A stretch of 52,649 nt of DNA from IMG/VR virus record IMGVR_UViG_3300025096_000028, positions 1-52,649 of that record; one strand, 5' to 3'. How positions within the stretch are numbered: the stretch's first letter is position 1; each line of letters starts with the position of its first letter. This document shows, piece after piece, positions 1 through 52,649 of the stretch. The stretch is from a virus. Lineage: Duplodnaviria > Caudoviricetes. Under the pieces are notes generated by a model. It ran no database searches. It was not told the DNA's origin and was given only the letters and a program-made list of their open reading frames with translations. The translations under genes were made by a program, and so were the position numbers.

Positions 1-21
1 ATTGGCGGAAAATATACATAA
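1..21 (+). CDS. 3' end of an upstream late gene (partial)
   Basis: In-frame IGGKYT-stop whose TAA overlaps the next ATG (TAATG). Confidence 0.4.
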   Translation: MGGKYT

Positions 22-164
22 TGTTTAGTGGACCAAATGGAGCAGGTAAAGGTGACAAACCAAGAGGTATGAAAATATCTCAAAAAGAATTCTCTGAAAG
101 ATGGGATAAAATTTTTAACAAAAAGAAAAAAAAGGACAGTAAAAATGGCAACAGAAGTAAGTAA
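21..164 (+). CDS. Small basic hypothetical phage protein, 47 aa (not in ORF track)
   Basis: MFSGPNGAGKGDKPRGMKISQKEFSERWDKIFNKKKKK...; translationally coupled to the upstream stop. Confidence 0.65.
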   Translation: MFSGPNGAGKGDKPRGMKISQKEFSERWDKIFNKKKKKDSKNGNRSK

Positions 165-438
165 AGATAGCAAGTTTACATTAAGCCTGGAAACAGGTGT
201 TAGTATTCTGGTTACTGTGGGTATGGTTATTGGTATGTGGTTTACACTTCAAGCAGATATTGAAGAAGCAAAAGAATTACCAGCACCTGAAGTATCAAGA
301 ACCGAATATGATTTAAAAGACCAGATGATTAGAAATACAATCATTGAGACACAAAAAGATGTGACTGAGGTAAAAGAAACACAAAAAGAAATGCGTGATG
401 ATGTTAAAAACATTGAACGTATGATGATGCAAAAGTGA
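145..438 (+). CDS. Single-TM membrane protein with C-terminal coiled coil
   Basis: Hydrophobic segment GVSILVTVGMVIGMWFTL followed by a heptad-rich helical tail; AAGGA upstream. Confidence 0.75.
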   Translation: MATEVSKDSKFTLSLETGVSILVTVGMVIGMWFTLQADIEEAKELPAPEVSRTEYDLKDQMIRNTIIETQKDVTEVKETQKEMRDDVKNIERMMMQK

Positions 439-447
439 GGTATAGAG

Positions 448-849
448 ATGAATTATTTATATGGTATTGCATATTTAGTTGGTATTTGTTTATCATTATC
501 ACCCTTGTATGCTCAAAGTAGTTTAAAAGATTTACAACAAGTCCAATTATTAAGTCAAGATGGTTGTGTAATAGTTCAAGTGAATGCAGATTGGAATTAT
601 AGTGCTTCTATTGATTTAGGAGATTTTGATGACTGTGAGTGGTTTAATGCAAGTATAGACAATAAAGAATATGGTGCTGTATTAGCAAGTGAATGGAAGA
701 TAGTATCAGTTCCAACAATTATTATGTTTGAATATGGTAAAGAGATTAAAAGATTTGAAGCAGGTTTATCGTTTAACCTTAATAAAGAAGAAATCATCAA
801 AAAAATAAACGAAGAGATAGATGCAATAATGTTAAGGAGATTTCAATGA
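448..849 (+). CDS. Secreted thioredoxin-fold protein lacking CxxC
   Basis: Signal peptide (..SPLYA-Q); VQVNADW in place of the usual F.A.WCxxC; cis-Pro motif IVSVPTIIMFEYGKEIKRF. Confidence 0.7.
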   Translation: MNYLYGIAYLVGICLSLSPLYAQSSLKDLQQVQLLSQDGCVIVQVNADWNYSASIDLGDFDDCEWFNASIDNKEYGAVLASEWKIVSVPTIIMFEYGKEIKRFEAGLSFNLNKEEIIKKINEEIDAIMLRRFQ

Positions 850-1916
850 GAAAATTACTATGTAGTTTATTATTGTTAGGTTCAATATATGCACAAGACT
901 TTTTTAAGTTTAGTACAATATATGGAGCTTATAATTTTAGTAGTCCAGTAACAAAGGAATTACAATATCAAGTATCTGGTGGTCAATTACAGGAGTTACA
1001 AGAAGAGTTAGATGACCATACAGTTATGACGTTCGGTATTCGTAAACTAGCCAGGTTCGGATATGAGAACAAAAGCGAAGTTTGGTATTCAGGAACAGAG
1101 GCTAGCATTAATGAAAGTGCTGCTATTGGTAATGTTCCTCAGGGTTGGGAATATGTAATTGAGTATTCAGACCATAAAGAGTTTGAAGAAGAGTTTACAA
1201 ATAAACAATTTATGCTTAGATATATGGGTAAACACTTTATTGGTAAAGCTAACTACGATTATCGTGGATTAGAAGATGTAGAGTTCGCAGCTGTAGATAT
1301 GAGATATAAGAAAGACCTTGGTAATCTTGCATTATCATTAGGAGTTGCAGGTCGTTCACATCCAGCATATTTAGATTTCCTACCTATTGATTTATGGTGG
1401 GATGAACAAGGAATTGATATTAGTGAATCTACTCCATTCTGGTTATTTGCATATGAATATGGCTATAGTGATGAATGGACACAGCAATTTACTCAATATG
1501 GATATTCTTATTATGACTGGAAATGGTATGATGCAGAAGGTAATCTAGTAGCAAATACAGATGATATGTTCTATAAACAGGTCTATGGAGAGATTGTTAA
1601 AGATTATAATGAAGAGTATGCAAAAGACCTTGGTTATCAGAATGAATTAAGTTTATCAGTAGGTGCTGATTATTATAAATACACACCTAAGAATTGGTTT
1701 CACTTTTGGACCACAGCATATCCAGTAACAAAGGGTATGTCTGACTATTCATTTAATTATGATGTAGCAGAAAATGGAATGGATTATGACTTGGGACTAG
1801 TTTACGGATGGAAAATAAGTAACAAGTTTGGAATATTTTTAGAAGGTCGTTATTTTAACATGTACGATGTTCAAAGTTATGAGTCCAAGGTTGGATTCAA
1901 TTGGTTAATATATTAA
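846..1916 (+). CDS. Putative outer-membrane beta-barrel protein
   Basis: Signal peptide MRKLLCSLLLLGSIYA; alternating amphipathic strands; C-terminal aromatic beta-signal-like KVGFNWLIY. Confidence 0.7.
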   Translation: MRKLLCSLLLLGSIYAQDFFKFSTIYGAYNFSSPVTKELQYQVSGGQLQELQEELDDHTVMTFGIRKLARFGYENKSEVWYSGTEASINESAAIGNVPQGWEYVIEYSDHKEFEEEFTNKQFMLRYMGKHFIGKANYDYRGLEDVEFAAVDMRYKKDLGNLALSLGVAGRSHPAYLDFLPIDLWWDEQGIDISESTPFWLFAYEYGYSDEWTQQFTQYGYSYYDWKWYDAEGNLVANTDDMFYKQVYGEIVKDYNEEYAKDLGYQNELSLSVGADYYKYTPKNWFHFWTTAYPVTKGMSDYSFNYDVAENGMDYDLGLVYGWKISNKFGIFLEGRYFNMYDVQSYESKVGFNWLIY

Positions 1917-1930
1917 TGTTAGGAGAAAAT

Positions 1931-2077
1931 ATGATAGGATTTATAGTAGGATTAGCTTTAGGCTTTGGTCTTCATTATGCACTATGTAAGTATAATGACA
2001 AGTGTAAATGTTTTGAATTTGCAAAACTTAAAGCAAAAGTTGTAAAAGCGAACAAGAAAAAGAAAGGTAAAAAATAA
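1931..2077 (+). CDS. Small membrane-anchored basic protein, 48 aa (not in ORF track)
   Basis: AGGAG SD; MIGFIVGLALGFGLHYALC...KKKKGKK; TAATG coupling to the holin gene. Confidence 0.7.
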   Translation: MIGFIVGLALGFGLHYALCKYNDKCKCFEFAKLKAKVVKANKKKKGKK

Positions 2078-2448
2078 TGCCTAAACTAGATATAGTTGCT
2101 GGTATTATTGATAAGGTTGCAGGTCATGTAGACAAGTTTACTTTAGACAAACAGGAGAAAGCTGAGTTAATTGCAGAAATTAACAAAGCACAAATGGAAG
2201 TCAATAAAGTAGAAGCTGGTCATACAAGTATCTTTGTTGCGGGCTGGAGGCCCTTCACGGGCTGGATATGTGCTACAGCATTAGGGTATCACTTTTTATT
2301 GCAACCTTTACTTACATTTATTATGTATAGTTTTGGAAATGAAATAGTATTACCAACCTTTGATATGGGCACTCTTACAACAGTACTTCTTGGAATGCTC
2401 GGTCTCGGGGGGATGCGTAGTTTTGAGAAGGTGAAGAAAAGTGCCTAA
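2077..2448 (+). CDS. Holin (3TM, gene-transfer-agent holin family-like)
   Basis: Family-like motifs FVAGWRPFTGW and LLGMLGLGGMRSFEK; hydrophobic helices. Confidence 0.8.
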   Translation: MPKLDIVAGIIDKVAGHVDKFTLDKQEKAELIAEINKAQMEVNKVEAGHTSIFVAGWRPFTGWICATALGYHFLLQPLLTFIMYSFGNEIVLPTFDMGTLTTVLLGMLGLGGMRSFEKVKKSA

Positions 2449-4000
2449 ACAAGAATATCAAATATTAGGATTTCATGGTGGAATTAACAATAATTCAGAC
2501 CCTAAAGATTTAAGTGATATAGAGATGAGAGAAGCAGATGGTGTTTCTATTCATAAATTGGGAAGAATAGTAAATATAGGAAATCAAGATACTGCATTAA
2601 CAAACTTAGCTACGGCACAAAATGTAGCAGCAGATGTTGAACCTGGATATGGATTACATTATTTTTCAACAGACTATGATAATAGCGAGGCTAAAACTCC
2701 AGAAGATTGGTTAGCCATTTATGATAAACAAAATAGTGGTCGTATTAGATTTTACTATAGAGATAAAGACGGAGATAGTCCAGCATTATCAAGTAATGTT
2801 GTAGCTACAGGAGCTATAAAGCCTAATTTTTATTATGTAGATGGATTATTAAGAATAGGAGATGCTTCACATACACAAGATAGTAAATGGTATGGATATA
2901 TTGATTCTTCTTTGTTTTGGACTAATCAATTTGGTAATACTGGAAATTTACACGATATTCATAAATGGCAAAATGGAGACCAAAAATTAAAAAGTTTTAG
3001 AGAATTATTAGGAGATGTTGATAAATTAGTTTTATTTGATGCTAATGCAGCAGGTCCTACTGATAGCACTATTGAAGCTTCAAACAAACAAATTGTTTTA
3101 TCTTATTGGACTAATTCAAATGGTGATTGGAATGGAAATTATCAATTTGGAGCTACTCCAGTTTATATGGGAGACCAAGAAGGACCTATAACTCCATTTC
3201 AATCTAGTTTGAATGTAGTAGATACTGTTAGTTTTTATGATAATGAAGTTATATTTCAAGTTCATATATCTACTGGAGAAGATAATGGAAGCGGAATAAC
3301 TGACGATGCTAACCATAGACTAGGAGACGATAGAATTGTAGGAATTAATTTTTATTTTAGAGAACAACAAAATGAAGATTGGACATTTTTAATGCATACT
3401 GATTTGCTTGAAGGGGGTAAACATTATTGGAAATTATATAATTCTAATACTGAATCTTCTTATGGTATTTGGGATATTGACAACGATACATCAGTAGGTG
3501 GAACTCCAACTAAAAGAGAAGGTGTAGATATCATGGAAAATTCTGCAACATCAGCTACCCATATTGCTTTTAGCGATGCTGCTGGTTCGGGCACTGATTG
3601 GGAAGGAACTGGGAGTGCCGCTTCTCAAGCAGGAAAATCTTTTTCTAAGGTTGATTTGAGAGTAATATTAGATAATAATAATGTAAATGGTTTTGATGGT
3701 AGATATGGTTTTTTAAGAATATGGGGAGGAGCAATATCTCCTTTATATGTTGGGGAAGTTTCTGGAAATAAAATAGCTTTAAAAACTGGTGTTAGTGGAA
3801 CTCCAGGAACTACATTAGACACATATTATGTTCCAATGTATTTACCAGCGCTAGGAACGGATAGAGAATTTAAAGTAGAAGTATTAGATGAAAATTTTAC
3901 AGTAATTGCTGATAGTGGTATTTTTACTATGACAATAGAAGAAAGTAATAAAGTTGCTCCAGAAGAATATGACCAAGACCAATATCATGAAATTTATTAG
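2441..4000 (+). CDS. Tail/nozzle-like structural protein (N-terminal part)
   Basis: GTG start; N-terminus GFHGGINNNSDPKDL resembles podovirus nozzle/stabilisation protein starts; beta-rich. Confidence 0.55.
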   Translation: MPKQEYQILGFHGGINNNSDPKDLSDIEMREADGVSIHKLGRIVNIGNQDTALTNLATAQNVAADVEPGYGLHYFSTDYDNSEAKTPEDWLAIYDKQNSGRIRFYYRDKDGDSPALSSNVVATGAIKPNFYYVDGLLRIGDASHTQDSKWYGYIDSSLFWTNQFGNTGNLHDIHKWQNGDQKLKSFRELLGDVDKLVLFDANAAGPTDSTIEASNKQIVLSYWTNSNGDWNGNYQFGATPVYMGDQEGPITPFQSSLNVVDTVSFYDNEVIFQVHISTGEDNGSGITDDANHRLGDDRIVGINFYFREQQNEDWTFLMHTDLLEGGKHYWKLYNSNTESSYGIWDIDNDTSVGGTPTKREGVDIMENSATSATHIAFSDAAGSGTDWEGTGSAASQAGKSFSKVDLRVILDNNNVNGFDGRYGFLRIWGGAISPLYVGEVSGNKIALKTGVSGTPGTTLDTYYVPMYLPALGTDREFKVEVLDENFTVIADSGIFTMTIEESNKVAPEEYDQDQYHEIY

Positions 4001-4011
4001 GGAGATTAATA

Positions 4012-5196
4012 ATGGCTGAATACACAGTAATGAATCCAGGGAAATATCATTTAGGTAATTCTTTTAATTTTCCTCCTATACAAAATAGAAAGTATAGTGA
4101 AAGAAACATAATAAAATCTATTAAATGGAAAACATCAGCTCTTTTAGGTAGAAGAATATATGTTGGAAATGTTGAAATAGAAGATAAGGATGGTAAAGTA
4201 AAATTATTTTCTGATAGTATTTTTAAATCTAAAAGTAATAAATTTGATACCTTTAGAATGGATGGTCGTATAGATGTTGCTGTAGGTGATGGTGAAGAAA
4301 TAATAAGGCTAGCAGGATACGCTGATAGATTACTTCAATTCAAACAGAACACTCTTCATGTTATTAATGCAAATAAAGATGTAGAATTTCTTGAATCAAC
4401 CCATAAGCATAAAGGAGTATCACATTATAACGCAGTATGTGAAACAGATTATGGAGTTGCTTGGTGCAATGCTCATGGGGTATATATGTATAATGGACAA
4501 CAAATTGTAGATTGTTTTGAAAGACAAGGAATAAGAATATTTTCTGACGATGATTGGAATGGAAGTAGCGGTTTTTATAAAGATGGAGAAACTATGATAG
4601 GCTATATTCCAGACACACGCCAATTATTGATTGTAAGAGGAAATACAGATGTTTCAGGCAATGGAGATGTAATGTTATATAATATGATAACACAATCATG
4701 GACAAAATCTACTGGAAGAATAACAAGAGAAGATAAAACAAATTTAATAAATATTTGGGATGGAAAATTAGTATTTGGATATGAAAGTGATACTAATGAA
4801 ATAACAGTTCTTCCATGGAAAGTAGACCCTTCAGTTGCTGTAGATAATTATAAAATAGAAACAAAAGAATTAAATTTTGGAACTCAAGCTAGGAAAAAGA
4901 TATCTAAAGTAAGAATTACTTACAAGGGAGGAGCAGGAGGAAATACTAATATATTACCTAAATATGCATATGATGGAGGGACTTTTAATCATTCTTTTCA
5001 AGATGAAAATGGAACAAACATAACTAATATTGCAGGTAGTGCTAATTGGGCTGAAATAGACCTATATACGAGTTCAAATGCAAACAATATAAGAAGTTTC
5101 GGTATTCAGCTTACAGACGTTTCTGGGCAAGATGTAGCAAGTGATTTTCAAATTAATGATGTAACAATTATTTATAGAAGAAAGAGTGTAAAATAA
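4012..5196 (+). CDS. Tail/nozzle-like structural protein (beta-propeller plus C-terminal domain)
   Basis: Propeller-like repeats; C-terminal KIETKELNFG...FQINDVTIIYRRK resembles nozzle C-termini. Confidence 0.55.
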   Translation: MAEYTVMNPGKYHLGNSFNFPPIQNRKYSERNIIKSIKWKTSALLGRRIYVGNVEIEDKDGKVKLFSDSIFKSKSNKFDTFRMDGRIDVAVGDGEEIIRLAGYADRLLQFKQNTLHVINANKDVEFLESTHKHKGVSHYNAVCETDYGVAWCNAHGVYMYNGQQIVDCFERQGIRIFSDDDWNGSSGFYKDGETMIGYIPDTRQLLIVRGNTDVSGNGDVMLYNMITQSWTKSTGRITREDKTNLINIWDGKLVFGYESDTNEITVLPWKVDPSVAVDNYKIETKELNFGTQARKKISKVRITYKGGAGGNTNILPKYAYDGGTFNHSFQDENGTNITNIAGSANWAEIDLYTSSNANNIRSFGIQLTDVSGQDVASDFQINDVTIIYRRKSVK

Positions 5197-5504
5197 TGGC
5201 AGAACAAGCTGAAAAAAAGTTTCAAGTTAAAAGAGCGAGTGTTGGAGGAGCTACAGAAACTCCTTTAAGAAGGTTTTATAGAGAAAGTAGACATTTAAAT
5301 CAAAGCAAATCAAGATTTGTATCTAATATTCCTACAGATGATATTGGAAAAGAAGGAGATGTTGTATTTTTTGAGAATAAAGATAATTTTAATAAAGTAG
5401 AACAATTTGTTAAACATGAAGGTAAATGGATTAATATATCTACAGGAAGACCAAACTCAGATTCTGCTCATGTTAAAAAATGGGTAAAAGCAAAATCTGT
5501 ATAA
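5196..5504 (+). CDS. Hypothetical, probably structural protein
   Basis: Coupled ORF in the tail cluster. Confidence 0.6.
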   Translation: MAEQAEKKFQVKRASVGGATETPLRRFYRESRHLNQSKSRFVSNIPTDDIGKEGDVVFFENKDNFNKVEQFVKHEGKWINISTGRPNSDSAHVKKWVKAKSV

Positions 5505-5518
5505 CTAATAGAAAACAG

Positions 5519-5547
5519 TTGATAGTAATGAATAATATATATAAATT
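5519..5547 (+). promoter_or_regulatory. Sigma70-like promoter of the ejection-protein operon
   Basis: TTGATA-N17-TAAATT; same hexamers and flanks (GTTGATA...TAAATTAGA) as at 43901. Confidence 0.7.
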
Positions 5548-5577
5548 AGAGATAAAATCTTACAAGGAAAATTATTT

Positions 5578-6825
5578 ATGGAAATAGGTAAGTCATATAA
5601 GAATCAATTAAAAAGCCCTTCTATGCGCTCGGTGCATGAAAGTGCAAATAAAAATCAGTATCTTATGGATGCTCAACAAGATATTACAAAATCTAAAACT
5701 ACTGCTGGTATTATACAGGATGAAACTTACAAAGTTGAGGCTTTAACCGATACGCTTGCTGGTGGTTTTGTCGCTCTAGAACATAAGCAAAATGAAGAAG
5801 AAGACAAGACGGAAAGAGATGAGAGTCTTGCAAAATTAAGAGATGCTGGATTTGATGTTGAGATAACAACGACTACATTTGCAGATACCATTCAAAATAA
5901 AGATTTAAAGTTTGGAGATAGAGGTACAAAAATATTGGTAAATGGAGAAGAATGGTCTACTCCCAAAGTACTTGCTTATGGTAAATATCTGGGCGTGTAT
6001 GATAATGAAAATAATTTTTTTAATAATATAGAATCGCATTATGGACCAAAATTTCCAAAAGGAGCGGGTAAATTTAATTATTCTGAATTTTCAGATGAAG
6101 AAATGGTAAAAAAGATTGTAATGCAAGAACATAAAGGTTTAGGATTTGCAAATTTAAAAAATATAACAGATACTGAATGGGACCAATTATTTAATGATGG
6201 ATATATTGAAAGAGAAGTAGAAGCAGCAGATGGAATTGCTTATAAAAAACAATATAAATATTCAAAAAAAAGTACTAATAAAAATGTTATTTCTGATAAA
6301 AATTCACCAAATTATATTTTTGATGGAACATGGGACCATGGAATTTTAATGGTAAATTCAGCATGGACAAATACTACTAGTGGAATAACACTTGACCCTA
6401 GTCATGATGATTATAAAAATGATTCTTCTTCCTTAGAGTTTGGAGCAGATGGTGTAACTAAAGATGTATTATTTCAAGGAGTTGCTAAAGTTGGACAAAA
6501 ACATTATGGAAAAGATAAATGGAATAATGCTTCTAATCAACAAAAACAGACATGGCTTCAAAATAATACCAAAATGAATTATGAAATGGGTAGATATTTA
6601 GCAAAAGAAGGTGGAATAGGAGGAATATCCGATAGAGGAGGATGGAATCAATGGTCAACAATGCCAGCAGTTGCAAGACATGAAAATCTAAAAAGAAGTA
6701 AAGGTACTTTAAAAGAGACAGAAGGTGCTTTTTTTGGAGATAATAGAGGTTTTGATAAGGGAGACTTTTATGGTAAAAATAGTATGTGGAGAAGTATAAT
6801 GAATTCATGGAAGAAAGGAGGATAA
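5578..6825 (+). CDS. Virion/ejection protein with lysozyme/lytic-transglycosylase-like domain
   Basis: Candidate catalytic IVMQE, then GTWDHGILMVNSAW, NYEMGRYL and GWNQWST in the order seen in lysozyme-like SLT domains; no Cys. Confidence 0.6.
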   Translation: MEIGKSYKNQLKSPSMRSVHESANKNQYLMDAQQDITKSKTTAGIIQDETYKVEALTDTLAGGFVALEHKQNEEEDKTERDESLAKLRDAGFDVEITTTTFADTIQNKDLKFGDRGTKILVNGEEWSTPKVLAYGKYLGVYDNENNFFNNIESHYGPKFPKGAGKFNYSEFSDEEMVKKIVMQEHKGLGFANLKNITDTEWDQLFNDGYIEREVEAADGIAYKKQYKYSKKSTNKNVISDKNSPNYIFDGTWDHGILMVNSAWTNTTSGITLDPSHDDYKNDSSSLEFGADGVTKDVLFQGVAKVGQKHYGKDKWNNASNQQKQTWLQNNTKMNYEMGRYLAKEGGIGGISDRGGWNQWSTMPAVARHENLKRSKGTLKETEGAFFGDNRGFDKGDFYGKNSMWRSIMNSWKKGG

Positions 6826-6826
6826 G

Positions 6827-7342
6827 ATGCCTTTTGACCCAGTAACAGCAACATTTGCTTTGAACGTAGGACAAACTTTATTTGGCGCTAATCAACAAGC
6901 TCGTCAAAATAGAGCATTAATTAAAGGAAATAAAGCTGCAATAGGAAATATAAATAAAGCTATTGATGTTCTACCTGAAGTAGCAGTAAGTCGACAAGAA
7001 GTAGCTAAAGATGAATATAGATTTGGATTTGAACTTTCAGGTAAAAAAACTTCTACTATGTTTGATGAGTTATATAGAAAGCAAGATGTTTTAGGAGGAG
7101 CACAAAAATTTGCACATTCAGGAGCAGCTCAAAATGAATTAAGTATGTTAACAGATAAATTAAATCAAGATTTTTTATATAGATATCAAGGTCTTAATAG
7201 AGCACTAGACAAACAATATGCAAGTATTGAAGAATCAAGAATAGCAGAAGAGCAACAATTAAAAAATGAAAGATTTAAATTAGAACAAGAAAATAGACGA
7301 TTAAGTAAAACAGATACTTTCTGGGAAGGGTTAGGGCTATAA
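6827..7342 (+). CDS. Small ejection (internal virion) protein
   Basis: Hydrophobic N-terminus, Ala/Gln-rich helical body, no Cys; first of a size-increasing cargo series. Confidence 0.55.
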   Translation: MPFDPVTATFALNVGQTLFGANQQARQNRALIKGNKAAIGNINKAIDVLPEVAVSRQEVAKDEYRFGFELSGKKTSTMFDELYRKQDVLGGAQKFAHSGAAQNELSMLTDKLNQDFLYRYQGLNRALDKQYASIEESRIAEEQQLKNERFKLEQENRRLSKTDTFWEGLGL

Positions 7343-7343
7343 T

Positions 7344-8924
7344 ATGGCATTTGGATACAAGCCAAATACATCTCAAATTACTACAGCTTTAAATGATATA
7401 TTAGAGTCTAGACAAAAAAGAGAAGCAGCAGAACAAGCTAGCGAAGAAAGAATTTTAGCATTACAAAGAGATGCATTTGAAAGCGATAGAGATTGGAATG
7501 AAAAATTAGCCGATAAAGTTAAAACAAATTTAGAAGGATTAATAAGAGGAGCTAAAGATGAAAGACACTACAATGTTCAATCTTTTAGAGATAGTTATTT
7601 GTCTCCTTTATATGAAATACACAAAGATAGCGCAGAAGGATTTGGCGGATTAAGAAACCAATTTATAAAGAGCGGCTTAAGCCCTTTTATGTCTAATAAA
7701 ATGGCTGGATTAATTTGGTCTGCTGGAGTTAATAATACAGACCATGTCCCTGTTATTGAATTTGCAGATTTGATAAATAATGAAATACAGAATGAAGATG
7801 ATACATTTGAAGATGCTTTAGCAGCTTTTGGTATTCTACCTCCTGGAAAAGAACTTAGTGAACCAAGAAATCAAAAAGTTTATAGTGAAGCTGAAAATCT
7901 TATAGGCAATCATCAGGAAGTAATAGAGTTAAATCAAAAATTAGAGGATTTTTATCGAATAAGCCCTTCTAAGTTAATTAAAAATGTATCTTCTTCAGAA
8001 TTTGATATGGGAGAAGGAGTATTTAGTGGAAAACCTGGTGGTGATGATGATGATGATAATCCACTAGAATATACATTTCCATTTTCTACAAATGATGTAG
8101 AATCTGTTTTTAATATGGATGCTAATAGACAAACACAATATTTCAATAGTATAGGTTGGGGAAGTGCTGTATATAGCATGGATATGACTGAAGACGCTAT
8201 GAATCAAAATCTTGCATTAAATGCAGAAGCGCAATTAGGGTTAGATAAAATGGATGACTACTATTTAGATATAGCTAGTAAACAAGGATATGACTTAACT
8301 AACGAAGATATGGGTAATTTAAATAGACTTATAGAATTAAGAAGAAGTCTACTTCAGAACGAAGCTACTGTATTTACTAATAATATTAATCAATTCACTA
8401 GCCAAGGCGGTGGAGGTGCTGGAGGTGGTTCTGGTTCTGGTTCTGGAGGTGGTTCTGGTTCTGGTTCTGGAGGTGCTGGAGGCGGTGGAGGTGCTGGAGA
8501 TAGTGACCAAACTCAGTATGGATATATGGGAGAATTTGGACATGATGCTAAACAACTTCCTGCTACATTAGCAATGAAGGCATATAATACTGTTATGAAT
8601 ATGGGAGCTACAATGGAAGACAATAAATATGCTCAGGAGATGAAACTTGTAGTTAGAGATAAACACCTTTTGGGGAAAGCTTCAATAAAACTTAGAGAAC
8701 TAGAAGAAACTCCTGTAGAAAAACGAAGAACGAATTATGACAATCAACTTAATAGCCTTCAACAAAACGTTGAAAGACTTGAAACAAAATTTAACGATAG
8801 AATTTTAGATTTTAACGATAGATATAATACAAATTTTGGAGCATATTCTATACCTTTCTTAGAAAAGATGATACATATGACAAAAGATAATTCTCCAAAC
8901 GATATTCTAAAAAGAAAGAGATAA
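7344..8924 (+). CDS. Ejection (internal virion) protein with Gly/Ser linker
   Basis: Helical acidic protein, no Cys, 31-aa Gly/Ser/Ala tract. Confidence 0.55.
   Translation: MAFGYKPNTSQITTALNDILESRQKREAAEQASEERILALQRDAFESDRDWNEKLADKVKTNLEGLIRGAKDERHYNVQSFRDSYLSPLYEIHKDSAEGFGGLRNQFIKSGLSPFMSNKMAGLIWSAGVNNTDHVPVIEFADLINNEIQNEDDTFEDALAAFGILPPGKELSEPRNQKVYSEAENLIGNHQEVIELNQKLEDFYRISPSKLIKNVSSSEFDMGEGVFSGKPGGDDDDDNPLEYTFPFSTNDVESVFNMDANRQTQYFNSIGWGSAVYSMDMTEDAMNQNLALNAEAQLGLDKMDDYYLDIASKQGYDLTNEDMGNLNRLIELRRSLLQNEATVFTNNINQFTSQGGGGAGGGSGSGSGGGSGSGSGGAGGGGGAGDSDQTQYGYMGEFGHDAKQLPATLAMKAYNTVMNMGATMEDNKYAQEMKLVVRDKHLLGKASIKLRELEETPVEKRRTNYDNQLNSLQQNVERLETKFNDRILDFNDRYNTNFGAYSIPFLEKMIHMTKDNSPNDILKRKR
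8406..8498 (+). repeat. Low-complexity Gly/Ser-coding repeat
   Basis: Includes an exact 24-nt tandem duplication GGAGGTGGTTCTGGTTCTGGTTCT at 8421-8444 and 8445-8468. Confidence 0.9.
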
Positions 8925-8927
8925 TTT

Positions 8928-11900
8928 ATGCCAGATGATAATATATTTGAACAGTCTTTACTTCAAAGGCTTGCAAGAGGAGAAGAGGTAGAAGATAACA
9001 CTTTTGATATAAAAAATCGTGTATCTAATTACGAACAAAATATATCAACTCAAACTCCTAAACCTAATCAAGATTTATCTAAATTACTACAAGAAAGAGC
9101 CGAAAGAGCAGGAAGACCTCCTTCTAAAAAACAATCTGATGTATATAGCTATGAAGATAGAGTAGATTTTTCTGGAAACCCTACTGATAGAGTTCATTTT
9201 TGGGAAAGTGAAAGGTCCTTAATGGAACAACTTGGTAGAGGTTCAGCAATGTTTGGAGAAGGGATTGTTGACCAAGCGCTTTTAGGTGCTCCAAGTACAT
9301 TTACTGATTGGGAAGATATTGCTCCTGACCCAGAAACTGGCTTAGAAAGATTTATGCAAATGAGTGGAGAAACTATTGGTTTTATTCTTCCATTTATGGC
9401 TACTAAAGGAAGGACTAGCGCAGCAGCTCAAAGCAGTAAAGCTGGAGCAAAAACTGGTCTCAAACAACTTGAAACATCTGTTGATGCTGCTATATCTAAA
9501 AAGAATTTAAAATTTGATTCCAAATTATACAAAACTGCAGATGACGCTAAAGATTTTATTGTAAAACAAGCAACTGCACTTACAGTTGGAAATAAACTGT
9601 CAAATTTTGCTAGAATGAGCGCAGTTCAAAAAACTAAATTTTCTCGTGATATGCAACACAATACTGGTAAAATGATTAAAGAATTTGTAGCAAAACAAGG
9701 AATTAGAGGAATTGATGATGAGGCGGTAAAACTTATTAGTAAAGATATGGGAACATGGTGGACATCTATTGATGGTAGAGTAGTATCAAGTCTAGAAGAT
9801 TTAATGACTAACAATCTTATGAAACGTAATTTATTTGCAAATTGGGATACAACTGGAAAATATGCAGCTTATATGGGCGGAATGATGGAAGAAGCAGCTT
9901 TATTTGCTATGGTTGAAGGTATGGCTTTAGGAGTGCAAGATTTATCTTCAGCTGATTGGTGGGGATATAAGCCTAAAGCGTTAGATGGAGAGAATAAAGT
10001 TCCTATAGGAATTATGGATTATTTAAAAACTGGAATACATGCATCTGTATTTGGTGCAGCTTTAGGATGGACACGTGCTGCGATTCCAGGTGGGGTTAGA
10101 GGTGGAGTATTTAAACAAATGAAAGGTTCTAACTTAGATAATATAAATTCAATGTTAAATGGTCCAGGTACTAATTTTGCAAAAGGTATTAAAACAACTA
10201 CTAAAGAAGGTAGACAATCTTTAAATCATATGCATAGAGCTTATGGACAAATAGATGACCTTATTTTAAAAGATAAAGAGTTGGGAACAGTAGGTATTCC
10301 TACGGTACTAGGAAAAAAAGCACGAAATCATCCATCGTTTAAAAAATTACCAGAGAAGTTTAGAAATAAAGAACTTTTCCTACCAGAAGATTTAGCTAAA
10401 CTAGCATCTGATGAAACTCTTACAAGAGCTCAAAAAATTGCTATTGCTGAAATTCAACAAGATGGCTTACAACATTTAGCTAAAAGAGTTAGAACTGATA
10501 TGAGAGTCGCATTTGCAAAAACAATGAAAGCTGATTGGTTTGGAGGAACTGTAAATGGAGAAAGAATAATGGGAAGTTTTCCTAGAGTATTAGCTGGTGG
10601 TACATTATTTGGCGTTCAGGGTTGGATAGACCCGAATGTCCCTATGGATGATAAAATATTTCATACTATGTTAGGTATGGCATTCTTAAAGGGTGGTAGA
10701 GACTTGCAATTTAAAGGAAGAGATGTTTCTTTAGATAGAATGACAAATAGATGGAATTCTAAATCTTCAGGATTATTTGGTAGAACTAGTGCTGATTTTC
10801 CTAAAAATTTAGAAATATTAAGCGAAATAAACTCAACAACTGGAGTAGATGTAGGTAATAGAGGTGTTTGGGGACCTATTTTCAATAGAATAGAACAAGA
10901 TAGGATTGATTTTTGGGACCAAGTACAACCAGTTGGAGGTGTCAATGAAAAAACAAGCACTTTTCATAAAAAGGTTTTAGAGAAAGATAAAAAGGGTAAC
11001 TATAAATATTTAGTAAAAGAAAAATTTGATACAGATGGAAATGATATAACTTTTAAAGGTGATACAGATTTAAAGCTAAAAGGACCTAGAGACCAATTTA
11101 TTCCTAATTATATATATTGGTCAAGAAATGTACAAAGTGCTTTCAATAAAGAAGGAAATAAAATTATACCAGAAGGCTATAGAGTAAAAGATATTACTAT
11201 GCAAGAATTAAAATCTTCAGAAGCTCGTGGTATGGAGAAGATGTTCAAAGAACTAGATGTATTTAATTCATTTGATATGTGGAGATATTTGACTAAATCA
11301 GGAGGTTTGCATATTAAAAAGGGTGTTGATATGATGGTAAGTGACATGATAAAGACAGACTTTCTTATTAGACCAGATGGAAAAAAATATAGTCTTGTAG
11401 GACAAACAAACGATGGATTTACAAAATTATCCCCTATTGACTCTAGTCGTTTAGATTTATCAAAAATGAGTGATGCACACAAAGAAAATCAATTACATAT
11501 TGAACAAGCTCTTGATACTTGGAATAGAGTTGTTGACTTAAATCATAGAAATAGTGATATGCCTTTTTCCCAAATAGGACAACCTATAAAAATTGATAAT
11601 AGAACAAGCGGCTTGATAGAATGGGCTAATCATATACAATCATCTCAAGAAAGATTTAGTGATAGATTAAAACCGATGGGATTTAAAAAAATAATTAAAA
11701 TTGATAATTTTCTTGAAGCTCAATATGACATATTTAATGATTTCAATAGTGTAGATAAAAGCATTAGCGTATTAAAAAAATTGTATGAAACAAAACAAGA
11801 CAAATTAGAACCTTCTGAAAAAAGAATATTAGATAAAATTAATGATGCAATAAAAACAGAAAAAGATGGAAAGATTACAGATTTAGTTTTAGTGTCTGAT

Positions 11901-14900
11901 AGTCCAACCTCAAATATAAATAAAAAACAAAGTCTTTTTATTAACTCTATAAGAGATGCAGCTAGAAATATTCCAGGACAAAAATCAGTAAGACCTAATG
12001 TTACTGAAAGACCGACTCTGGAACAAATGAAAAGACTTGAAGAAGGTAAAGATATTAAAAAAATATCTAATAAAGATATTAATGAAATAATGGAATTTTT
12101 TCATAGAGAAGGAGTAACTATTTGGTCTAATGGATACAAAAAAATGAAACAACTTGAAGATTTCACAGAAACTGTTGTAAAATTTCAAGCTCATGAATCT
12201 CTAAAAAAATCAGAATTTCCAGTACTTGACGCTGAAGGAAAAGTTATAGGAAAAACACCGTTTAGTTTGAAACATTTTAATGTAATTCAAATCTTAAAAG
12301 AACAGGGTATTGTTGATAGTTTTCTAGGAGTCACTAAAGATGTTCAATTATTTGGAGAAAGTTTGACCTCTTTTAACAAAAGACAAAAAAATCTTAATTT
12401 TGATAAAATGTTTGAAGAAATAGATAAAAAAGGTCTAGCAGACTACAAAAAATCTTTAGAAGATGCTAATCTTTCTCAAGTAGAAATAAATAATAGATTA
12501 AAAATCTATGAATCATTTAAAGATATGGCTGAAAATCCAAAAACAATAGATATGAAAATGCAAGAAATTAATGCTCTTATAGATAATCTTACTAATAAAT
12601 ATAGACCAGAATTAGGTTCTTATACTGGTGTATTAAGTCCCCATACAAGACAAACTCAAATTTTAATTCCTAGCAATCAAGCTCAACTTTTATACATTAA
12701 ATTAAGCGAAGTTTTAACTCAAGAAAAATATGGAAAAGAACAAATTTTTCATAAAAAATTATTTGATATGGATTCAAACCGACCAAATGACCAAAGACAT
12801 AGTGCTATAATGAAAATGATTACCGCTGACTTAATGACTAGCAGAGAATCAAGTGTAAAACAATTTGATGCCGCTGTTTTAAGTAAATTGTACGATGTAA
12901 CAAAAAATGAATTTGCATGGAATAAAGATAGATATGTGGACAAACTTGAGCCAGGAGACCTTATGATGGCTCTTAAATCTGAATTAAAAAAATTTAATTC
13001 TATTATGGAGAATGGTTGGGATTACTCTAAAAGACAAATTAAAGAACGATACGAAAATTTTGAACAATTAGATATGACTAAAGATTCAGAATTAATGTCA
13101 CAATCTTGGACAGTAGACCATTTATTAGAATACAATCTTGGAGAATGGACCTCATTAGAAGAGGGTGTAAGTAAAAGAAAATACTTACATAATAATATTT
13201 TTATAAAAGAATTTTATGGAGACGTTGCTAAGTTTAATCTAAAATTCAAAGAACAATTAGAATTACATAATAGCGAATTTAGAGATAATCCAAATCTTAC
13301 ACAATCTGTGCTAATGAAAGTTTCAACAGATTTAGTAAACTCAAAAGATAGACCAATCATTGAAATAGACTTAAAAGATAAAGCCAGAACAACAAGAGAA
13401 GATATTTCAGTTACTCAAAGTATTAGAGATGGAATAATTGAAAAACTAATTAGCGACCCAGCTCAACAAGCATTTGGTATAAAAAATAAAATTATTTATG
13501 TTAAAAGTACATTAAAAAATAGAGAAGGAAAAGAAGCAAGTTTATTTGATAAAGATATGTATATAGATGCAGCTGATGCAGCATATAACGGAGAATTACC
13601 TTATATGCCTAAAAATCCTAAAGATATGGTATCAGAATATCAGGGTAGGGATGTAGAAAGACCATCTGATTTAAAAATTGAGACAACAGGACAAGGGGAA
13701 GTTTTACCTAGATTAATGTTTTATCTTCGTCATCCTAATAGTATGAAAGGAAAAATTGACTCATTTAAATTAAATGATAGTTTAGTTGATACTGTTTTGA
13801 ATACTTATCTTAAGACTTTATATAAAGATGGTCAAAAAGAAATGGCAGATAAATTTATTGCTGATAATAACGTAAAAAATGAACAACGTATAGACCCAGT
13901 AACAGAAGAAATTGTTACTATTAAAGATTCTTGGACTTTTGGAGGTAAAAATCAATCTCCATTATTTTCTGATTTTAATGTTTTCCCTATAGAACCAACA
14001 TTAGGTAGACAATTATTTAGAGACATGCTTTATACTTTAGAGTTAAGAGAAATAAAAAAAGAAAAAGGATTAGATAATTTTTATAAAGAACTATCGCAAG
14101 ACCCAGAGCTTCATGCTCTAGAACAGACAAGAATCAAGATAGTTGATAATTCTAATTCTGTTCGCCTTGATAAACCTTTATTAAAGAAACATTATGAATT
14201 TATGTCAGAATCTAAAGTAGAGTTTGAAGGCAAAAAAGATATTCTTGAAATGAATCAAAGAGCTACAAATAGTCATCCAGAAGGTAGGACAATTAAAAAA
14301 GTTGTAATTAGAGATGAAAATTTAAATGGTAAAGTTGCCGAAATTGTGAGTGTACAAAATAGGCTTATAAAGGGACTAGAAAAGTTAATAAACAATCCTG
14401 AAACAAACATTTATTCTAAAAAAATCTATGAAAGAGAACTTGAAAATATAAAAGATTTATATAAAAATCAAGGCTATGGTGAGGTGTCTGCTGGAGATTC
14501 TTATATGATGGTTACTAAAAAGTTTCATGATTTTATGGATTACACTAGATTCGGAAGAGAGCCAGGCACTTCTAAATCTGGTGGTATTAAAGCGCATTAT
14601 GCAGATATAAAAAATCCTAAACTATTTGGTTTATACAAAACATTTCTTCAGAAACACAAAATGATGGAAAAAATAGTAGAAGGAACAGATGTAGAAGTAG
14701 TTGTTTTTAACACTGCATCTAAAAAAATGGGTCAAAATTATCACAAAGAAATGGCAGAGAAGTTTATTTCTTTAGATAACTTTACTTCAGAAAATTTTAA
14801 TTTAAATAGTTTAAAAGAGAAAATAAAAGATAAAAATACTCATATACCTGTAGATATAGAAGGATTTAGTATTATGTACAGAAAAGGCAATAAAACTGAT

Positions 14901-17900
14901 GTTCCAGCTCCAGCTAATCAATCTTTACATTTTGACATGTTAACTTCTTCAAAAGAATTAGGAGATTCCAATGTAATGAATCAATTCATTAGAGATATTT
15001 ATGGAAAAAAATTGGAGACAGCAAATGAAAATGCTAGAAGAATTGGTAAAACTCAATACATGAATGAACAAATAGCAAAATTAAAACAATTAGTAAATCG
15101 TAAAAGTATTCATAATGCTGAAAGTATGGAAGGGTTTGTTTTAGGAGAAGGTGATATGAAAGTCGCCAAATTACTTACTATGTTTGATGCTCCTCCTCAA
15201 TTAGGTGGAGTTACTATGACTGAGTTGTTATTAAAAGATATATTTAGTGAATCTTTAAATCCTAAAGTTTCAGGTTCACATGCTGTATTTGCTCCAGATA
15301 TAAGATTTAAAAAAGATGGAACTTTGGAAAATCCTTTAAAAATTCCTATTGTTGATAAAGATACAGGAGAACATTTTCAATTAGGAGAAATTATAGTTCC
15401 TCATGATTTCAGAACTAGACAAACTAATATAGATAAAATTACAATAGAAATTCCTAAAAAAGGAGAAAATAATATAATTGTAAATGGTTCTGAAGCATCA
15501 AAACATGGTATAACATTAAGAGAAAATGGTACTATGTATGATTACGCAAAAAACGGACAACAAACTCCATTATATCAAGTTAAAGTAGATATGTATGAAC
15601 ATCAAGGAAGAAGAAGTAAAGATGGAGACCCAGCTGATATATGGGTTGTTAAAGATTTAAAAGAAGCAAATGAACAATTACAAGCAATGAAAGAAGGTCC
15701 AGGAGGAGCTGTAAACTTTGCTAATAAGATTGTAAAAAATAAGAATATAGAAAGTGGAGAATATATATTAAGGGACAACAAAGCTGATAGAGGTGACCAT
15801 AAATATATTTATATTAAAGGTAGTAAAGCTCATAAAGAACTATTAAAAGAAGAAATTATCGTTCCTGACACAAATGGAAATTTAACAGTTAGACAACAAG
15901 CTCTTCAAAAAGACCCTAAAAAAGTAAAAGGAAAACAATATATTAAAGGAGCTGAAATACCATATAATGTGGTTTTATTCGCAAGAAGAGACCCTTACTA
16001 CAAAGAAGGTAGTGTAGTTCCTGTTGCTTTAAAAGATTTTAATGAAAGAGATAATGGAAATCAATTTATATTAAATGATAAAGATGCTTTCCATCACGTT
16101 GAAACAGATATGGATGGAGATACTGCATCTATTTCTCACAGCTATTCTAAAGAAGTTTCTAAAGAATTTATGAAGATTGCTTCTCAAGCGATGGCTACAC
16201 AAGTTAGACCAACAAATGGAAATGCTGCTTACGAAACTCTTACAAGTGGTCCTTACAATCCAATGAAAGAAATAAGTCAATTAGAATATTCTGAAGTACA
16301 AGCAAGAGCAGCTAGATTGAGAGGAAGTGTTATGCAAGTTTCTCATATTGCTCATTGGTTTTTAAATAACAATAGTCGTAATGACCTTAGGATATTGAAT
16401 GAAAAGGGAGATGCAGTTTTTTATGAAGGACCTATGTTCCCTATATCTGGTACTGATAAAGGAATTCAATTATTTTTAGGAATAAGACAAGAAGTTAGAG
16501 ATAAACAGGGAGCAAGTAGGTTTAGACAAGAATTAGCTAAAGATATTCAAACTTTAGTAGATACAGCTAAAGGTGAATGGGATACAGAATATTTTAGTAG
16601 TGCTAGAGATATAACTAACAGATTATTATTTCATAAAGACTATGGATTATTTGTTCCTATGAAAAGGCAGAAGAGAAAAGATGGAAAATATAAAGACGAA
16701 CTTGTATGGATTGAACAGCCTAATATTGATTTCAGAAGAGACCATGTTACCGCATTTCAAGCAATAGAAAAATTATGGATGATTAAAAAAGATTCTTTAA
16801 AATTTAGAAACAATGAATTGAATGCAGATGGTAGTATGAGAAAGCCTAAATTTAAAGATAGAAAAGCAACAATGGATAGATATGGTGAAGAATTGTCTTC
16901 TTTTGAATGGAGTGAAGAAGCTAATGCCCTAAGAAATGAAATGGGATGGAGTCAAAGTCAGCAAATACTTCGTGGATTTGGTGATAATGCTAATTTTATG
17001 AGAAATAAAAATGGAACAAGCAATATGGGAATGATTGATAGAATTGACTATTCTATGCATAGCGGGATTAACCATGGATGGAAATGGAAAAATACTGATA
17101 CAGATATTACAAGTCTTGTAGAAAGTACAATAGATAAATTTACAGCTACTAGAGAAAGAGGCGAAAATAATAAGTATTTAAGTGATGCCGAGCATTATAA
17201 TAAAATAATAGAGGCATTCAACAAAGAAACTAAAGAAGTTGGTGCAAAATTTTATATGCTAGAAACTCTTCAAAATCAAGTAGCTGAATTAAGAAATGAA
17301 AGAAAAGGTCTTACAGGCAATGACGCTTCTAGTGCTGCTAAACTTACAGCTCAGATAGAGGCTAAAAAAGTTCTTATAGAGAATATGAAGAAAATTGAAC
17401 TAAAAGAATATTTAGATGTAGATTCATATTTTACAGACAAAGCAAAATTAAAACCTAAAGTTAAACAATTTCTAGATTCTGTTTTTAATGATTATAAAAT
17501 AAGAGAAGAAAGAATATTAAAAGAAGAAAAAGGAGATAATTTCTCTGTTTTAGATGCAGATGCTAAGAGCAAAATAGAAGCAAGAGCTAAAGCAAGTATG
17601 GAAAAAAATGGTATTAATATTGAACAAGTATCTAGGGGAGATGTATTAGAAGCTATGGCTGCTGAAAGAGCATTTGGTAATTTAGCTGAATCTACTCCTG
17701 GACTTTTGAAAGTGAATGCAGAAACTCATAAAGAATTAATTAATATCATAGATAATCTTAAAAAAGATTATAGTGAAGCTATGTTAAAAGAATATAAGCC
17801 AAAAGAATCATCAGGATTTATAAATGATAATTATATTGTAGATATTTATAGAGAACAATTATTAGGTATATTACGTGCTGATAAATATCAAAATCCAGCT

Positions 17901-18689
17901 TTACAAGAATTGGTTTTTAGAAGATTAATGTCTCCAGAAATTCAAGCAAATAAAATTGGAAGTTATAGAGGTAATTTGTACTTTATGCCTAAATATACAA
18001 ACTTTCACAAATTTGTAAAATTGGGAATGCAAACATCTATGGAATTTCATCAGGGAATACCTTCAAGATTAGAGCCTCTTTGGAAACCATTTTTTAACAA
18101 TTATAAAAGACAAGTTTTAGCAATGCAAAATGGAATTGCTGGAGAAGGAACTTTAAAAGATGGTAAAATGACTCCTGAAAATTGGAGAGTAGAACATTTA
18201 ACTATGGGTACTAGATATAATAAATTAAGATTATTAGAAGAATTAATTCCAGAAGCTGATAATATTTTTGGTAAAAGAATTACAGAACTGGATAACTATA
18301 CAATAGATAGTATAATATTTAATGGAGGATTTATTCCAGAAATTATTAACAATAATAGAATTACTAACTTACCATGGAAAGCTGTTACAGACATCAGCGC
18401 AGAATATGGAAGAGATTCAGCAATATATGGTAAAAAAGAATCAGATATAGCTATAGACCAAAATAATGCTAGAGCATTTTATATAGATAAAGATAGAAAT
18501 TCTTTTATTAGAGATTTGCAAACTAATAATACATTAAAATCAAATGAGACATCTCAAAATCTAACACAAGAACGTTCTGTGGATGTAGAACGAAGTTTAG
18601 AAGAATATGAAAGAAAAAGTCAAGAAGAAACAGAACAACCAAAAGAAGGTATATTATGTTCTGTAACAGAAGTAATAAAGGGAGATTAA
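8928..18689 (+). CDS. Giant virion protein containing a single-chain two-barrel (DPBB) DNA-dependent RNA polymerase
   Basis: Beta-like motifs GDSYMMV (D1857), K1888, K1904, DVEVVVFNTASK; beta-prime-like VSGSHAVFAP, GEIIVP, R2354-D-P, catalytic DMDGD (aa 2394-2398, nt 16107-16121), bridge-helix-like LVDTAK; hydrophobic N-terminal helices; one Cys. Confidence 0.8.
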   Translation: MPDDNIFEQSLLQRLARGEEVEDNTFDIKNRVSNYEQNISTQTPKPNQDLSKLLQERAERAGRPPSKKQSDVYSYEDRVDFSGNPTDRVHFWESERSLMEQLGRGSAMFGEGIVDQALLGAPSTFTDWEDIAPDPETGLERFMQMSGETIGFILPFMATKGRTSAAAQSSKAGAKTGLKQLETSVDAAISKKNLKFDSKLYKTADDAKDFIVKQATALTVGNKLSNFARMSAVQKTKFSRDMQHNTGKMIKEFVAKQGIRGIDDEAVKLISKDMGTWWTSIDGRVVSSLEDLMTNNLMKRNLFANWDTTGKYAAYMGGMMEEAALFAMVEGMALGVQDLSSADWWGYKPKALDGENKVPIGIMDYLKTGIHASVFGAALGWTRAAIPGGVRGGVFKQMKGSNLDNINSMLNGPGTNFAKGIKTTTKEGRQSLNHMHRAYGQIDDLILKDKELGTVGIPTVLGKKARNHPSFKKLPEKFRNKELFLPEDLAKLASDETLTRAQKIAIAEIQQDGLQHLAKRVRTDMRVAFAKTMKADWFGGTVNGERIMGSFPRVLAGGTLFGVQGWIDPNVPMDDKIFHTMLGMAFLKGGRDLQFKGRDVSLDRMTNRWNSKSSGLFGRTSADFPKNLEILSEINSTTGVDVGNRGVWGPIFNRIEQDRIDFWDQVQPVGGVNEKTSTFHKKVLEKDKKGNYKYLVKEKFDTDGNDITFKGDTDLKLKGPRDQFIPNYIYWSRNVQSAFNKEGNKIIPEGYRVKDITMQELKSSEARGMEKMFKELDVFNSFDMWRYLTKSGGLHIKKGVDMMVSDMIKTDFLIRPDGKKYSLVGQTNDGFTKLSPIDSSRLDLSKMSDAHKENQLHIEQALDTWNRVVDLNHRNSDMPFSQIGQPIKIDNRTSGLIEWANHIQSSQERFSDRLKPMGFKKIIKIDNFLEAQYDIFNDFNSVDKSISVLKKLYETKQDKLEPSEKRILDKINDAIKTEKDGKITDLVLVSDSPTSNINKKQSLFINSIRDAARNIPGQKSVRPNVTERPTLEQMKRLEEGKDIKKISNKDINEIMEFFHREGVTIWSNGYKKMKQLEDFTETVVKFQAHESLKKSEFPVLDAEGKVIGKTPFSLKHFNVIQILKEQGIVDSFLGVTKDVQLFGESLTSFNKRQKNLNFDKMFEEIDKKGLADYKKSLEDANLSQVEINNRLKIYESFKDMAENPKTIDMKMQEINALIDNLTNKYRPELGSYTGVLSPHTRQTQILIPSNQAQLLYIKLSEVLTQEKYGKEQIFHKKLFDMDSNRPNDQRHSAIMKMITADLMTSRESSVKQFDAAVLSKLYDVTKNEFAWNKDRYVDKLEPGDLMMALKSELKKFNSIMENGWDYSKRQIKERYENFEQLDMTKDSELMSQSWTVDHLLEYNLGEWTSLEEGVSKRKYLHNNIFIKEFYGDVAKFNLKFKEQLELHNSEFRDNPNLTQSVLMKVSTDLVNSKDRPIIEIDLKDKARTTREDISVTQSIRDGIIEKLISDPAQQAFGIKNKIIYVKSTLKNREGKEASLFDKDMYIDAADAAYNGELPYMPKNPKDMVSEYQGRDVERPSDLKIETTGQGEVLPRLMFYLRHPNSMKGKIDSFKLNDSLVDTVLNTYLKTLYKDGQKEMADKFIADNNVKNEQRIDPVTEEIVTIKDSWTFGGKNQSPLFSDFNVFPIEPTLGRQLFRDMLYTLELREIKKEKGLDNFYKELSQDPELHALEQTRIKIVDNSNSVRLDKPLLKKHYEFMSESKVEFEGKKDILEMNQRATNSHPEGRTIKKVVIRDENLNGKVAEIVSVQNRLIKGLEKLINNPETNIYSKKIYERELENIKDLYKNQGYGEVSAGDSYMMVTKKFHDFMDYTRFGREPGTSKSGGIKAHYADIKNPKLFGLYKTFLQKHKMMEKIVEGTDVEVVVFNTASKKMGQNYHKEMAEKFISLDNFTSENFNLNSLKEKIKDKNTHIPVDIEGFSIMYRKGNKTDVPAPANQSLHFDMLTSSKELGDSNVMNQFIRDIYGKKLETANENARRIGKTQYMNEQIAKLKQLVNRKSIHNAESMEGFVLGEGDMKVAKLLTMFDAPPQLGGVTMTELLLKDIFSESLNPKVSGSHAVFAPDIRFKKDGTLENPLKIPIVDKDTGEHFQLGEIIVPHDFRTRQTNIDKITIEIPKKGENNIIVNGSEASKHGITLRENGTMYDYAKNGQQTPLYQVKVDMYEHQGRRSKDGDPADIWVVKDLKEANEQLQAMKEGPGGAVNFANKIVKNKNIESGEYILRDNKADRGDHKYIYIKGSKAHKELLKEEIIVPDTNGNLTVRQQALQKDPKKVKGKQYIKGAEIPYNVVLFARRDPYYKEGSVVPVALKDFNERDNGNQFILNDKDAFHHVETDMDGDTASISHSYSKEVSKEFMKIASQAMATQVRPTNGNAAYETLTSGPYNPMKEISQLEYSEVQARAARLRGSVMQVSHIAHWFLNNNSRNDLRILNEKGDAVFYEGPMFPISGTDKGIQLFLGIRQEVRDKQGASRFRQELAKDIQTLVDTAKGEWDTEYFSSARDITNRLLFHKDYGLFVPMKRQKRKDGKYKDELVWIEQPNIDFRRDHVTAFQAIEKLWMIKKDSLKFRNNELNADGSMRKPKFKDRKATMDRYGEELSSFEWSEEANALRNEMGWSQSQQILRGFGDNANFMRNKNGTSNMGMIDRIDYSMHSGINHGWKWKNTDTDITSLVESTIDKFTATRERGENNKYLSDAEHYNKIIEAFNKETKEVGAKFYMLETLQNQVAELRNERKGLTGNDASSAAKLTAQIEAKKVLIENMKKIELKEYLDVDSYFTDKAKLKPKVKQFLDSVFNDYKIREERILKEEKGDNFSVLDADAKSKIEARAKASMEKNGINIEQVSRGDVLEAMAAERAFGNLAESTPGLLKVNAETHKELINIIDNLKKDYSEAMLKEYKPKESSGFINDNYIVDIYREQLLGILRADKYQNPALQELVFRRLMSPEIQANKIGSYRGNLYFMPKYTNFHKFVKLGMQTSMEFHQGIPSRLEPLWKPFFNNYKRQVLAMQNGIAGEGTLKDGKMTPENWRVEHLTMGTRYNKLRLLEELIPEADNIFGKRITELDNYTIDSIIFNGGFIPEIINNNRITNLPWKAVTDISAEYGRDSAIYGKKESDIAIDQNNARAFYIDKDRNSFIRDLQTNNTLKSNETSQNLTQERSVDVERSLEEYERKSQEETEQPKEGILCSVTEVIKGD

Positions 18690-18690
18690 T

Positions 18691-21576
18691 ATGGCTTCAA
18701 TAAGAATATGTGCTAAATCAAATAAACAGAAAAAAGAAATAAGAGCTGCACTTCAATTGCATGCTTCTAAACTTGGTCAATGGATGGGAGAAAAAGGTTT
18801 TGATAGTAGAGATATGAGGCTTACTTGGGACCAAATAAAAATGAAAACTGTTGGAGCAAAAGCTGGTATGGATGGAGATTTTAGGATAGAACATTTGCAA
18901 AAAATTCCTAAAGTAATTGCTACAGCAAAATATAGATTAACAAGAAATAGAAATGATATAGTTAATGCTATTCTTCAGCCTCAAGACAGGGCTAAAGATT
19001 GGGGTGTAGTTGACAGGTTTAATGAAAATATATTTCGTTCTGTTAATGAATATGCAGGTAATAATCAAACAAACGCTGCTTCATATCAAAACCTTTGGAA
19101 ATTTATAGCAGAAGGTTCAGCTATACTAGGAGCAAAATCAAGAAATAATCCTTTAGGTAAAATTTATAAAAATCCAAATCAACTTGCTAAAGTTGTTGAT
19201 AGGCTATTTTCAGAATATGATTTAGCTCAAGCAAATGGAGATGTAAACCTTGCAAGAGAATTATATGAAGGAAATCCTAGAAAAGGAATAGTTGGAATAA
19301 ATAAGATAATGAGACAAGGGCAAGGTAAAATATTTAAAGAAGTGTATGATTTAATTTTGCAACCAAAAATAAATAGCGGTGGAAAATTAGGATATAAAGA
19401 ATTTGCAGAACGAAGGGGATATACTGAACAAGCTAAAAATGCAGCAGAGATATGGCATAATGAATTACATCCAAGAGGAAGAATACAAATAAAAAAAGGT
19501 ATAGAAAATTTTAGAAATTCAATAAAGAATAAAAGACATATATTTGGGCACTTAACAGATTCAAATGGTCGTTTATTATATGATAGAGTTGTTAAAAATC
19601 TTGATGGTGTAATTAAAGAATACAATGATAGAAAGAATCAAAAGGAAGGATTTTATCCTATATTTTCAATGGAAGTTTTACCTTCTATAACTGAAGCTTC
19701 TAGATTAATGCTTCATGCAAACAAAAAGAATCCAGAAAAAGATATTCGACAGGGAGCAAGTGTATTAGAAAAAATAGAAAAAGTATTTAAAGAAAATAAA
19801 AATTTGCATACAAATTTAAGAGATAACAAAATTAATAATGATAAAGCTAGTGCTAACATATTTTATGTATTAGATGCATATAGTAAAAATGCTTCTAGAT
19901 TTAATATGGTAACTTATAATACAGCTCAATATTTAAAAGTTATGGAAAGTTTATATAAGTTTGAAGGAACTGAGATGGAAACTAAGATGAAACAAATGGA
20001 AGAATTTATTGACCATCAGTATTCAATTATTAGTGGTCAAAAAGCTGGAGAGAATAAAGCATTAAATGATATTACAAGAGCTATAACATCATATCAATTT
20101 GCTTCTAAGCTAGGTTTAAACCTTAGAAGTGCGGCTAGAAATGCAACTCAAAGTTTATTAAATTATGTTCATTTTGGAGCTATTAATTTATATAAATCAT
20201 ATAAAGAAATGCTAGACCCTAAAATGAAAACAAGAATAAATCAAGGGCTACAAGATAATGGTATTTTATTTGCAGACCTTAAAGAGGGACCTCTGACTGG
20301 TTTTATTAATAAATCTGAATATAGTCTTGAAAAAGGAATTTTTGAAACTAAAAAAGGAGTAAATGCTGATTACTTACATAGATTTGCAGATTCTATTGAC
20401 AAAATAGCAGATACAACAGGTTGGGCTATGCAATTTGTTGAGAATAAATTAAATCGTAAGTTAACATATAAAATTGGATATAGTTTAGCTTGGAAAAGCA
20501 TGAAGAGTGATAATACTTATCACCAACAATTATTTATGAATCAAATTAATAAACAATTAAAAAGAGAAGGTATTTCTAAAGGTGAAATAAAAAAATTAGA
20601 AGCCAATAATTATAGAGATTTGCAAAAAGAAGGAACTCATCAAATATTTAAGGAAGGAGATTCTACTCACATGCAATTTTTGTATGAAAATTATTTACGT
20701 AGAAAAGCAAATAATGCTGGTGTTTGGGCTACTAGAGAACTTCATTATGATTATTCAGCTACAGGAAAATCTCAATTTATGACTACTAAACCTGGTGCTG
20801 TAATGTTTCAATTCCAACATTTTAGTATGAGTTATTTTAATTATCAAAGAAAGATAGCAAGAAATTATGCAGAAGATTTATCTTCTGGTTTGTGGAATAC
20901 CCCAGAAGGTGGTAGAGCTTTTAGATTAGCAATGCTATATGGAGTAATAACTCCTTTATTTGAAGTTGCAATTCCTGGAGGAGCAAGATTTAGCAACCTT
21001 GTACAAAACGATACAGCAGAAAGAATTATTCAAATTAGAGATTATATATTAGAAGGAAATGAAGGTATGACCACAGATTCTAAAGGTAATTTAGTTGAAT
21101 ATGATAAGAGAGAAGGTAGAGGTTCTTTTTATGGAAAAGGTCCTTTTATTGGTTTATTGGGTGGACCTATGATTTCAGACTTAGTTACTTTAAATAATTT
21201 AGCGGATTTATATGATTTAGATGAAGATGGATGGGCAGCTATGCTTAGTGGTTATCAAGATTATTCAGATAAGTCAACAAATGAAAAATGGGATATTCTC
21301 TGGAAGACAATAAATAGAGGTAGTCAAAGAATGACAAATTTTTGGACTGGAAAAGGAACTTTTGGAAGCCAGGTTCAAAGTAGTTTTGGGTTGTTTCCAA
21401 ACCAGGATATTTTGGACAAAAGACAACAGGTTAGAAGTTGGTTTGAAAAATTGGGGATTATGGAACCTGATAAAAAGAAACCTAAAACAGTTAAACCTCG
21501 AAGTATATCTCCTGATATAGATAAAAGCTTAACTACTTTAGGTAGAACTGGTGGTAGAGCTGCGGGAAGTTATTAA
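18691..21576 (+). CDS. Large ejection/cargo protein
   Basis: LGLNLRSAARNATQ and HYDYS...MFQFQHF motifs resemble C-terminal regions of large podovirus ejection proteins; one Cys at residue 7. Confidence 0.6.
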   Translation: MASIRICAKSNKQKKEIRAALQLHASKLGQWMGEKGFDSRDMRLTWDQIKMKTVGAKAGMDGDFRIEHLQKIPKVIATAKYRLTRNRNDIVNAILQPQDRAKDWGVVDRFNENIFRSVNEYAGNNQTNAASYQNLWKFIAEGSAILGAKSRNNPLGKIYKNPNQLAKVVDRLFSEYDLAQANGDVNLARELYEGNPRKGIVGINKIMRQGQGKIFKEVYDLILQPKINSGGKLGYKEFAERRGYTEQAKNAAEIWHNELHPRGRIQIKKGIENFRNSIKNKRHIFGHLTDSNGRLLYDRVVKNLDGVIKEYNDRKNQKEGFYPIFSMEVLPSITEASRLMLHANKKNPEKDIRQGASVLEKIEKVFKENKNLHTNLRDNKINNDKASANIFYVLDAYSKNASRFNMVTYNTAQYLKVMESLYKFEGTEMETKMKQMEEFIDHQYSIISGQKAGENKALNDITRAITSYQFASKLGLNLRSAARNATQSLLNYVHFGAINLYKSYKEMLDPKMKTRINQGLQDNGILFADLKEGPLTGFINKSEYSLEKGIFETKKGVNADYLHRFADSIDKIADTTGWAMQFVENKLNRKLTYKIGYSLAWKSMKSDNTYHQQLFMNQINKQLKREGISKGEIKKLEANNYRDLQKEGTHQIFKEGDSTHMQFLYENYLRRKANNAGVWATRELHYDYSATGKSQFMTTKPGAVMFQFQHFSMSYFNYQRKIARNYAEDLSSGLWNTPEGGRAFRLAMLYGVITPLFEVAIPGGARFSNLVQNDTAERIIQIRDYILEGNEGMTTDSKGNLVEYDKREGRGSFYGKGPFIGLLGGPMISDLVTLNNLADLYDLDEDGWAAMLSGYQDYSDKSTNEKWDILWKTINRGSQRMTNFWTGKGTFGSQVQSSFGLFPNQDILDKRQQVRSWFEKLGIMEPDKKKPKTVKPRSISPDIDKSLTTLGRTGGRAAGSY

Positions 21577-21743
21577 TTTTTTTCTGAATTAGCTTTTTTG
21601 ATATAATATCTTTTAAGTTCCATTAGTTTACTAAATGCTTCTTTTAAGGCTTTTCTGTTTTTATCGTTTAGTTCAAAATTGTTTATAGTTTTTAACATTT
21701 CTTCGTTTTCTGTAATGGTTTTTAAAATAGAATTTAGATTCAT
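21573..21743 (-). CDS. Hypothetical protein, 56 aa (not in ORF track)
   Basis: MNLNSILKTITENEEML...; AGGAG SD, ATGA overlap with the RuvC-like gene; its stop overlaps the stop of the convergent + strand gene. Confidence 0.65.
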   Translation of the reverse strand: MNLNSILKTITENEEMLKTINNFELNDKNRKALKEAFSKLMELKRYYIKKANSEKN

Positions 21744-22195
21744 TTTTTCTCCTTTAATGCGTACATTCCAATACAGATTGCGTCTGCATTCTTTAATGTA
21801 ACTTTGTGATTATTACCTGCCCAATCTTGAGCAACTTTCTTAAAATATCTTTTTCGTTCTGTATAGTCTTTTGGTATATCTTCTCCAATGGACTGTTGCC
21901 ATGTCTTAGGCAATACATCTATTCTGTTCAATTTTAGACTAGCTATAATTCCAAGCCAGATTCCGTAATTTTCTCCAAAAGTAAAAGCCCCTCTTTCATA
22001 AGGTCTAGCCCAAACTCTTTCTATGTATACTGTAGGTTTTTTTCTTGCTATAGCATTTCTTATAACTTTAACCATATCTTTAGGGTCCCTGGAAGCAGGA
22101 CAATTGGTAGTGAATTGGAGGTTCATCGAGTCGAAGAAAGCAACTGCCCCACTCCATCCAGGGTCTATTGTGATAAGATATTTTGAATGAATCAT
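21740..22195 (-). CDS. RuvC-like Holliday junction resolvase
   Basis: ITIDPG, VYIE, FGENYGIW, PKTWQ and ADAICI RNase H-fold motifs. Confidence 0.8.
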   Translation of the reverse strand: MIHSKYLITIDPGWSGAVAFFDSMNLQFTTNCPASRDPKDMVKVIRNAIARKKPTVYIERVWARPYERGAFTFGENYGIWLGIIASLKLNRIDVLPKTWQQSIGEDIPKDYTERKRYFKKVAQDWAGNNHKVTLKNADAICIGMYALKEKK

Positions 22196-22214
22196 GCTAT
22201 TTAAATCACTCTTA

Positions 22215-23567
22215 TCACTTATTCATCATTTGTATAGCTTCTGTTCTGTCAAAGTATATACTACACTTATCTCCATTGAAGCCCATATTATATGAACCCA
22301 ATTGACCATATCTAGCTTTTTGACATATGATTTCAATCTCATACCTATCATTGTCTCTATTATCTACTGCATAAGGATAGTATACAAAGAACGCCGCTTC
22401 AGCAGTTTGTTCAATTACACCACTTTCTGCAAAGTCTGATAGTTTTGGTCTAGGGTCTAATCGTCTTTCAATTTCTCTATTAAGCTGCGATACTAATATA
22501 GCACTACACTTAATTTTCTTACAAATCCACTTATAGTCAAGCATTATATCTTCTATTTCAAACCTTCTGTCCTTATTCTTTCCGTCTGTACGAATAAGTT
22601 GGATATAATCATCGAGGATTACATCTGGTTTTTCCTTTCCTATCTCTTTCATTGCATCTGCAAGAGTTTTACAATCATCTAACATTATTAGATTCTTATA
22701 TTTTTCACCCAAAGCTTCTCTTTTGAGATTAATTTGAGTTATCTCTTTATCTATATTACTAGCTTTTCTAATCTTTTCATAACTAAACTCTTGAAATTCC
22801 ATTACTAAAATCTTCTTCATCATTTCAACATTAGTCATTTCACGATTAAACAACATAACTTTCTTACCTTGTTCTAGTAATCGTTTAACAATATTGATAA
22901 CCATAGTAGTTTTACCATGTCCTGGTCTACCACCAATAACTGTTATCTCACCTCTAGTCATACCACCAGCTGCTTTATCTAGCTGTTCAATGCCAAAGGG
23001 TATTAAGTTACTACCTTCTTTTAACGCTTCTACTGTATTCTCTAATATATCTTTAGTTTCAACTACTTTACTTGGAGCAATATCTTTTAACTCTTGAACT
23101 ATTTTTTCATGCTGATGTAATACTTCAACAATATCATCCGTATTTTGTAAAGTTAAGTTATAAAGTATTTGGGAACTCTTTACTGCTTTACGTTGTATAA
23201 ACTTATACCAAATATTCTTAGCGTAAGTCTCAGCGTTTGCAGTAGTAGGAACTCCATTAGCTAATCCAGTTAAATAATAAGTAGTTAGTGTATGGTCTGT
23301 AACATTATCTTTAATATCTCCGAATACAGTAACTGTATCAATAGGAACATTGTTCTTATATAATCTGTTAAATGAGTTCCATAGTTCTTGATGTTTACTT
23401 GTATAAAATGCATCAGCTTCTTTAATAACTGATTTAGCTTTTTCAAAGATTTCATCGCCTTCTAATAAAATACTACCTAATAAGGCTATCTCTGCTTCTT
23501 CATTCTTGGGCATAGGTTCCAGTCCATTTGTCTGTTTAAGCTTTTTATTGTCTGTTAATGGTTTCAT
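22215..23567 (-). CDS. dnaB: Replicative DNA helicase
   Basis: N-terminal EAEIALLGSILL domain; Walker A GRPGHGKT; DDYIQL; SQLNR; SGVIEQTA; KARYG. Confidence 0.92.
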   Translation of the reverse strand: MKPLTDNKKLKQTNGLEPMPKNEEAEIALLGSILLEGDEIFEKAKSVIKEADAFYTSKHQELWNSFNRLYKNNVPIDTVTVFGDIKDNVTDHTLTTYYLTGLANGVPTTANAETYAKNIWYKFIQRKAVKSSQILYNLTLQNTDDIVEVLHQHEKIVQELKDIAPSKVVETKDILENTVEALKEGSNLIPFGIEQLDKAAGGMTRGEITVIGGRPGHGKTTMVINIVKRLLEQGKKVMLFNREMTNVEMMKKILVMEFQEFSYEKIRKASNIDKEITQINLKREALGEKYKNLIMLDDCKTLADAMKEIGKEKPDVILDDYIQLIRTDGKNKDRRFEIEDIMLDYKWICKKIKCSAILVSQLNREIERRLDPRPKLSDFAESGVIEQTAEAAFFVYYPYAVDNRDNDRYEIEIICQKARYGQLGSYNMGFNGDKCSIYFDRTEAIQMMNK

Positions 23568-23575
23568 AATACCTC

Positions 23576-24397
23576 CTATTCTTTAAATAGACTAATTTGC
23601 TTTTCTTCTGGTACATAATTTGTAATGACCAGTTCTATCTTCTTTTCTTCGCTATGTAATTGACCAGTATACTTAATAGGTATTTCAATTATTCTCCAAT
23701 GTTTGTACATATCCCAAATTGCAGGACTATTATCATATGATAGCATAAACTTTCCCCCGCTATCATCAATTTCATGGCACATAGCACATAAATCAATATG
23801 GTCATTCCAATTAAACGAATGTATATAGTAATCATTTCGTTTAGTTGCTGCAACATAAGGAGGGTCTAAATACCAGACATCTCCTTCTTTTGGTTCATAC
23901 TTGTCAATTAACTTTCTAAAATCCATATTCTCAATGAATGTGTCATTTAGTTTTTGTCTGCTTAGTTCTAAGTCGTCTAATATCTCATCATTCCATTTAG
24001 CAACGCTGCTTAATGGTAAGAAAGGCGTTTTGTTGAATGCTGTCTTTATGATAAAGAAGTATTCTGCTGCTCTCTTAACATCTGGAATATCTATCTTGTC
24101 TTCGGCGTGTATCTTCTTTCTATAAGTCTCGTGAAGTGTTCTTGATAACAATATGTGTTTAGCATAGTGTTTGAATTTCTCGAAATCCTCCGCTATTGAA
24201 ATATACAAATTTATTACATCATTATGCAAGTCATTTAATATGTTTATCTTAGCTTTATCTTTACGAAAGAACATACTTCCTCCCCCAAAGAACACTTCAA
24301 TATATCTATCGTGTCTAGGTAACATTTTCACTAGCTGTTTACTTAGTGTGAACTTACCTCCGTAATATGGAAATACTGTAGGACAATCATTCTTCAT
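23576..24397 (-). CDS. Dam-family (D12 class) N6-adenine DNA methyltransferase
   Basis: YYGGK, EVFFGGGS SAM-binding motif, ILND, catalytic DPPY, ELVITNY. Confidence 0.9.
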   Translation of the reverse strand: MKNDCPTVFPYYGGKFTLSKQLVKMLPRHDRYIEVFFGGGSMFFRKDKAKINILNDLHNDVINLYISIAEDFEKFKHYAKHILLSRTLHETYRKKIHAEDKIDIPDVKRAAEYFFIIKTAFNKTPFLPLSSVAKWNDEILDDLELSRQKLNDTFIENMDFRKLIDKYEPKEGDVWYLDPPYVAATKRNDYYIHSFNWNDHIDLCAMCHEIDDSGGKFMLSYDNSPAIWDMYKHWRIIEIPIKYTGQLHSEEKKIELVITNYVPEEKQISLFKE

Positions 24398-24663
24398 TTT
24401 TTGGTCCTTCCTCTACCATATGTTTTCCAGAATATTAAATCATGTGCATTTTCATAATATTTAAACATCCATTTATCTACAACGCCACCAGCGTAATCTG
24501 GATGATATTCATTATTTACGCACATATTAGACATCATTTGATGATATACAGCTGTATAAAACATTTTTTCATTATGATTATCACCAATTATCCACCAAGG
24601 GTTTTCTCCATTTTCATATATATCGCATAGTTCTTCAAATTTATATCTCTTCATTTTTGTCAC
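24394..24663 (-). CDS. Hypothetical protein
   Basis: Overlapping ORF in the early operon; real start may be the Met at 24654. Confidence 0.6.
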   Translation of the reverse strand: MTKMKRYKFEELCDIYENGENPWWIIGDNHNEKMFYTAVYHQMMSNMCVNNEYHPDYAGGVVDKWMFKYYENAHDLIFWKTYGRGRTKK

Positions 24664-24994
24664 CTTTTACTTGCTTATATAAATCAATAAACGCATCATT
24701 GCTTTCTACACCAACTGGTAAAACATGAGAACAAAGCCCAGCTTTCTCAAATCCTTTTCTACGTGCATCACTCATACCAACGTGTAAAGCACCTGGACCA
24801 TTTCCTTCGTCATCCATTCCAACAAAGAAAACATCACCTTTATCTGTTTTAAAACAAAGCCCAGTACCTTCTTCTGGATAATCTTTATCCCATTCTTGCC
24901 ACCAAACATCTGTTATTGTTCTTCTTTTCAATAGCGTTTGTGCTGATTGATACCACATTTTAGTTCTATTGTATTTTTTTTGTAAACTTTCCAT
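24641..24994 (-). CDS. Hypothetical protein
   Basis: GGAGG SD; tightly packed; DDEGNGPGAL motif. Confidence 0.7.
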   Translation of the reverse strand: MESLQKKYNRTKMWYQSAQTLLKRRTITDVWWQEWDKDYPEEGTGLCFKTDKGDVFFVGMDDEGNGPGALHVGMSDARRKGFEKAGLCSHVLPVGVESNDAFIDLYKQVKGDKNEEI

Positions 24995-25228
24995 TTAACC
25001 CTCCCCATGTTTAGTTCTTAAATGTTCATTTCTTTCATAATTTAAATTTGAAATATCATCTTCTATTTCATCCAACTGTTCTTCAAACTCTTCTCTTATA
25101 CTATCTGTATCTAGAGTATATCCTATTTCTTCATCAAAAGAATAATATATGCTTAAACATATTTCTGCATCTATTTTTCTTATTTTAGGTTTGTAATCTA
25201 ACTTTATATTTACTACGTTTTTTCTCAT
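24995..25228 (-). CDS. Hypothetical acidic protein
   Basis: ATGA-coupled ORF. Confidence 0.65.
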   Translation of the reverse strand: MRKNVVNIKLDYKPKIRKIDAEICLSIYYSFDEEIGYTLDTDSIREEFEEQLDEIEDDISNLNYERNEHLRTKHGEG

Positions 25229-25596
25229 AATTCAGCCTCAAACCAACATTCACCAGTTTCTTTAATGCAATCTCTAATTTGTATTCCTAATTGTAATCTT
25301 GCATAATTAACTAATAATATACTAACATGTCTTTCATCTATCTTAAGATATTCTGCTAACATATTATCGTTATATCCACCACCTGGTCTTTTAAAGAATT
25401 TATTCATCTTTGTTAAAAATCCACGTAAATTTTTCTTACACTCTCTAATACCTTCTTCTGCTGCTTCTAAATCAGCTGCATGGTATTGTATATAAGAAGG
25501 TTCACATTCTGTTGCTCCAAAGTGTTCTCCATCATCTGAAGATTGTACAGCAAACCAGAATTTTCCTTCTATGTCTCCGTGATAATATCTACCCAT
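25225..25596 (-). CDS. Hypothetical protein
   Basis: AGGAG SD; MGRYYHGDIEGKFWFAVQSSDD N-terminus. Confidence 0.75.
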   Translation of the reverse strand: MGRYYHGDIEGKFWFAVQSSDDGEHFGATECEPSYIQYHAADLEAAEEGIRECKKNLRGFLTKMNKFFKRPGGGYNDNMLAEYLKIDERHVSILLVNYARLQLGIQIRDCIKETGECWFEAEL

Positions 25597-25739
25597 TATT
25601 TTTCTCTCCTTCTTCTAATTGAGCTTTGTTGATTATAAAACATAAATTCAAAACCCAGTTTATCTAATTTATCAATTAATTTTCCTATTCTTTCTTGTAA
25701 TCTAAATGCTTCTTCATATTTCTTTGCTTCTTTATTCAT
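25596..25739 (-). CDS. Hypothetical protein, 47 aa (not in ORF track)
   Basis: MNKEAKKYEEAFRLQERIG...; AAGGAG SD; fills the gap with TAATG coupling. Confidence 0.65.
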   Translation of the reverse strand: MNKEAKKYEEAFRLQERIGKLIDKLDKLGFEFMFYNQQSSIRRRREK

Positions 25740-26004
25740 TTTTATGCTCCTTCAATTTATCATTAACTTTTTTAACGTTTTGGTAAAGTTTTTGATATTT
25801 ATTATCATGGAAGATAATATTATTTTTATTCAAGTGTCCCTCGTGTTTAATACTCCAAGTAGTATCTTCTTTAGTATCTTCTATTTCCTCTTCTGTAGGT
25901 ATATGGGGCATAGGATACTTGTCTACTCCGTCTTCAAAGTCTTCTGCATATCTAAGTTTATAATCATCCATTTTTTCTATTTCTTTTTTCTTAAAATATC
26001 CCAT
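25732..26004 (-). CDS. Hypothetical protein
   Basis: Coupled ORF with GGAG SD. Confidence 0.65.
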   Translation of the reverse strand: MGYFKKKEIEKMDDYKLRYAEDFEDGVDKYPMPHIPTEEEIEDTKEDTTWSIKHEGHLNKNNIIFHDNKYQKLYQNVKKVNDKLKEHKNE

Positions 26005-26252
26005 TACATTCTACTCCCTGCTGTAATTTCATCGTATTTATCTTTATTGCCTCCGCATTCTTCGGCAATCTTTTCACACCAATCAAAGTATGTCATTGGA
26101 GACACTTCATCATTGCAATTATTACACCAATAATTAGTATAATCATCTGGTTCTGTAATCTTACCAGTGTTCATATTAACCCATGCTTTTTCATCTACTT
26201 CTTCTGTACCGCAATAATCGCATACCCACATATCATCCATATCTTTGCTCAT
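26004..26252 (-). CDS. Zinc-ribbon protein
   Basis: CDYC...CNNC pairs. Confidence 0.65.
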   Translation of the reverse strand: MSKDMDDMWVCDYCGTEEVDEKAWVNMNTGKITEPDDYTNYWCNNCNDEVSPMTYFDWCEKIAEECGGNKDKYDEITAGSRM

Positions 26253-26482
26253 CTTTCATCCTTTTTTCTAAATTGCTCTATCCATGTATTTTGATATTTT
26301 TTAGGAGATGATAGACCTGAAAATATCCACCAACCTCTACCATTTTCTTTTGCAAGTTTTTCAGATATTTCATTATGCTCTTTTGTATAAGCATAAACTG
26401 TTTTATAACTTTTAAGTCTTTCTTCAAAACTGCTTTCACATTTTAAGGGATTGTTGTTTTTATCATGTAAACTTAAACTCAT
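26249..26482 (-). CDS. Hypothetical protein
   Basis: AAGGAG SD; ATGA coupling. Confidence 0.65.
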   Translation of the reverse strand: MSLSLHDKNNNPLKCESSFEERLKSYKTVYAYTKEHNEISEKLAKENGRGWWIFSGLSSPKKYQNTWIEQFRKKDER

Positions 26483-26505
26483 ATTTTTTTCTCCTTTTTA
26501 AGTTT

Positions 26506-26897
26506 TCAGAACTGAGATAGGATGTCCTAAATTAATAGAACTAATTATTTCCTACATCACCTACCTCTATTCTGATGTTATAGAAAGATTCGCTTCAAAT
26601 ATGAGCTCAAACTCTGTCCCCAACCGATTATATTAAAGGTATCGCCCTAGGGTTCGGTCCGTCATTGAGTTTTACGATATAAGTTTTCTTCATATCAACT
26701 TTCTAATTATTACTACAGAATAAGGCAAAACCTTGTGTACCTGGTATTGAATAGTTATCGGTCTTCAACTATCACAAGGAATGATTACATGTGCGTCTTC
26801 TGTAGTTTTACTAGCAAGTTTCAGAACTGAGGTGAGGCTTTGTTGGAATGATTTAATCGGTTTTCCTAAAGTTCCGAACCTTCCACCTCTATTCTGA
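26506..26897 (-). ncRNA. Array of four stem-closed structured RNA elements (26506-26575, 26581-26705, 26712-26806, 26821-26897)
   Basis: Each element is bounded by an inverted repeat; first and last share UCAGAAUAGAGGU...CUCAGUUCUGA; G-U pairs fit the - strand. Confidence 0.65.
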
Positions 26898-26946
26898 TTT
26901 AAGCCACTCAGGAACCTTTATTAAGAAGCTATCTCCTTTTAGGAAC

Positions 26947-27720
26947 CTAAGCTCTTGCTAATCTTGTTATTGTTGGATAAATCTGATTCTCCATAATATG
27001 AATAGACTCTCTATCTCTATGTGCAACGTGTGTCGCTACATAAGTACAAGCATTCAATAAATCCCAATATGTATTCATATTATTATTTAAACAATACCTT
27101 GTAAAATCTTCCATATATTGTTGTGGAATCAATTTAGCCATATCAACTAAATGTTTACTTCTTAACTTAGTCTTTGTTAGTCTTGGAAATTCTGTTTCAA
27201 ACATCTGAACTAACATAGCAACTGTATCAGTAATAGTACTATCTATTTCACCAATACTAGTATTATTATTCTTATGTACAGCTTTCTTCTTTGTTAAGAC
27301 ATTACCAATTGTCAATCCATTTAAGCATACAAGCCTAAATGCACCACCCATAATATTAACAGATGTAGTACCATCGTAACTATTTGCTACTATTAATTGT
27401 GGATTTATTAAATCTCCTTTTTCAATTTTAACTTCAGTCTTAGGGAAATTCCATTTCCAAATAGCTCTTTGACCATTTGAGAATGTTCTAGCTTCTGATA
27501 ACTCAGCACCAGAACCTTTTAATACTTTTTGAACTTTATTAACAACTGATTTGTTGTCAACTACTTTGTATTCATCAGTCATACAAGATAATACATCTCC
27601 TGTATCTTCTCTTATGATGAATTTATGACCTGTTCCTTCTGTTCTCATTACATCATCTGCGAGAACTGCTGGAACCTCCTTTACTGGAAACAGCGTTTCC
27701 TCCATTGCTACTATAGACAT
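26947..27720 (-). CDS. DUF932-family protein
   Basis: IIREDTGDVLS..YKVVDN, NSYDGTTS and FRLVCLNGL motifs. Confidence 0.8.
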   Translation of the reverse strand: MSIVAMEETLFPVKEVPAVLADDVMRTEGTGHKFIIREDTGDVLSCMTDEYKVVDNKSVVNKVQKVLKGSGAELSEARTFSNGQRAIWKWNFPKTEVKIEKGDLINPQLIVANSYDGTTSVNIMGGAFRLVCLNGLTIGNVLTKKKAVHKNNNTSIGEIDSTITDTVAMLVQMFETEFPRLTKTKLRSKHLVDMAKLIPQQYMEDFTRYCLNNNMNTYWDLLNACTYVATHVAHRDRESIHIMENQIYPTITRLARA

Positions 27721-28108
27721 TTTTATACTCTCCTCTTTCTACTTTTACTTTCTTTGGTGTTCTACCAAACTTTTTTATTTCATTTTTTAACATCTTATCT
27801 TCATTTTCATATCCAGATACTATCATTTGCTGTAAATATGCAAATCCTTTACCTTGATATACGTGTTCATCCATATTGTATCTGTATACGATACGTTCTA
27901 TTGTTTCATCAGGTATATTAGATATTGCTTGCAGGAAATAGAATGTCTTTTGATTATCCTTCTCAGAAGGAATATTTTGTCGAATTAATTTTATAACTCT
28001 TTGTAATCTTCTTTGACATAATTGATTTCTTTTTTCCAAAAGCGAAATGATACGCCTTGTTGGGTTGTATTTTCTTGTGCTGTCGTGTCCACATGCTACG
28101 CACTTCAT
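27653..28108 (-). CDS. Hypothetical protein, possibly a DnaD-like replication factor
   Basis: Start revised to 28108 (ATGA overlap, AAGG SD); N-terminal CxxC; KGFAYLQQMI loosely resembles the DnaD YxxxIL helix. Confidence 0.45.
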   Translation of the reverse strand: MKCVACGHDSTRKYNPTRRIISLLEKRNQLCQRRLQRVIKLIRQNIPSEKDNQKTFYFLQAISNIPDETIERIVYRYNMDEHVYQGKGFAYLQQMIVSGYENEDKMLKNEIKKFGRTPKKVKVERGEYKNVYSSNGGNAVSSKGGSSSSRR

Positions 28109-28317
28109 ACCTTTTTCACTTCCGTATGAGCTGACCATATATGTTTACCTTTATAATAGCTTTCATTGTTTTTAAAATGACTTCTGTTTGGTAATGTCAA
28201 AACTAGTACTTCTGCATTTATTTCACAACCCAATAATATACCTTCTGTACCATTTTGGTTAAACATATCACCAACATTTAAATCTTTTAAAAACATTTTT
28301 CCTTTACTACACTTCAT
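28105..28317 (-). CDS. Hypothetical protein
   Basis: GAGG SD; packed ORF. Confidence 0.6.
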   Translation of the reverse strand: MKCSKGKMFLKDLNVGDMFNQNGTEGILLGCEINAEVLVLTLPNRSHFKNNESYYKGKHIWSAHTEVKKV

Positions 28318-28319
28318 TT

Positions 28320-28532
28320 TTACCTCATATTCTCTTTAATTTCATGTTCTCTTCTTTTTTCTATTACTTTTACTTGTATTTCTTTTAAGTCTTTCTTTAA
28401 TGTTTCATATGGTACTTTCCATTTCCCATTATCTACACAAGGGACAACTGCTGACTCTAGCATGCCAAGACTATTTATTAATAATCCTATTTCATTGTCA
28501 CTTAATTTAATTGTTACTACTGCTTCGTTCAT
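28320..28532 (-). CDS. Hypothetical protein
   Basis: Packed ORF in the early operon. Confidence 0.6.
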   Translation of the reverse strand: MNEAVVTIKLSDNEIGLLINSLGMLESAVVPCVDNGKWKVPYETLKKDLKEIQVKVIEKRREHEIKENMR

Positions 28533-28692
28533 TTTCTTTTTCCCATTCGTCTTTTACAATAAAATCAATCATGTCATTGCTTACTGGTTTTTCATTTGAA
28601 TCTATTCCTAGATTTATTTTTATACGTTGTATAATTTTATTCCAAACAGTATTAACACGTCTTAATTCTTCTGCATGTTTAAGTTTATCCAT
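28507..28692 (-). CDS. Hypothetical protein
   Basis: Strong AAGGAGGT SD. Confidence 0.7.
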   Translation of the reverse strand: MDKLKHAEELRRVNTVWNKIIQRIKINLGIDSNEKPVSNDMIDFIVKDEWEKENERSSSNN

Positions 28693-28704
28693 GATACCTC
28701 CTTA

Positions 28705-28991
28705 TATATAAGGGCTTGGGTAGCCAACCTTTCTCAACTTTTCTTCCATAGAATCCGTTTGGAATTCCTGGACCAAAGCATAAAACAAGCCCTCATATAA
28801 TTTACAAAATTATCTTTAGAAAACAAAGGGAATTAGTAATCCCACATGACATTTATATTACGTTGTCGTACGTACTGGTGGAGTTTCGCATTTTATTTCG
28901 CTCTCCCTTTATTCTCTAAATCTTATAAGTTAAGTGCCTAAAAATCTAGTAGATAACCGAATATAAACTAGACAAAAGACACTTTAACTTA
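28705..28991 (-). ncRNA. Array of three stem-closed structured RNA elements (28705-28799, 28815-28920, 28926-28991)
   Basis: Closing stems of 14, 17 and about 14 bp, uninterrupted on the - strand apart from G-U pairs and one bulge. Confidence 0.65.
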
Positions 28992-29010
28992 CTCTCGCAA
29001 CATATGCCAT

Positions 29011-29574
29011 TTAGAATGGCAAATCATCTGCTTCTACCTCTTCTGAGGATAATTTATCTCCATCATCCCAAGGATGAACGTTTGTAACTTTTAAAGATGT
29101 TTTCTTTTCTCCATCTTTATTAGTAAAACTTGTTTCTCTTAATTCTATCAAACAAGGAAAACCAATTACATCTGATTCTTCTACTTCACCAAGAACTACA
29201 TTTCCTTCTTTATCTGAAGGGAACTTTACATTTATTCCTTCAAAGAATTCTTTGTATCTTTTGTTCTTCCAACCTTCTCCTTCTTTAGGACTAGGTGTTA
29301 ACCATACACCTTTATCAACTCTGTATTCTCTACCTGTAACATATGCTGCACTAATAGTTTCACCTGTTGGTACATAATTACCATTGTTATCTTTAGTTAA
29401 TTTAGGTACTTCTAGTTTATTTGCTTCTTCAGCAACACGAAAAGTTAAATTGAATACTGTACTTCCATTGTATTCACTAGATTGAAATTTACTAACGTGA
29501 GCTGGATAAGTTGCTTCAGCTACTGGTGTAAAATCATTATCTTTTTCGTTATATATTGCATCTACTTCTTTCAT
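29011..29574 (-). CDS. Putative single-stranded DNA-binding protein (DUF669-like)
   Basis: FTPVAEATYPAHV N-terminus; acidic tail ending DDLPF; lies downstream of Sak. Confidence 0.7.
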   Translation of the reverse strand: MKEVDAIYNEKDNDFTPVAEATYPAHVSKFQSSEYNGSTVFNLTFRVAEEANKLEVPKLTKDNNGNYVPTGETISAAYVTGREYRVDKGVWLTPSPKEGEGWKNKRYKEFFEGINVKFPSDKEGNVVLGEVEESDVIGFPCLIELRETSFTNKDGEKKTSLKVTNVHPWDDGDKLSSEEVEADDLPF

Positions 29575-29864
29575 TTCATCTCCCCTTCTGTATGTTCAAT
29601 GATTAGTTCATTTATTTTATGTTTAAGCTCAGTCATCTCTTTAGAGTACTTTGCTCCTTTGAGTCCAGCGAAATATAACATAGGTGATACCCAAGTGTTA
29701 TCTCCTGTTTTAATATATCTACGATTGACTCCTCTACCTGCACTTATCTCTCCATTATTTCTCATTTCTTCAAATTGCGAATTTGTTAAAATGCCTTTTT
29801 CTAATAAGTCCGTAGCTTGTTTTATTGTTAGTTTACCCATCTGTTTCCTCCTTAGGTTCTTCAA
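29571..29864 (-). CDS. Hypothetical protein
   Basis: Packed ORF; probable start MGKLTIKQ at 29840 after GGAGG. Confidence 0.6.
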   Translation of the reverse strand: MKNLRRKQMGKLTIKQATDLLEKGILTNSQFEEMRNNGEISAGRGVNRRYIKTGDNTWVSPMLYFAGLKGAKYSKEMTELKHKINELIIEHTEGEMK

Positions 29865-30102
29865 TACTATAAGACAAATAACTTTGATTAATATTTAAAT
29901 TAATATAATTATTCCTAGCAAAGTCATCAGTTGTTTTCATAACAAATGTTAGCATTGGCTTTCCATGATATAGTTTAGTTCCTGTAAATACTGCATTACG
30001 AAACTCTTTACCATCATTTACTCCAATAGTATAACTATTATTTGTTTGATATAGTTCATCTCTATAGTTTTCTTTTGGTTTATTTATTTCACTTAATTTC
30101 AT
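29833..30102 (-). CDS. Hypothetical protein
   Basis: ATGA-coupled ORF. Confidence 0.6.
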   Translation of the reverse strand: MKLSEINKPKENYRDELYQTNNSYTIGVNDGKEFRNAVFTGTKLYHGKPMLTFVMKTTDDFARNNYINLNINQSYLSYSIEEPKEETDG

Positions 30103-30701
30103 TTAGCTGCTCTCTTTTTATCAAGTTCATCTATATTCTTTTTTACTTTATCAGCTTTACGCTTCAATTTTGCATAAGCTGCTTTATAGTTAGAATCATC
30201 AACTGTTCCTTCTCCAATTTCTGCAACTACTTTAGCTTCATATTCTTTATCACCAATAATAGCAAGTAAATCTAAAATAGATTTGTATTGCTCTTTATTC
30301 AATGCATCTGGAGCTTGTGGTAAATCTTCACCAGCATAGATATATAAAGATAAACCATGTAAAGATATTGCTTTAGCTAAACAACGTTGTATTGAATTGT
30401 TTACTTGAAAAGCATTAGGTTCCATTACAGTTTTATTCATATGGTCTAATACTGGATGTACTTGTGTTCTTTCTATATCATTTACAGTTACTGTTACTTG
30501 CACAAATGCACCAGCATCAGTACGCATATAAGGTGATTCTGTGTTAACCACATCTGCAAATGTATGTACACGCCACGTTGCTTCTGGAAAGTTTTCTAAT
30601 AATATTCTAACTGCCCATGCCCAAGAAAGATATGTAAATTTACCTTTCTTTTCTGTATGTTCACTTACATCTATTTTACTTAATTTTTCGAATACACTCA
30701 T
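30099..30701 (-). CDS. Sak-type single-strand annealing protein (DUF1071, Rad52-like)
   Basis: EKKGKFTYLSWAWA and QRCLAKAISLHGLSLYIYAGEDLP signature. Confidence 0.88.
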   Translation of the reverse strand: MSVFEKLSKIDVSEHTEKKGKFTYLSWAWAVRILLENFPEATWRVHTFADVVNTESPYMRTDAGAFVQVTVTVNDIERTQVHPVLDHMNKTVMEPNAFQVNNSIQRCLAKAISLHGLSLYIYAGEDLPQAPDALNKEQYKSILDLLAIIGDKEYEAKVVAEIGEGTVDDSNYKAAYAKLKRKADKVKKNIDELDKKRAAK

Positions 30702-30897
30702 CTAAACCCCCCCAATAGTCATATAAGTCATCAAAGTTACTAATAATCTTTGCCCAAGTAGCCCTGTCTATCCCAACTGAGTTTCTTGCTTGTGGACTAT
30801 ACATATTATGTTGTCCATCTTGTCTAACTTCTAAGAATTTAATCCATTCATCTTTCTTAACAAGTTTATTTTCTGATATTTCTTTATCTTTTAACAT
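30676..30897 (-). CDS. Hypothetical protein (DUF5049-like)
   Basis: EVRQDGQHNMY motif. Confidence 0.55.
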   Translation of the reverse strand: MLKDKEISENKLVKKDEWIKFLEVRQDGQHNMYSPQARNSVGIDRATWAKIISNFDDLYDYWGGLDECIRKIK

Positions 30898-31514
30898 ATT
30901 CTAAATCCTCCTGATTGTCTACAAAATTTTGAAAATTGTATTACATTTTCTTTATCGAAAGGGTATCTTCCACCCCAATCTTCTTTGTCATTTAGTTTAT
31001 CCCAAAGTTTTCTAAAGTCTTCTGGATAATCTATAGGTGCTATATCTTCTTTACCAGTAGCTTTACGAACAATTTCTCGTAATTCTTCCTTTTCTTTAGA
31101 TATTGCTTCATTAATTATTCTTGCTTTTTCAACTCCAGCCATTACATCTTTTTCAATAGTATCAACTGTTCCGTCTTTTATTAATACATCTAATAAATCA
31201 GCCATAGCTAATGCTTTTTCTTCTGAAATCAAATGATTATCATTAAATGAACCACCAGCCATATCTTCTTCAGTTAATACATCTTCGCAAACATTACAAA
31301 CAAAGTTCCACATTTGTCTCCACCACCAAACATTATTTCTAAAATAATCACCTGGATTAGTCTCTCTTAACTGTTTTTGTAATTCATAATACTCTTCTTT
31401 CTGTTCATCAGTTATTTTATTATCTTCCCACAATCTATCTAATTCTTCTCTTCTGTTTAAATCATCTTCCATTGCGTTATTCTTAGGGTTTTCACCATAT
31501 AAATCAAATCCCAT
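30891..31514 (-). CDS. Hypothetical phage protein
   Basis: MGFDLYG...YFRNNVWWWR...SGGFRIC; GGAGG SD. Confidence 0.75.
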   Translation of the reverse strand: MGFDLYGENPKNNAMEDDLNRREELDRLWEDNKITDEQKEEYYELQKQLRETNPGDYFRNNVWWWRQMWNFVCNVCEDVLTEEDMAGGSFNDNHLISEEKALAMADLLDVLIKDGTVDTIEKDVMAGVEKARIINEAISKEKEELREIVRKATGKEDIAPIDYPEDFRKLWDKLNDKEDWGGRYPFDKENVIQFSKFCRQSGGFRIC

Positions 31515-31515
31515 C

Positions 31516-31740
31516 TTATTCTCCTCCGTATCTCTTTTTAAATCGTTTAATTTTAGCTATTATATCTTCAGCTACTGTTGCATCTTTGTCGTTAAACATA
31601 AGTCTTATTCTCGTTGGGAGCACCACATCAGAATTACACACACTACAACACTTTCCATTATTAATAGGCTCAGCATTATGTCCGTATGGGTCATCATGTT
31701 CTCCTCCACATATACTACATTCTAGTTTTTTATCTTTCAT
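31516..31740 (-). CDS. Small zinc-binding protein
   Basis: CSIC...GHNAEP...CCSVCN; GGAGG SD. Confidence 0.7.
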   Translation of the reverse strand: MKDKKLECSICGGEHDDPYGHNAEPINNGKCCSVCNSDVVLPTRIRLMFNDKDATVAEDIIAKIKRFKKRYGGE

Positions 31741-31764
31741 CTAAGTTCCTCCGTATTATATAGT

Positions 31765-32493
31765 TTAGACACTATATAGACCAGGACAATGTTTGCCCTG
31801 AAATTCACAATATTTGCATTCCCAATTATATACAGGAACATTCATAGTTCCAGGTTTTAACTGTTCAGGCTCATTGTCTACTTTCTCTTGCACTTCATTA
31901 AGTTCAGTCCAGTAGTCAAATGCTTCTTCTATGTAAAGATTAGATATATTTTCTTCTCTCATCATAGAGCTATCTTTATTATACCACATTATAGATAAGT
32001 TTACATCAGTAATATCATGTTCATTACCTAAACCCATTCCATAAGTAGCTAATTGTAATTCATAGTTAACTGAAGGATTCTTGTCTGGATTTCTACCAAA
32101 CTTCATTCTCCATTTCCATGCTCCTGCAGTCTTAATATCATAGACGTGTATCTTGTCTGTTTGTTTGTTTACAACTCCTACATCCAGATGACCTACTACA
32201 TTAAGCTCAGGTATCTCTATTCGGTGTTCTGTAACAACTTCTAAACCTTTCTCTTTATACTTGTCTAGTGATTTTTCAAAGTCTGCATGTACTAAAGTTC
32301 CAAGTCTTAATAATCTATTAGATTTTTCATCCATTGGTTCTAGTGGTAAATCTTGTGTTCTGTGCAATTGCTTTCTAAAACAACTACCAGCTGCACTAGC
32401 TGAAAACCAACCACGATGTTTAGAGTATTTTTCTCTATTTTCATGGCGTAGTTTTTCTAAGTAATCGTTATATATTTTTGGTATATCTATCAT
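31765..32493 (-). CDS. PD-(D/E)XK (Cas4/RecB-like) exonuclease
   Basis: SASAAGSCFR, GTLVH, E...GHLD...YDIKT, QLATY and C-terminal CKYC...C cluster. Confidence 0.85.
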   Translation of the reverse strand: MIDIPKIYNDYLEKLRHENREKYSKHRGWFSASAAGSCFRKQLHRTQDLPLEPMDEKSNRLLRLGTLVHADFEKSLDKYKEKGLEVVTEHRIEIPELNVVGHLDVGVVNKQTDKIHVYDIKTAGAWKWRMKFGRNPDKNPSVNYELQLATYGMGLGNEHDITDVNLSIMWYNKDSSMMREENISNLYIEEAFDYWTELNEVQEKVDNEPEQLKPGTMNVPVYNWECKYCEFQGKHCPGLYSV

Positions 32494-32509
32494 TGATTCC
32501 TCCGTCTAC

Positions 32510-32538
32510 AATATAAACATATTTCAGGTTAAGTACAA
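32510..32538 (-). promoter_or_regulatory. Sigma70-like promoter for the recombination/replication operon
   Basis: TTGTAC-N17-TATATT on the - strand just upstream of a GGAGG SD. Confidence 0.6.
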
Positions 32539-32553
32539 CACCTATTCAGGCTA

Positions 32554-32615
32554 AGGCTATCGGGACATTTTTATTTCTAAAGCGGATGAATAGATAACAC
32601 CCTAGTCCCGTGCCT
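32554..32615 (-). ncRNA. Single stem-closed structured element
   Basis: AGGC-A-CGGGAC ... GUCCCG-AUA-GCCU closing stem, GC-rich relative to the genome. Confidence 0.45.
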
Positions 32616-32620
32616 AATTA

Positions 32621-32887
32621 TTATACTAATCTTTTATAATCATAAAATAATTGATTATTGTTTTTAGTATCTTCTAATACATATTTACCAAAATTTGCTT
32701 CTTTATGTTTAATTTTTATCGTATCTATATCAAAGCCTTCAGTATGTCTAAGTCTATGTATTATTGAACTTAGCCTAGTTACACGATATAATTCAAATGC
32801 ATCAAGGCTAGTGATATTACCATATTTTCTTAAGTGTCTTAATATCTTAACTGTCTGAGTATCTTTACCATATCTAAATCTTAACAT
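32621..32887 (-). CDS. Winged helix-turn-helix DNA-binding protein
   Basis: QTVKILRHL..GNITSLDAFELYRVTRLSSIIHRLR..GFDI pattern. Confidence 0.8.
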   Translation of the reverse strand: MLRFRYGKDTQTVKILRHLRKYGNITSLDAFELYRVTRLSSIIHRLRHTEGFDIDTIKIKHKEANFGKYVLEDTKNNNQLFYDYKRLV

Positions 32888-32900
32888 AATAATCTCCTTT

Positions 32901-33131
32901 TTAACTTTTTATTATACTAGCTATGTGTTTTTGTATTGCTATTGGCAAAGAACTTAATCCCTTTGGATGTGTTCTTGCTTGTTGTAACATAGCGTCTAAT
33001 ATTTTGTAAGTAGCGTAAGGTGCACTTAAATTATCTGTTCCAGGGGTATCCCAATAATAACCAGATTTAAAATTAAATACGCCTGTTTTATTTTCTACAT
33101 ATTTTCTACTGGGTCTATCTTTTCTTCCCAT
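32901..33131 (-). CDS. Hypothetical protein
   Basis: AAGGAG SD. Confidence 0.6.
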   Translation of the reverse strand: MGRKDRPSRKYVENKTGVFNFKSGYYWDTPGTDNLSAPYATYKILDAMLQQARTHPKGLSSLPIAIQKHIASIIKS

Positions 33132-33132
33132 T

Positions 33133-33360
33133 TTAATCTCCTTTATATAATCTTATCTTAATTCTCCAATTAAATAAATCTTTAATCTTGTAATACCATC
33201 TTACCAAAGGATGTGATAAGCGATAATTTGCAAATGCATTAACAATATGACCTGCTTTAGCATCATAGTTATAAAATTCCCATTCATCTCCTGTTGCCAT
33301 TGGTTCTAGTCTGTATTGATTAAATTTATCAATTCTTTCTAATTTGTCTAATATTTCCAT
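33133..33360 (-). CDS. Hypothetical protein
   Basis: Overlaps the upstream gene end; AGGTG SD. Confidence 0.55.
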   Translation of the reverse strand: MEILDKLERIDKFNQYRLEPMATGDEWEFYNYDAKAGHIVNAFANYRLSHPLVRWYYKIKDLFNWRIKIRLYKGD

Positions 33361-33977
33361 GTAGCTTTCACCTTTCTTTTTAATAAGTATTGAATATTTT
33401 CTTCAGTATCCATTCCTGGAATAATTCCATTTTTTCTACCTATAGGACCATTGTGTGGTTCAAAATTAAAATCAATATCAATTAAATGATTAAGTCTATC
33501 AGGTAAAAGAGAATCTTCTCTGTAAAGTTTTCTTTGTTGCATACACCATACAGATAAACTATGTAATTTAGCATCTACAGGTGAAATCCATTTACCATTT
33601 TCCAATCTTTCAGGAAATCTTTCACATCTTAATTGTGTAGGAGCTTCACCATATTTTTCAATATATTCTTTTAATTCAAAGAACTTAGTAAACCATACAT
33701 TACTTTGTTTATTCCATATAAATCCAGGAATCTGAATCATTAAATCATATTTCCATTGACTCAATGTTCTTTTTCTTGCTTGGTTCTTTACTTGTGATGC
33801 CCAAGTATATAATCTTGATTCTGCTATTGGTCTTTTATTAGTACTATTACTTTGTTGTGGTAATCTACCATTTTTATCTATAAATCTTAAGTATGCTCTT
33901 AATTGTTTCATAAATGCTTGATAATGTTTTGAAGTTTTATTAGGACCTTCTTTTACTTTATATTTCCATTTTTTCAT
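33348..33977 (-). CDS. Stand-alone helicase-associated (HA) domain protein, two repeats
   Basis: WFTKFFELKEYIEKYG..P...LSVWCMQQRKLYR..L..DRLNHLIDIDF, plus a first repeat LYTWASQVK...IPGFIW. Confidence 0.75.
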   Translation of the reverse strand: MKKWKYKVKEGPNKTSKHYQAFMKQLRAYLRFIDKNGRLPQQSNSTNKRPIAESRLYTWASQVKNQARKRTLSQWKYDLMIQIPGFIWNKQSNVWFTKFFELKEYIEKYGEAPTQLRCERFPERLENGKWISPVDAKLHSLSVWCMQQRKLYREDSLLPDRLNHLIDIDFNFEPHNGPIGRKNGIIPGMDTEENIQYLLKRKVKATWKY

Positions 33978-34026
33978 ATTTACCTCTTTTATAAGTTTAA
34001 TTTATTTTCTGTTTTTACCTCAATAT

Positions 34027-34333
34027 TTAGATAGCATAACTTGTGAAACTAATCTCACAACAGGCTCTTAACCTCATGCTGTTAGTGCGACTAACATCCA
34101 TGTGTGCTTATTTGATTAATGCCGCCTTGCTATTTCCGCTCATTATACTAGTATAAATATAATAATGCTTGTATTAAAGATTTTATACAAGTTCACGTTT
34201 TCGCTCGGATAGGTCTTGTTACCAAAACCAACTTGACAAATACGTATTATGCTTAATCTGTATGACAAAATCTATCATCTACACATAATTCATTTTATCT
34301 AACGCTCAACTATTGACTTTCTATACTATCTAA
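34027..34333 (-). ncRNA. Large (about 307 nt) multi-hairpin structured RNA candidate
   Basis: 12-bp closing stem UUAGAUAGUAUA/UAUGCUAUCUAA (one G-U) enclosing at least six hairpins. Confidence 0.55.
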
Positions 34334-34340
34334 TTAATCA

Positions 34341-34437
34341 TAAGGGAGACACGAGGTAAAGCGTCTTTTTCTCTTTGTTCTAAATAAAGTTGATGACAAC
34401 CATCTCTCTCGAACTCTGATAATAAAAGTCTCCCTTA
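34341..34437 (-). ncRNA. Stem-closed element with 77-nt insert
   Basis: Perfect 10-bp inverted repeat TAAGGGAGAC/GTCTCCCTTA; strand inferred from the surrounding operon. Confidence 0.55.
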
Positions 34438-34448
34438 ATAAATCATTT

Positions 34449-34745
34449 TTATCCTCTTTGAGGATGTTTTCTGTATAACATATTCCAAGCATAAGATTCA
34501 TCTGCTTCCATATGTCTAGTTAATTCTTTGCTGACCCACCAATAAAAAGTTCTTCTACACTCACCTAATATACTCTTTGAGCATATATATTTATAATTAA
34601 GATTAATTTGTATTTTTTGGCTATAGGTTTTTGAATAAAATGAAATACTTTCTTTCATTAAAGTATAGTTATCCATAGGGTCGTTATTCCCACAAAAATC
34701 ACATTTTACGTGTATTATTTCATTTTTTACGATTTCTTTATTCAT
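34449..34745 (-). CDS. Hypothetical protein, possible zinc binder
   Basis: GAGGT SD; CDFC...C......C. Confidence 0.6.
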   Translation of the reverse strand: MNKEIVKNEIIHVKCDFCGNNDPMDNYTLMKESISFYSKTYSQKIQINLNYKYICSKSILGECRRTFYWWVSKELTRHMEADESYAWNMLYRKHPQRG

Positions 34746-34902
34746 CTTTTACCTCTTTTCAATGTTATGTAGTAATTTTTCTCTATCAATTGGTTAGCTC
34801 TACCTTGACAGCACTAATACAAGTTAGTGTTACTACACCTTTTAATAATGTTACGGATAGCTATCCTTGTATATGATTCATCATCCATAAATTCTTTTTC
34901 TC

Positions 34903-34927
34903 TAAGGGAGACTTTAAGCCTCCCTTA
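34903..34927 (-). repeat. Short hairpin sharing its stem with the 34341-34437 element
   Basis: UAAGGGAGGC-UUAAA-GUCUCCCUUA on the - strand; no U-tract follows. Confidence 0.7.
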
Positions 34928-34928
34928 T

Positions 34929-35123
34929 TCATAGTCTATTAGCGATTACATTGAACCACTGATAGTGTCTAGGATAATCTATCTCCATTGTCTTTAATAA
35001 TTCAGACGTTGAAATATGATAGCAGTAACCTGTGTCACGTACATACCATACATCTCTGCCTTCATAACTAAGACGAAGATAGCCTGTATCACTATTCAGA
35101 CTATCGGTTAAACGAATATACAT
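34929..35123 (-). CDS. Hypothetical early protein
   Basis: Start revised to ATG 35123 after a maximal SD AGAAAGGAGGTGA. Confidence 0.7.
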   Translation of the reverse strand: MYIRLTDSLNSDTGYLRLSYEGRDVWYVRDTGYCYHISTSELLKTMEIDYPRHYQWFNVIANRL

Positions 35124-35477
35124 TTCGCTCACCTCCTTTCTTATTAGTTGACTCTTAATCTCTTTTATTTAAGAAAGGATTATATTTATACTTAATAGAT
35201 AATATTGTTTTATATAACAATTAAACTATATACACGCAATAGTATTATAGACAATACTATCTATCAAGTACTGAAATTCCACTCTATTTCAAATTGCGTA
35301 ACTTCATTCCATATAATCATAAAATAACTGATTATATATTCTCTATCTTATGATATTTTAAGTTTAAACGCTAAAGCACATTTAATGAGTGGCTTAAACA
35401 TACTTTATTATTTAAACCCCTAGACATCTTTATTTAGAGTTGCTTTGTCTAGTTTCTACAACTACAACTTAACTAAT

Positions 35478-35637
35478 AGGTAAGTAGTTAATAAACATTG
35501 GTGAGAGCTAGCGGTGCATATGATTCAACCCTCTTCGACAAAGGTAATCAATATCCCGTTCTCTATGGTTAATGCGTGTCTAGTCAAGGTCATCCTTGAA
35601 AGTGTCGCTAAGCACATATTTACCAACTACTTTACCT
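35478..35637 (-). ncRNA. 160-nt structured RNA candidate
   Basis: Long closing stem with two G-U pairs on the - strand; inner helices GCUUAGCG/CGCUAGC, UCAAGG/CCUUGA, UGAUU/AAUCA. Confidence 0.6.
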
Positions 35638-35647
35638 CAATTGTAGT

Positions 35648-35717
35648 TTATCCCCATGTTATACACATATTACTATATAATAGGGTATATTATCCACATG
35701 TTATCAACATATTACTA
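35648..35717 (+). promoter_or_regulatory. DnaA-box cluster (candidate replication origin) within a 28-bp direct repeat
   Basis: TTATCCCCA 35648, TTATACACA 35659, TTATCCACA 35690, TTATCAACA 35701; the two repeat units differ at 3 positions. Confidence 0.7.
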
Positions 35718-35758
35718 GTTTAATCCAGTTATACAGTTTAATATTGAGTAGATAGGTG

Positions 35759-35808
35759 AAATAAAAATAATAATAGAAGTGGGGGAATACCTTTCGGGTC
35801 CCCCTTCT
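35759..35808 (-). terminator. Intrinsic terminator
   Basis: AGAAGGGGGACCC-GAAA-GGUAUUCCCCCACUUCU then a U-rich tail, downstream of 35852-36322. Confidence 0.65.
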
Positions 35809-35851
35809 GTTTCAAGGGTCTTCTAAACCTCAACATTTCTGTTAGTTTAAA

Positions 35852-36322
35852 CTATTTAAACGCAGTTTTCTTCAGAGAACTCTTTAAAGTATTAATAGCT
35901 TTAGTTTGTTTCTGAATTTCAGCAATCGCAGTATTTAGGTTTCCACTAACTTCAAGTATAGCTGAACCAACAGCTCCTTGAAAGGTGTCACCATTAACGT
36001 TACTAGAAGAATCAGCTCCTTCTATTTGTTTCCTAGCGTTATCAATATGTTCATTACCAAGGTTCTTAGCAATTCCATATCGAACAGCGCGTCTATGAAG
36101 GCCAGCTAGAGCTTTCTCTTTCTCGCCTCCCCATAGTTTACCTTGTGCGGACTTCTTACGAAGGTCACCTAGCGTTAAAGCCATGTCTTCCTTTGCAATG
36201 AATTGAGTCACTTGACAAGGTGCAGCTACGGATGTAGAAACATCTGTAACGTTATTATCTACTTCAGGTTTCTGCGTTAGCAAGCTAACTAAGTTGTCTA
36301 GAGCAGACGTCTTAGTTGACAT
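35852..36322 (-). CDS. Hypothetical protein, first gene of the early arm
   Basis: Start revised to ATG 36322 (AGGTGG SD); higher GC than neighbours; C-terminal coiled coil; own terminator. Confidence 0.75.
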   Translation of the reverse strand: MSTKTSALDNLVSLLTQKPEVDNNVTDVSTSVAAPCQVTQFIAKEDMALTLGDLRKKSAQGKLWGGEKEKALAGLHRRAVRYGIAKNLGNEHIDNARKQIEGADSSSNVNGDTFQGAVGSAILEVSGNLNTAIAEIQKQTKAINTLKSSLKKTAFK

Positions 36323-36430
36323 TACAGCCACCTAATTTAAATAGCATTGTTATTCTTTTCATTTCAATATCCCCAATTAGGGGGGGGCCTCCCTCTATAT
36401 GGTCATATATCAAAATGCTACAATTTTTTG

Positions 36431-44846: not shown

Positions 44847-46394
44847 ATGGCAGATACAAGTTATCCAGCAGATACGCCGTTGGCAATTGCTACCTCTACA
44901 GGCTTAAGTGAAGGTTATGCTGCTTCTCAGGGAAGTTCCCTGAGTACAGGTGATTTACGTAGACGATATGACTTTTCTGAAAGATTTTCGGAGTTAGCTT
45001 TAAGCCAAACTCCATTCTTCAGACTTGTTTCAATGTTAGCGAAGAAACCTACAGATGACCCATCATTTAAGTTTACAGAGAAGAGACAATCTTGGTTAAA
45101 ACGTTATGCTTACGTAGTTGGTTACAGACATAGTTCTACAGATGTGCACAATAATGCAGAACTGAAAGAATCAGATAATTCAGCTTTATCACTTGCTGGT
45201 GAAGTTAAATTATACATGGCAACTGACTACTTTAGCGCAGGTAATATCCAAAATGTCCAAGGTCAATCAAATGGCGCAATTAAAGTAGGAGACGCAGGAA
45301 CCGCTCCTGAGTTCTTACAAGTTAATCAAGTACTAAAAGTACCTATGAGTTCAACAGCTGGCGGTGGTGCAGCAACTGACTATATGTTAGTTCGCATTAC
45401 TGCAGTAGCAGCTCAAGGTGCATCAAACCTTAGTGCAAATAGCGGAACAGGTTCAGCAACTGCTGAAACTAAGTTAATCACAGGTAAGATTCTTAGAGTT
45501 CCAGCAGCGACTCATGTAGAATCAGCTTCCTATGCAAGCGATGTAGCACAATGTGTTAGTTACAGTGCAGATATTGCAGAAACTCTTGAAGAAAGACGTT
45601 CTTACGTAGTAGGTAACTCTTTCGGAGAAGGTTCTTCATTATTAGGAAAAACCTGGAAAGATAATCCATACTCAACTGGTTATGGACAAACACAAATCTT
45701 CAGAACTGAGTTCGGAATGACTAATACAGCAAGAGCAACAGCTCTTAAGTATGAACCAAACGAATGGGCTCGTGTTTGGAAAGATAAGTTAATCGAACAC
45801 AAATGGGATATTGAACAAGCAGGGCTTTTCTCATCTCAAGTGACCGATTCAAGTGTTAACCATACCCAAGGTGCTGTGGATTATGTCTTGAATTATGGTA
45901 ATATCTTCTCATGGAGTTCATCTAAGAACATTGATGACTTCTTGCAAGATATGTCAAAATACCAAGACCCACGATACAACCAAGACAAAGCAACAGTATT
46001 CTTATGTAGTACTGAAGTCTTTACTTGGCTACACAAACTAGGTGGATTCTTTAAACAAAACATCGATATTGATGACCAGTTTAGAGCAGACCTAGCAATT
46101 ACTGGTCGTAAGAAAGTAATGGGATTAGATGTAACAACTATTTCAACAGTATACGGAGACATTAATGTTTCTAGATGTATTGCTTTGGATGGTTCACACG
46201 TGAAAATCCTTGCGCTTAACATGAATAATGTTAAATACAGACCATTAGTTGGTAATGGTGTGAATCGTGATACTTCAATCTATGTCGGAGTTCAGACTTT
46301 AGAAAACTCAGGTATTGACAAGAGAGTAGATATGATTCTAACTGAGGCTGGCTTCGAATTTATGATGCCAGAATCACACGCTATTTGGAAATAA
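44847..46394 (+). CDS. Major capsid protein
   Basis: Position; TPFF...FKFTE, TQIFRTEF.MTNTA, EHKWDIEQA and MILTEAGFE HK97-fold-like motifs; high-expression codon bias. Confidence 0.85.
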   Translation: MADTSYPADTPLAIATSTGLSEGYAASQGSSLSTGDLRRRYDFSERFSELALSQTPFFRLVSMLAKKPTDDPSFKFTEKRQSWLKRYAYVVGYRHSSTDVHNNAELKESDNSALSLAGEVKLYMATDYFSAGNIQNVQGQSNGAIKVGDAGTAPEFLQVNQVLKVPMSSTAGGGAATDYMLVRITAVAAQGASNLSANSGTGSATAETKLITGKILRVPAATHVESASYASDVAQCVSYSADIAETLEERRSYVVGNSFGEGSSLLGKTWKDNPYSTGYGQTQIFRTEFGMTNTARATALKYEPNEWARVWKDKLIEHKWDIEQAGLFSSQVTDSSVNHTQGAVDYVLNYGNIFSWSSSKNIDDFLQDMSKYQDPRYNQDKATVFLCSTEVFTWLHKLGGFFKQNIDIDDQFRADLAITGRKKVMGLDVTTISTVYGDINVSRCIALDGSHVKILALNMNNVKYRPLVGNGVNRDTSIYVGVQTLENSGIDKRVDMILTEAGFEFMMPESHAIWK

Positions 46395-46404
46395 TAGCTA
46401 AATT

Positions 46405-46462
46405 ACAGATGTTGGTCCTTGTAGGTTCTTTACCTCCTTTCTCCCTATGGGGACCTATCTGT
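46405..46462 (+). ncRNA. Hairpin with anti-Shine-Dalgarno loop
   Basis: 12-bp stem GGUCCUUGUAGG/CCUAUGGGGACC (3 G-U) plus ACAGAU/AUCUGU; 18-nt loop containing ACCUCCUUUCU. Confidence 0.7.
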
Positions 46463-46476
46463 TAAGAGGAAATGAT

Positions 46477-47358
46477 ATGAAATTATGGGAAAAAGTAAAT
46501 AATATAACTGGAAATGCTTCCAAAGCTAGATTTCTTGTAGAAAATCTAAATGCAGGTGCTAAGTTTATTGTATCTAGTTTACCTGAAAGATTTTTATGGA
46601 CTGTTGCTTCTGAAGTAGAAATAAATGGATTTGATAGTGCTGGAGCAAGTATTATTGGAAATGGTTCTGATTTGGCATATGATAAGATATTAGCAGTTTA
46701 TCGTAATGATGGCACTAAAAAAAGAGTATGTCAAGAAATACCTGAAATTGCTATACATATGACAGATGAACCTAGTAGTTTGTCGTTTCCAACAAAAATG
46801 TTTCCTAAATATTATAAATTAAGTGGTAAAATATATATTAAACCAGACCCTGATTATAATGCACACGTGGGGAGTGGCAATTCGTATCAACATGCATATA
46901 CGAATCCAATCGGAACTACTGTCACAGTAGATTCAGAAGAAGGAGATAAAGGAGTTATTGTTTATTCAGCTCCCCCAGTAATTGATGAAAATACCGATTC
47001 ATGGGTATTAACAGAATATGAAAATGTAGCATTATTTTATGCAGCATCATTAGATATGTTAAGATTGTCTAATTCATTAGATGCTGAAAAGATTTTAGAA
47101 GGAGGTATGGCTTCAGTTGATGCTACAAGCAAAACAAGTTTATCTGCTATTCACTGGTTAGAAGATGAAGACCCTGAAATGGCAGCAGCAGTTTTACAAG
47201 CTTCTCAAGGAAATTTAAGTCTTGCAAATCAACGATTACAAGCAGCAATGGCTTTTTATCAAAGAGCAATATCAGAATTGCAAGCAATATCAGGAGCTAT
47301 TGGAGCTCCACAAGAAAAACAACAAGCTCAAAGACAGCAAGAAGGAGCAGCAACATAA
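46477..47358 (+). CDS. Head-tail adaptor/connector-like protein
   Basis: Start revised to ATG 46477 (GAGGA SD); PKYYKLSGKIYIKPDP...ALFYAA pattern; follows the capsid gene. Confidence 0.6.
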   Translation: MKLWEKVNNITGNASKARFLVENLNAGAKFIVSSLPERFLWTVASEVEINGFDSAGASIIGNGSDLAYDKILAVYRNDGTKKRVCQEIPEIAIHMTDEPSSLSFPTKMFPKYYKLSGKIYIKPDPDYNAHVGSGNSYQHAYTNPIGTTVTVDSEEGDKGVIVYSAPPVIDENTDSWVLTEYENVALFYAASLDMLRLSNSLDAEKILEGGMASVDATSKTSLSAIHWLEDEDPEMAAAVLQASQGNLSLANQRLQAAMAFYQRAISELQAISGAIGAPQEKQQAQRQQEGAAT

Positions 47359-47636
47359 TGAAAATTTTAGAAATAATGGAAAGAGCAAATTCTAGAGACA
47401 CTAATTTGGTTATAGCATATATTAAAGATGCATTTCATCAAATACAATCTTCTAATGAAATTAATACAGAAGTAAATAAACAAAATATTGTAGCTGATAC
47501 AAGAGATTATGATTTACCAGCGGGATTAATTGCTATTAAGAGTGTAAGTGTTTTAGATACAGAAGATGATAATAAATATAAAGCAATTAGAAGATTGCAA
47601 AACGAACCATTAGTAACAGAGGACACAAATCCATGA
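47358..47636 (+). CDS. Adaptor-like protein, N-terminal half
   Basis: Two helices followed by NIVADTRDYDLPAGLIAIKSV. Confidence 0.55.
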   Translation: MKILEIMERANSRDTNLVIAYIKDAFHQIQSSNEINTEVNKQNIVADTRDYDLPAGLIAIKSVSVLDTEDDNKYKAIRRLQNEPLVTEDTNP

Positions 47637-48094
47637 GTTATGACACAAATAGAAATTATGCTTATATACAACATGGAAAGCAATTACGATTATATAAAAT
47701 TGTAAGAAGTTCTGGAAGAATTATAGATACTCAAGGTAGAGTTACAGGAGGAACTTTGGATGATATTATTTATCCCGATGAAGCAATTACTAATGGATTA
47801 AGAATTGAATATACTTCAATTGAAAAACCTTTTGTAGATGAAGACCCTGAAACTACAGCAAATACTAGTTTAACCGAACAAACTTCTCCATCAGAATCAA
47901 CTCATTTAAATTTAAATAGAATGTTGTCTATGGCAGTAGTATGTTATGTTAAAGCTCAGTTAGCTGAAAGAATAGGAGATATTAAAGCAAAAGAATATTA
48001 TATTCGAGAATTTCATAAAAAAGTAGCAGATAATGAAAGTAATAAAAATAAAGTGTTTATCGCAGGAACGATAGGTACTTTTGCAATTAAATAA
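47633..48094 (+). CDS. Adaptor-like protein, C-terminal half
   Basis: LRIEY...AVVCYVKAQL...EYYIREF. Confidence 0.55.
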   Translation: MSYDTNRNYAYIQHGKQLRLYKIVRSSGRIIDTQGRVTGGTLDDIIYPDEAITNGLRIEYTSIEKPFVDEDPETTANTSLTEQTSPSESTHLNLNRMLSMAVVCYVKAQLAERIGDIKAKEYYIREFHKKVADNESNKNKVFIAGTIGTFAIK

Positions 48095-48106
48095 TAGGAG
48101 AAAACC

Positions 48107-48343
48107 ATGGCTAAAGGATTATTAGATTACACAGCACAAGAAAGTGTAGCTCCATATATCAAGGCAGTAGTTGCAACAACTAATGACCAAGATGCATGTA
48201 GAGCAGTATACGTTAAAGTGGCAGGAAATTATGACTTAACTGTAAATGGAGCAGATATAACATTTACAGGATTGTTAGCAGGACATATATATCCAGTTTG
48301 TGCAACAAAATCAAGTTCAGCAAACGTAGTATTTTTATATTAG
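48107..48343 (+). CDS. Small virion protein resembling GTA head-spike base proteins
   Basis: CRAVYVKVAGN...ITFTGLLAGHIYPV; AGGAG SD. Confidence 0.55.
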   Translation: MAKGLLDYTAQESVAPYIKAVVATTNDQDACRAVYVKVAGNYDLTVNGADITFTGLLAGHIYPVCATKSSSANVVFLY

Positions 48344-48352
48344 GAGAGATAA

Positions 48353-48799
48353 ATGATTTCATCAAACCAATATCAAGATATAGAAATACAACAAAATGCA
48401 GATTTTACTAATGTAATAACATTGGATAGTTCGCATACTATGACTAGTAATCATAAATATGCAGCTGTTATTGTAACAGATTATGCACATAGTGCATTTA
48501 CAGGACCAGGTAAAAGTCAAGGTACTGATGGTACCGCAGCTTCTAATGATGCTTGGGCTTCAGGTAGTCAAAACGAAGTACACTTTGATGTAGTTGCTGA
48601 TAGAAGTGCTGGTACAATAACTCTTACATTACCAGCTGAAGCTATACAACATTTTGATGATGATTTTGAAGGACATTGGGATTTAGTAGAAAAAGATGAC
48701 CAAGCAGCAGATGCTTGGGTAAGGCACATACAAGGCGATGTTATAATTGCTAAAGGTGCAACTAAGTTAACACATACATTTACGGCATCGGTAGCATAA
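48353..48799 (+). CDS. Fibre-attachment/baseplate-like beta protein
   Basis: IEIQQNADF...GTITLTL...WDLVE...IQGDVII pattern. Confidence 0.55.
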   Translation: MISSNQYQDIEIQQNADFTNVITLDSSHTMTSNHKYAAVIVTDYAHSAFTGPGKSQGTDGTAASNDAWASGSQNEVHFDVVADRSAGTITLTLPAEAIQHFDDDFEGHWDLVEKDDQAADAWVRHIQGDVIIAKGATKLTHTFTASVA

Positions 48800-49632
48800 T
48801 GGCTATTTCTGCAAAAGTATCTACAAATCCAGTAGTAAAAGCTACAGTACAAAATACTAGTGTTTCAAAAACTGTTGGTGTACAAAATTCAAGTAAAACA
48901 CAAGATAGTTTTAGTATTGATGCTTCACAAATATCTGTTAGTTTAGATAATAGTACAGCAACAAATGTAAGAGATGCATTAAATAATACAGCAGTAGCTG
49001 GTGCTACTCAAACATTTACGAACAAAACAATTAATGCTGATAATAATACTATTAGCAATTTAGAAGTAGATAATTTAAAAGGAGCAACACTAGTTGTTGA
49101 ATCTGAAGGTATTGGTTCAAATGATAATGATACAACATTACCAACTTCAGCAGCTGTAAAAGATTATGTAGATACTCAAGTCACAGCACAAGATTTAGAT
49201 TTTCAAGGAGATAGTGGAGGAGCATTAAATATAGATTTAGATAGCGAAGCATTAGATATAGCAGGAGGTACTGGAATAGATACAGTTGGTTCAGCCAATA
49301 CAGTTACGGTAGCTATAGATAGTAGTGTAACAACTTTAACAGGTTCACAATCGCTAACAAATAAAACTTTAACAAGTCCAGTATTGAACACTGGGGTTAG
49401 TGGTAGTGCAGTATTAGATTCCGATACAATGTCTGGAGTTAGCCCTACTAAATTAGCAAGTTCAGAAAGTATTAAAGCGTATGTAGATACTACTGCAACA
49501 GGAATAGATACGCTTGATGAAATGAGTGATACAAATTTAACAAGTCCAACCAATGGAGCATTATTAAGATATGATGATGCTAGTTCCAAATGGATTGACG
49601 ATAACGATATAAATGGTGGAACATTTGTATAA
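48799..49632 (+). CDS. Tail fibre-like protein
   Basis: Thr/Ser/Asp-rich; two QTxTNKT and two xKxYVD repeats; ends INGGTF. Confidence 0.7.
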   Translation: MAISAKVSTNPVVKATVQNTSVSKTVGVQNSSKTQDSFSIDASQISVSLDNSTATNVRDALNNTAVAGATQTFTNKTINADNNTISNLEVDNLKGATLVVESEGIGSNDNDTTLPTSAAVKDYVDTQVTAQDLDFQGDSGGALNIDLDSEALDIAGGTGIDTVGSANTVTVAIDSSVTTLTGSQSLTNKTLTSPVLNTGVSGSAVLDSDTMSGVSPTKLASSESIKAYVDTTATGIDTLDEMSDTNLTSPTNGALLRYDDASSKWIDDNDINGGTFV

Positions 49633-49646
49633 ACAAGAGGTGAAAT

Positions 49647-51158
49647 ATGAGTAACAGAATAAAATTAAAAAGAAATAGTCCAACTGATTTTGATGCAACT
49701 ACTTTGCCATCATCATTACACTATGGAGAATTAGGATTTCAAAATGTAGATGCACAGTTATTTATAGGAAGATGTACAGCTGATGACCAAGCTGCTGCTA
49801 GTGCAGTAACTACTCACTTGCCATTATTGTCTGATTTAACTATTGCTTCAAATGGAGGGATAGAGTCTACTATTGCAAGTGGAGCTACAGATAATAGTGT
49901 AAGTTTAAAGTTAGATGTAAATGATTTAACTTCAGCGATTATTACAAGTGGAGACTTTATTGCATTTTCGGATGAAGACCAATCAGGTGACCCTACAAGG
50001 AAAGAAAGTATAGATGATATAGCATCTTTGTTTGCAGGAGCAGGTATGACAGCTACAAGTGCTGTTATGAATGTTATTGGTGGAACTGGAATTACAGCAA
50101 ATGCTAATGATATTGCAGTTAGTGCAGCACAAACAAGTATTACTAGTATAATAAATGCTAGTTTTACATCAATAGGTATAGCTGCTGATGAAGAATGTAT
50201 TGATTTTGGTACACCAGGTGAAGTAAGAATTAAAGCTAATAATTTATCTTTCATTAAAGCTATAGATGATAGTCAAGATTTAGTAGAAATTGGACCTGGA
50301 AGTACTGATATAGATTTTAAAGTATATGATGATGCTGGTTCATCAGCATTTGAAGTAATTGCTGATGGAGGAGCAGTAAATGTAGCTGGAGCTTTAACAG
50401 CAGGTTCTATGTCTATAGGAACATTGGATGCGACAACAGCATTAAGAACTCCTGCTATTCAATTCACAGATGGAGATGCTGCAATAGCAATTGCAAATGG
50501 TGGAGCAATGACGTTTGCAAAAGGATTTTCTGTAACAACAGGAGCTTCTTCATTTAACGATAATGTAGCAATAAAAGCTGCTGGAGGAACTATACTTCAA
50601 TTAAATACTTCAGAAGCCACAGTTGTAGACAATGATGTTATAGGTAGAATTAATTTCTCATCACCAGATGAAGGTTCAGGTACTGACGCAGTAGCTTTAT
50701 CAGCTTCTATTGTAGCTGCAGCAGCAGACGTATTTACAGCAAGTGTAAATAAAACTGACTTAATATTTTATACTGGTAATAGTGGAATTGCAACAGAAGC
50801 AATGAAAATTGGATGGGATAATAAAGTTCATATTCAAGGAGATTTGCAAGTAGATGGTACTACAACTACAGTTAATTCAACTACAGTAACTATTGATGAC
50901 CCAATCTTTACATTAGGTGGAGATAGTACTCCAGGTTCTGATGATAACAAAGATAGAGGTATTGAGTTTAAATACCATACTGGAAGTGCAGCAAAAGTAG
51001 GATTCATGGGTATGGATGATTCAGATTACAAATTTAAATTTATTCCAGACGCTACTAATTCAAGTGAAGTCTTTAGTGGTAGTGTAGGTAGTGCTGAGTT
51101 TCTTGATGTAGAAGCAGCTACTATTACAGCTGCTACTATAGATTGTGGTACATTTTAA
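49647..51158 (+). CDS. Tail fibre protein
   Basis: N-terminal IKLKR...LHYGELG; LQVDGTTTTVNSTTVTIDDP; ends IDCGTF. Confidence 0.75.
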   Translation: MSNRIKLKRNSPTDFDATTLPSSLHYGELGFQNVDAQLFIGRCTADDQAAASAVTTHLPLLSDLTIASNGGIESTIASGATDNSVSLKLDVNDLTSAIITSGDFIAFSDEDQSGDPTRKESIDDIASLFAGAGMTATSAVMNVIGGTGITANANDIAVSAAQTSITSIINASFTSIGIAADEECIDFGTPGEVRIKANNLSFIKAIDDSQDLVEIGPGSTDIDFKVYDDAGSSAFEVIADGGAVNVAGALTAGSMSIGTLDATTALRTPAIQFTDGDAAIAIANGGAMTFAKGFSVTTGASSFNDNVAIKAAGGTILQLNTSEATVVDNDVIGRINFSSPDEGSGTDAVALSASIVAAAADVFTASVNKTDLIFYTGNSGIATEAMKIGWDNKVHIQGDLQVDGTTTTVNSTTVTIDDPIFTLGGDSTPGSDDNKDRGIEFKYHTGSAAKVGFMGMDDSDYKFKFIPDATNSSEVFSGSVGSAEFLDVEAATITAATIDCGTF

Positions 51159-51170
51159 TTAAGGAGATAA

Positions 51171-52649
51171 ATGTCAAATACGATTAAAATCAAAAGAGGT
51201 GCTGACCTCTCAAATGCTGGTACCCCAGCTGCAGGTGAGTTAGTTTATAAAACTGGAACCAATGAACTTTTTGTTGGTGATGGTTCTACTGCAGCTAGTA
51301 GTTTAACAGCAGTCGGAGGTAGTGCTACTAGTGTTACACTAGGCGGGCATACAATGAATGATGTTGACATTGGCTCAGAATTTAATGATGTTGACGACCA
51401 TTTAATGACATCGGGTGCAATCAAAGAAAAGATTGAAGCTTATGGTTATACTACGACAGGAACAATTACTGCACTTAACAATGCTACTGCAAATGAATTA
51501 GTAACAGTAGGTTCTACTACAACAGAATTAGATGCAGAATCCAATCTTACTTTTGATGGAACTACTTTACAAGTCAATAACAGAATACATATGGATGGAG
51601 CATCTCCATTTTTAAGAATCCAAGAAAGTGATGTGACAAATACACCAGAATGGTGGGTTGGTGCAGATGGTGGAAACTTTAGTATTAGATTAAATAATTC
51701 TGGAACCTATCCATTATCTATTAATACTGATGGAGATAATGATGCAGTTAGTTCTATGACTTTAGGTTATGCTACCAATATTACTGGAACATTAGAAATA
51801 AATAATAGGATAACATCTACTGCTACTGGTGGATTTACAATAGGTAATTATGCTGGATATGCAAGAATACAAGAGGGAAGTAATGAATTTTCATTTTTAA
51901 CTACAGGTAATGCATACGCAAATATATATACTAATGATATTATTGCAAATGGAAAAATAATTCACTATGGCGATACTAATACATATATGCAGTTTTCAGC
52001 AGCAGATACATGGAAAGTATATGCTGGTGGTCAGAATCCTTTGACAGCTATAGCAAATAGAGTTTATATAAACGCAAGTGGGGCTAATGGATTACTTATT
52101 AATAATGATGAGGGCAATTCTGATAATAGTGCAAGAATATTTTTTGAGGGAACAAGCACAAGTGCAATATTCCAAGAGGGTAATGATTTAAGTTTCAGAA
52201 GTGGTGCAACAACTGGAAGTTCAAGTGGAACTGAACGAATGAAGATAGACAATAATGGAGATATAACTATTGGTGGTGGTAGTCTATATTTACCAGTTGC
52301 AGAAAAACTTTATTTTGGTGGTGGTGCACACACTTATATCGGAGAAGATATTGATGATAGATTAAGATTCTTTACTGGTGGTGCAGAGTTTATGCGATTT
52401 ACTGAAGATACTAGTAATAGTTTTAGCATTTATGAAGATGTCTATATTCCAGATGATAAAAAAATACACATTGGGAGTGGAAATGATTTAAAAATATATC
52501 ACGACCAATCTAATACTTGGATTCAACAAGCAGGAACTGGAAATTTAATTAATTATGTTTCTACACAAGATGCAGATTGGTATGTAAAAGTAAATGATGG
52601 TGGTGTAGCAACAAATGCTATTCATATAGATGCAAGTGAAGTTGGGCGA
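51171..52649 (+). CDS. Tail fibre protein, partial (runs off the window; not in ORF track)
   Basis: AAGGAG SD; MSNTIKIKRG...AAGELVYKTGTNELFVGDG; reads open to the window end. Confidence 0.8.
   Translation, partial: MSNTIKIKRGADLSNAGTPAAGELVYKTGTNELFVGDGSTAASSLTAVGGSATSVTLGGHTMNDVDIGSEFNDVDDHLMTSGAIKEKIEAYGYTTTGTITALNNATANELVTVGSTTTELDAESNLTFDGTTLQVNNRIHMDGASPFLRIQESDVTNTPEWWVGADGGNFSIRLNNSGTYPLSINTDGDNDAVSSMTLGYATNITGTLEINNRITSTATGGFTIGNYAGYARIQEGSNEFSFLTTGNAYANIYTNDIIANGKIIHYGDTNTYMQFSAADTWKVYAGGQNPLTAIANRVYINASGANGLLINNDEGNSDNSARIFFEGTSTSAIFQEGNDLSFRSGATTGSSSGTERMKIDNNGDITIGGGSLYLPVAEKLYFGGGAHTYIGEDIDDRLRFFTGGAEFMRFTEDTSNSFSIYEDVYIPDDKKIHIGSGNDLKIYHDQSNTWIQQAGTGNLINYVSTQDADWYVKVNDGGVATNAIHIDASEVGR

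Follow-up and report, generated by a model that had tools for sequence, protein, structure and literature searches.

Lone cysteines on the facing ends of two adjacent phage genes suggest a head-to-tail disulfide between a giant polymerase-bearing protein and its partner

Introduction

Among described systems, the closest parallel to the locus analysed here is found in cyanopodophage A4 (Anabaena phage A-4L), a 41.7-kb T7-like podophage in which cryo-EM shows a disulfide between Cys1715 of gp27 and Cys5 of gp26 in the particle (PMC12002296). Each is the only cysteine of its protein, gp27 (1717 aa) and, encoded next downstream, gp26 (1114 aa). As at the present locus, the two genes follow one another where the structural block ends, and the cysteines lie on the facing ends of their products; unlike the giant protein described below, gp27 is no polymerase. 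The authors of that structure interpret the bond as stabilising the pre-ejectosome and, in the available text, put it forward neither as a threading device nor as a widespread rule (PMC12002296). In the literature searched, such a bond is reported only for A4, as a single structural detail.

A second likeness is to the crAss-like Cellulophaga phage phi14:2, in which giant virion proteins, including a two-barrel RNA polymerase (RNAP), are encoded at the end of the structural operon. The last residue of g067 is a cysteine, the RNAP g066 has cysteines at positions 3 and 2179 of 2180 and g065 has one at position 3; phi14:2 has three proteins and two cysteine pairs, whereas the present locus has two proteins and one pair. 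In crassvirus virions disulfides form in the tail and portal vertex, with several inter-protein disulfides in the tail of crAss001, a phage whose particle contains several copies of its cargo proteins, and it has been argued that crassvirus cargo cannot pass the tail unless it is partly unfolded (PMC10172136). The same study examined crAss001 virions by MS both with and without reduction. Terminal cysteines of the cargo or polymerase go unmentioned in the available text of that paper and of the phi14:2 RNAP preprint.

In the Schitoviridae (N4, DEV), a giant polymerase of about 3400 aa (vRNAP, gp50/gp71) is packaged and ejected, and forms an ejection operon with gp51/gp72 and gp52/gp73. Cysteine suppression is documented for the ejected proteins of this family, and the absence of cysteine from the N4 vRNAP, to which the initial annotation of the present locus appealed, is indeed in print (PMC11445570). 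The Schitoviridae polymerase is T7-like and single-subunit and the ejection proteins are essentially free of cysteine, termini included, whereas the polymerase of the present locus is predicted to be of the two-barrel type and each member of the pair keeps one cysteine. No disulfide tether is therefore expected in the Schitoviridae and, since N4-like phages eject a cysteine-free giant polymerase, ejection in general does not depend on one.

Results

Cysteine content of the window

The window, that is, the whole 52,649-nt stretch of DNA that was analysed (IMG/VR record IMGVR_UViG_3300025096_000028), derives from an uncultured tailed phage. Its relevant features are as follows.

5578..6825, + strand: 415-aa protein with 0 Cys, opening the cysteine-free run just upstream of the giant gene
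6827..7342, + strand: 171-aa protein with 0 Cys
7344..8924, + strand: 526-aa protein with 0 Cys; weak PHROG matches only (phrog_5234, E 3.8e-5)
8928..18689, + strand: 3253-aa giant protein with a predicted two-barrel RNA polymerase core; sole cysteine C3244
13995..17027, + strand: predicted polymerase core, giant residues 1690-2700 (AlphaFold model and Foldseek)
16107..16121, + strand: D-M-D-G-D, giant residues 2394-2398, candidate catalytic metal-binding loop (conserved aspartates)
18657..18659, + strand: TGT codon of C3244, the only cysteine of the giant (translation)
18687..18693, + strand: gene junction, TAA stop, one spacer base and ATG, with GGGAG just upstream
18691..21576, + strand: 961-aa partner protein, all-alpha in its model; sole cysteine C7 (translation and model)
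18709..18711, + strand: TGT codon of C7, the only cysteine of the partner (invariant alignment column)

Translation of the ORFs and a count of their cysteines bore out the initial annotation, which had read the 415-, 171- and 526-aa proteins as free of cysteine, the 3253-aa protein as having one (C3244, the tenth residue from the end, with nine following) and the 961-aa protein as having one (C7), over a summed length of 5326 aa for the five proteins. The interval 18657-18711 runs exactly from the first base of the C3244 codon to the last base of the C7 codon. The other listed ORFs of the window contain 73 cysteines in 9253 aa (0.79%), a rate at which 33 would be expected in the 4214 aa of giant plus partner (P for two or fewer, 1.9e-12); cysteine does occur in the structural proteins of the window, those of the portal and capsid among them. 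No Pfam or PHROG family was found for the 415-aa or the 171-aa protein, and the ORF directly upstream of the giant gene has 0 Cys in 10/10 related loci where one is listed. Two further ORFs nearby, at 2441-4000 (519 aa) and 5196-5504 (102 aa), are also free of cysteine, and the 394-aa ORF between them has three.

Polymerase core of the giant protein

According to an AlphaFold model of residues 1690-2700 (pLDDT 57.3), the core of the giant is predicted to be a crAss-type two-barrel RNA polymerase and not an N4-type one. The best Foldseek match of this core is 6vr4_A, the virion RNAP of phi14:2 (E 2.3e-5, prob 1.00, TMq 0.36), followed by QDE-1 and the largest subunits of Pol I/II. Aspartates D2394, D2396 and D2398 are invariant in 13/13 giants and the D-M-D-G-D loop that contains them fits the DFDxD motif given in the phi14:2 RNAP preprint; the catalytic loops also align in an hhalign comparison of the giant with phi14:2 gp66, at an E of 0.21 only. 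A profile of 13 giants found no match among PDB sequences, phi14:2 gp66 included, single-sequence searches with the giant returned nothing in PHROGs, Pfam or PDB sequences, N4 vRNAP was not matched from the giant in the PDB set and no phage record gave a tblastn match to residues 1-3000. It is proposed that the giant comprises an N-terminal part without assigned function, the polymerase core and a C-terminal part. As to whether the giant might correspond to g067 and g066 fused, hhalign comparisons with single sequences were not significant; among phage records g067 has no full-length homologue that could serve for a profile.

Partner protein and relatives of the window

The model of the 961-aa partner is all-alpha (pLDDT 66.6), with residues 1-8 below pLDDT 50, and none of its structural matches is significant: Foldseek placed a PhiM1 ejectosome chain first (E 0.078, TM 0.09) and VIA-align gave generic helical matches with Z below 8. 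Co-folding of partner residues 1-770 with giant residues 3054-3253, with alignments, scored 0.02, which is below the mark and speaks neither for nor against binding. The window is like phi14:2 in its gene order (terminase, portal, capsid, tail, cargo, RNAP block). Its structural proteins have no BLAST-level or profile-level similarity to those of phi14:2, tblastn against bases 36,000-100,000 of that genome giving no match. The capsid protein had no match in 50,697 phage records, the portal had four weak, non-crass matches and no crassvirus was among the 15 terminase matches listed of 338. With respect to A4, profile searches of PDB sequences found no homology of the window proteins to gp27 or gp26, and hhalign against A-4L gp26 and gp27 gave E of 0.18 and 0.34.

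Conservation of the terminal cysteines

The pooled survey comprised 105 loci, namely the window, 24 loci on viral contigs and 80 metagenome loci (80 of 191 metagenome relatives). Where both gene ends are visible, the giant has one cysteine 1-10 residues from its C-terminus (86/86) and the partner has one at residue 3-11 (86/86); clustering of these 86 gave 33 groups at 70% identity and 12 at 40%. Joint conservation of both terminal cysteines in homologous gene pairs, the check that the initial annotation had set for its proposal, was thus found without exception in 86/86 pairs, and in a distant clade as well. The cysteine of the giant is the last residue in 57 of the 86, and lies at -2 in 14, -3 in nine, -4 in two, -6 in two, -7 in one and -10 in one. 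The N-terminus of the partner is visible in 91/105 loci, and 91/91 have exactly one cysteine in the first 12 residues. Elsewhere in these proteins cysteine is absent, with 53 cysteines in the 156,722 residues of 53 complete giants and 86 in the 78,765 residues of 86 complete partners. The cysteines of the window (-10 and +7) lie farther from the ends than those of the other 85 pairs of the survey, and P0007, a relative at 59% identity, has its cysteine at the same place as C3244. Within the distant clade of 30 loci, all 28 visible partner N-termini have one cysteine, at position 5-7, and in the 22 loci that were scripted the giant has one cysteine, 3-7 residues from its end, as it also does in four, checked by hand, of the remaining six.

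The positions of the two cysteines are uncorrelated across pairs (Spearman 0.11, p 0.65). Both the giant consensus and the partner N-termini show the tails to be otherwise unconserved, and the spacing of the junction varies from -20 to +16 nt, reaching roughly 95-210 nt in some loci, with a TAATG stop/start overlap in 31/62 metagenome loci with a measured junction. It is therefore the residues, and not a DNA motif, that are under selection.

An exhaustive profile search recovered 570 cluster representatives of the partner family at E<=1e-3. Among the best 150 of these, 97 are full-length, with one cysteine within the first 12 residues in 91/97, and three appear to lack cysteine. One of the three (P0142) is a gene call that was cut short, and C6 is present when the true start is used; the other two (P0025 and P0099) are probably truncated as well, given that they match the profile only from its positions 16 and 39 onwards. 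Two apparently split genes were likewise set aside: a giant interrupted by a 10-N scaffold gap (L082) and a partner with a 1-nt frameshift inside a conserved motif (L019). No truly split giant or partner was found among the loci and representatives examined. Nor did a fused form turn up: no partner representative among the best 150 of the 570 exceeds 1050 aa, in the 135 loci scanned the open frame with the partner gene reaches about 1050 aa at most, and two word-based searches for long relatives returned only two and four proteins.

Discussion

From the position of their genes, their depletion of cysteine and the type of polymerase, we infer that the giant and its partner are internal cargo of the virion, packaged and ejected. 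Since the terminal cysteine signature is conserved and is also present in phi14:2 and A4, the sequences and the A4 analogy suggest that a putative head-to-tail disulfide between C3244 and C7 is the best reading of it. The A4 precedent serves as an analogy, given that no sequence or profile homology to gp27 or gp26 is detectable. The initial annotation had interpreted the two retained cysteines as a link from the tail of the polymerase to the head of the next protein, threading the two as one chain and letting the polymerase go on reduction in the cytoplasm. This reading is supported in part: the terminal cysteines on which it relied are co-conserved in 86/86 pairs and in the distant clade, whereas the model points to a crAss-type two-barrel polymerase and not to an N4-type one.

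The full proposal, that two cargo proteins are joined head to tail by a disulfide, ejected in order and freed by reduction, is considered moderately probable. Selection would strip all cysteines from the giant and the partner except one on each of the facing tails. As particles assemble in the reducing cytoplasm, the disulfide would have to form later, and the thiols of C3244 and C7 may bond once the particle is outside that environment, joining the C-terminal end of the giant to the N-terminal end of the partner in one covalent chain of 4214 residues with the polarity of a single polypeptide. At infection the partly unfolded cargo would exit via the tail, and the link would fix the order of the two proteins, with the partner behind the giant, as well as their 1:1 ratio, after which cytoplasmic reductants would cut the disulfide and free the polymerase.

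Sequence alone cannot separate hetero- from homo-pairing, which raises the possibility that each cysteine pairs with its own kind, giving giant-giant and partner-partner homodimers that staple cargo oligomers and leave the two proteins unlinked, as the several copies of cargo proteins in a crAss001 particle (PMC10172136) would allow. This is improbable: homodimers leave unexplained that the cysteines without exception (86/86) occupy the ends at which adjacent genes face each other, the bond seen in A4 is that of a hetero-pair (PMC12002296), and dimers joined tail to tail or head to head would have to travel through the tail channel folded into hairpins. Cysteines at both ends are confined to the middle protein in phi14:2, which also counts against homodimers, and the restriction of cysteines to facing ends in its sequences fits hetero-pairing in gene order. 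The thiols could also bind a third component, either a metal ion shared at the interface or a cysteine in some other virion protein such as the portal, so anchoring the cargo; the structural proteins of the window do contain cysteine and the crAss001 tail has several inter-protein disulfides (PMC10172136). That the A4 structure has a direct pair (PMC12002296), that neither cysteine has a conserved cluster of His, Cys or Asp beside it in these variable tails and that one thiol per protein makes a poor metal site leave this reading with little likelihood.

A strictly conserved, lone terminal thiol would suit catalysis or modification, and this is the sole point in favour of another chemistry, such as a thioester or acyl intermediate, lipidation for membrane insertion or terminal self-processing. 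This seems very improbable, as no known family or motif matches and the cysteine floats between residues 3 and 14 or between -1 and -10 without conserved neighbours, as active sites and modification signals do not usually do. Finally, the pair may be thought a by-product, made up of chance survivors of cysteine depletion or of codons kept for a nucleotide signal at the junction, where in many relatives the cysteine codon lies directly within TGT-TAA-ATG. The conservation data already contradict this, and its probability is negligible: the cysteine is kept as TGC or TGT, with spacers of 0 to +16 nt or of roughly 95-210 nt in some loci, and when it lies 2-10 positions from the end; the partner cysteine sits 3-11 codons inside its gene at a variable position, and 53 giants have no other cysteine in 156,722 residues.

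Given the putative head-to-tail disulfide, it may be asked whether short-tailed phages in general concatenate their cargo end to end by disulfides, with ejection as a gene-ordered thread, release by reduction and a purge of other cysteines. So broad a principle is conceivable, although at present we think it rather unlikely. If true, it would have been reached independently or kept from deep ancestry; the cargo, virion RNA polymerases included, would exit as one covalent N-to-C thread in which gene order is thread order, cysteines elsewhere would be lost because a branched thread would block the channel, and the polymerase would be set free and switched on by reduction in the host cytoplasm. 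Podophages present the puzzle of how megadalton amounts of protein pass through a narrow tail in the correct order, to which a reversible covalent link would, if true, be a simple physical answer; it would also act as a redox switch, with the early polymerase let go only in the cell. The signature, one cysteine per 3000 residues and always on the facing end in the relatives examined, is strict enough to predict joined internal proteins from sequence, and as it is common to the cultured phages phi14:2, crAss001 and A4, the proposal is directly testable there.

Cysteine content of the putative cargo proteins and conservation of the terminal pair

Translation and counting agreed exactly with the initial annotation, which had found two cysteines in the window's five cargo proteins. 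The 415-, 171- and 526-aa proteins (5578-8924) have none, the sole cysteine of the 3253-aa protein (the giant; 8928-18689) is C3244, the tenth residue counted from the C-terminal end, and that of the 961-aa protein encoded next (the partner; 18691-21576) is C7, the interval 18657-18711 running from the TGT codon of C3244 through that of C7. Given that the remaining ORFs of the window contain 73 cysteines in 9253 residues (0.79%), 33 would be expected in giant and partner together, and the probability of two or fewer at that rate is 1.9e-12. The lone terminal cysteines are real and far beyond chance.

The initial four full-length partner relatives to be identified (78% to 28% identity) carry one cysteine apiece, at residue 3-6. 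On viral contigs, all 13 complete giants, which share 16-21% identity with that of the window, have one cysteine inside the final 10 residues and 11/11 paired partners have one at residue 3-7. An exhaustive profile search for the partner returned 570 cluster representatives; among the best 150, 97 are full-length, and 91 of these have exactly one cysteine, within residues 1-12, the other six having a sole cysteine at 14 (one), one extra cysteine (two) or no cysteine (three). A metagenome scan added 80 loci; pooling these with the viral-contig loci and the window itself gives 105. The partner N-terminus is visible in 91 of these and carries the lone cysteine in 91/91; among the 86 in which the giant's C-terminus can be seen as well, the check set beforehand, that the two terminal cysteines be co-conserved, held in 86/86 pairs (56, 33, 21 and 12 clusters at 95, 70, 50 and 40% identity). 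In total, 53 complete giants contain 53 cysteines in 156,722 residues and 86 complete partners contain 86 in 78,765. Both tails are variable apart from the cysteine, and the spacing of the two genes varies from a 20-nt overlap up to roughly 95-210 nt, so that it is the residues, and not a DNA signal, that are under selection.

A distant clade of 30 loci follows the same pattern: one cysteine at residue 5-7 in 28/28 visible partner N-termini, and one cysteine 3-7 residues from the end of the giant in all 22 script-resolved loci and in all four that were inspected among the other six (those besides L130 and L139). In four loci of this clade (L113, L129, L131 and L132) the two genes do not overlap but lie roughly 40-210 nt apart, and both terminal cysteines are retained. 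Three further giants (P0007, P0156 and P0157) have their sole cysteine at -10, -2 and -2.

Several apparent exceptions were considered. The related protein P0142 (L025:9971-12895) has no cysteine as called, but the public gene call begins 10 codons late and the true N-terminus carries C6; its giant neighbour has one cysteine at -6. Surveys of terminal residues on predicted proteins alone will therefore undercount the pattern. P0025 and P0099, also without cysteine and not placed on contigs, are likely truncated, since their profile matches begin inside the profile. An apparently split giant in L082 is a scaffold gap. At L019:9737-12437, on a contig shared with L074, the partner is broken into pieces of 475 and 444 aa by a 1-nt frameshift in a conserved motif; given that there is no cysteine pair at the break, this is a sequencing error or recent mutation instead of a natural split. 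No fused giant-partner form was seen in the loci scanned or the best 150 of the 570 representatives.

Genomic context and identity of the two proteins

The record is 52,649 bp long with a G+C content of 32%, an estimated completeness of 63% (about one third of the genome missing) and no tRNA genes anywhere in the window. It is organised as follows:

Left of window, plus strand: cysteine-poor block, at the end of the late genes
21740-36331, minus strand: block of genes for replication and modification, middle of window
22215-23567, minus strand: DnaB-like helicase
23576-24397, minus strand: D12 adenine methyltransferase
26947-27720, minus strand: DUF932 protein
Right part of window: terminase, P22-type portal and SU10-type capsid protein

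The final ORF (51171-52649) runs past the 3' end and late-gene-like ORFs restart at the 5' end (1-5504), so the structural module seems to be cut by the contig ends. The capsid protein has no match among 50,697 phage records, the portal four weak matches in phage records, and the terminase a best identity of only 23-24% among the phage-record matches listed; judged on sequence, the window is without a close cultured relative.

Single-sequence searches with the giant found no match in Pfam, PHROG or PDB sequences, tblastn of residues 1-3000 on phage records gave zero matches, and a profile built from 13 giants had no match in PDB sequences. Across the alignment of these 13, a DxDxD loop (D2394/D2396/D2398) preceded by a conserved strand-rich stretch is invariant, which fits the DFDxD motif named for crAss-like virion polymerases in the abstract of the phi14:2 polymerase preprint. 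For a structure model of residues 1690-2700 (pLDDT 57.3), the sole significant Foldseek match was 6vr4_A, the virion RNA polymerase of the crAss-like phage phi14:2 (E 2.3e-5, prob 1.00), with QDE-1, RDR2 and Pol I/II largest subunits ranked lower. The giant thus remains a polymerase, as initially annotated, but the Foldseek match points to the two-barrel crAss type and not to the T7-like N4 type to which the annotation had referred. Its N-terminal part (residues 1-700; 8928-11027) matches no known family; it has conserved glycine-rich and Pro/Gly motifs and invariant G105, G147, G151, F152, P155, G376, P387, G557, D575 and G583. A protein-atlas lead for this part is a viral cluster with LPD22 in 57% of members.

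The partner is predicted to be all-helical (pLDDT 66.6), with residues 1-8 around C7 unstructured; neither structure nor family searches gave it a significant match. Protein-atlas searches yield viral hypothetical clusters only, with weak leads to two polyvalent-protein domains, LPD39 in 28% of one cluster and LPD22 in 57% of another entry of this kind. A borderline Pfam match of residues 399-520 to the actin-like Alp7A_like_C (score 23 bits, cut-off 22, E 7.3e-5) is probably spurious, since that region is modelled as helix only.

Interpretation of the terminal cysteines

The initial annotation proposed that the two cysteines form a disulfide tether, which would thread the proteins during ejection and be released by cytoplasmic reduction. 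A head-to-tail disulfide between giant and partner is the best reading of these comparisons, given that two lone thiols are strictly co-conserved on facing ends and that they sit no more than about a dozen residues from the termini, not anywhere on an interface; such placement is what a link preserving a near-linear thread would need. It is further favoured by phi14:2, in which the single cysteine of g067 (1797 aa) is the final residue, the polymerase g066 (2180 aa) has two, at residues 3 and 2179, g065 (1421 aa) carries one at residue 3 and g068 carries none. This would make a three-protein chain whose middle protein alone has cysteines at both ends, whereas the window has two proteins. The structure of the Anabaena cyanophage A-4L (A4) supports it too: in this phage, unrelated to the window phage but sharing the terminal signature, the sole cysteines of gp27 (1717 aa) and gp26 (1114 aa) are Cys 1715 and Cys 5, and the structural study describes just such a disulfide between them, with the gp27 C-terminal helix inserted into gp26 (PMC12002296). 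The A-4L internal protein gp28 (L029, 25321-28497, minus strand) has just two cysteines, 1036 and 1039 of 1058, as a CxxC near its C-terminus, and gp29 has none.

Chance survival of the terminal cysteines is contradicted outright by the locus survey. Homodimeric pairing of each cysteine is less well supported than pairing between the two proteins and improbable; binding of a third component or metal is less well supported and improbable to a similar degree, and a different thiol chemistry, again less well supported than the hetero-disulfide, is very improbable. In N4-like phages no terminal pair is retained; for one of them, DEV, cysteine is reported to be almost entirely suppressed across the ejection operon, which the authors ascribe to periplasm passage (PMC11445570). 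The portion of the crAss001 atlas available describes disulfides solely in the tail and portal vertex, does not contain the word cysteine, and argues for partial cargo unfolding for tail passage (PMC10172136); that of the phi14:2 preprint mentions neither cysteine nor disulfide. Full-text literature searches on crassvirus cargo disulfides or disulfide-linked ejection proteins yielded nothing beyond the A4, DEV, crAss001 and phi14:2 papers.

The putative tether passed the conservation check set for it, and the unrelated phage A4 supplies an experimental precedent. Stop and start overlap at 31/62 measured metagenome junctions, which suggests coupled, equimolar synthesis of giant and partner. Both would be packaged in the particle with C3244 and C7 joined by a disulfide, may exit as a single thread, and reduction would then free the polymerase. 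The A4-type terminal disulfide signature recurs in a lineage that is large, uncultured and for the most part marine; there the putative link would couple a virion polymerase of the crAss type with the protein next to it, in a chain of two proteins as against three in phi14:2.

Follow-up and report, generated by a model that had tools for sequence, protein, structure and literature searches.

A gene-free gap in the genome of an uncultured marine phage holds a row of RNA-type modules that each fold by themselves on the minus strand, and comparison of close relatives shows that such modules have been gained, lost and swapped whole. Two of the modules belong to a widespread hairpin family in which one base carries many different inserts.

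An array of RNA modules in a phage operon

The gap spans positions 26483-26946 (464 nt) of the window, the whole 52,649-nt stretch of DNA analysed here, and lies between two ORFs on the minus strand (26947-27720 and 26249-26482). The upstream gene (26947..27720, minus strand) encodes a 257-aa protein of the DUF932 family (Pfam PF06067, E 9.5e-23), and its stop codon directly adjoins the array. The downstream gene (26249..26482, minus strand) encodes 77 aa and has AAGGAG ahead of its start; a Pfam search with it gave only a weak match to DUF5780, below the cut-off. The array sits in a block of replication and recombination genes (DnaB, Sak annealase, PD-(D/E)XK nuclease), and the early operon comprises about 30 genes.

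A sequence-only reading of this DNA had proposed that four stem-closed elements tile the gap. This proposal stands: modules A (26821..26897, 77 nt), B (26710..26808, 99 nt, or to 26810), C (26581..26708) and D (26506..26575, 70 nt), all on the minus strand, each fold separately as one stem-closed domain. The AGAA/UUCU motif that had been noticed near the base is present in all four closing helices, which are UCAGAAU/GUUCUGA in A and D, ACAGAAG/UUCUGU in B, and UAGAAAG/CUUUCUA in C. The linkers between modules are short and A/U-rich (AUAAUAUU). The outer two modules had also been seen to share their arms, and they do so exactly: on the minus strand TCAGAATAGAGGT occurs at 26575->26563 and 26897->26885, and CTCAGTTCTGAAA at 26516->26504 and 26831->26819, with no further exact copy of either anywhere else in the 52.6-kb window. 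Both modules contain UAGGAAA. In module A the 7-bp base and an A•A mismatch are followed by GAGGUG/CACCUC, and module D has a G·U pair within GAGG/UCUC. Apart from the two 13-14-nt arm pairs, direct repeats in the gap come down to two weak pairs of 15-24 nt; there are no iterons or direct-repeat families in it.

Ahead of module A lies a leader (26898..26946, minus strand) of chimeric appearance, with BLAST borders at 27000->26907 and 26917->26885. Its 5' part (to ~26907) resembles the leaders of three related loci (L039/L043/L044), and its 3' part ends in ...CCUGAGUGGCUUAAA, which in relatives forms the 3' strand of a covarying helix before the first H hairpin (variants AGUCAC/GUGACU, ACUCAC/GUGAGU and AGUUAC/GUAACU). 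The 5' strand of this AGUCAC/GUGACU-type helix is missing in the window, judging from the flanks of related hairpins and from an alignment with the relative L081.

No promoter-like site was found in 26483-26946; the five sites that were found all lie inside the DUF932 gene, with 10.1±3.3 expected by chance. No terminator-like site was found in the gap either, and the sequence that comes next 3' of the H hairpins is AUAA..., not a U run.

On the minus strand the fold z-scores of the modules are -3.08 (A), -2.95 (B), -2.10 (C) and -3.29 (D). The suggested asymmetry of folding toward this strand holds for the whole gap (z -3.19 minus vs -1.87 plus) and fails for module A, which folds equally well on the plus strand (-23.7 kcal/mol plus vs -22.0 minus). 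Strand asymmetry from one sequence alone is weak evidence, and the assignment to minus-strand RNA therefore rests on the H family.

The H hairpin family

Modules A and D both belong to a hairpin family, here called H, whose members have a common base: UCAGAAU and GUUCUGA pair with a kept U·G wobble, followed by an A•A mismatch and then by GAGG paired with CCUC, and the hairpin is bordered by AA on its 5' side and A on its 3' side. Above the base stand a covarying upper stem and an exchangeable tip insert of ~20-100 nt. Its two-arm pattern was found in exact form in 25 IMG/VR stretches and 53 metagenome stretches. The assembled family consists of 46 distinct sequences of 52-133 nt from 77 marine viral or metagenomic loci (two look-alike loci excluded), a locus count that does not equal a number of independent events, because many loci are kin or are the same contig filed twice. 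Grouping yielded 22 insert types, or 21 once the look-alike loci were dropped; module A carries type 6 and module D type 11. The reuse of one stem around different inserts, originally proposed from the two outer elements, is therefore far wider than it appeared at first.

Pairing is maintained in 98.9% of cells across 42 aligned members, vs 93.1% in shuffles and at most 46.3% when the partners are slid, and six pairs change on both sides in this alignment; none of 500 shuffles reached the observed values of pairing and covariation. Of the 42 aligned members, 41 keep the U·G at pair 7 and all 42 have both A's of the mismatch, an invariance of the base that is partly by construction, because the search patterns largely fixed the first and last 12 nt and left only pairs 13-16 to vary freely. 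The bases flanking the hairpin are single-stranded A's (an A at -1 in 65/65 and at +1 in 63/65).

Scores from a covariance model (R1) follow the same strand. The window hairpins score 57.4 bits (D) and 50.9 bits (A) in the sense direction, and the sole antisense match in the window reaches 24 bits. Among the matches at related loci, sense scores range from 33.3 to 67.9 bits, the lowest belonging to long-insert members, and antisense scores from 25.4 to 38.6 bits; wherever both strands of a hairpin are listed, the sense score is the higher. With respect to the coding strand, 86 of 88 contexts are co-oriented, none is opposite and two are ambiguous. The sequence-only reading had taken G-U pairs that would be A-C on the plus strand as a sign of selection on minus-strand RNA, and the kept wobble, the higher sense scores and the common orientation support the assignment to that strand.

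A looser H pattern found nine stretches in bacterial and archaeal genomes, about the number estimated for chance. Seven of them are devoid of the second helix and score 26-33 bits with R1. The remaining two (L028, 44.5 bits; L030, 36.6 bits) have metagenome twins (L059 and L085, 44.5 bits each), and these twins were dropped from the family counts because the L059 match lies inside a 617-aa ORF; L059 stays as one of the 42 rows of alignment A1.

Known families and other candidates

Rfam 15 at gathering scores gave no match in the window or in 14 related loci. With E-value thresholds, the gap and two long arrays gave only chance-level matches (E at least 0.24) far below the cut-offs. A blastn search of the gap against 50,697 phage records gave no match, and protein searches found no close cultured relative (DnaB at most 30.4% identity, TerL at most 24.4%, DUF932 no match).

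Several classes of RNA were considered and rejected. A tRNA/tmRNA cluster is not indicated, as ARAGORN identified no such gene either in the window or in any of 60 related loci. A sponge of the CsrB/RsmZ type does not fit the count of GGA motifs over 32 arrays, 147 observed vs 165.8 expected, with only 35 of these motifs mostly unpaired. The gap has no tandem near-identical direct repeats of the kind found in ToxI-like type III toxin-antitoxin RNAs or CRISPR-like arrays, and the variable parts of H are self-complementary, unlike spacers. A hammerhead core was looked for by eye around CUGAGUGA...GAAU and did not fit. Some leaders contain UGGUCCGA, which recalls Y RNA, with neither a matching partner strand nor an Rfam match. 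The idea that the array RNAs are antisense to the phage's own transcripts is not supported: the longest complementarity is 14 nt, within the 12-16 nt seen in 30 shuffles.

The inner modules

Module B is a domain of ~100 nt closed by CUACAGAAG/UUCUGUAG. Copies with 97-98% identity are present in four related loci (L046-L049), where the end of the DUF932 gene is only 77-78% identical. Module C is a 128-nt multi-helix domain that contains an inner covarying hairpin (GAUAUGR...YCAUAUY), a 6-bp helix (GACCGA/UCGGUU), a stretch, GGGGACAG, that is invariant, and a swap between CCCUAGGG and GGCAGCC. Twenty copies were found, 15 of them distinct, with 94.6-100% identity to relatives. In B and C alike, several helices are combined with unpaired stretches that do not vary, and either module is found again, at 95% identity or higher, in contigs where its neighbours are different.

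Module C also contains a mini-ORF of 16-20 codons, and this module could in principle be a tiny gene, embedded in RNA structure, for a 16-20-residue peptide, M-[KED]-K-[TY]-[YHR]-I-V-K-L-N-D-G-P... All 15 distinct copies keep the frame open, and the changes in the N and D codons of two divergent copies are synonymous. Nevertheless, a coding role is highly doubtful. The Shine-Dalgarno sequence, GAAAG, is weak and is lacking in the L008 copy, the C-terminus is not conserved (NPRAIPLI vs KAA), the changes in codons 2-5 are the compensatory changes of a hairpin, and the other 70 nt are invariant, with no synonymous drift, in 13/15 distinct copies.

Exchange of modules between relatives

The near-identical relative L081 is informative about how the array changes. 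Modules A and C are 100% identical to those of the window, module B is exactly absent (101 nt), the indel being flanked by a TAGTAA direct repeat, and the base of D carries a different insert. An identical copy of D is present in L013, and copies of A with 96% identity are found in L015/L052/L066. There are three insert cores that are each found in two distinct closing stems. Inserts keep 95-100% identity at loci whose flanking genes are only 77-85% identical, and the modules are more conserved than the end of the DUF932 gene in 12 of 13 locus rows, a comparison in which copies were found by exact words, which favours well-conserved ones.

The BLAST borders between the window and related loci fall near module borders, and related contigs, including those from RNA libraries, lose their match at or within ~10 nt of such borders. 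Contigs from four RNA libraries (four studies) stop matching at 26575-26609, 26708/26710, 26807-26818 and 26907; the pieces with module B end at 26710 on one side and 26807-26818 on the other, and those with module C end at 26708/26710 on one side and 26575-26609 on the other. Such contigs cover B and C in all four studies, and run X22 covered nothing else of a 3.5-kb stretch, with the proviso that these are assembled contigs, which cannot show RNA ends or expression level and may include DNA, and that uncovered parts carry no meaning, so that no inference is drawn from them.

Module borders as points of exchange invite comparison with the PeSL (promoter-early stem-loop) cassettes of T4-type phages, which combine a sigma-70-like promoter with a terminator hairpin and occur in many copies in hyperplastic regions (PMC2839356, PMC4122927). 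The resemblance lies in a short conserved intergenic stem-loop motif in a plastic early phage region (PMC2839356, PMC4122927), at which, as at H here, sequence has been inserted, deleted or replaced between relatives. The array gap differs from what is described there in having no promoter-like or terminator-like site and in having only 0-2 copies of H, at one locus per genome. H also carries large conserved inserts, and the cargo in the array is the non-coding modules themselves.

An explanation at the level of DNA is that small palindromic elements, selfish or neutral, lie nested and juxtaposed here as MITE, REPIN or BIME elements do, or that quasi-palindromes were perfected by template switching. 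Either could pile up at a permissive intergenic spot with no RNA function at all. The fixed base, semi-conserved middle stem, variable tip and shared inserts of H would fit insertion into hairpin loops, and the 6-nt repeat at the B indel would fit as well. REP, BIME, REPIN and MITE elements are likewise imperfect intergenic palindromes, sometimes clustered or nested and able to act as mRNA hairpins. There is an excess of perfect 8-nt palindromes, 81 vs 51.2±7.2 in shuffles, which is modest and is inflated by the kin copies included in it; restriction-site-like palindromes were rejected as an explanation on the same count. We nonetheless judge a palindromic DNA origin improbable. REP, REPIN and MITE elements have many dispersed copies in either orientation; copies of H are not dispersed and lie opposite to the coding strand in none of 88 contexts, and the kept U·G and A•A would both be erased by template switching. 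Moreover, the Y1 (RAYT/TnpA) transposase PF01797 is absent from the window's record and four near-complete relatives, an enzyme that might instead be encoded by the host.

A second explanation at the level of DNA is a site that acts as DNA or single-stranded DNA, in which the hairpins would start replication, prime it or serve for recombination in the way of attC. In integron attC sites a conserved paired base is followed by an unpaired position, another short helix and a highly variable terminal structure, and the core is RYYYAAC/GTTRRRY. H has the same order of parts, with a base of 7 bp, and a similar size range (52-133 nt), shares the orientation of the neighbouring genes, is linked with cassette exchange and, in the window, lies within a replication and recombination gene block. 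Such a site is very unlikely, however. The tyrosine recombinase PF00589 is absent from the window's record and four near-complete relatives, in a search whose control was positive in 14/14 genomes, and the arms TCAGAAT/GTTCTGA fit only the GTT of GTTRRRY. No extrahelical bases are evident in H, and the window's hairpins bracket non-coding modules, not ORF cassettes. The lack of iterons or direct-repeat families in the gap, and two near-complete relatives with no H at all, also speak against this explanation.

Possible roles of the array

The position of H in phage operons bears directly on its role. H occurs in 0-2 copies per genome, at one locus: both copies in the window lie in this gap, R1 found one copy each in two near-complete relatives, and it found none in two others, whose arrays hold other modules. 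In 37/72 contexts the 3' end of H lies 11-34 nt before the next start codon; for module D the distance is 23 nt. The upstream neighbours of H fall into five gene families and the downstream neighbours into 13, the 77-aa gene of the window being one of the latter (two look-alike loci dropped). In some relatives a single H hairpin makes up the whole intergenic region, in gaps of 97-99 nt; other related arrays reach 580-680 nt.

A cis-acting role fits H at least as well as a role for released RNAs, because of the nearness to start codons and the gaps with a single hairpin. In its pure form, this explanation holds that the closing stems are intercistronic processing or stability hairpins and that the inserts are largely unconstrained filler. 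The stems would be entry sites for host RNase III or RNase E, or protective hairpins at 5' or 3' ends that uncouple upstream from downstream messages. As a by-product, the conserved arms and linkers would provide short stretches of homology at which cassettes could be exchanged, and the Sak annealase and PD-(D/E)XK nuclease of the phage could use these stretches. The single-stranded A's around H, the lack of a promoter or terminator belonging to the array, and the location of swaps at module borders are all consistent with this.

The early region of phage T7 provides a precedent. Its RNase III sites (R0.3-R1.3) are intercistronic hairpins of ~50-80 nt in a polycistronic early transcript, with sequence common to the copies, an interruption in the stem, and a site at nearly every early gene junction. 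H likewise lies between co-oriented cistrons with no promoter or terminator, and its stem of at least 15-16 bp around the A•A mismatch is long enough for RNase III. In contrast to the T7 sites, H is at one locus per genome and not at most early junctions, its upper half is an exchangeable structured insert, and its cleavage by RNase III is putative. A search of the window's record and four near-complete relatives found no phage gene for RNase III, and any such cut would therefore need the host enzyme.

A purely cis-acting array is the main rival of our own reading and is only somewhat less probable. Against it stand the restriction of H to one locus in an early operon of this size, and inserts that are large, branched, better conserved than the flanking genes and kept in different stems. 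The invariant unpaired stretches of the multi-helix modules B and C, and the length of the longest arrays, argue in the same direction.

Our own reading, offered tentatively and at somewhat less than an even chance, is that the array is transcribed as one island of functional RNAs, each clamped by a stem, which would be set free as stable small RNAs and would act by binding a partner. The gap would be an RNA island in a minus-strand phage operon, in which independently folding modules each have their own closing stem, or "clamp". The clamps would insulate folding and protect the ends, and host nucleases would release each module early in infection as a stable RNA of 50-130 nt. The putative cutters are RNase III, across a clamp of at least 16 bp, or RNase E, within the A/U linkers. 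In this reading the inserts would be the working parts, binding a host or phage partner, and the make-up of the island would vary between phages like that of an accessory gene island.

This arrangement has a man-made parallel. In engineered tRNA or three-way-junction scaffolds, a constant closing stem displays aptamers and shields them from nucleases; H similarly combines a constant stem with an interchangeable folded insert, and the insert can be moved between scaffolds. To our knowledge there is no natural phage counterpart of a stem scaffold with swappable inserts, and none was found in the literature searched.

A decoy or anti-defence role, also proposed in the sequence-only reading, is speculation; it is suggested by inserts that are conserved independently of their stems and by a module make-up that differs among related phages. 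In its most explicit version the array would be the RNA counterpart of an anti-defence island. Interchangeable clamps would display aptamer-like inserts, each soaking up a host factor such as an RNA-binding immune nuclease, a toxin or a signalling nucleotide, and short-homology recombination would reshuffle them to keep pace with hosts. This version is a long shot.

Significance

Counter-defence and host take-over in phages are almost always ascribed to small proteins. Here structured RNAs take up 0.1-0.7 kb of a ~50-kb genome in a marine phage lineage that is found in many ocean metagenomes, Tara samples among them. These RNAs are usually better conserved than the flanking genes and are traded as whole units. 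The relation of scaffold and insert works both ways, with one stem holding many inserts and one insert found in several stems. If the inserts bind partners, the arrays would constitute a ready-made natural library of small folded RNAs. If they bind none, H would still be a cleanly delimited kind of signal between cistrons of phage operons, and a joint for recombination, that has not been described before. In both cases the arrays supply new RNA motifs for curation, at least three in number: H, module C and module B.

The gene-free gap and its four RNA domains

The 52.6-kb record comes from an uncultured marine virus, with a G+C content of ~31% and an estimated completeness of 63%. Its portal is P22-like and its capsid protein SU10-like, and a minus-strand early and replication block codes for DnaB, a Dam-type methylase, a Sak annealase and a PD-(D/E)XK nuclease. 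On this strand a gap of 464 nt (26483-26946), containing zero ORFs of at least 40 aa, separates a DUF932 gene (26947-27720, minus) from a 77-aa gene (26249-26482, minus). The sequence-only reading had described the gap as an array of four stem-closed cassettes, and that observation holds: modules A (26821-26897), B (26710-26808/26810), C (26581-26708) and D (26506-26575) each form one stem-closed fold, with z-scores of -3.08, -2.95, -2.10 and -3.29, respectively. The two 13-nt arms noticed in the outer modules each occur exactly twice on the minus strand, with no further exact copy in the window. When the entire gap was folded, the minus strand was indeed lower (z -3.19 vs -1.87 for the plus strand), but the strand asymmetry expected from that reading is weak in this single sequence, and for module A the plus-strand fold is as good as the minus-strand one.

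Two other early-region gaps are gene-free (33978-34448 and 34746-35851). Read by eye, gene-free parts of this region contain a further stem-closed stretch of ~95 nt (34340-34435, minus; AAGGGAGAC...GUCUCCCUUA) and a short GC-rich hairpin (34905-34930, minus; AAGGGAGGC...GUCUCCCUU). In the structural block, a 3253-aa ORF (8928-18689, plus) has no Pfam match at E <=0.001, and the 961-aa ORF beside it (18691-21576) has as its sole match a borderline Alp7A-like C-terminal domain (23 bits vs a cut-off of 22).

Searches of the window, the gap and related loci matched no Rfam family. No tRNA cluster was found, either in the window or at 60 related loci. An integron attC site was rejected because no integrase was found and the arms do not fit the core motif; dispersed REP/MITE elements are excluded by the single locus and single orientation, a CsrB-type sponge by a GGA count (147) below expectation (165.8), and ToxI- or CRISPR-kind arrays by the absence of tandem repeats from the gap. 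The proposed antisense role fails as regards the phage itself, since the longest complementarity to its own transcripts is 14 nt, inside the range of 12-16 nt in shuffles.

A strand-specific family of clamp hairpins

The outer modules A and D belong to a hairpin family, H, in which a constant base (the clamp) carries an exchangeable insert. Searched for exactly, TCAGAATAGAGG-N(30-60)-CTCAGTTCTGA is present in 25 IMG/VR contigs, and a similar pattern in 53 metagenome stretches, including Tara Oceans scaffolds. A slightly relaxed pattern gave 47 distinct sequences with 22 insert types at 79 loci; removal of loci L059 and L085 leaves 46 sequences (52-133 nt), 21 types and 77 loci, counts that are not independent events, because some contigs are filed twice in IMG/VR and the metagenome set (e.g. 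L015 = L052) and many are kin. The removed sequence is a 76-nt look-alike found in Bacteroidales bins and two metagenome contigs (L028, L030, L059 and L085). All 24 H arm letters match, and it scores 44.5 bits (36.6 in L030) with R1, the covariance model of H; in L059 its position is within a 617-aa ORF, and it was judged unrelated.

All members share a 7-bp base, UCAGAAU/GUUCUGA, that closes with a U·G pair, followed by an A•A mismatch, GAGG/CCUC, at least four more pairs of free sequence, and an insert of ~20-100 nt. The idea of one stem reused around different inserts is borne out on a larger scale, as the H stem carries 21 inserts. Among 42 aligned members, standard pairs make up 98.9% of cells, compared with 93.1% after shuffling and no more than 46.3% with slid partners, and both sides change at six pairs (43 cells). 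None of 500 shuffles attains any of the measures observed, with the proviso that pairs 1-12 are largely set by the search patterns and the free evidence lies in pairs 13-16. Covariation is also seen among relaxed-pattern variants (GAAG/CUUC, GAAA/UUUC and GAGA/UCUC).

The departures from a perfect palindrome are themselves kept, the U·G in 41 of the 42 aligned members and the A•A in all 42, which upholds the earlier argument from non-Watson-Crick positions for an RNA. Neither a DNA palindrome nor a symmetric protein site would retain them, and template-switch repair would not either. Selfish palindromic DNA is a rather improbable explanation of the array, and a site acting at the DNA level a highly improbable one. 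With R1, hairpin D of the window scores 57.4 bits in sense and 24 in antisense, and hairpin A 50.9 bits in sense, with no antisense hit among the matches listed. Over 80 sources (610,780 bases), sense scores range from 33.3 to 67.9 bits, lowest for long inserts, and antisense scores from 25.4 to 38.6; sense exceeds antisense for every hairpin with both strands listed. H is oriented with the coding strand in 86 of its 88 distinct contexts, the other two being ambiguous and none opposite, and the bases adjoining the clamp are A at -1 in 65/65, at -2 in 60/65 and at +1 in 63/65. The clamp hairpins are an RNA-type, strand-specific family whose pairing is under selection on the sense strand.

Gain, loss and exchange of whole modules

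BLAST matches between the window and all loci stop near module borders (27000 to 26907, 26917 to 26885, 26818 to 26705, 26711 to 26575/26609, and 26580 to 26505). RNA-library contigs (four libraries, four studies) diverge from the window in the same regions, namely within 26575-26609, at 26708/26710, within 26807-26818 and at 26907, and each then continues with unlike letters. The arrays of two are rearranged: in one (940 nt), C and B are kept apart by 186 other letters; in the second, the DUF932 gene end is joined to C and 106 other letters stand where B and A would be. These assembled contigs place the modules in RNA libraries and reveal relatives whose module order differs, and do not speak to transcription, level or ends.

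At locus L081, A and C are 100% identical to the window, B is exactly missing (a 101-nt indel with a TAGTAA direct repeat at its flanks), the leader is different, and D's base holds another insert. Whole modules are gained, lost and swapped among near-identical phages. They are usually better conserved than neighbouring genes: B is 97-98% identical in L046-L049, where the DUF932 end is 77-78% identical, and C is 95.3% identical in the L037 group (DUF932 end 84.9%, next gene 82.5%). Module identity exceeds DUF932-end identity in 12 of 13 locus rows, copies having been sought by exact words, which biases toward conserved ones.

The inner modules B and C are likewise conserved and movable. Exact-word searches of IMG/VR returned 12 stretches for C (20-nt word) and four for B (23-nt word); with metagenome loci there are 20 copies of C, 15 of them distinct. 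The first hairpin of C covaries (GAUAUGA.../...UUAUAUC, GAUAUGG.../...CCAUAUU and GAUAUGG.../...CUCAUAUC), GGCAGCC replaces CCCUAGGG in two divergent copies, and the remainder is unvarying in 13 of the 15. C also contains a mini-ORF (26633-26695, minus) of 20 codons, or 16 in two divergent copies, beginning M-[KED]-K-[TY]-[YHR]-IVKLNDGP. That C holds a mini-gene, which would be compatible with the other readings, seems very unlikely; none of the 15 distinct copies interrupts the frame and two codon changes are synonymous, but a Shine-Dalgarno is lacking or weak.

The pairing of stem with insert is free: besides the 21 inserts on the H stem, each of three insert cores is found in two different closing stems. 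Core 1 occupies the H base in six flank contexts and a AAAGGUAAC.../...GUUACUUUU stem in L039 and L043; core 2 the H base (L025/L053 and L073), a UUAGGAGUAGCAACAGA.../...ACUAGCUACUCCUA stem in three contexts, and two more variant stems; and core 3 the leader helix AGUCAC/GUGACU, which covaries to ACUCAC/GUGAGU, and a CUAUAGG.../...GCCUAUAG stem. Insert conservation is independent of the stem.

In related arrays as many as about seven modules follow one another, and the ORF-free gaps measure 97-681 nt. The arrays of L037, L039, L041 and L043-L046 include a second clamp family, UUAGGAGUAGCAACAGA.../...ACUAGCUACUCCUAUAA, with several inserts and often directly ahead of the next gene's Shine-Dalgarno, and other recurring modules such as UUAGGCGGUGAUGGAUUAGCC...GCCGCCUAA. 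The quasi-palindromic AGGUYCCUGAG is a direct repeat in the window's leader (26898-26946, minus) and in the leaders of L013, L039, L040 and L046, and seems to be the joint where the window's leader was assembled from two leader types. Across 32 arrays (10.5 kb, kin copies counted), perfect 8-nt palindromes are modestly enriched (81 vs 51.2±7.2 in shuffles; e.g. CCCTAGGG, CTCTAGAG, CTGTACAG and GATGCATC), and many hairpin tips are self-complementary tetraloops.

Operon context and possible function

No promoter-like or terminator-like site was found within the gap, and the array therefore most simply belongs to the operon transcript. H adjoins 6 gene families upstream and 14 downstream (5 and 13 without L059 and L085). 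The window has two copies, both in one gap. Of four near-complete relatives, two carry a single copy, and the remaining two lack H and have different modules in the corresponding position. H does not mark gene junctions in general; independently folding modules form an island at one locus.

The clamps could insulate the folding of each module and protect its ends. Host RNase III might cut across the clamp, or alternatively RNase E might cut in the A/U linkers 3' of it, where the commonest sequence downstream of H is AUAAUAUU; the five records (the window's and four near-complete relatives) have no gene for RNase III, a tyrosine recombinase or a Y1 transposase. Cutting would free stable 50-130-nt RNAs whose inserts may act by binding a partner. 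We favour, tentatively, this release of clamped modules as stable RNAs. The main competing view, that the clamps serve solely in cis, as processing or stability hairpins, with the inserts as filler, appears somewhat unlikely. It would account for arrays of a single hairpin and for the fixed spacing to the next start codon (the H 3' end lies 11-34 nt ahead of it in 37 of 72 contexts, and 23 nt in the window), but is harder to reconcile with one locus per genome and with inserts that are large, conserved and retained in different stems.

A literature search found no description of such arrays, which supplementary motif lists might include. The promoter-early stem-loop (PeSL) cassettes of T4-type phages (PMC2839356, PMC4122927) are ruled out by the gap's having neither promoter nor terminator. 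Relative to those cassettes, the arrays described here are new in the combinatorics of scaffold and insert, in a cargo of non-coding modules, and in their restriction to one locus.

Follow-up and report, generated by a model that had tools for sequence, protein, structure and literature searches.

A covarying hairpin displaying the 16S rRNA tail behind the major capsid gene of an uncultured marine phage lineage

Why would a phage carry, directly behind the gene for its major capsid protein, a hairpin whose loop repeats the 3' end of bacterial 16S rRNA? The question arises from an IMG/VR virus record of 52,649 bp (32% GC, estimated to be about 63% complete), which was analysed over its whole length and is here called the window. 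An initial annotation of this DNA had proposed that the loop acts as a decoy for Shine-Dalgarno (SD) sequences, silencing early or host mRNAs in trans or attenuating downstream genes in cis.

The post-capsid hairpin and its genomic setting

The phage of the window looks podovirus-like. Family matches identify a large terminase (39105-40679), a P22-type portal (41668-43920) and an SU10-type adaptor (47358-47636), and the major capsid protein of 515 aa, encoded on the + strand at 44847..46394, is of the SU10 type (Pfam SU10_MCP, E 9.3e-17; PHROG 1328, major head protein). An early or replication block on the minus strand encodes a DnaB helicase, a Dam-type methylase, a Sak annealing protein and a PD-(D/E)XK nuclease, a 3253-aa ORF has no family match, and no tRNA genes were found in the window. 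The capsid protein has 440 relatives in IMG/VR; as it gave no match by tblastn or blastn among 50,697 deposited phage records, the lineage is considered uncultured. The only genome matches lie on contigs that had been binned with MAGs from two unrelated phyla (a Dehalococcoidia bacterium and a Poseidoniales archaeon), most likely as artefacts of binning. An SD of the GGAG, AGGAG or AAGG type precedes nearly every gene of the window, whether early or late, and thus the host uses SD sites.

In the minimum free energy (MFE) fold, the hairpin occupies 46405-46462 of the + strand, just 3' of the capsid gene. Its outer stem joins 46405..46411 to 46456-46462, and 90.7% of the cells of this helix are paired in the model-fitted alignment of relatives described below. 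After a 2-nt bulge (46412-46413), the 5' arm of the inner stem, GGTCCTTGTAGG at 46414..46425, forms 12 bp with 46444-46455, and changes on both sides are seen across relatives at 11 of these 12 pairs. The two 3' arms, which together span 46444..46462, are defined by the fold and by covariation. Between the arms of the inner stem, an 18-nt loop at 46426..46443, TTCTTTACCTCCTTTCTC (also written UUCUUUACCUCCUUUCUC), consists almost entirely of pyrimidines. Within it, conservation and the tails tabulated in PMC6288834 delimit the copy of the 16S tail, CCTCCTTTCT at 46433..46442, which comprises the anti-SD core and the terminal bases and lies 38 nt past the capsid stop codon. The capsid gene itself has an SD, both in the window and in relatives.

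A stable + strand hairpin with such a loop behind the capsid gene, as first annotated, is thus confirmed by sequence and fold. Taken alone, without its relatives, the hairpin of the window is unremarkable: its MFE of -23.6 kcal/mol corresponds to a z-score of only -1.9 against shuffles, 9 of 200 of which are as stable. The late-strand intergenic regions 1917-2060, 5505-5577 and 21577-21720 and the capsid leader showed no structure beyond that of shuffles.

Several familiar identities were examined for the hairpin. The annotation was correct that it has no U-tract and is not a plain terminator, as five or more U in the 8 nt after the stem occur in only one of 54 distinct copies and UUUU within 10 nt in two of 54, and the stem of the window is followed by TT only. 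An intrinsic terminator with a GC-rich stem and a short loop (3-8 nt) is rejected by loops of 12-19 nt in 47 of 47 distinct sequences, and a terminator scan returned only a 5-bp sub-stem at 46440-46453. The Rfam search that had been suggested gave no match at gathering score for the whole window and only chance-level matches around the element (E 1.3-2.8). A local SD-sequestering helix, such as an RNA thermometer or a riboswitch platform, is also rejected, since the anti-SD is unpaired in the loop and the neighbouring SD lies outside the hairpin. The 10 nt that separate the stop codon from the stem contain no strong promoter-like site; a free RNA, if one exists, might instead be processed from the 3'UTR. 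A T7 class II pause signal, suggested by ATCTGTT in the 3' arm of the window, was rejected, as the motif is not conserved in relatives and family searches recognised no phage RNA polymerase among the window proteins; an in-frame ATG at 46447 in the same arm is not conserved either (CCTACGGGG in relatives). Two known types of element do share features with the locus: as in the icaR 3'UTR, an anti-SD-like motif lies 3' of the stop codon on an SD-bearing mRNA, and as in T7-type RNase III sites, the stem extends over about two helical turns, often with an internal loop (median 20 pairs).

The gene behind the hairpin (46477..47358, + strand) encodes 293 aa, and no family was found for the window protein. 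BLASTP among relatives distinguishes a conserved N-terminal domain of about 200 aa from a variable, fibre-like C-terminal part; in most relatives the protein measures from 288 to more than 970 aa, with weak Pfam matches of coiled-coil or repeat type in the long forms. In four relatives (L026, L044, L053 and L073), an unrelated gene of 158-165 aa takes its place and the hairpin is kept, which ties the element to the capsid gene rather than to the gene behind it.

Parts of the window are also found in several marine metatranscriptomes. Contigs from four runs of four studies cover the scaffold and capsid genes and end, with no loose ends, at 46380, 46372, 46402 and 46387. The interval 46438-46578 is covered by none of them, and beyond it there are only short, thinner contigs, figures which say nothing on the absence or the expression level of RNA there. 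The shared ends hint, if weakly, that the abundant RNA stops at the hairpin, but may simply reflect branching of the assembly graph where strains diverge past the conserved end of the gene.

Conservation and covariation among relatives

The loci of the best 80 of the 440 capsid relatives (64-96% capsid identity) were fetched, of which three stop short of the capsid stop codon and one ends 3 nt past it. In all 76 loci that reach past the stop, as well as in the window, CCTCCTTT is present within 120 nt of the capsid stop. These loci comprise 48 distinct 84-nt versions, 47 of which were aligned by sequence only with MAFFT, the truncated L059 being left out. Mean column identity over this alignment is 57%, with diverged flanks and stems, as against 100% for the loop core CCUCCUUU (the same bases as in the DNA string above); the following CU (CT in DNA) is kept in at least 90% of the 47 distinct sequences.

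All 47 sequences fold without constraint into the same hairpin, with the motif unpaired in a loop of 12-19 nt. In this common architecture, the outer helix measures 4-9 bp and the inner helix, which is capped by the loop, 10-12 bp; the two are separated by a bulge or internal loop, in many clades UGA opposite UGA. The stem sequences themselves are unrelated across clades, for example GGUCCUUGUAGG, AUUCCCCGUGGG, GCUUCCUUCCG, GGGGCUUAAGG and GGGUAGUGGG. On the MAFFT alignment, 82.8% of the cells of a 16-pair structure are paired, compared to 62.8% +/- 1.1 in shuffles (none of 500 reaches the observed value) and 42-54% in slid controls, and changes on both sides are found at 15 of the 16 pairs. 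RNAalifold independently predicted eight pairs, all with compensatory changes.

A covariance model (R1) realigned 55 matches from 56 sources, giving 54 distinct rows. In this alignment 86.5% of cells are paired versus 62.4% in shuffles, again with none of 500 reaching it; being fitted to the model, the 54-row alignment leans towards it, which the 47-row MAFFT alignment does not. The median distance from stop codon to stem is 12 nt (range 0-19), with a stem of 20 pairs, a loop of 18 nt and 12 nt from the stem to the next ATG, these medians being approximate because the next start is mis-assigned for the window, L001 and L051. Loop conservation together with stem covariation behind the capsid genes of related phages, which the initial annotation had named as the decisive check, is clearly found.

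The reach of the element was followed by a second capsid search from a divergent member, which yielded 18 further loci and relatives down to 52% identity. At ten of the 18, CCTCCTTTC lies in a hairpin loop, including that of the relative with 52% capsid identity (L169), and one (L155) has CCTCCTTCT. At three others, from more distant capsid relatives (L166, L170 and L171), ordinary small-loop hairpins occupy the same place, and at four the next gene directly abuts the capsid gene. R1 matched 12 of 20 loci from this search at E <= 0.01. With filters off, R1 has a single match in the window, at 78.3 bits (next best 15.6 bits, E 0.21), and one match per genome in five of five complete relatives (53-72 kb), always after the capsid gene. 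The element is thereby shown to be single-copy and fixed to the 3' end of the capsid gene, with its loop held invariant and unpaired, and in this widespread lineage of uncultured marine phages it ranks among the non-coding features under the strongest constraint.

The pairing pattern also indicates the nucleic acid in which the element acts. G-U pairs account for 153 of 923 predicted pairs (17%), and the fold of the + strand RNA is more stable than that of the reverse complement in 43 of 47 sequences, by a mean of 6.7 kcal/mol. G-U pairing and strand-specific stability together show that the fold is selected in the RNA of the late strand, rather than in a cruciform or in minus-strand RNA. An origin, a packaging or recombination site, a cruciform or some other DNA-level signal would fit the single copy per genome and the combination of a polypurine/polypyrimidine tract with an inverted repeat. 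However, the G-U pairs would be A-C mismatches on the other strand, the fold is strand-specific, and the element is located within the late operon, away from the terminal repeats that two of the records possess. With a loop core held at 100% amid flanks and stems that fall to the mean identity given above, a DNA signal, or chance conservation through shared descent, is extremely improbable.

Three further candidates were rejected. A minus-strand ribosome-binding site (RBS) for a small ORF does not fit, since no ATG, GTG or TTG lies 5-12 nt past the minus-strand AAGGAGG (window and L049 type) and the fold is specific to the + strand. A repeated phage promoter motif is ruled out by the single copy per genome, and a hairpin promoter of the N4 type, judged by the general features of N4 promoters, by a loop that is far too large and by the wrong position.

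The 16S rRNA tail in the loop and its complementary sites

The ten loop bases CCUCCUUUCU, which comprise the anti-SD core and the terminal bases, are those with which the mature 16S rRNA of several bacteria ends. According to Table 1 of one compilation, GAUCACCUCCUUUCU is the mature 16S tail of Listeria monocytogenes and Streptococcus pyogenes, and Neisseria meningitidis and Deinococcus deserti have the same tail with or without the final A (PMC6288834). The earlier statement that the loop matches bacterial 16S tails thus finds its basis in these published tails rather than in a host genome. Across relatives, the loops are 93% pyrimidine (64 purines in 940 nt), and the base before CCUCC may be A, U, C or G. 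A YUNR motif precedes CCUCC, its end 0-2 nt away, in 45 of 54 distinct sequences; YUNR U-turns are said to speed antisense pairing, an effect attributed to Franch and colleagues in 1999.

The invariant positions were compared with those that SD sites would use. For 368 genes of six genomes, the best predicted duplex of the loop with the region from -20 to -4 involves the CCUCCUUU positions in 49-75% of genes, compared to at most 31% for the 5' flank of the loop and at most 39% for its 3' flank, and use at within-gene control positions is flat at 37-56%. As the profile peaks at CCUCCUUU, the invariant columns are those that SD sites use. This would fit pairing of the loop with SD sequences, yet it would fit any faithful mimic of the 16S tail equally well; since any copy of the tail complements SDs, the profile cannot separate SD binding from mimicry for another partner. 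The comparison of relatives supports strong selection on the displayed anti-SD sequence, and to this extent the initial annotation is supported.

The part of that annotation concerning early-gene targets is not borne out. The string ACCTCCTTTCT occurs exactly twice in the window, at 46432 in the loop and at 35131, and the second occurrence, at 35131..35141, is the reverse complement of the SD of an early 64-aa gene that starts at 35123 on the minus strand. The exact 11-nt complementarity that had been pointed out is thus real, as are the shorter pairings of 8-9 nt, with longest Watson-Crick runs of 9 nt before the gene at 28692 and 8 nt before those at 23567, 33977 and 34745. In addition, the SD AGAAAGGAGGA of a late-strand gene starting at 6827 (6812..6822, + strand) complements 10 of 11 loop bases. 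With up to one mismatch, the 11-mer has three matches in the window where 1.04 +/- 0.84 are expected, and 3 of 100 shuffles give as many; within the window alone, its recurrence is weak and only mildly unexpected.

Among the five complete relatives, exact 10-nt targets AGAAAGGAGG on either strand number zero or one per genome, so the 11-nt match is particular to the genome of the window. No conserved dedicated target gene was found, and the best-pairing genes differ across genomes, the capsid gene being among the top six predicted targets in two of them (G001 and G005). Late genes, including the capsid gene, have SDs as good as those of early genes, and the sequence therefore singles out no early mRNAs. 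The SD of the capsid gene itself varies by clade (TAGGAGGG, AAGGAG, CTGGAG or AAAGGT) and the loop is constant; this SD showed no pattern of covariation with the base in front of CCUCC.

Silencing of early or host mRNAs with strong SDs by the late capsid transcript, acting as a decoy in trans, would nevertheless draw on the complements just described at the gene at 35123 and at four other early genes. It would also suit the display of the loop with a YUNR motif, as in antisense RNAs, and the use of C-rich loops on SD regions in trans by staphylococcal RNAIII and RsaE/RoxS. The early targets of 10-11 nt and the top-ranked targets are not shared between genomes, however, and late SDs are equally good. 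Furthermore, no separate promoter and terminator unit was found, and ribosomes, with which the single loop of each mRNA has to compete, are far more abundant. Such trans silencing is thus decidedly improbable.

Attenuation in cis of the adjacent gene, the other proposal of the initial annotation, fares no better. The weak SD of the next gene, AAGAGGAAA at 46464..46472 on the + strand, begins 2 nt past a standing stem of about 19 bp, because of which its pairing with the loop, in a cis pseudoknot, looks sterically impossible. In relatives this SD differs or is missing, and five clade representatives (L054, L060, L065, L066 and L070) have none.

Candidate functions and related systems

With the adjacent SD excluded, the preferred reading, to which we assign a probability of roughly 45%, is that the loop pairs with SD sequences elsewhere, in cis rather than in trans. 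The element is a conserved, cis-encoded part of the late (+) transcript, with an interrupted stem of about 20 bp and a pyrimidine loop of 16-19 nt that shows CCUCCUUUCU. The stem may serve as a processing or protective 3' hairpin, like T7-type RNase III sites, or as a leaky stop, and would set the very abundant capsid message apart from the low-copy, fibre-like gene behind it, a role in keeping with the ordinary hairpins that distant relatives have at this position. The loop would base-pair with SD sequences in competition with the ribosome's own tail, its most probable partners being RBSs of the long late or capsid mRNA that carries the loop itself, by analogy with the icaR 3'UTR and the long-range anti-SD effects measured in Bacillus subtilis; trans pairing with other mRNAs appears less probable. 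The outcome would be less initiation at the bound site and possibly a substrate for RNase III.

Action in cis is credible because precedents exist in two systems. In B. subtilis, anti-SD-like 8-mers and 12-mers far from the RBS, even in the 3' UTR, pair with it, promoting decay and blocking initiation, and a case involving the 5' and 3' UTRs of hbs is cited in the same work (Gill et al., 2025, PMC12697547). The icaR 3'UTR of Staphylococcus aureus pairs with the SD of its own mRNA, creating a substrate for RNase III (PMC3868564). Lower translation of the capsid gene seems counter-productive for the phage, however, and this counts against SD pairing, as do the lack of a conserved dedicated target, the variable SD of the capsid gene beside a constant loop and the undepleted anti-SD-like 6-mers described below. 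If the loop does pair with RBSs, it would represent a natural, positively selected use of a long-range anti-SD effect that has only recently been measured in bacteria, and would offer a simple, portable part for tuning translation.

A simpler function would dispense with the sequence of the loop altogether. The hairpin might only process, pause or stabilise the transcript, by protecting its 3' end, serving as an RNase III site or forming a roadblock before a low-copy gene, with the pyrimidine loop kept for another reason, such as a landing patch for Rho or the repelling of ribosomes or purine-rich partners. The ordinary hairpins at the same position in the distant relatives L166, L170 and L171 point in this direction, as do the T7-like stem of about 20 bp with its internal loop, the end of the hairpin about 12 nt before the next start codon and, weakly, the metatranscriptome contigs that stop just before it. 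This would leave unexplained, however, why eight invariant and two near-invariant loop bases persist while the stems are fully turned over, why they are those of the 16S tail and why the invariant columns match the positions of SD use. Moreover, an 18-nt patch is short for a Rho site. Taken together, a role for the hairpin alone is rather unlikely.

Another possibility is that the loop is read by a protein. A decoy or operator for a factor that recognises the 16S 3' tail (S1, bS21, a 16S 3'-end maturation nuclease or an Era-like protein) would titrate that factor, guide cleavage of the late transcript or repress a neighbour in the manner of ribosomal-protein operators. The conserved block coincides with the last ten bases of mature 16S rRNA and ends at the same point as the rRNA; the loop is invariant while phage SDs vary, as expected if a third party fixes the sequence. 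The lack of a conserved mRNA target would also agree with a protein partner, and the UGA-opposite-UGA internal loops of many clades are of the tandem GA type, a common protein-binding motif. Against this, GAUCA, the part of the 16S tail bound by Era, is not conserved, the base before CCUCC being variable, and binding of S1 would not need 8-10 invariant bases. Pfam searches recognised no RNA-binding protein, ribosomal protein or RNase among 40 ORFs of the window, and an operator of the downstream gene is hard to reconcile with the retention of the hairpin where that gene has been replaced. A protein-directed decoy or operator is thus distinctly unlikely; if it were one for a factor binding the 16S tail, it would reveal a new phage-host interface at the ribosome. 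Whether the partner is an RBS or a protein, the covariance model is ready for annotating these phages, and the ten loop bases are a precise target for mutation.

A broader proposal extends beyond this lineage. Unrelated phage lineages, the present SU10-capsid group included, may have independently placed a mimic of the 16S tail on their most abundant late message, such that accumulating CCUCCUUUCU loops would act as a general competitor for SDs, or as a decoy for a factor of the 16S tail, and re-allocate late initiation. Though somewhat improbable, such a virus-encoded mimic of the rRNA tail would, if real, constitute an undescribed class of translational control.

In the literature, the element is known in kind, from the anti-SD motif of the icaR 3'UTR and from sRNAs with C-rich loops, and a covarying post-capsid hairpin with the 16S tip is not found in Rfam. 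Full-text searches of open-access papers and preprints found no description of a conserved hairpin mimicking the 16S tail behind a phage capsid gene, and a search with the ten-base string returned papers on the 16S tail, with no phage element among the matches listed. In passages from a paper on phage 201phi2-1, nothing comparable is described (PMC11512511).

Two of the closest counterparts act in cis, and each differs from the phage element in specific ways. In both the phage and icaR, a C/U-rich anti-SD motif that can pair with an SD lies 3' of the stop codon, and that of icaR is linked to RNase III; unlike the phage element, icaR carries the motif UCCCCUG within a long 3'UTR, where it targets a single SD, that of its own mRNA (PMC3868564). 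The phage element is instead a full 10-nt copy of the 16S tail, presented in the loop of a covarying hairpin between two genes of the late operon and conserved across the lineage. The anti-SD stretches of B. subtilis are likewise pyrimidine-rich, lie hundreds of nt from the RBS and lower translation in cis, but they are reported to be harmful and depleted from genes, whereas the phage copy is conserved and structurally displayed (Gill et al., 2025, PMC12697547). In the coding strands of these phages, 238 anti-SD-like 6-mers were counted against 223 +/- 17 in codon shuffles; with no depletion, there is no sign of selection against the long-range effects reported in that preprint.

Trans-acting RNAs offer a second comparison. 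The hairpins of RNAIII, RsaE/RoxS of Firmicutes and the CcsR/Cuckoo RNAs carry C- or CU-rich unpaired loops complementary to SDs, and such sRNAs are encoded by separate genes, each with a promoter and terminator of its own, and often have more than one loop. The phage element, in contrast, is a single hairpin within an mRNA, with no recognisable promoter or U-tract and no Rfam match. The RNase III hairpins of T7, which lie between late or early cistrons, likewise have an internal loop in a stem of about 20 bp; their terminal loops are small and are not known to mimic the 16S tail. A 3'-proximal T7 sequence near an RNase III site can reportedly pair with an upstream RBS, as Saito and Richardson are said to have described in 1981. 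The T-phi hairpin of T7, which has a U-run, adjoins capsid gene 10. Like T-phi, the phage element directly follows the major capsid gene, where expression must drop; it lacks the U-run of T-phi, and its loop, unlike those of the T7 hairpins, is large and mimics the 16S tail.

The post-capsid hairpin site

The major capsid gene (44847-46394) is followed on its 3' side by the plus-strand RNA hairpin at 46405-46462. A hairpin is conserved at this post-capsid site, and one clade has elaborated its loop. Three loci encoding capsid proteins of about 52% identity (L166, L170 and L171) lack the large-loop element and carry ordinary GC-rich, small-loop hairpins 3' of the capsid gene, that of L166 with a T-run.

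In many clades, the outer helix is separated from the inner one by a symmetric internal loop of the type (N)GA(U) facing UGA(C), with the potential for tandem G-A pairing. Such GA-type loops occur in the capsid-relative loci L007-L011, L047, L050, L069, L074, L142 and L144, and the clade of the window has only a 2-nt bulge at this place.

Flanking genes and the capsid Shine-Dalgarno site

In the window's clade, the capsid Shine-Dalgarno site lies within a small palindrome, CCCTAGGAGGG (44826-44836), capable of folding into a weak hairpin of 4 bp. The site is quite unlike this in other clades, where it reads AAGGAG, CTGGAG or AAAGGT.

Downstream of the hairpin, an N-terminal domain of about 200 residues (MKLWEKVNN...SSLPEKFLW) is kept in the gene products of the window (46477-47358) and of L007, L035, L049, L060, L069, L072 and L074. 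The rest of the protein, towards the C-terminus, has coiled-coil-like repeats and varies in length between about 90 and over 770 residues, so that the product resembles a fibre bearing an anchor domain. At L026, L044, L053 and L073, this gene is replaced by an unrelated gene of 158-165 codons.

Other late-strand ORFs and binned relatives

The late (plus) strand also encodes a 3253-residue ORF (8928-18689), preceded by a 526-residue ORF; its giant product has no PHROG match at E <= 0.001. The related genome G004 has an ORF of 2901 residues. Alp7A is an actin-like segregation protein, and a 961-residue protein (18691-21576, plus strand) weakly matches its C-terminal domain, at E 7e-5 and marginally over the cut-off of Pfam. 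Within the 3' part of the ORF at 7344-8924, GGAGG recurs 9 or 24 nt apart at 8412, 8421, 8445, 8469, 8478 and 8487 (8412-8492, plus strand), a spacing in the sequence that suggests a short in-frame tandem repeat.

Two genome contigs with capsid relatives, L183 and L184, are binned to a Dehalococcoidia MAG and a Poseidoniales archaeon MAG. Their bins are disfavoured as a host signal, since two such unrelated phyla suggest that phage contigs were mis-binned. The Dehalococcoidia-MAG contig, 47 kb in length, has the hairpin.
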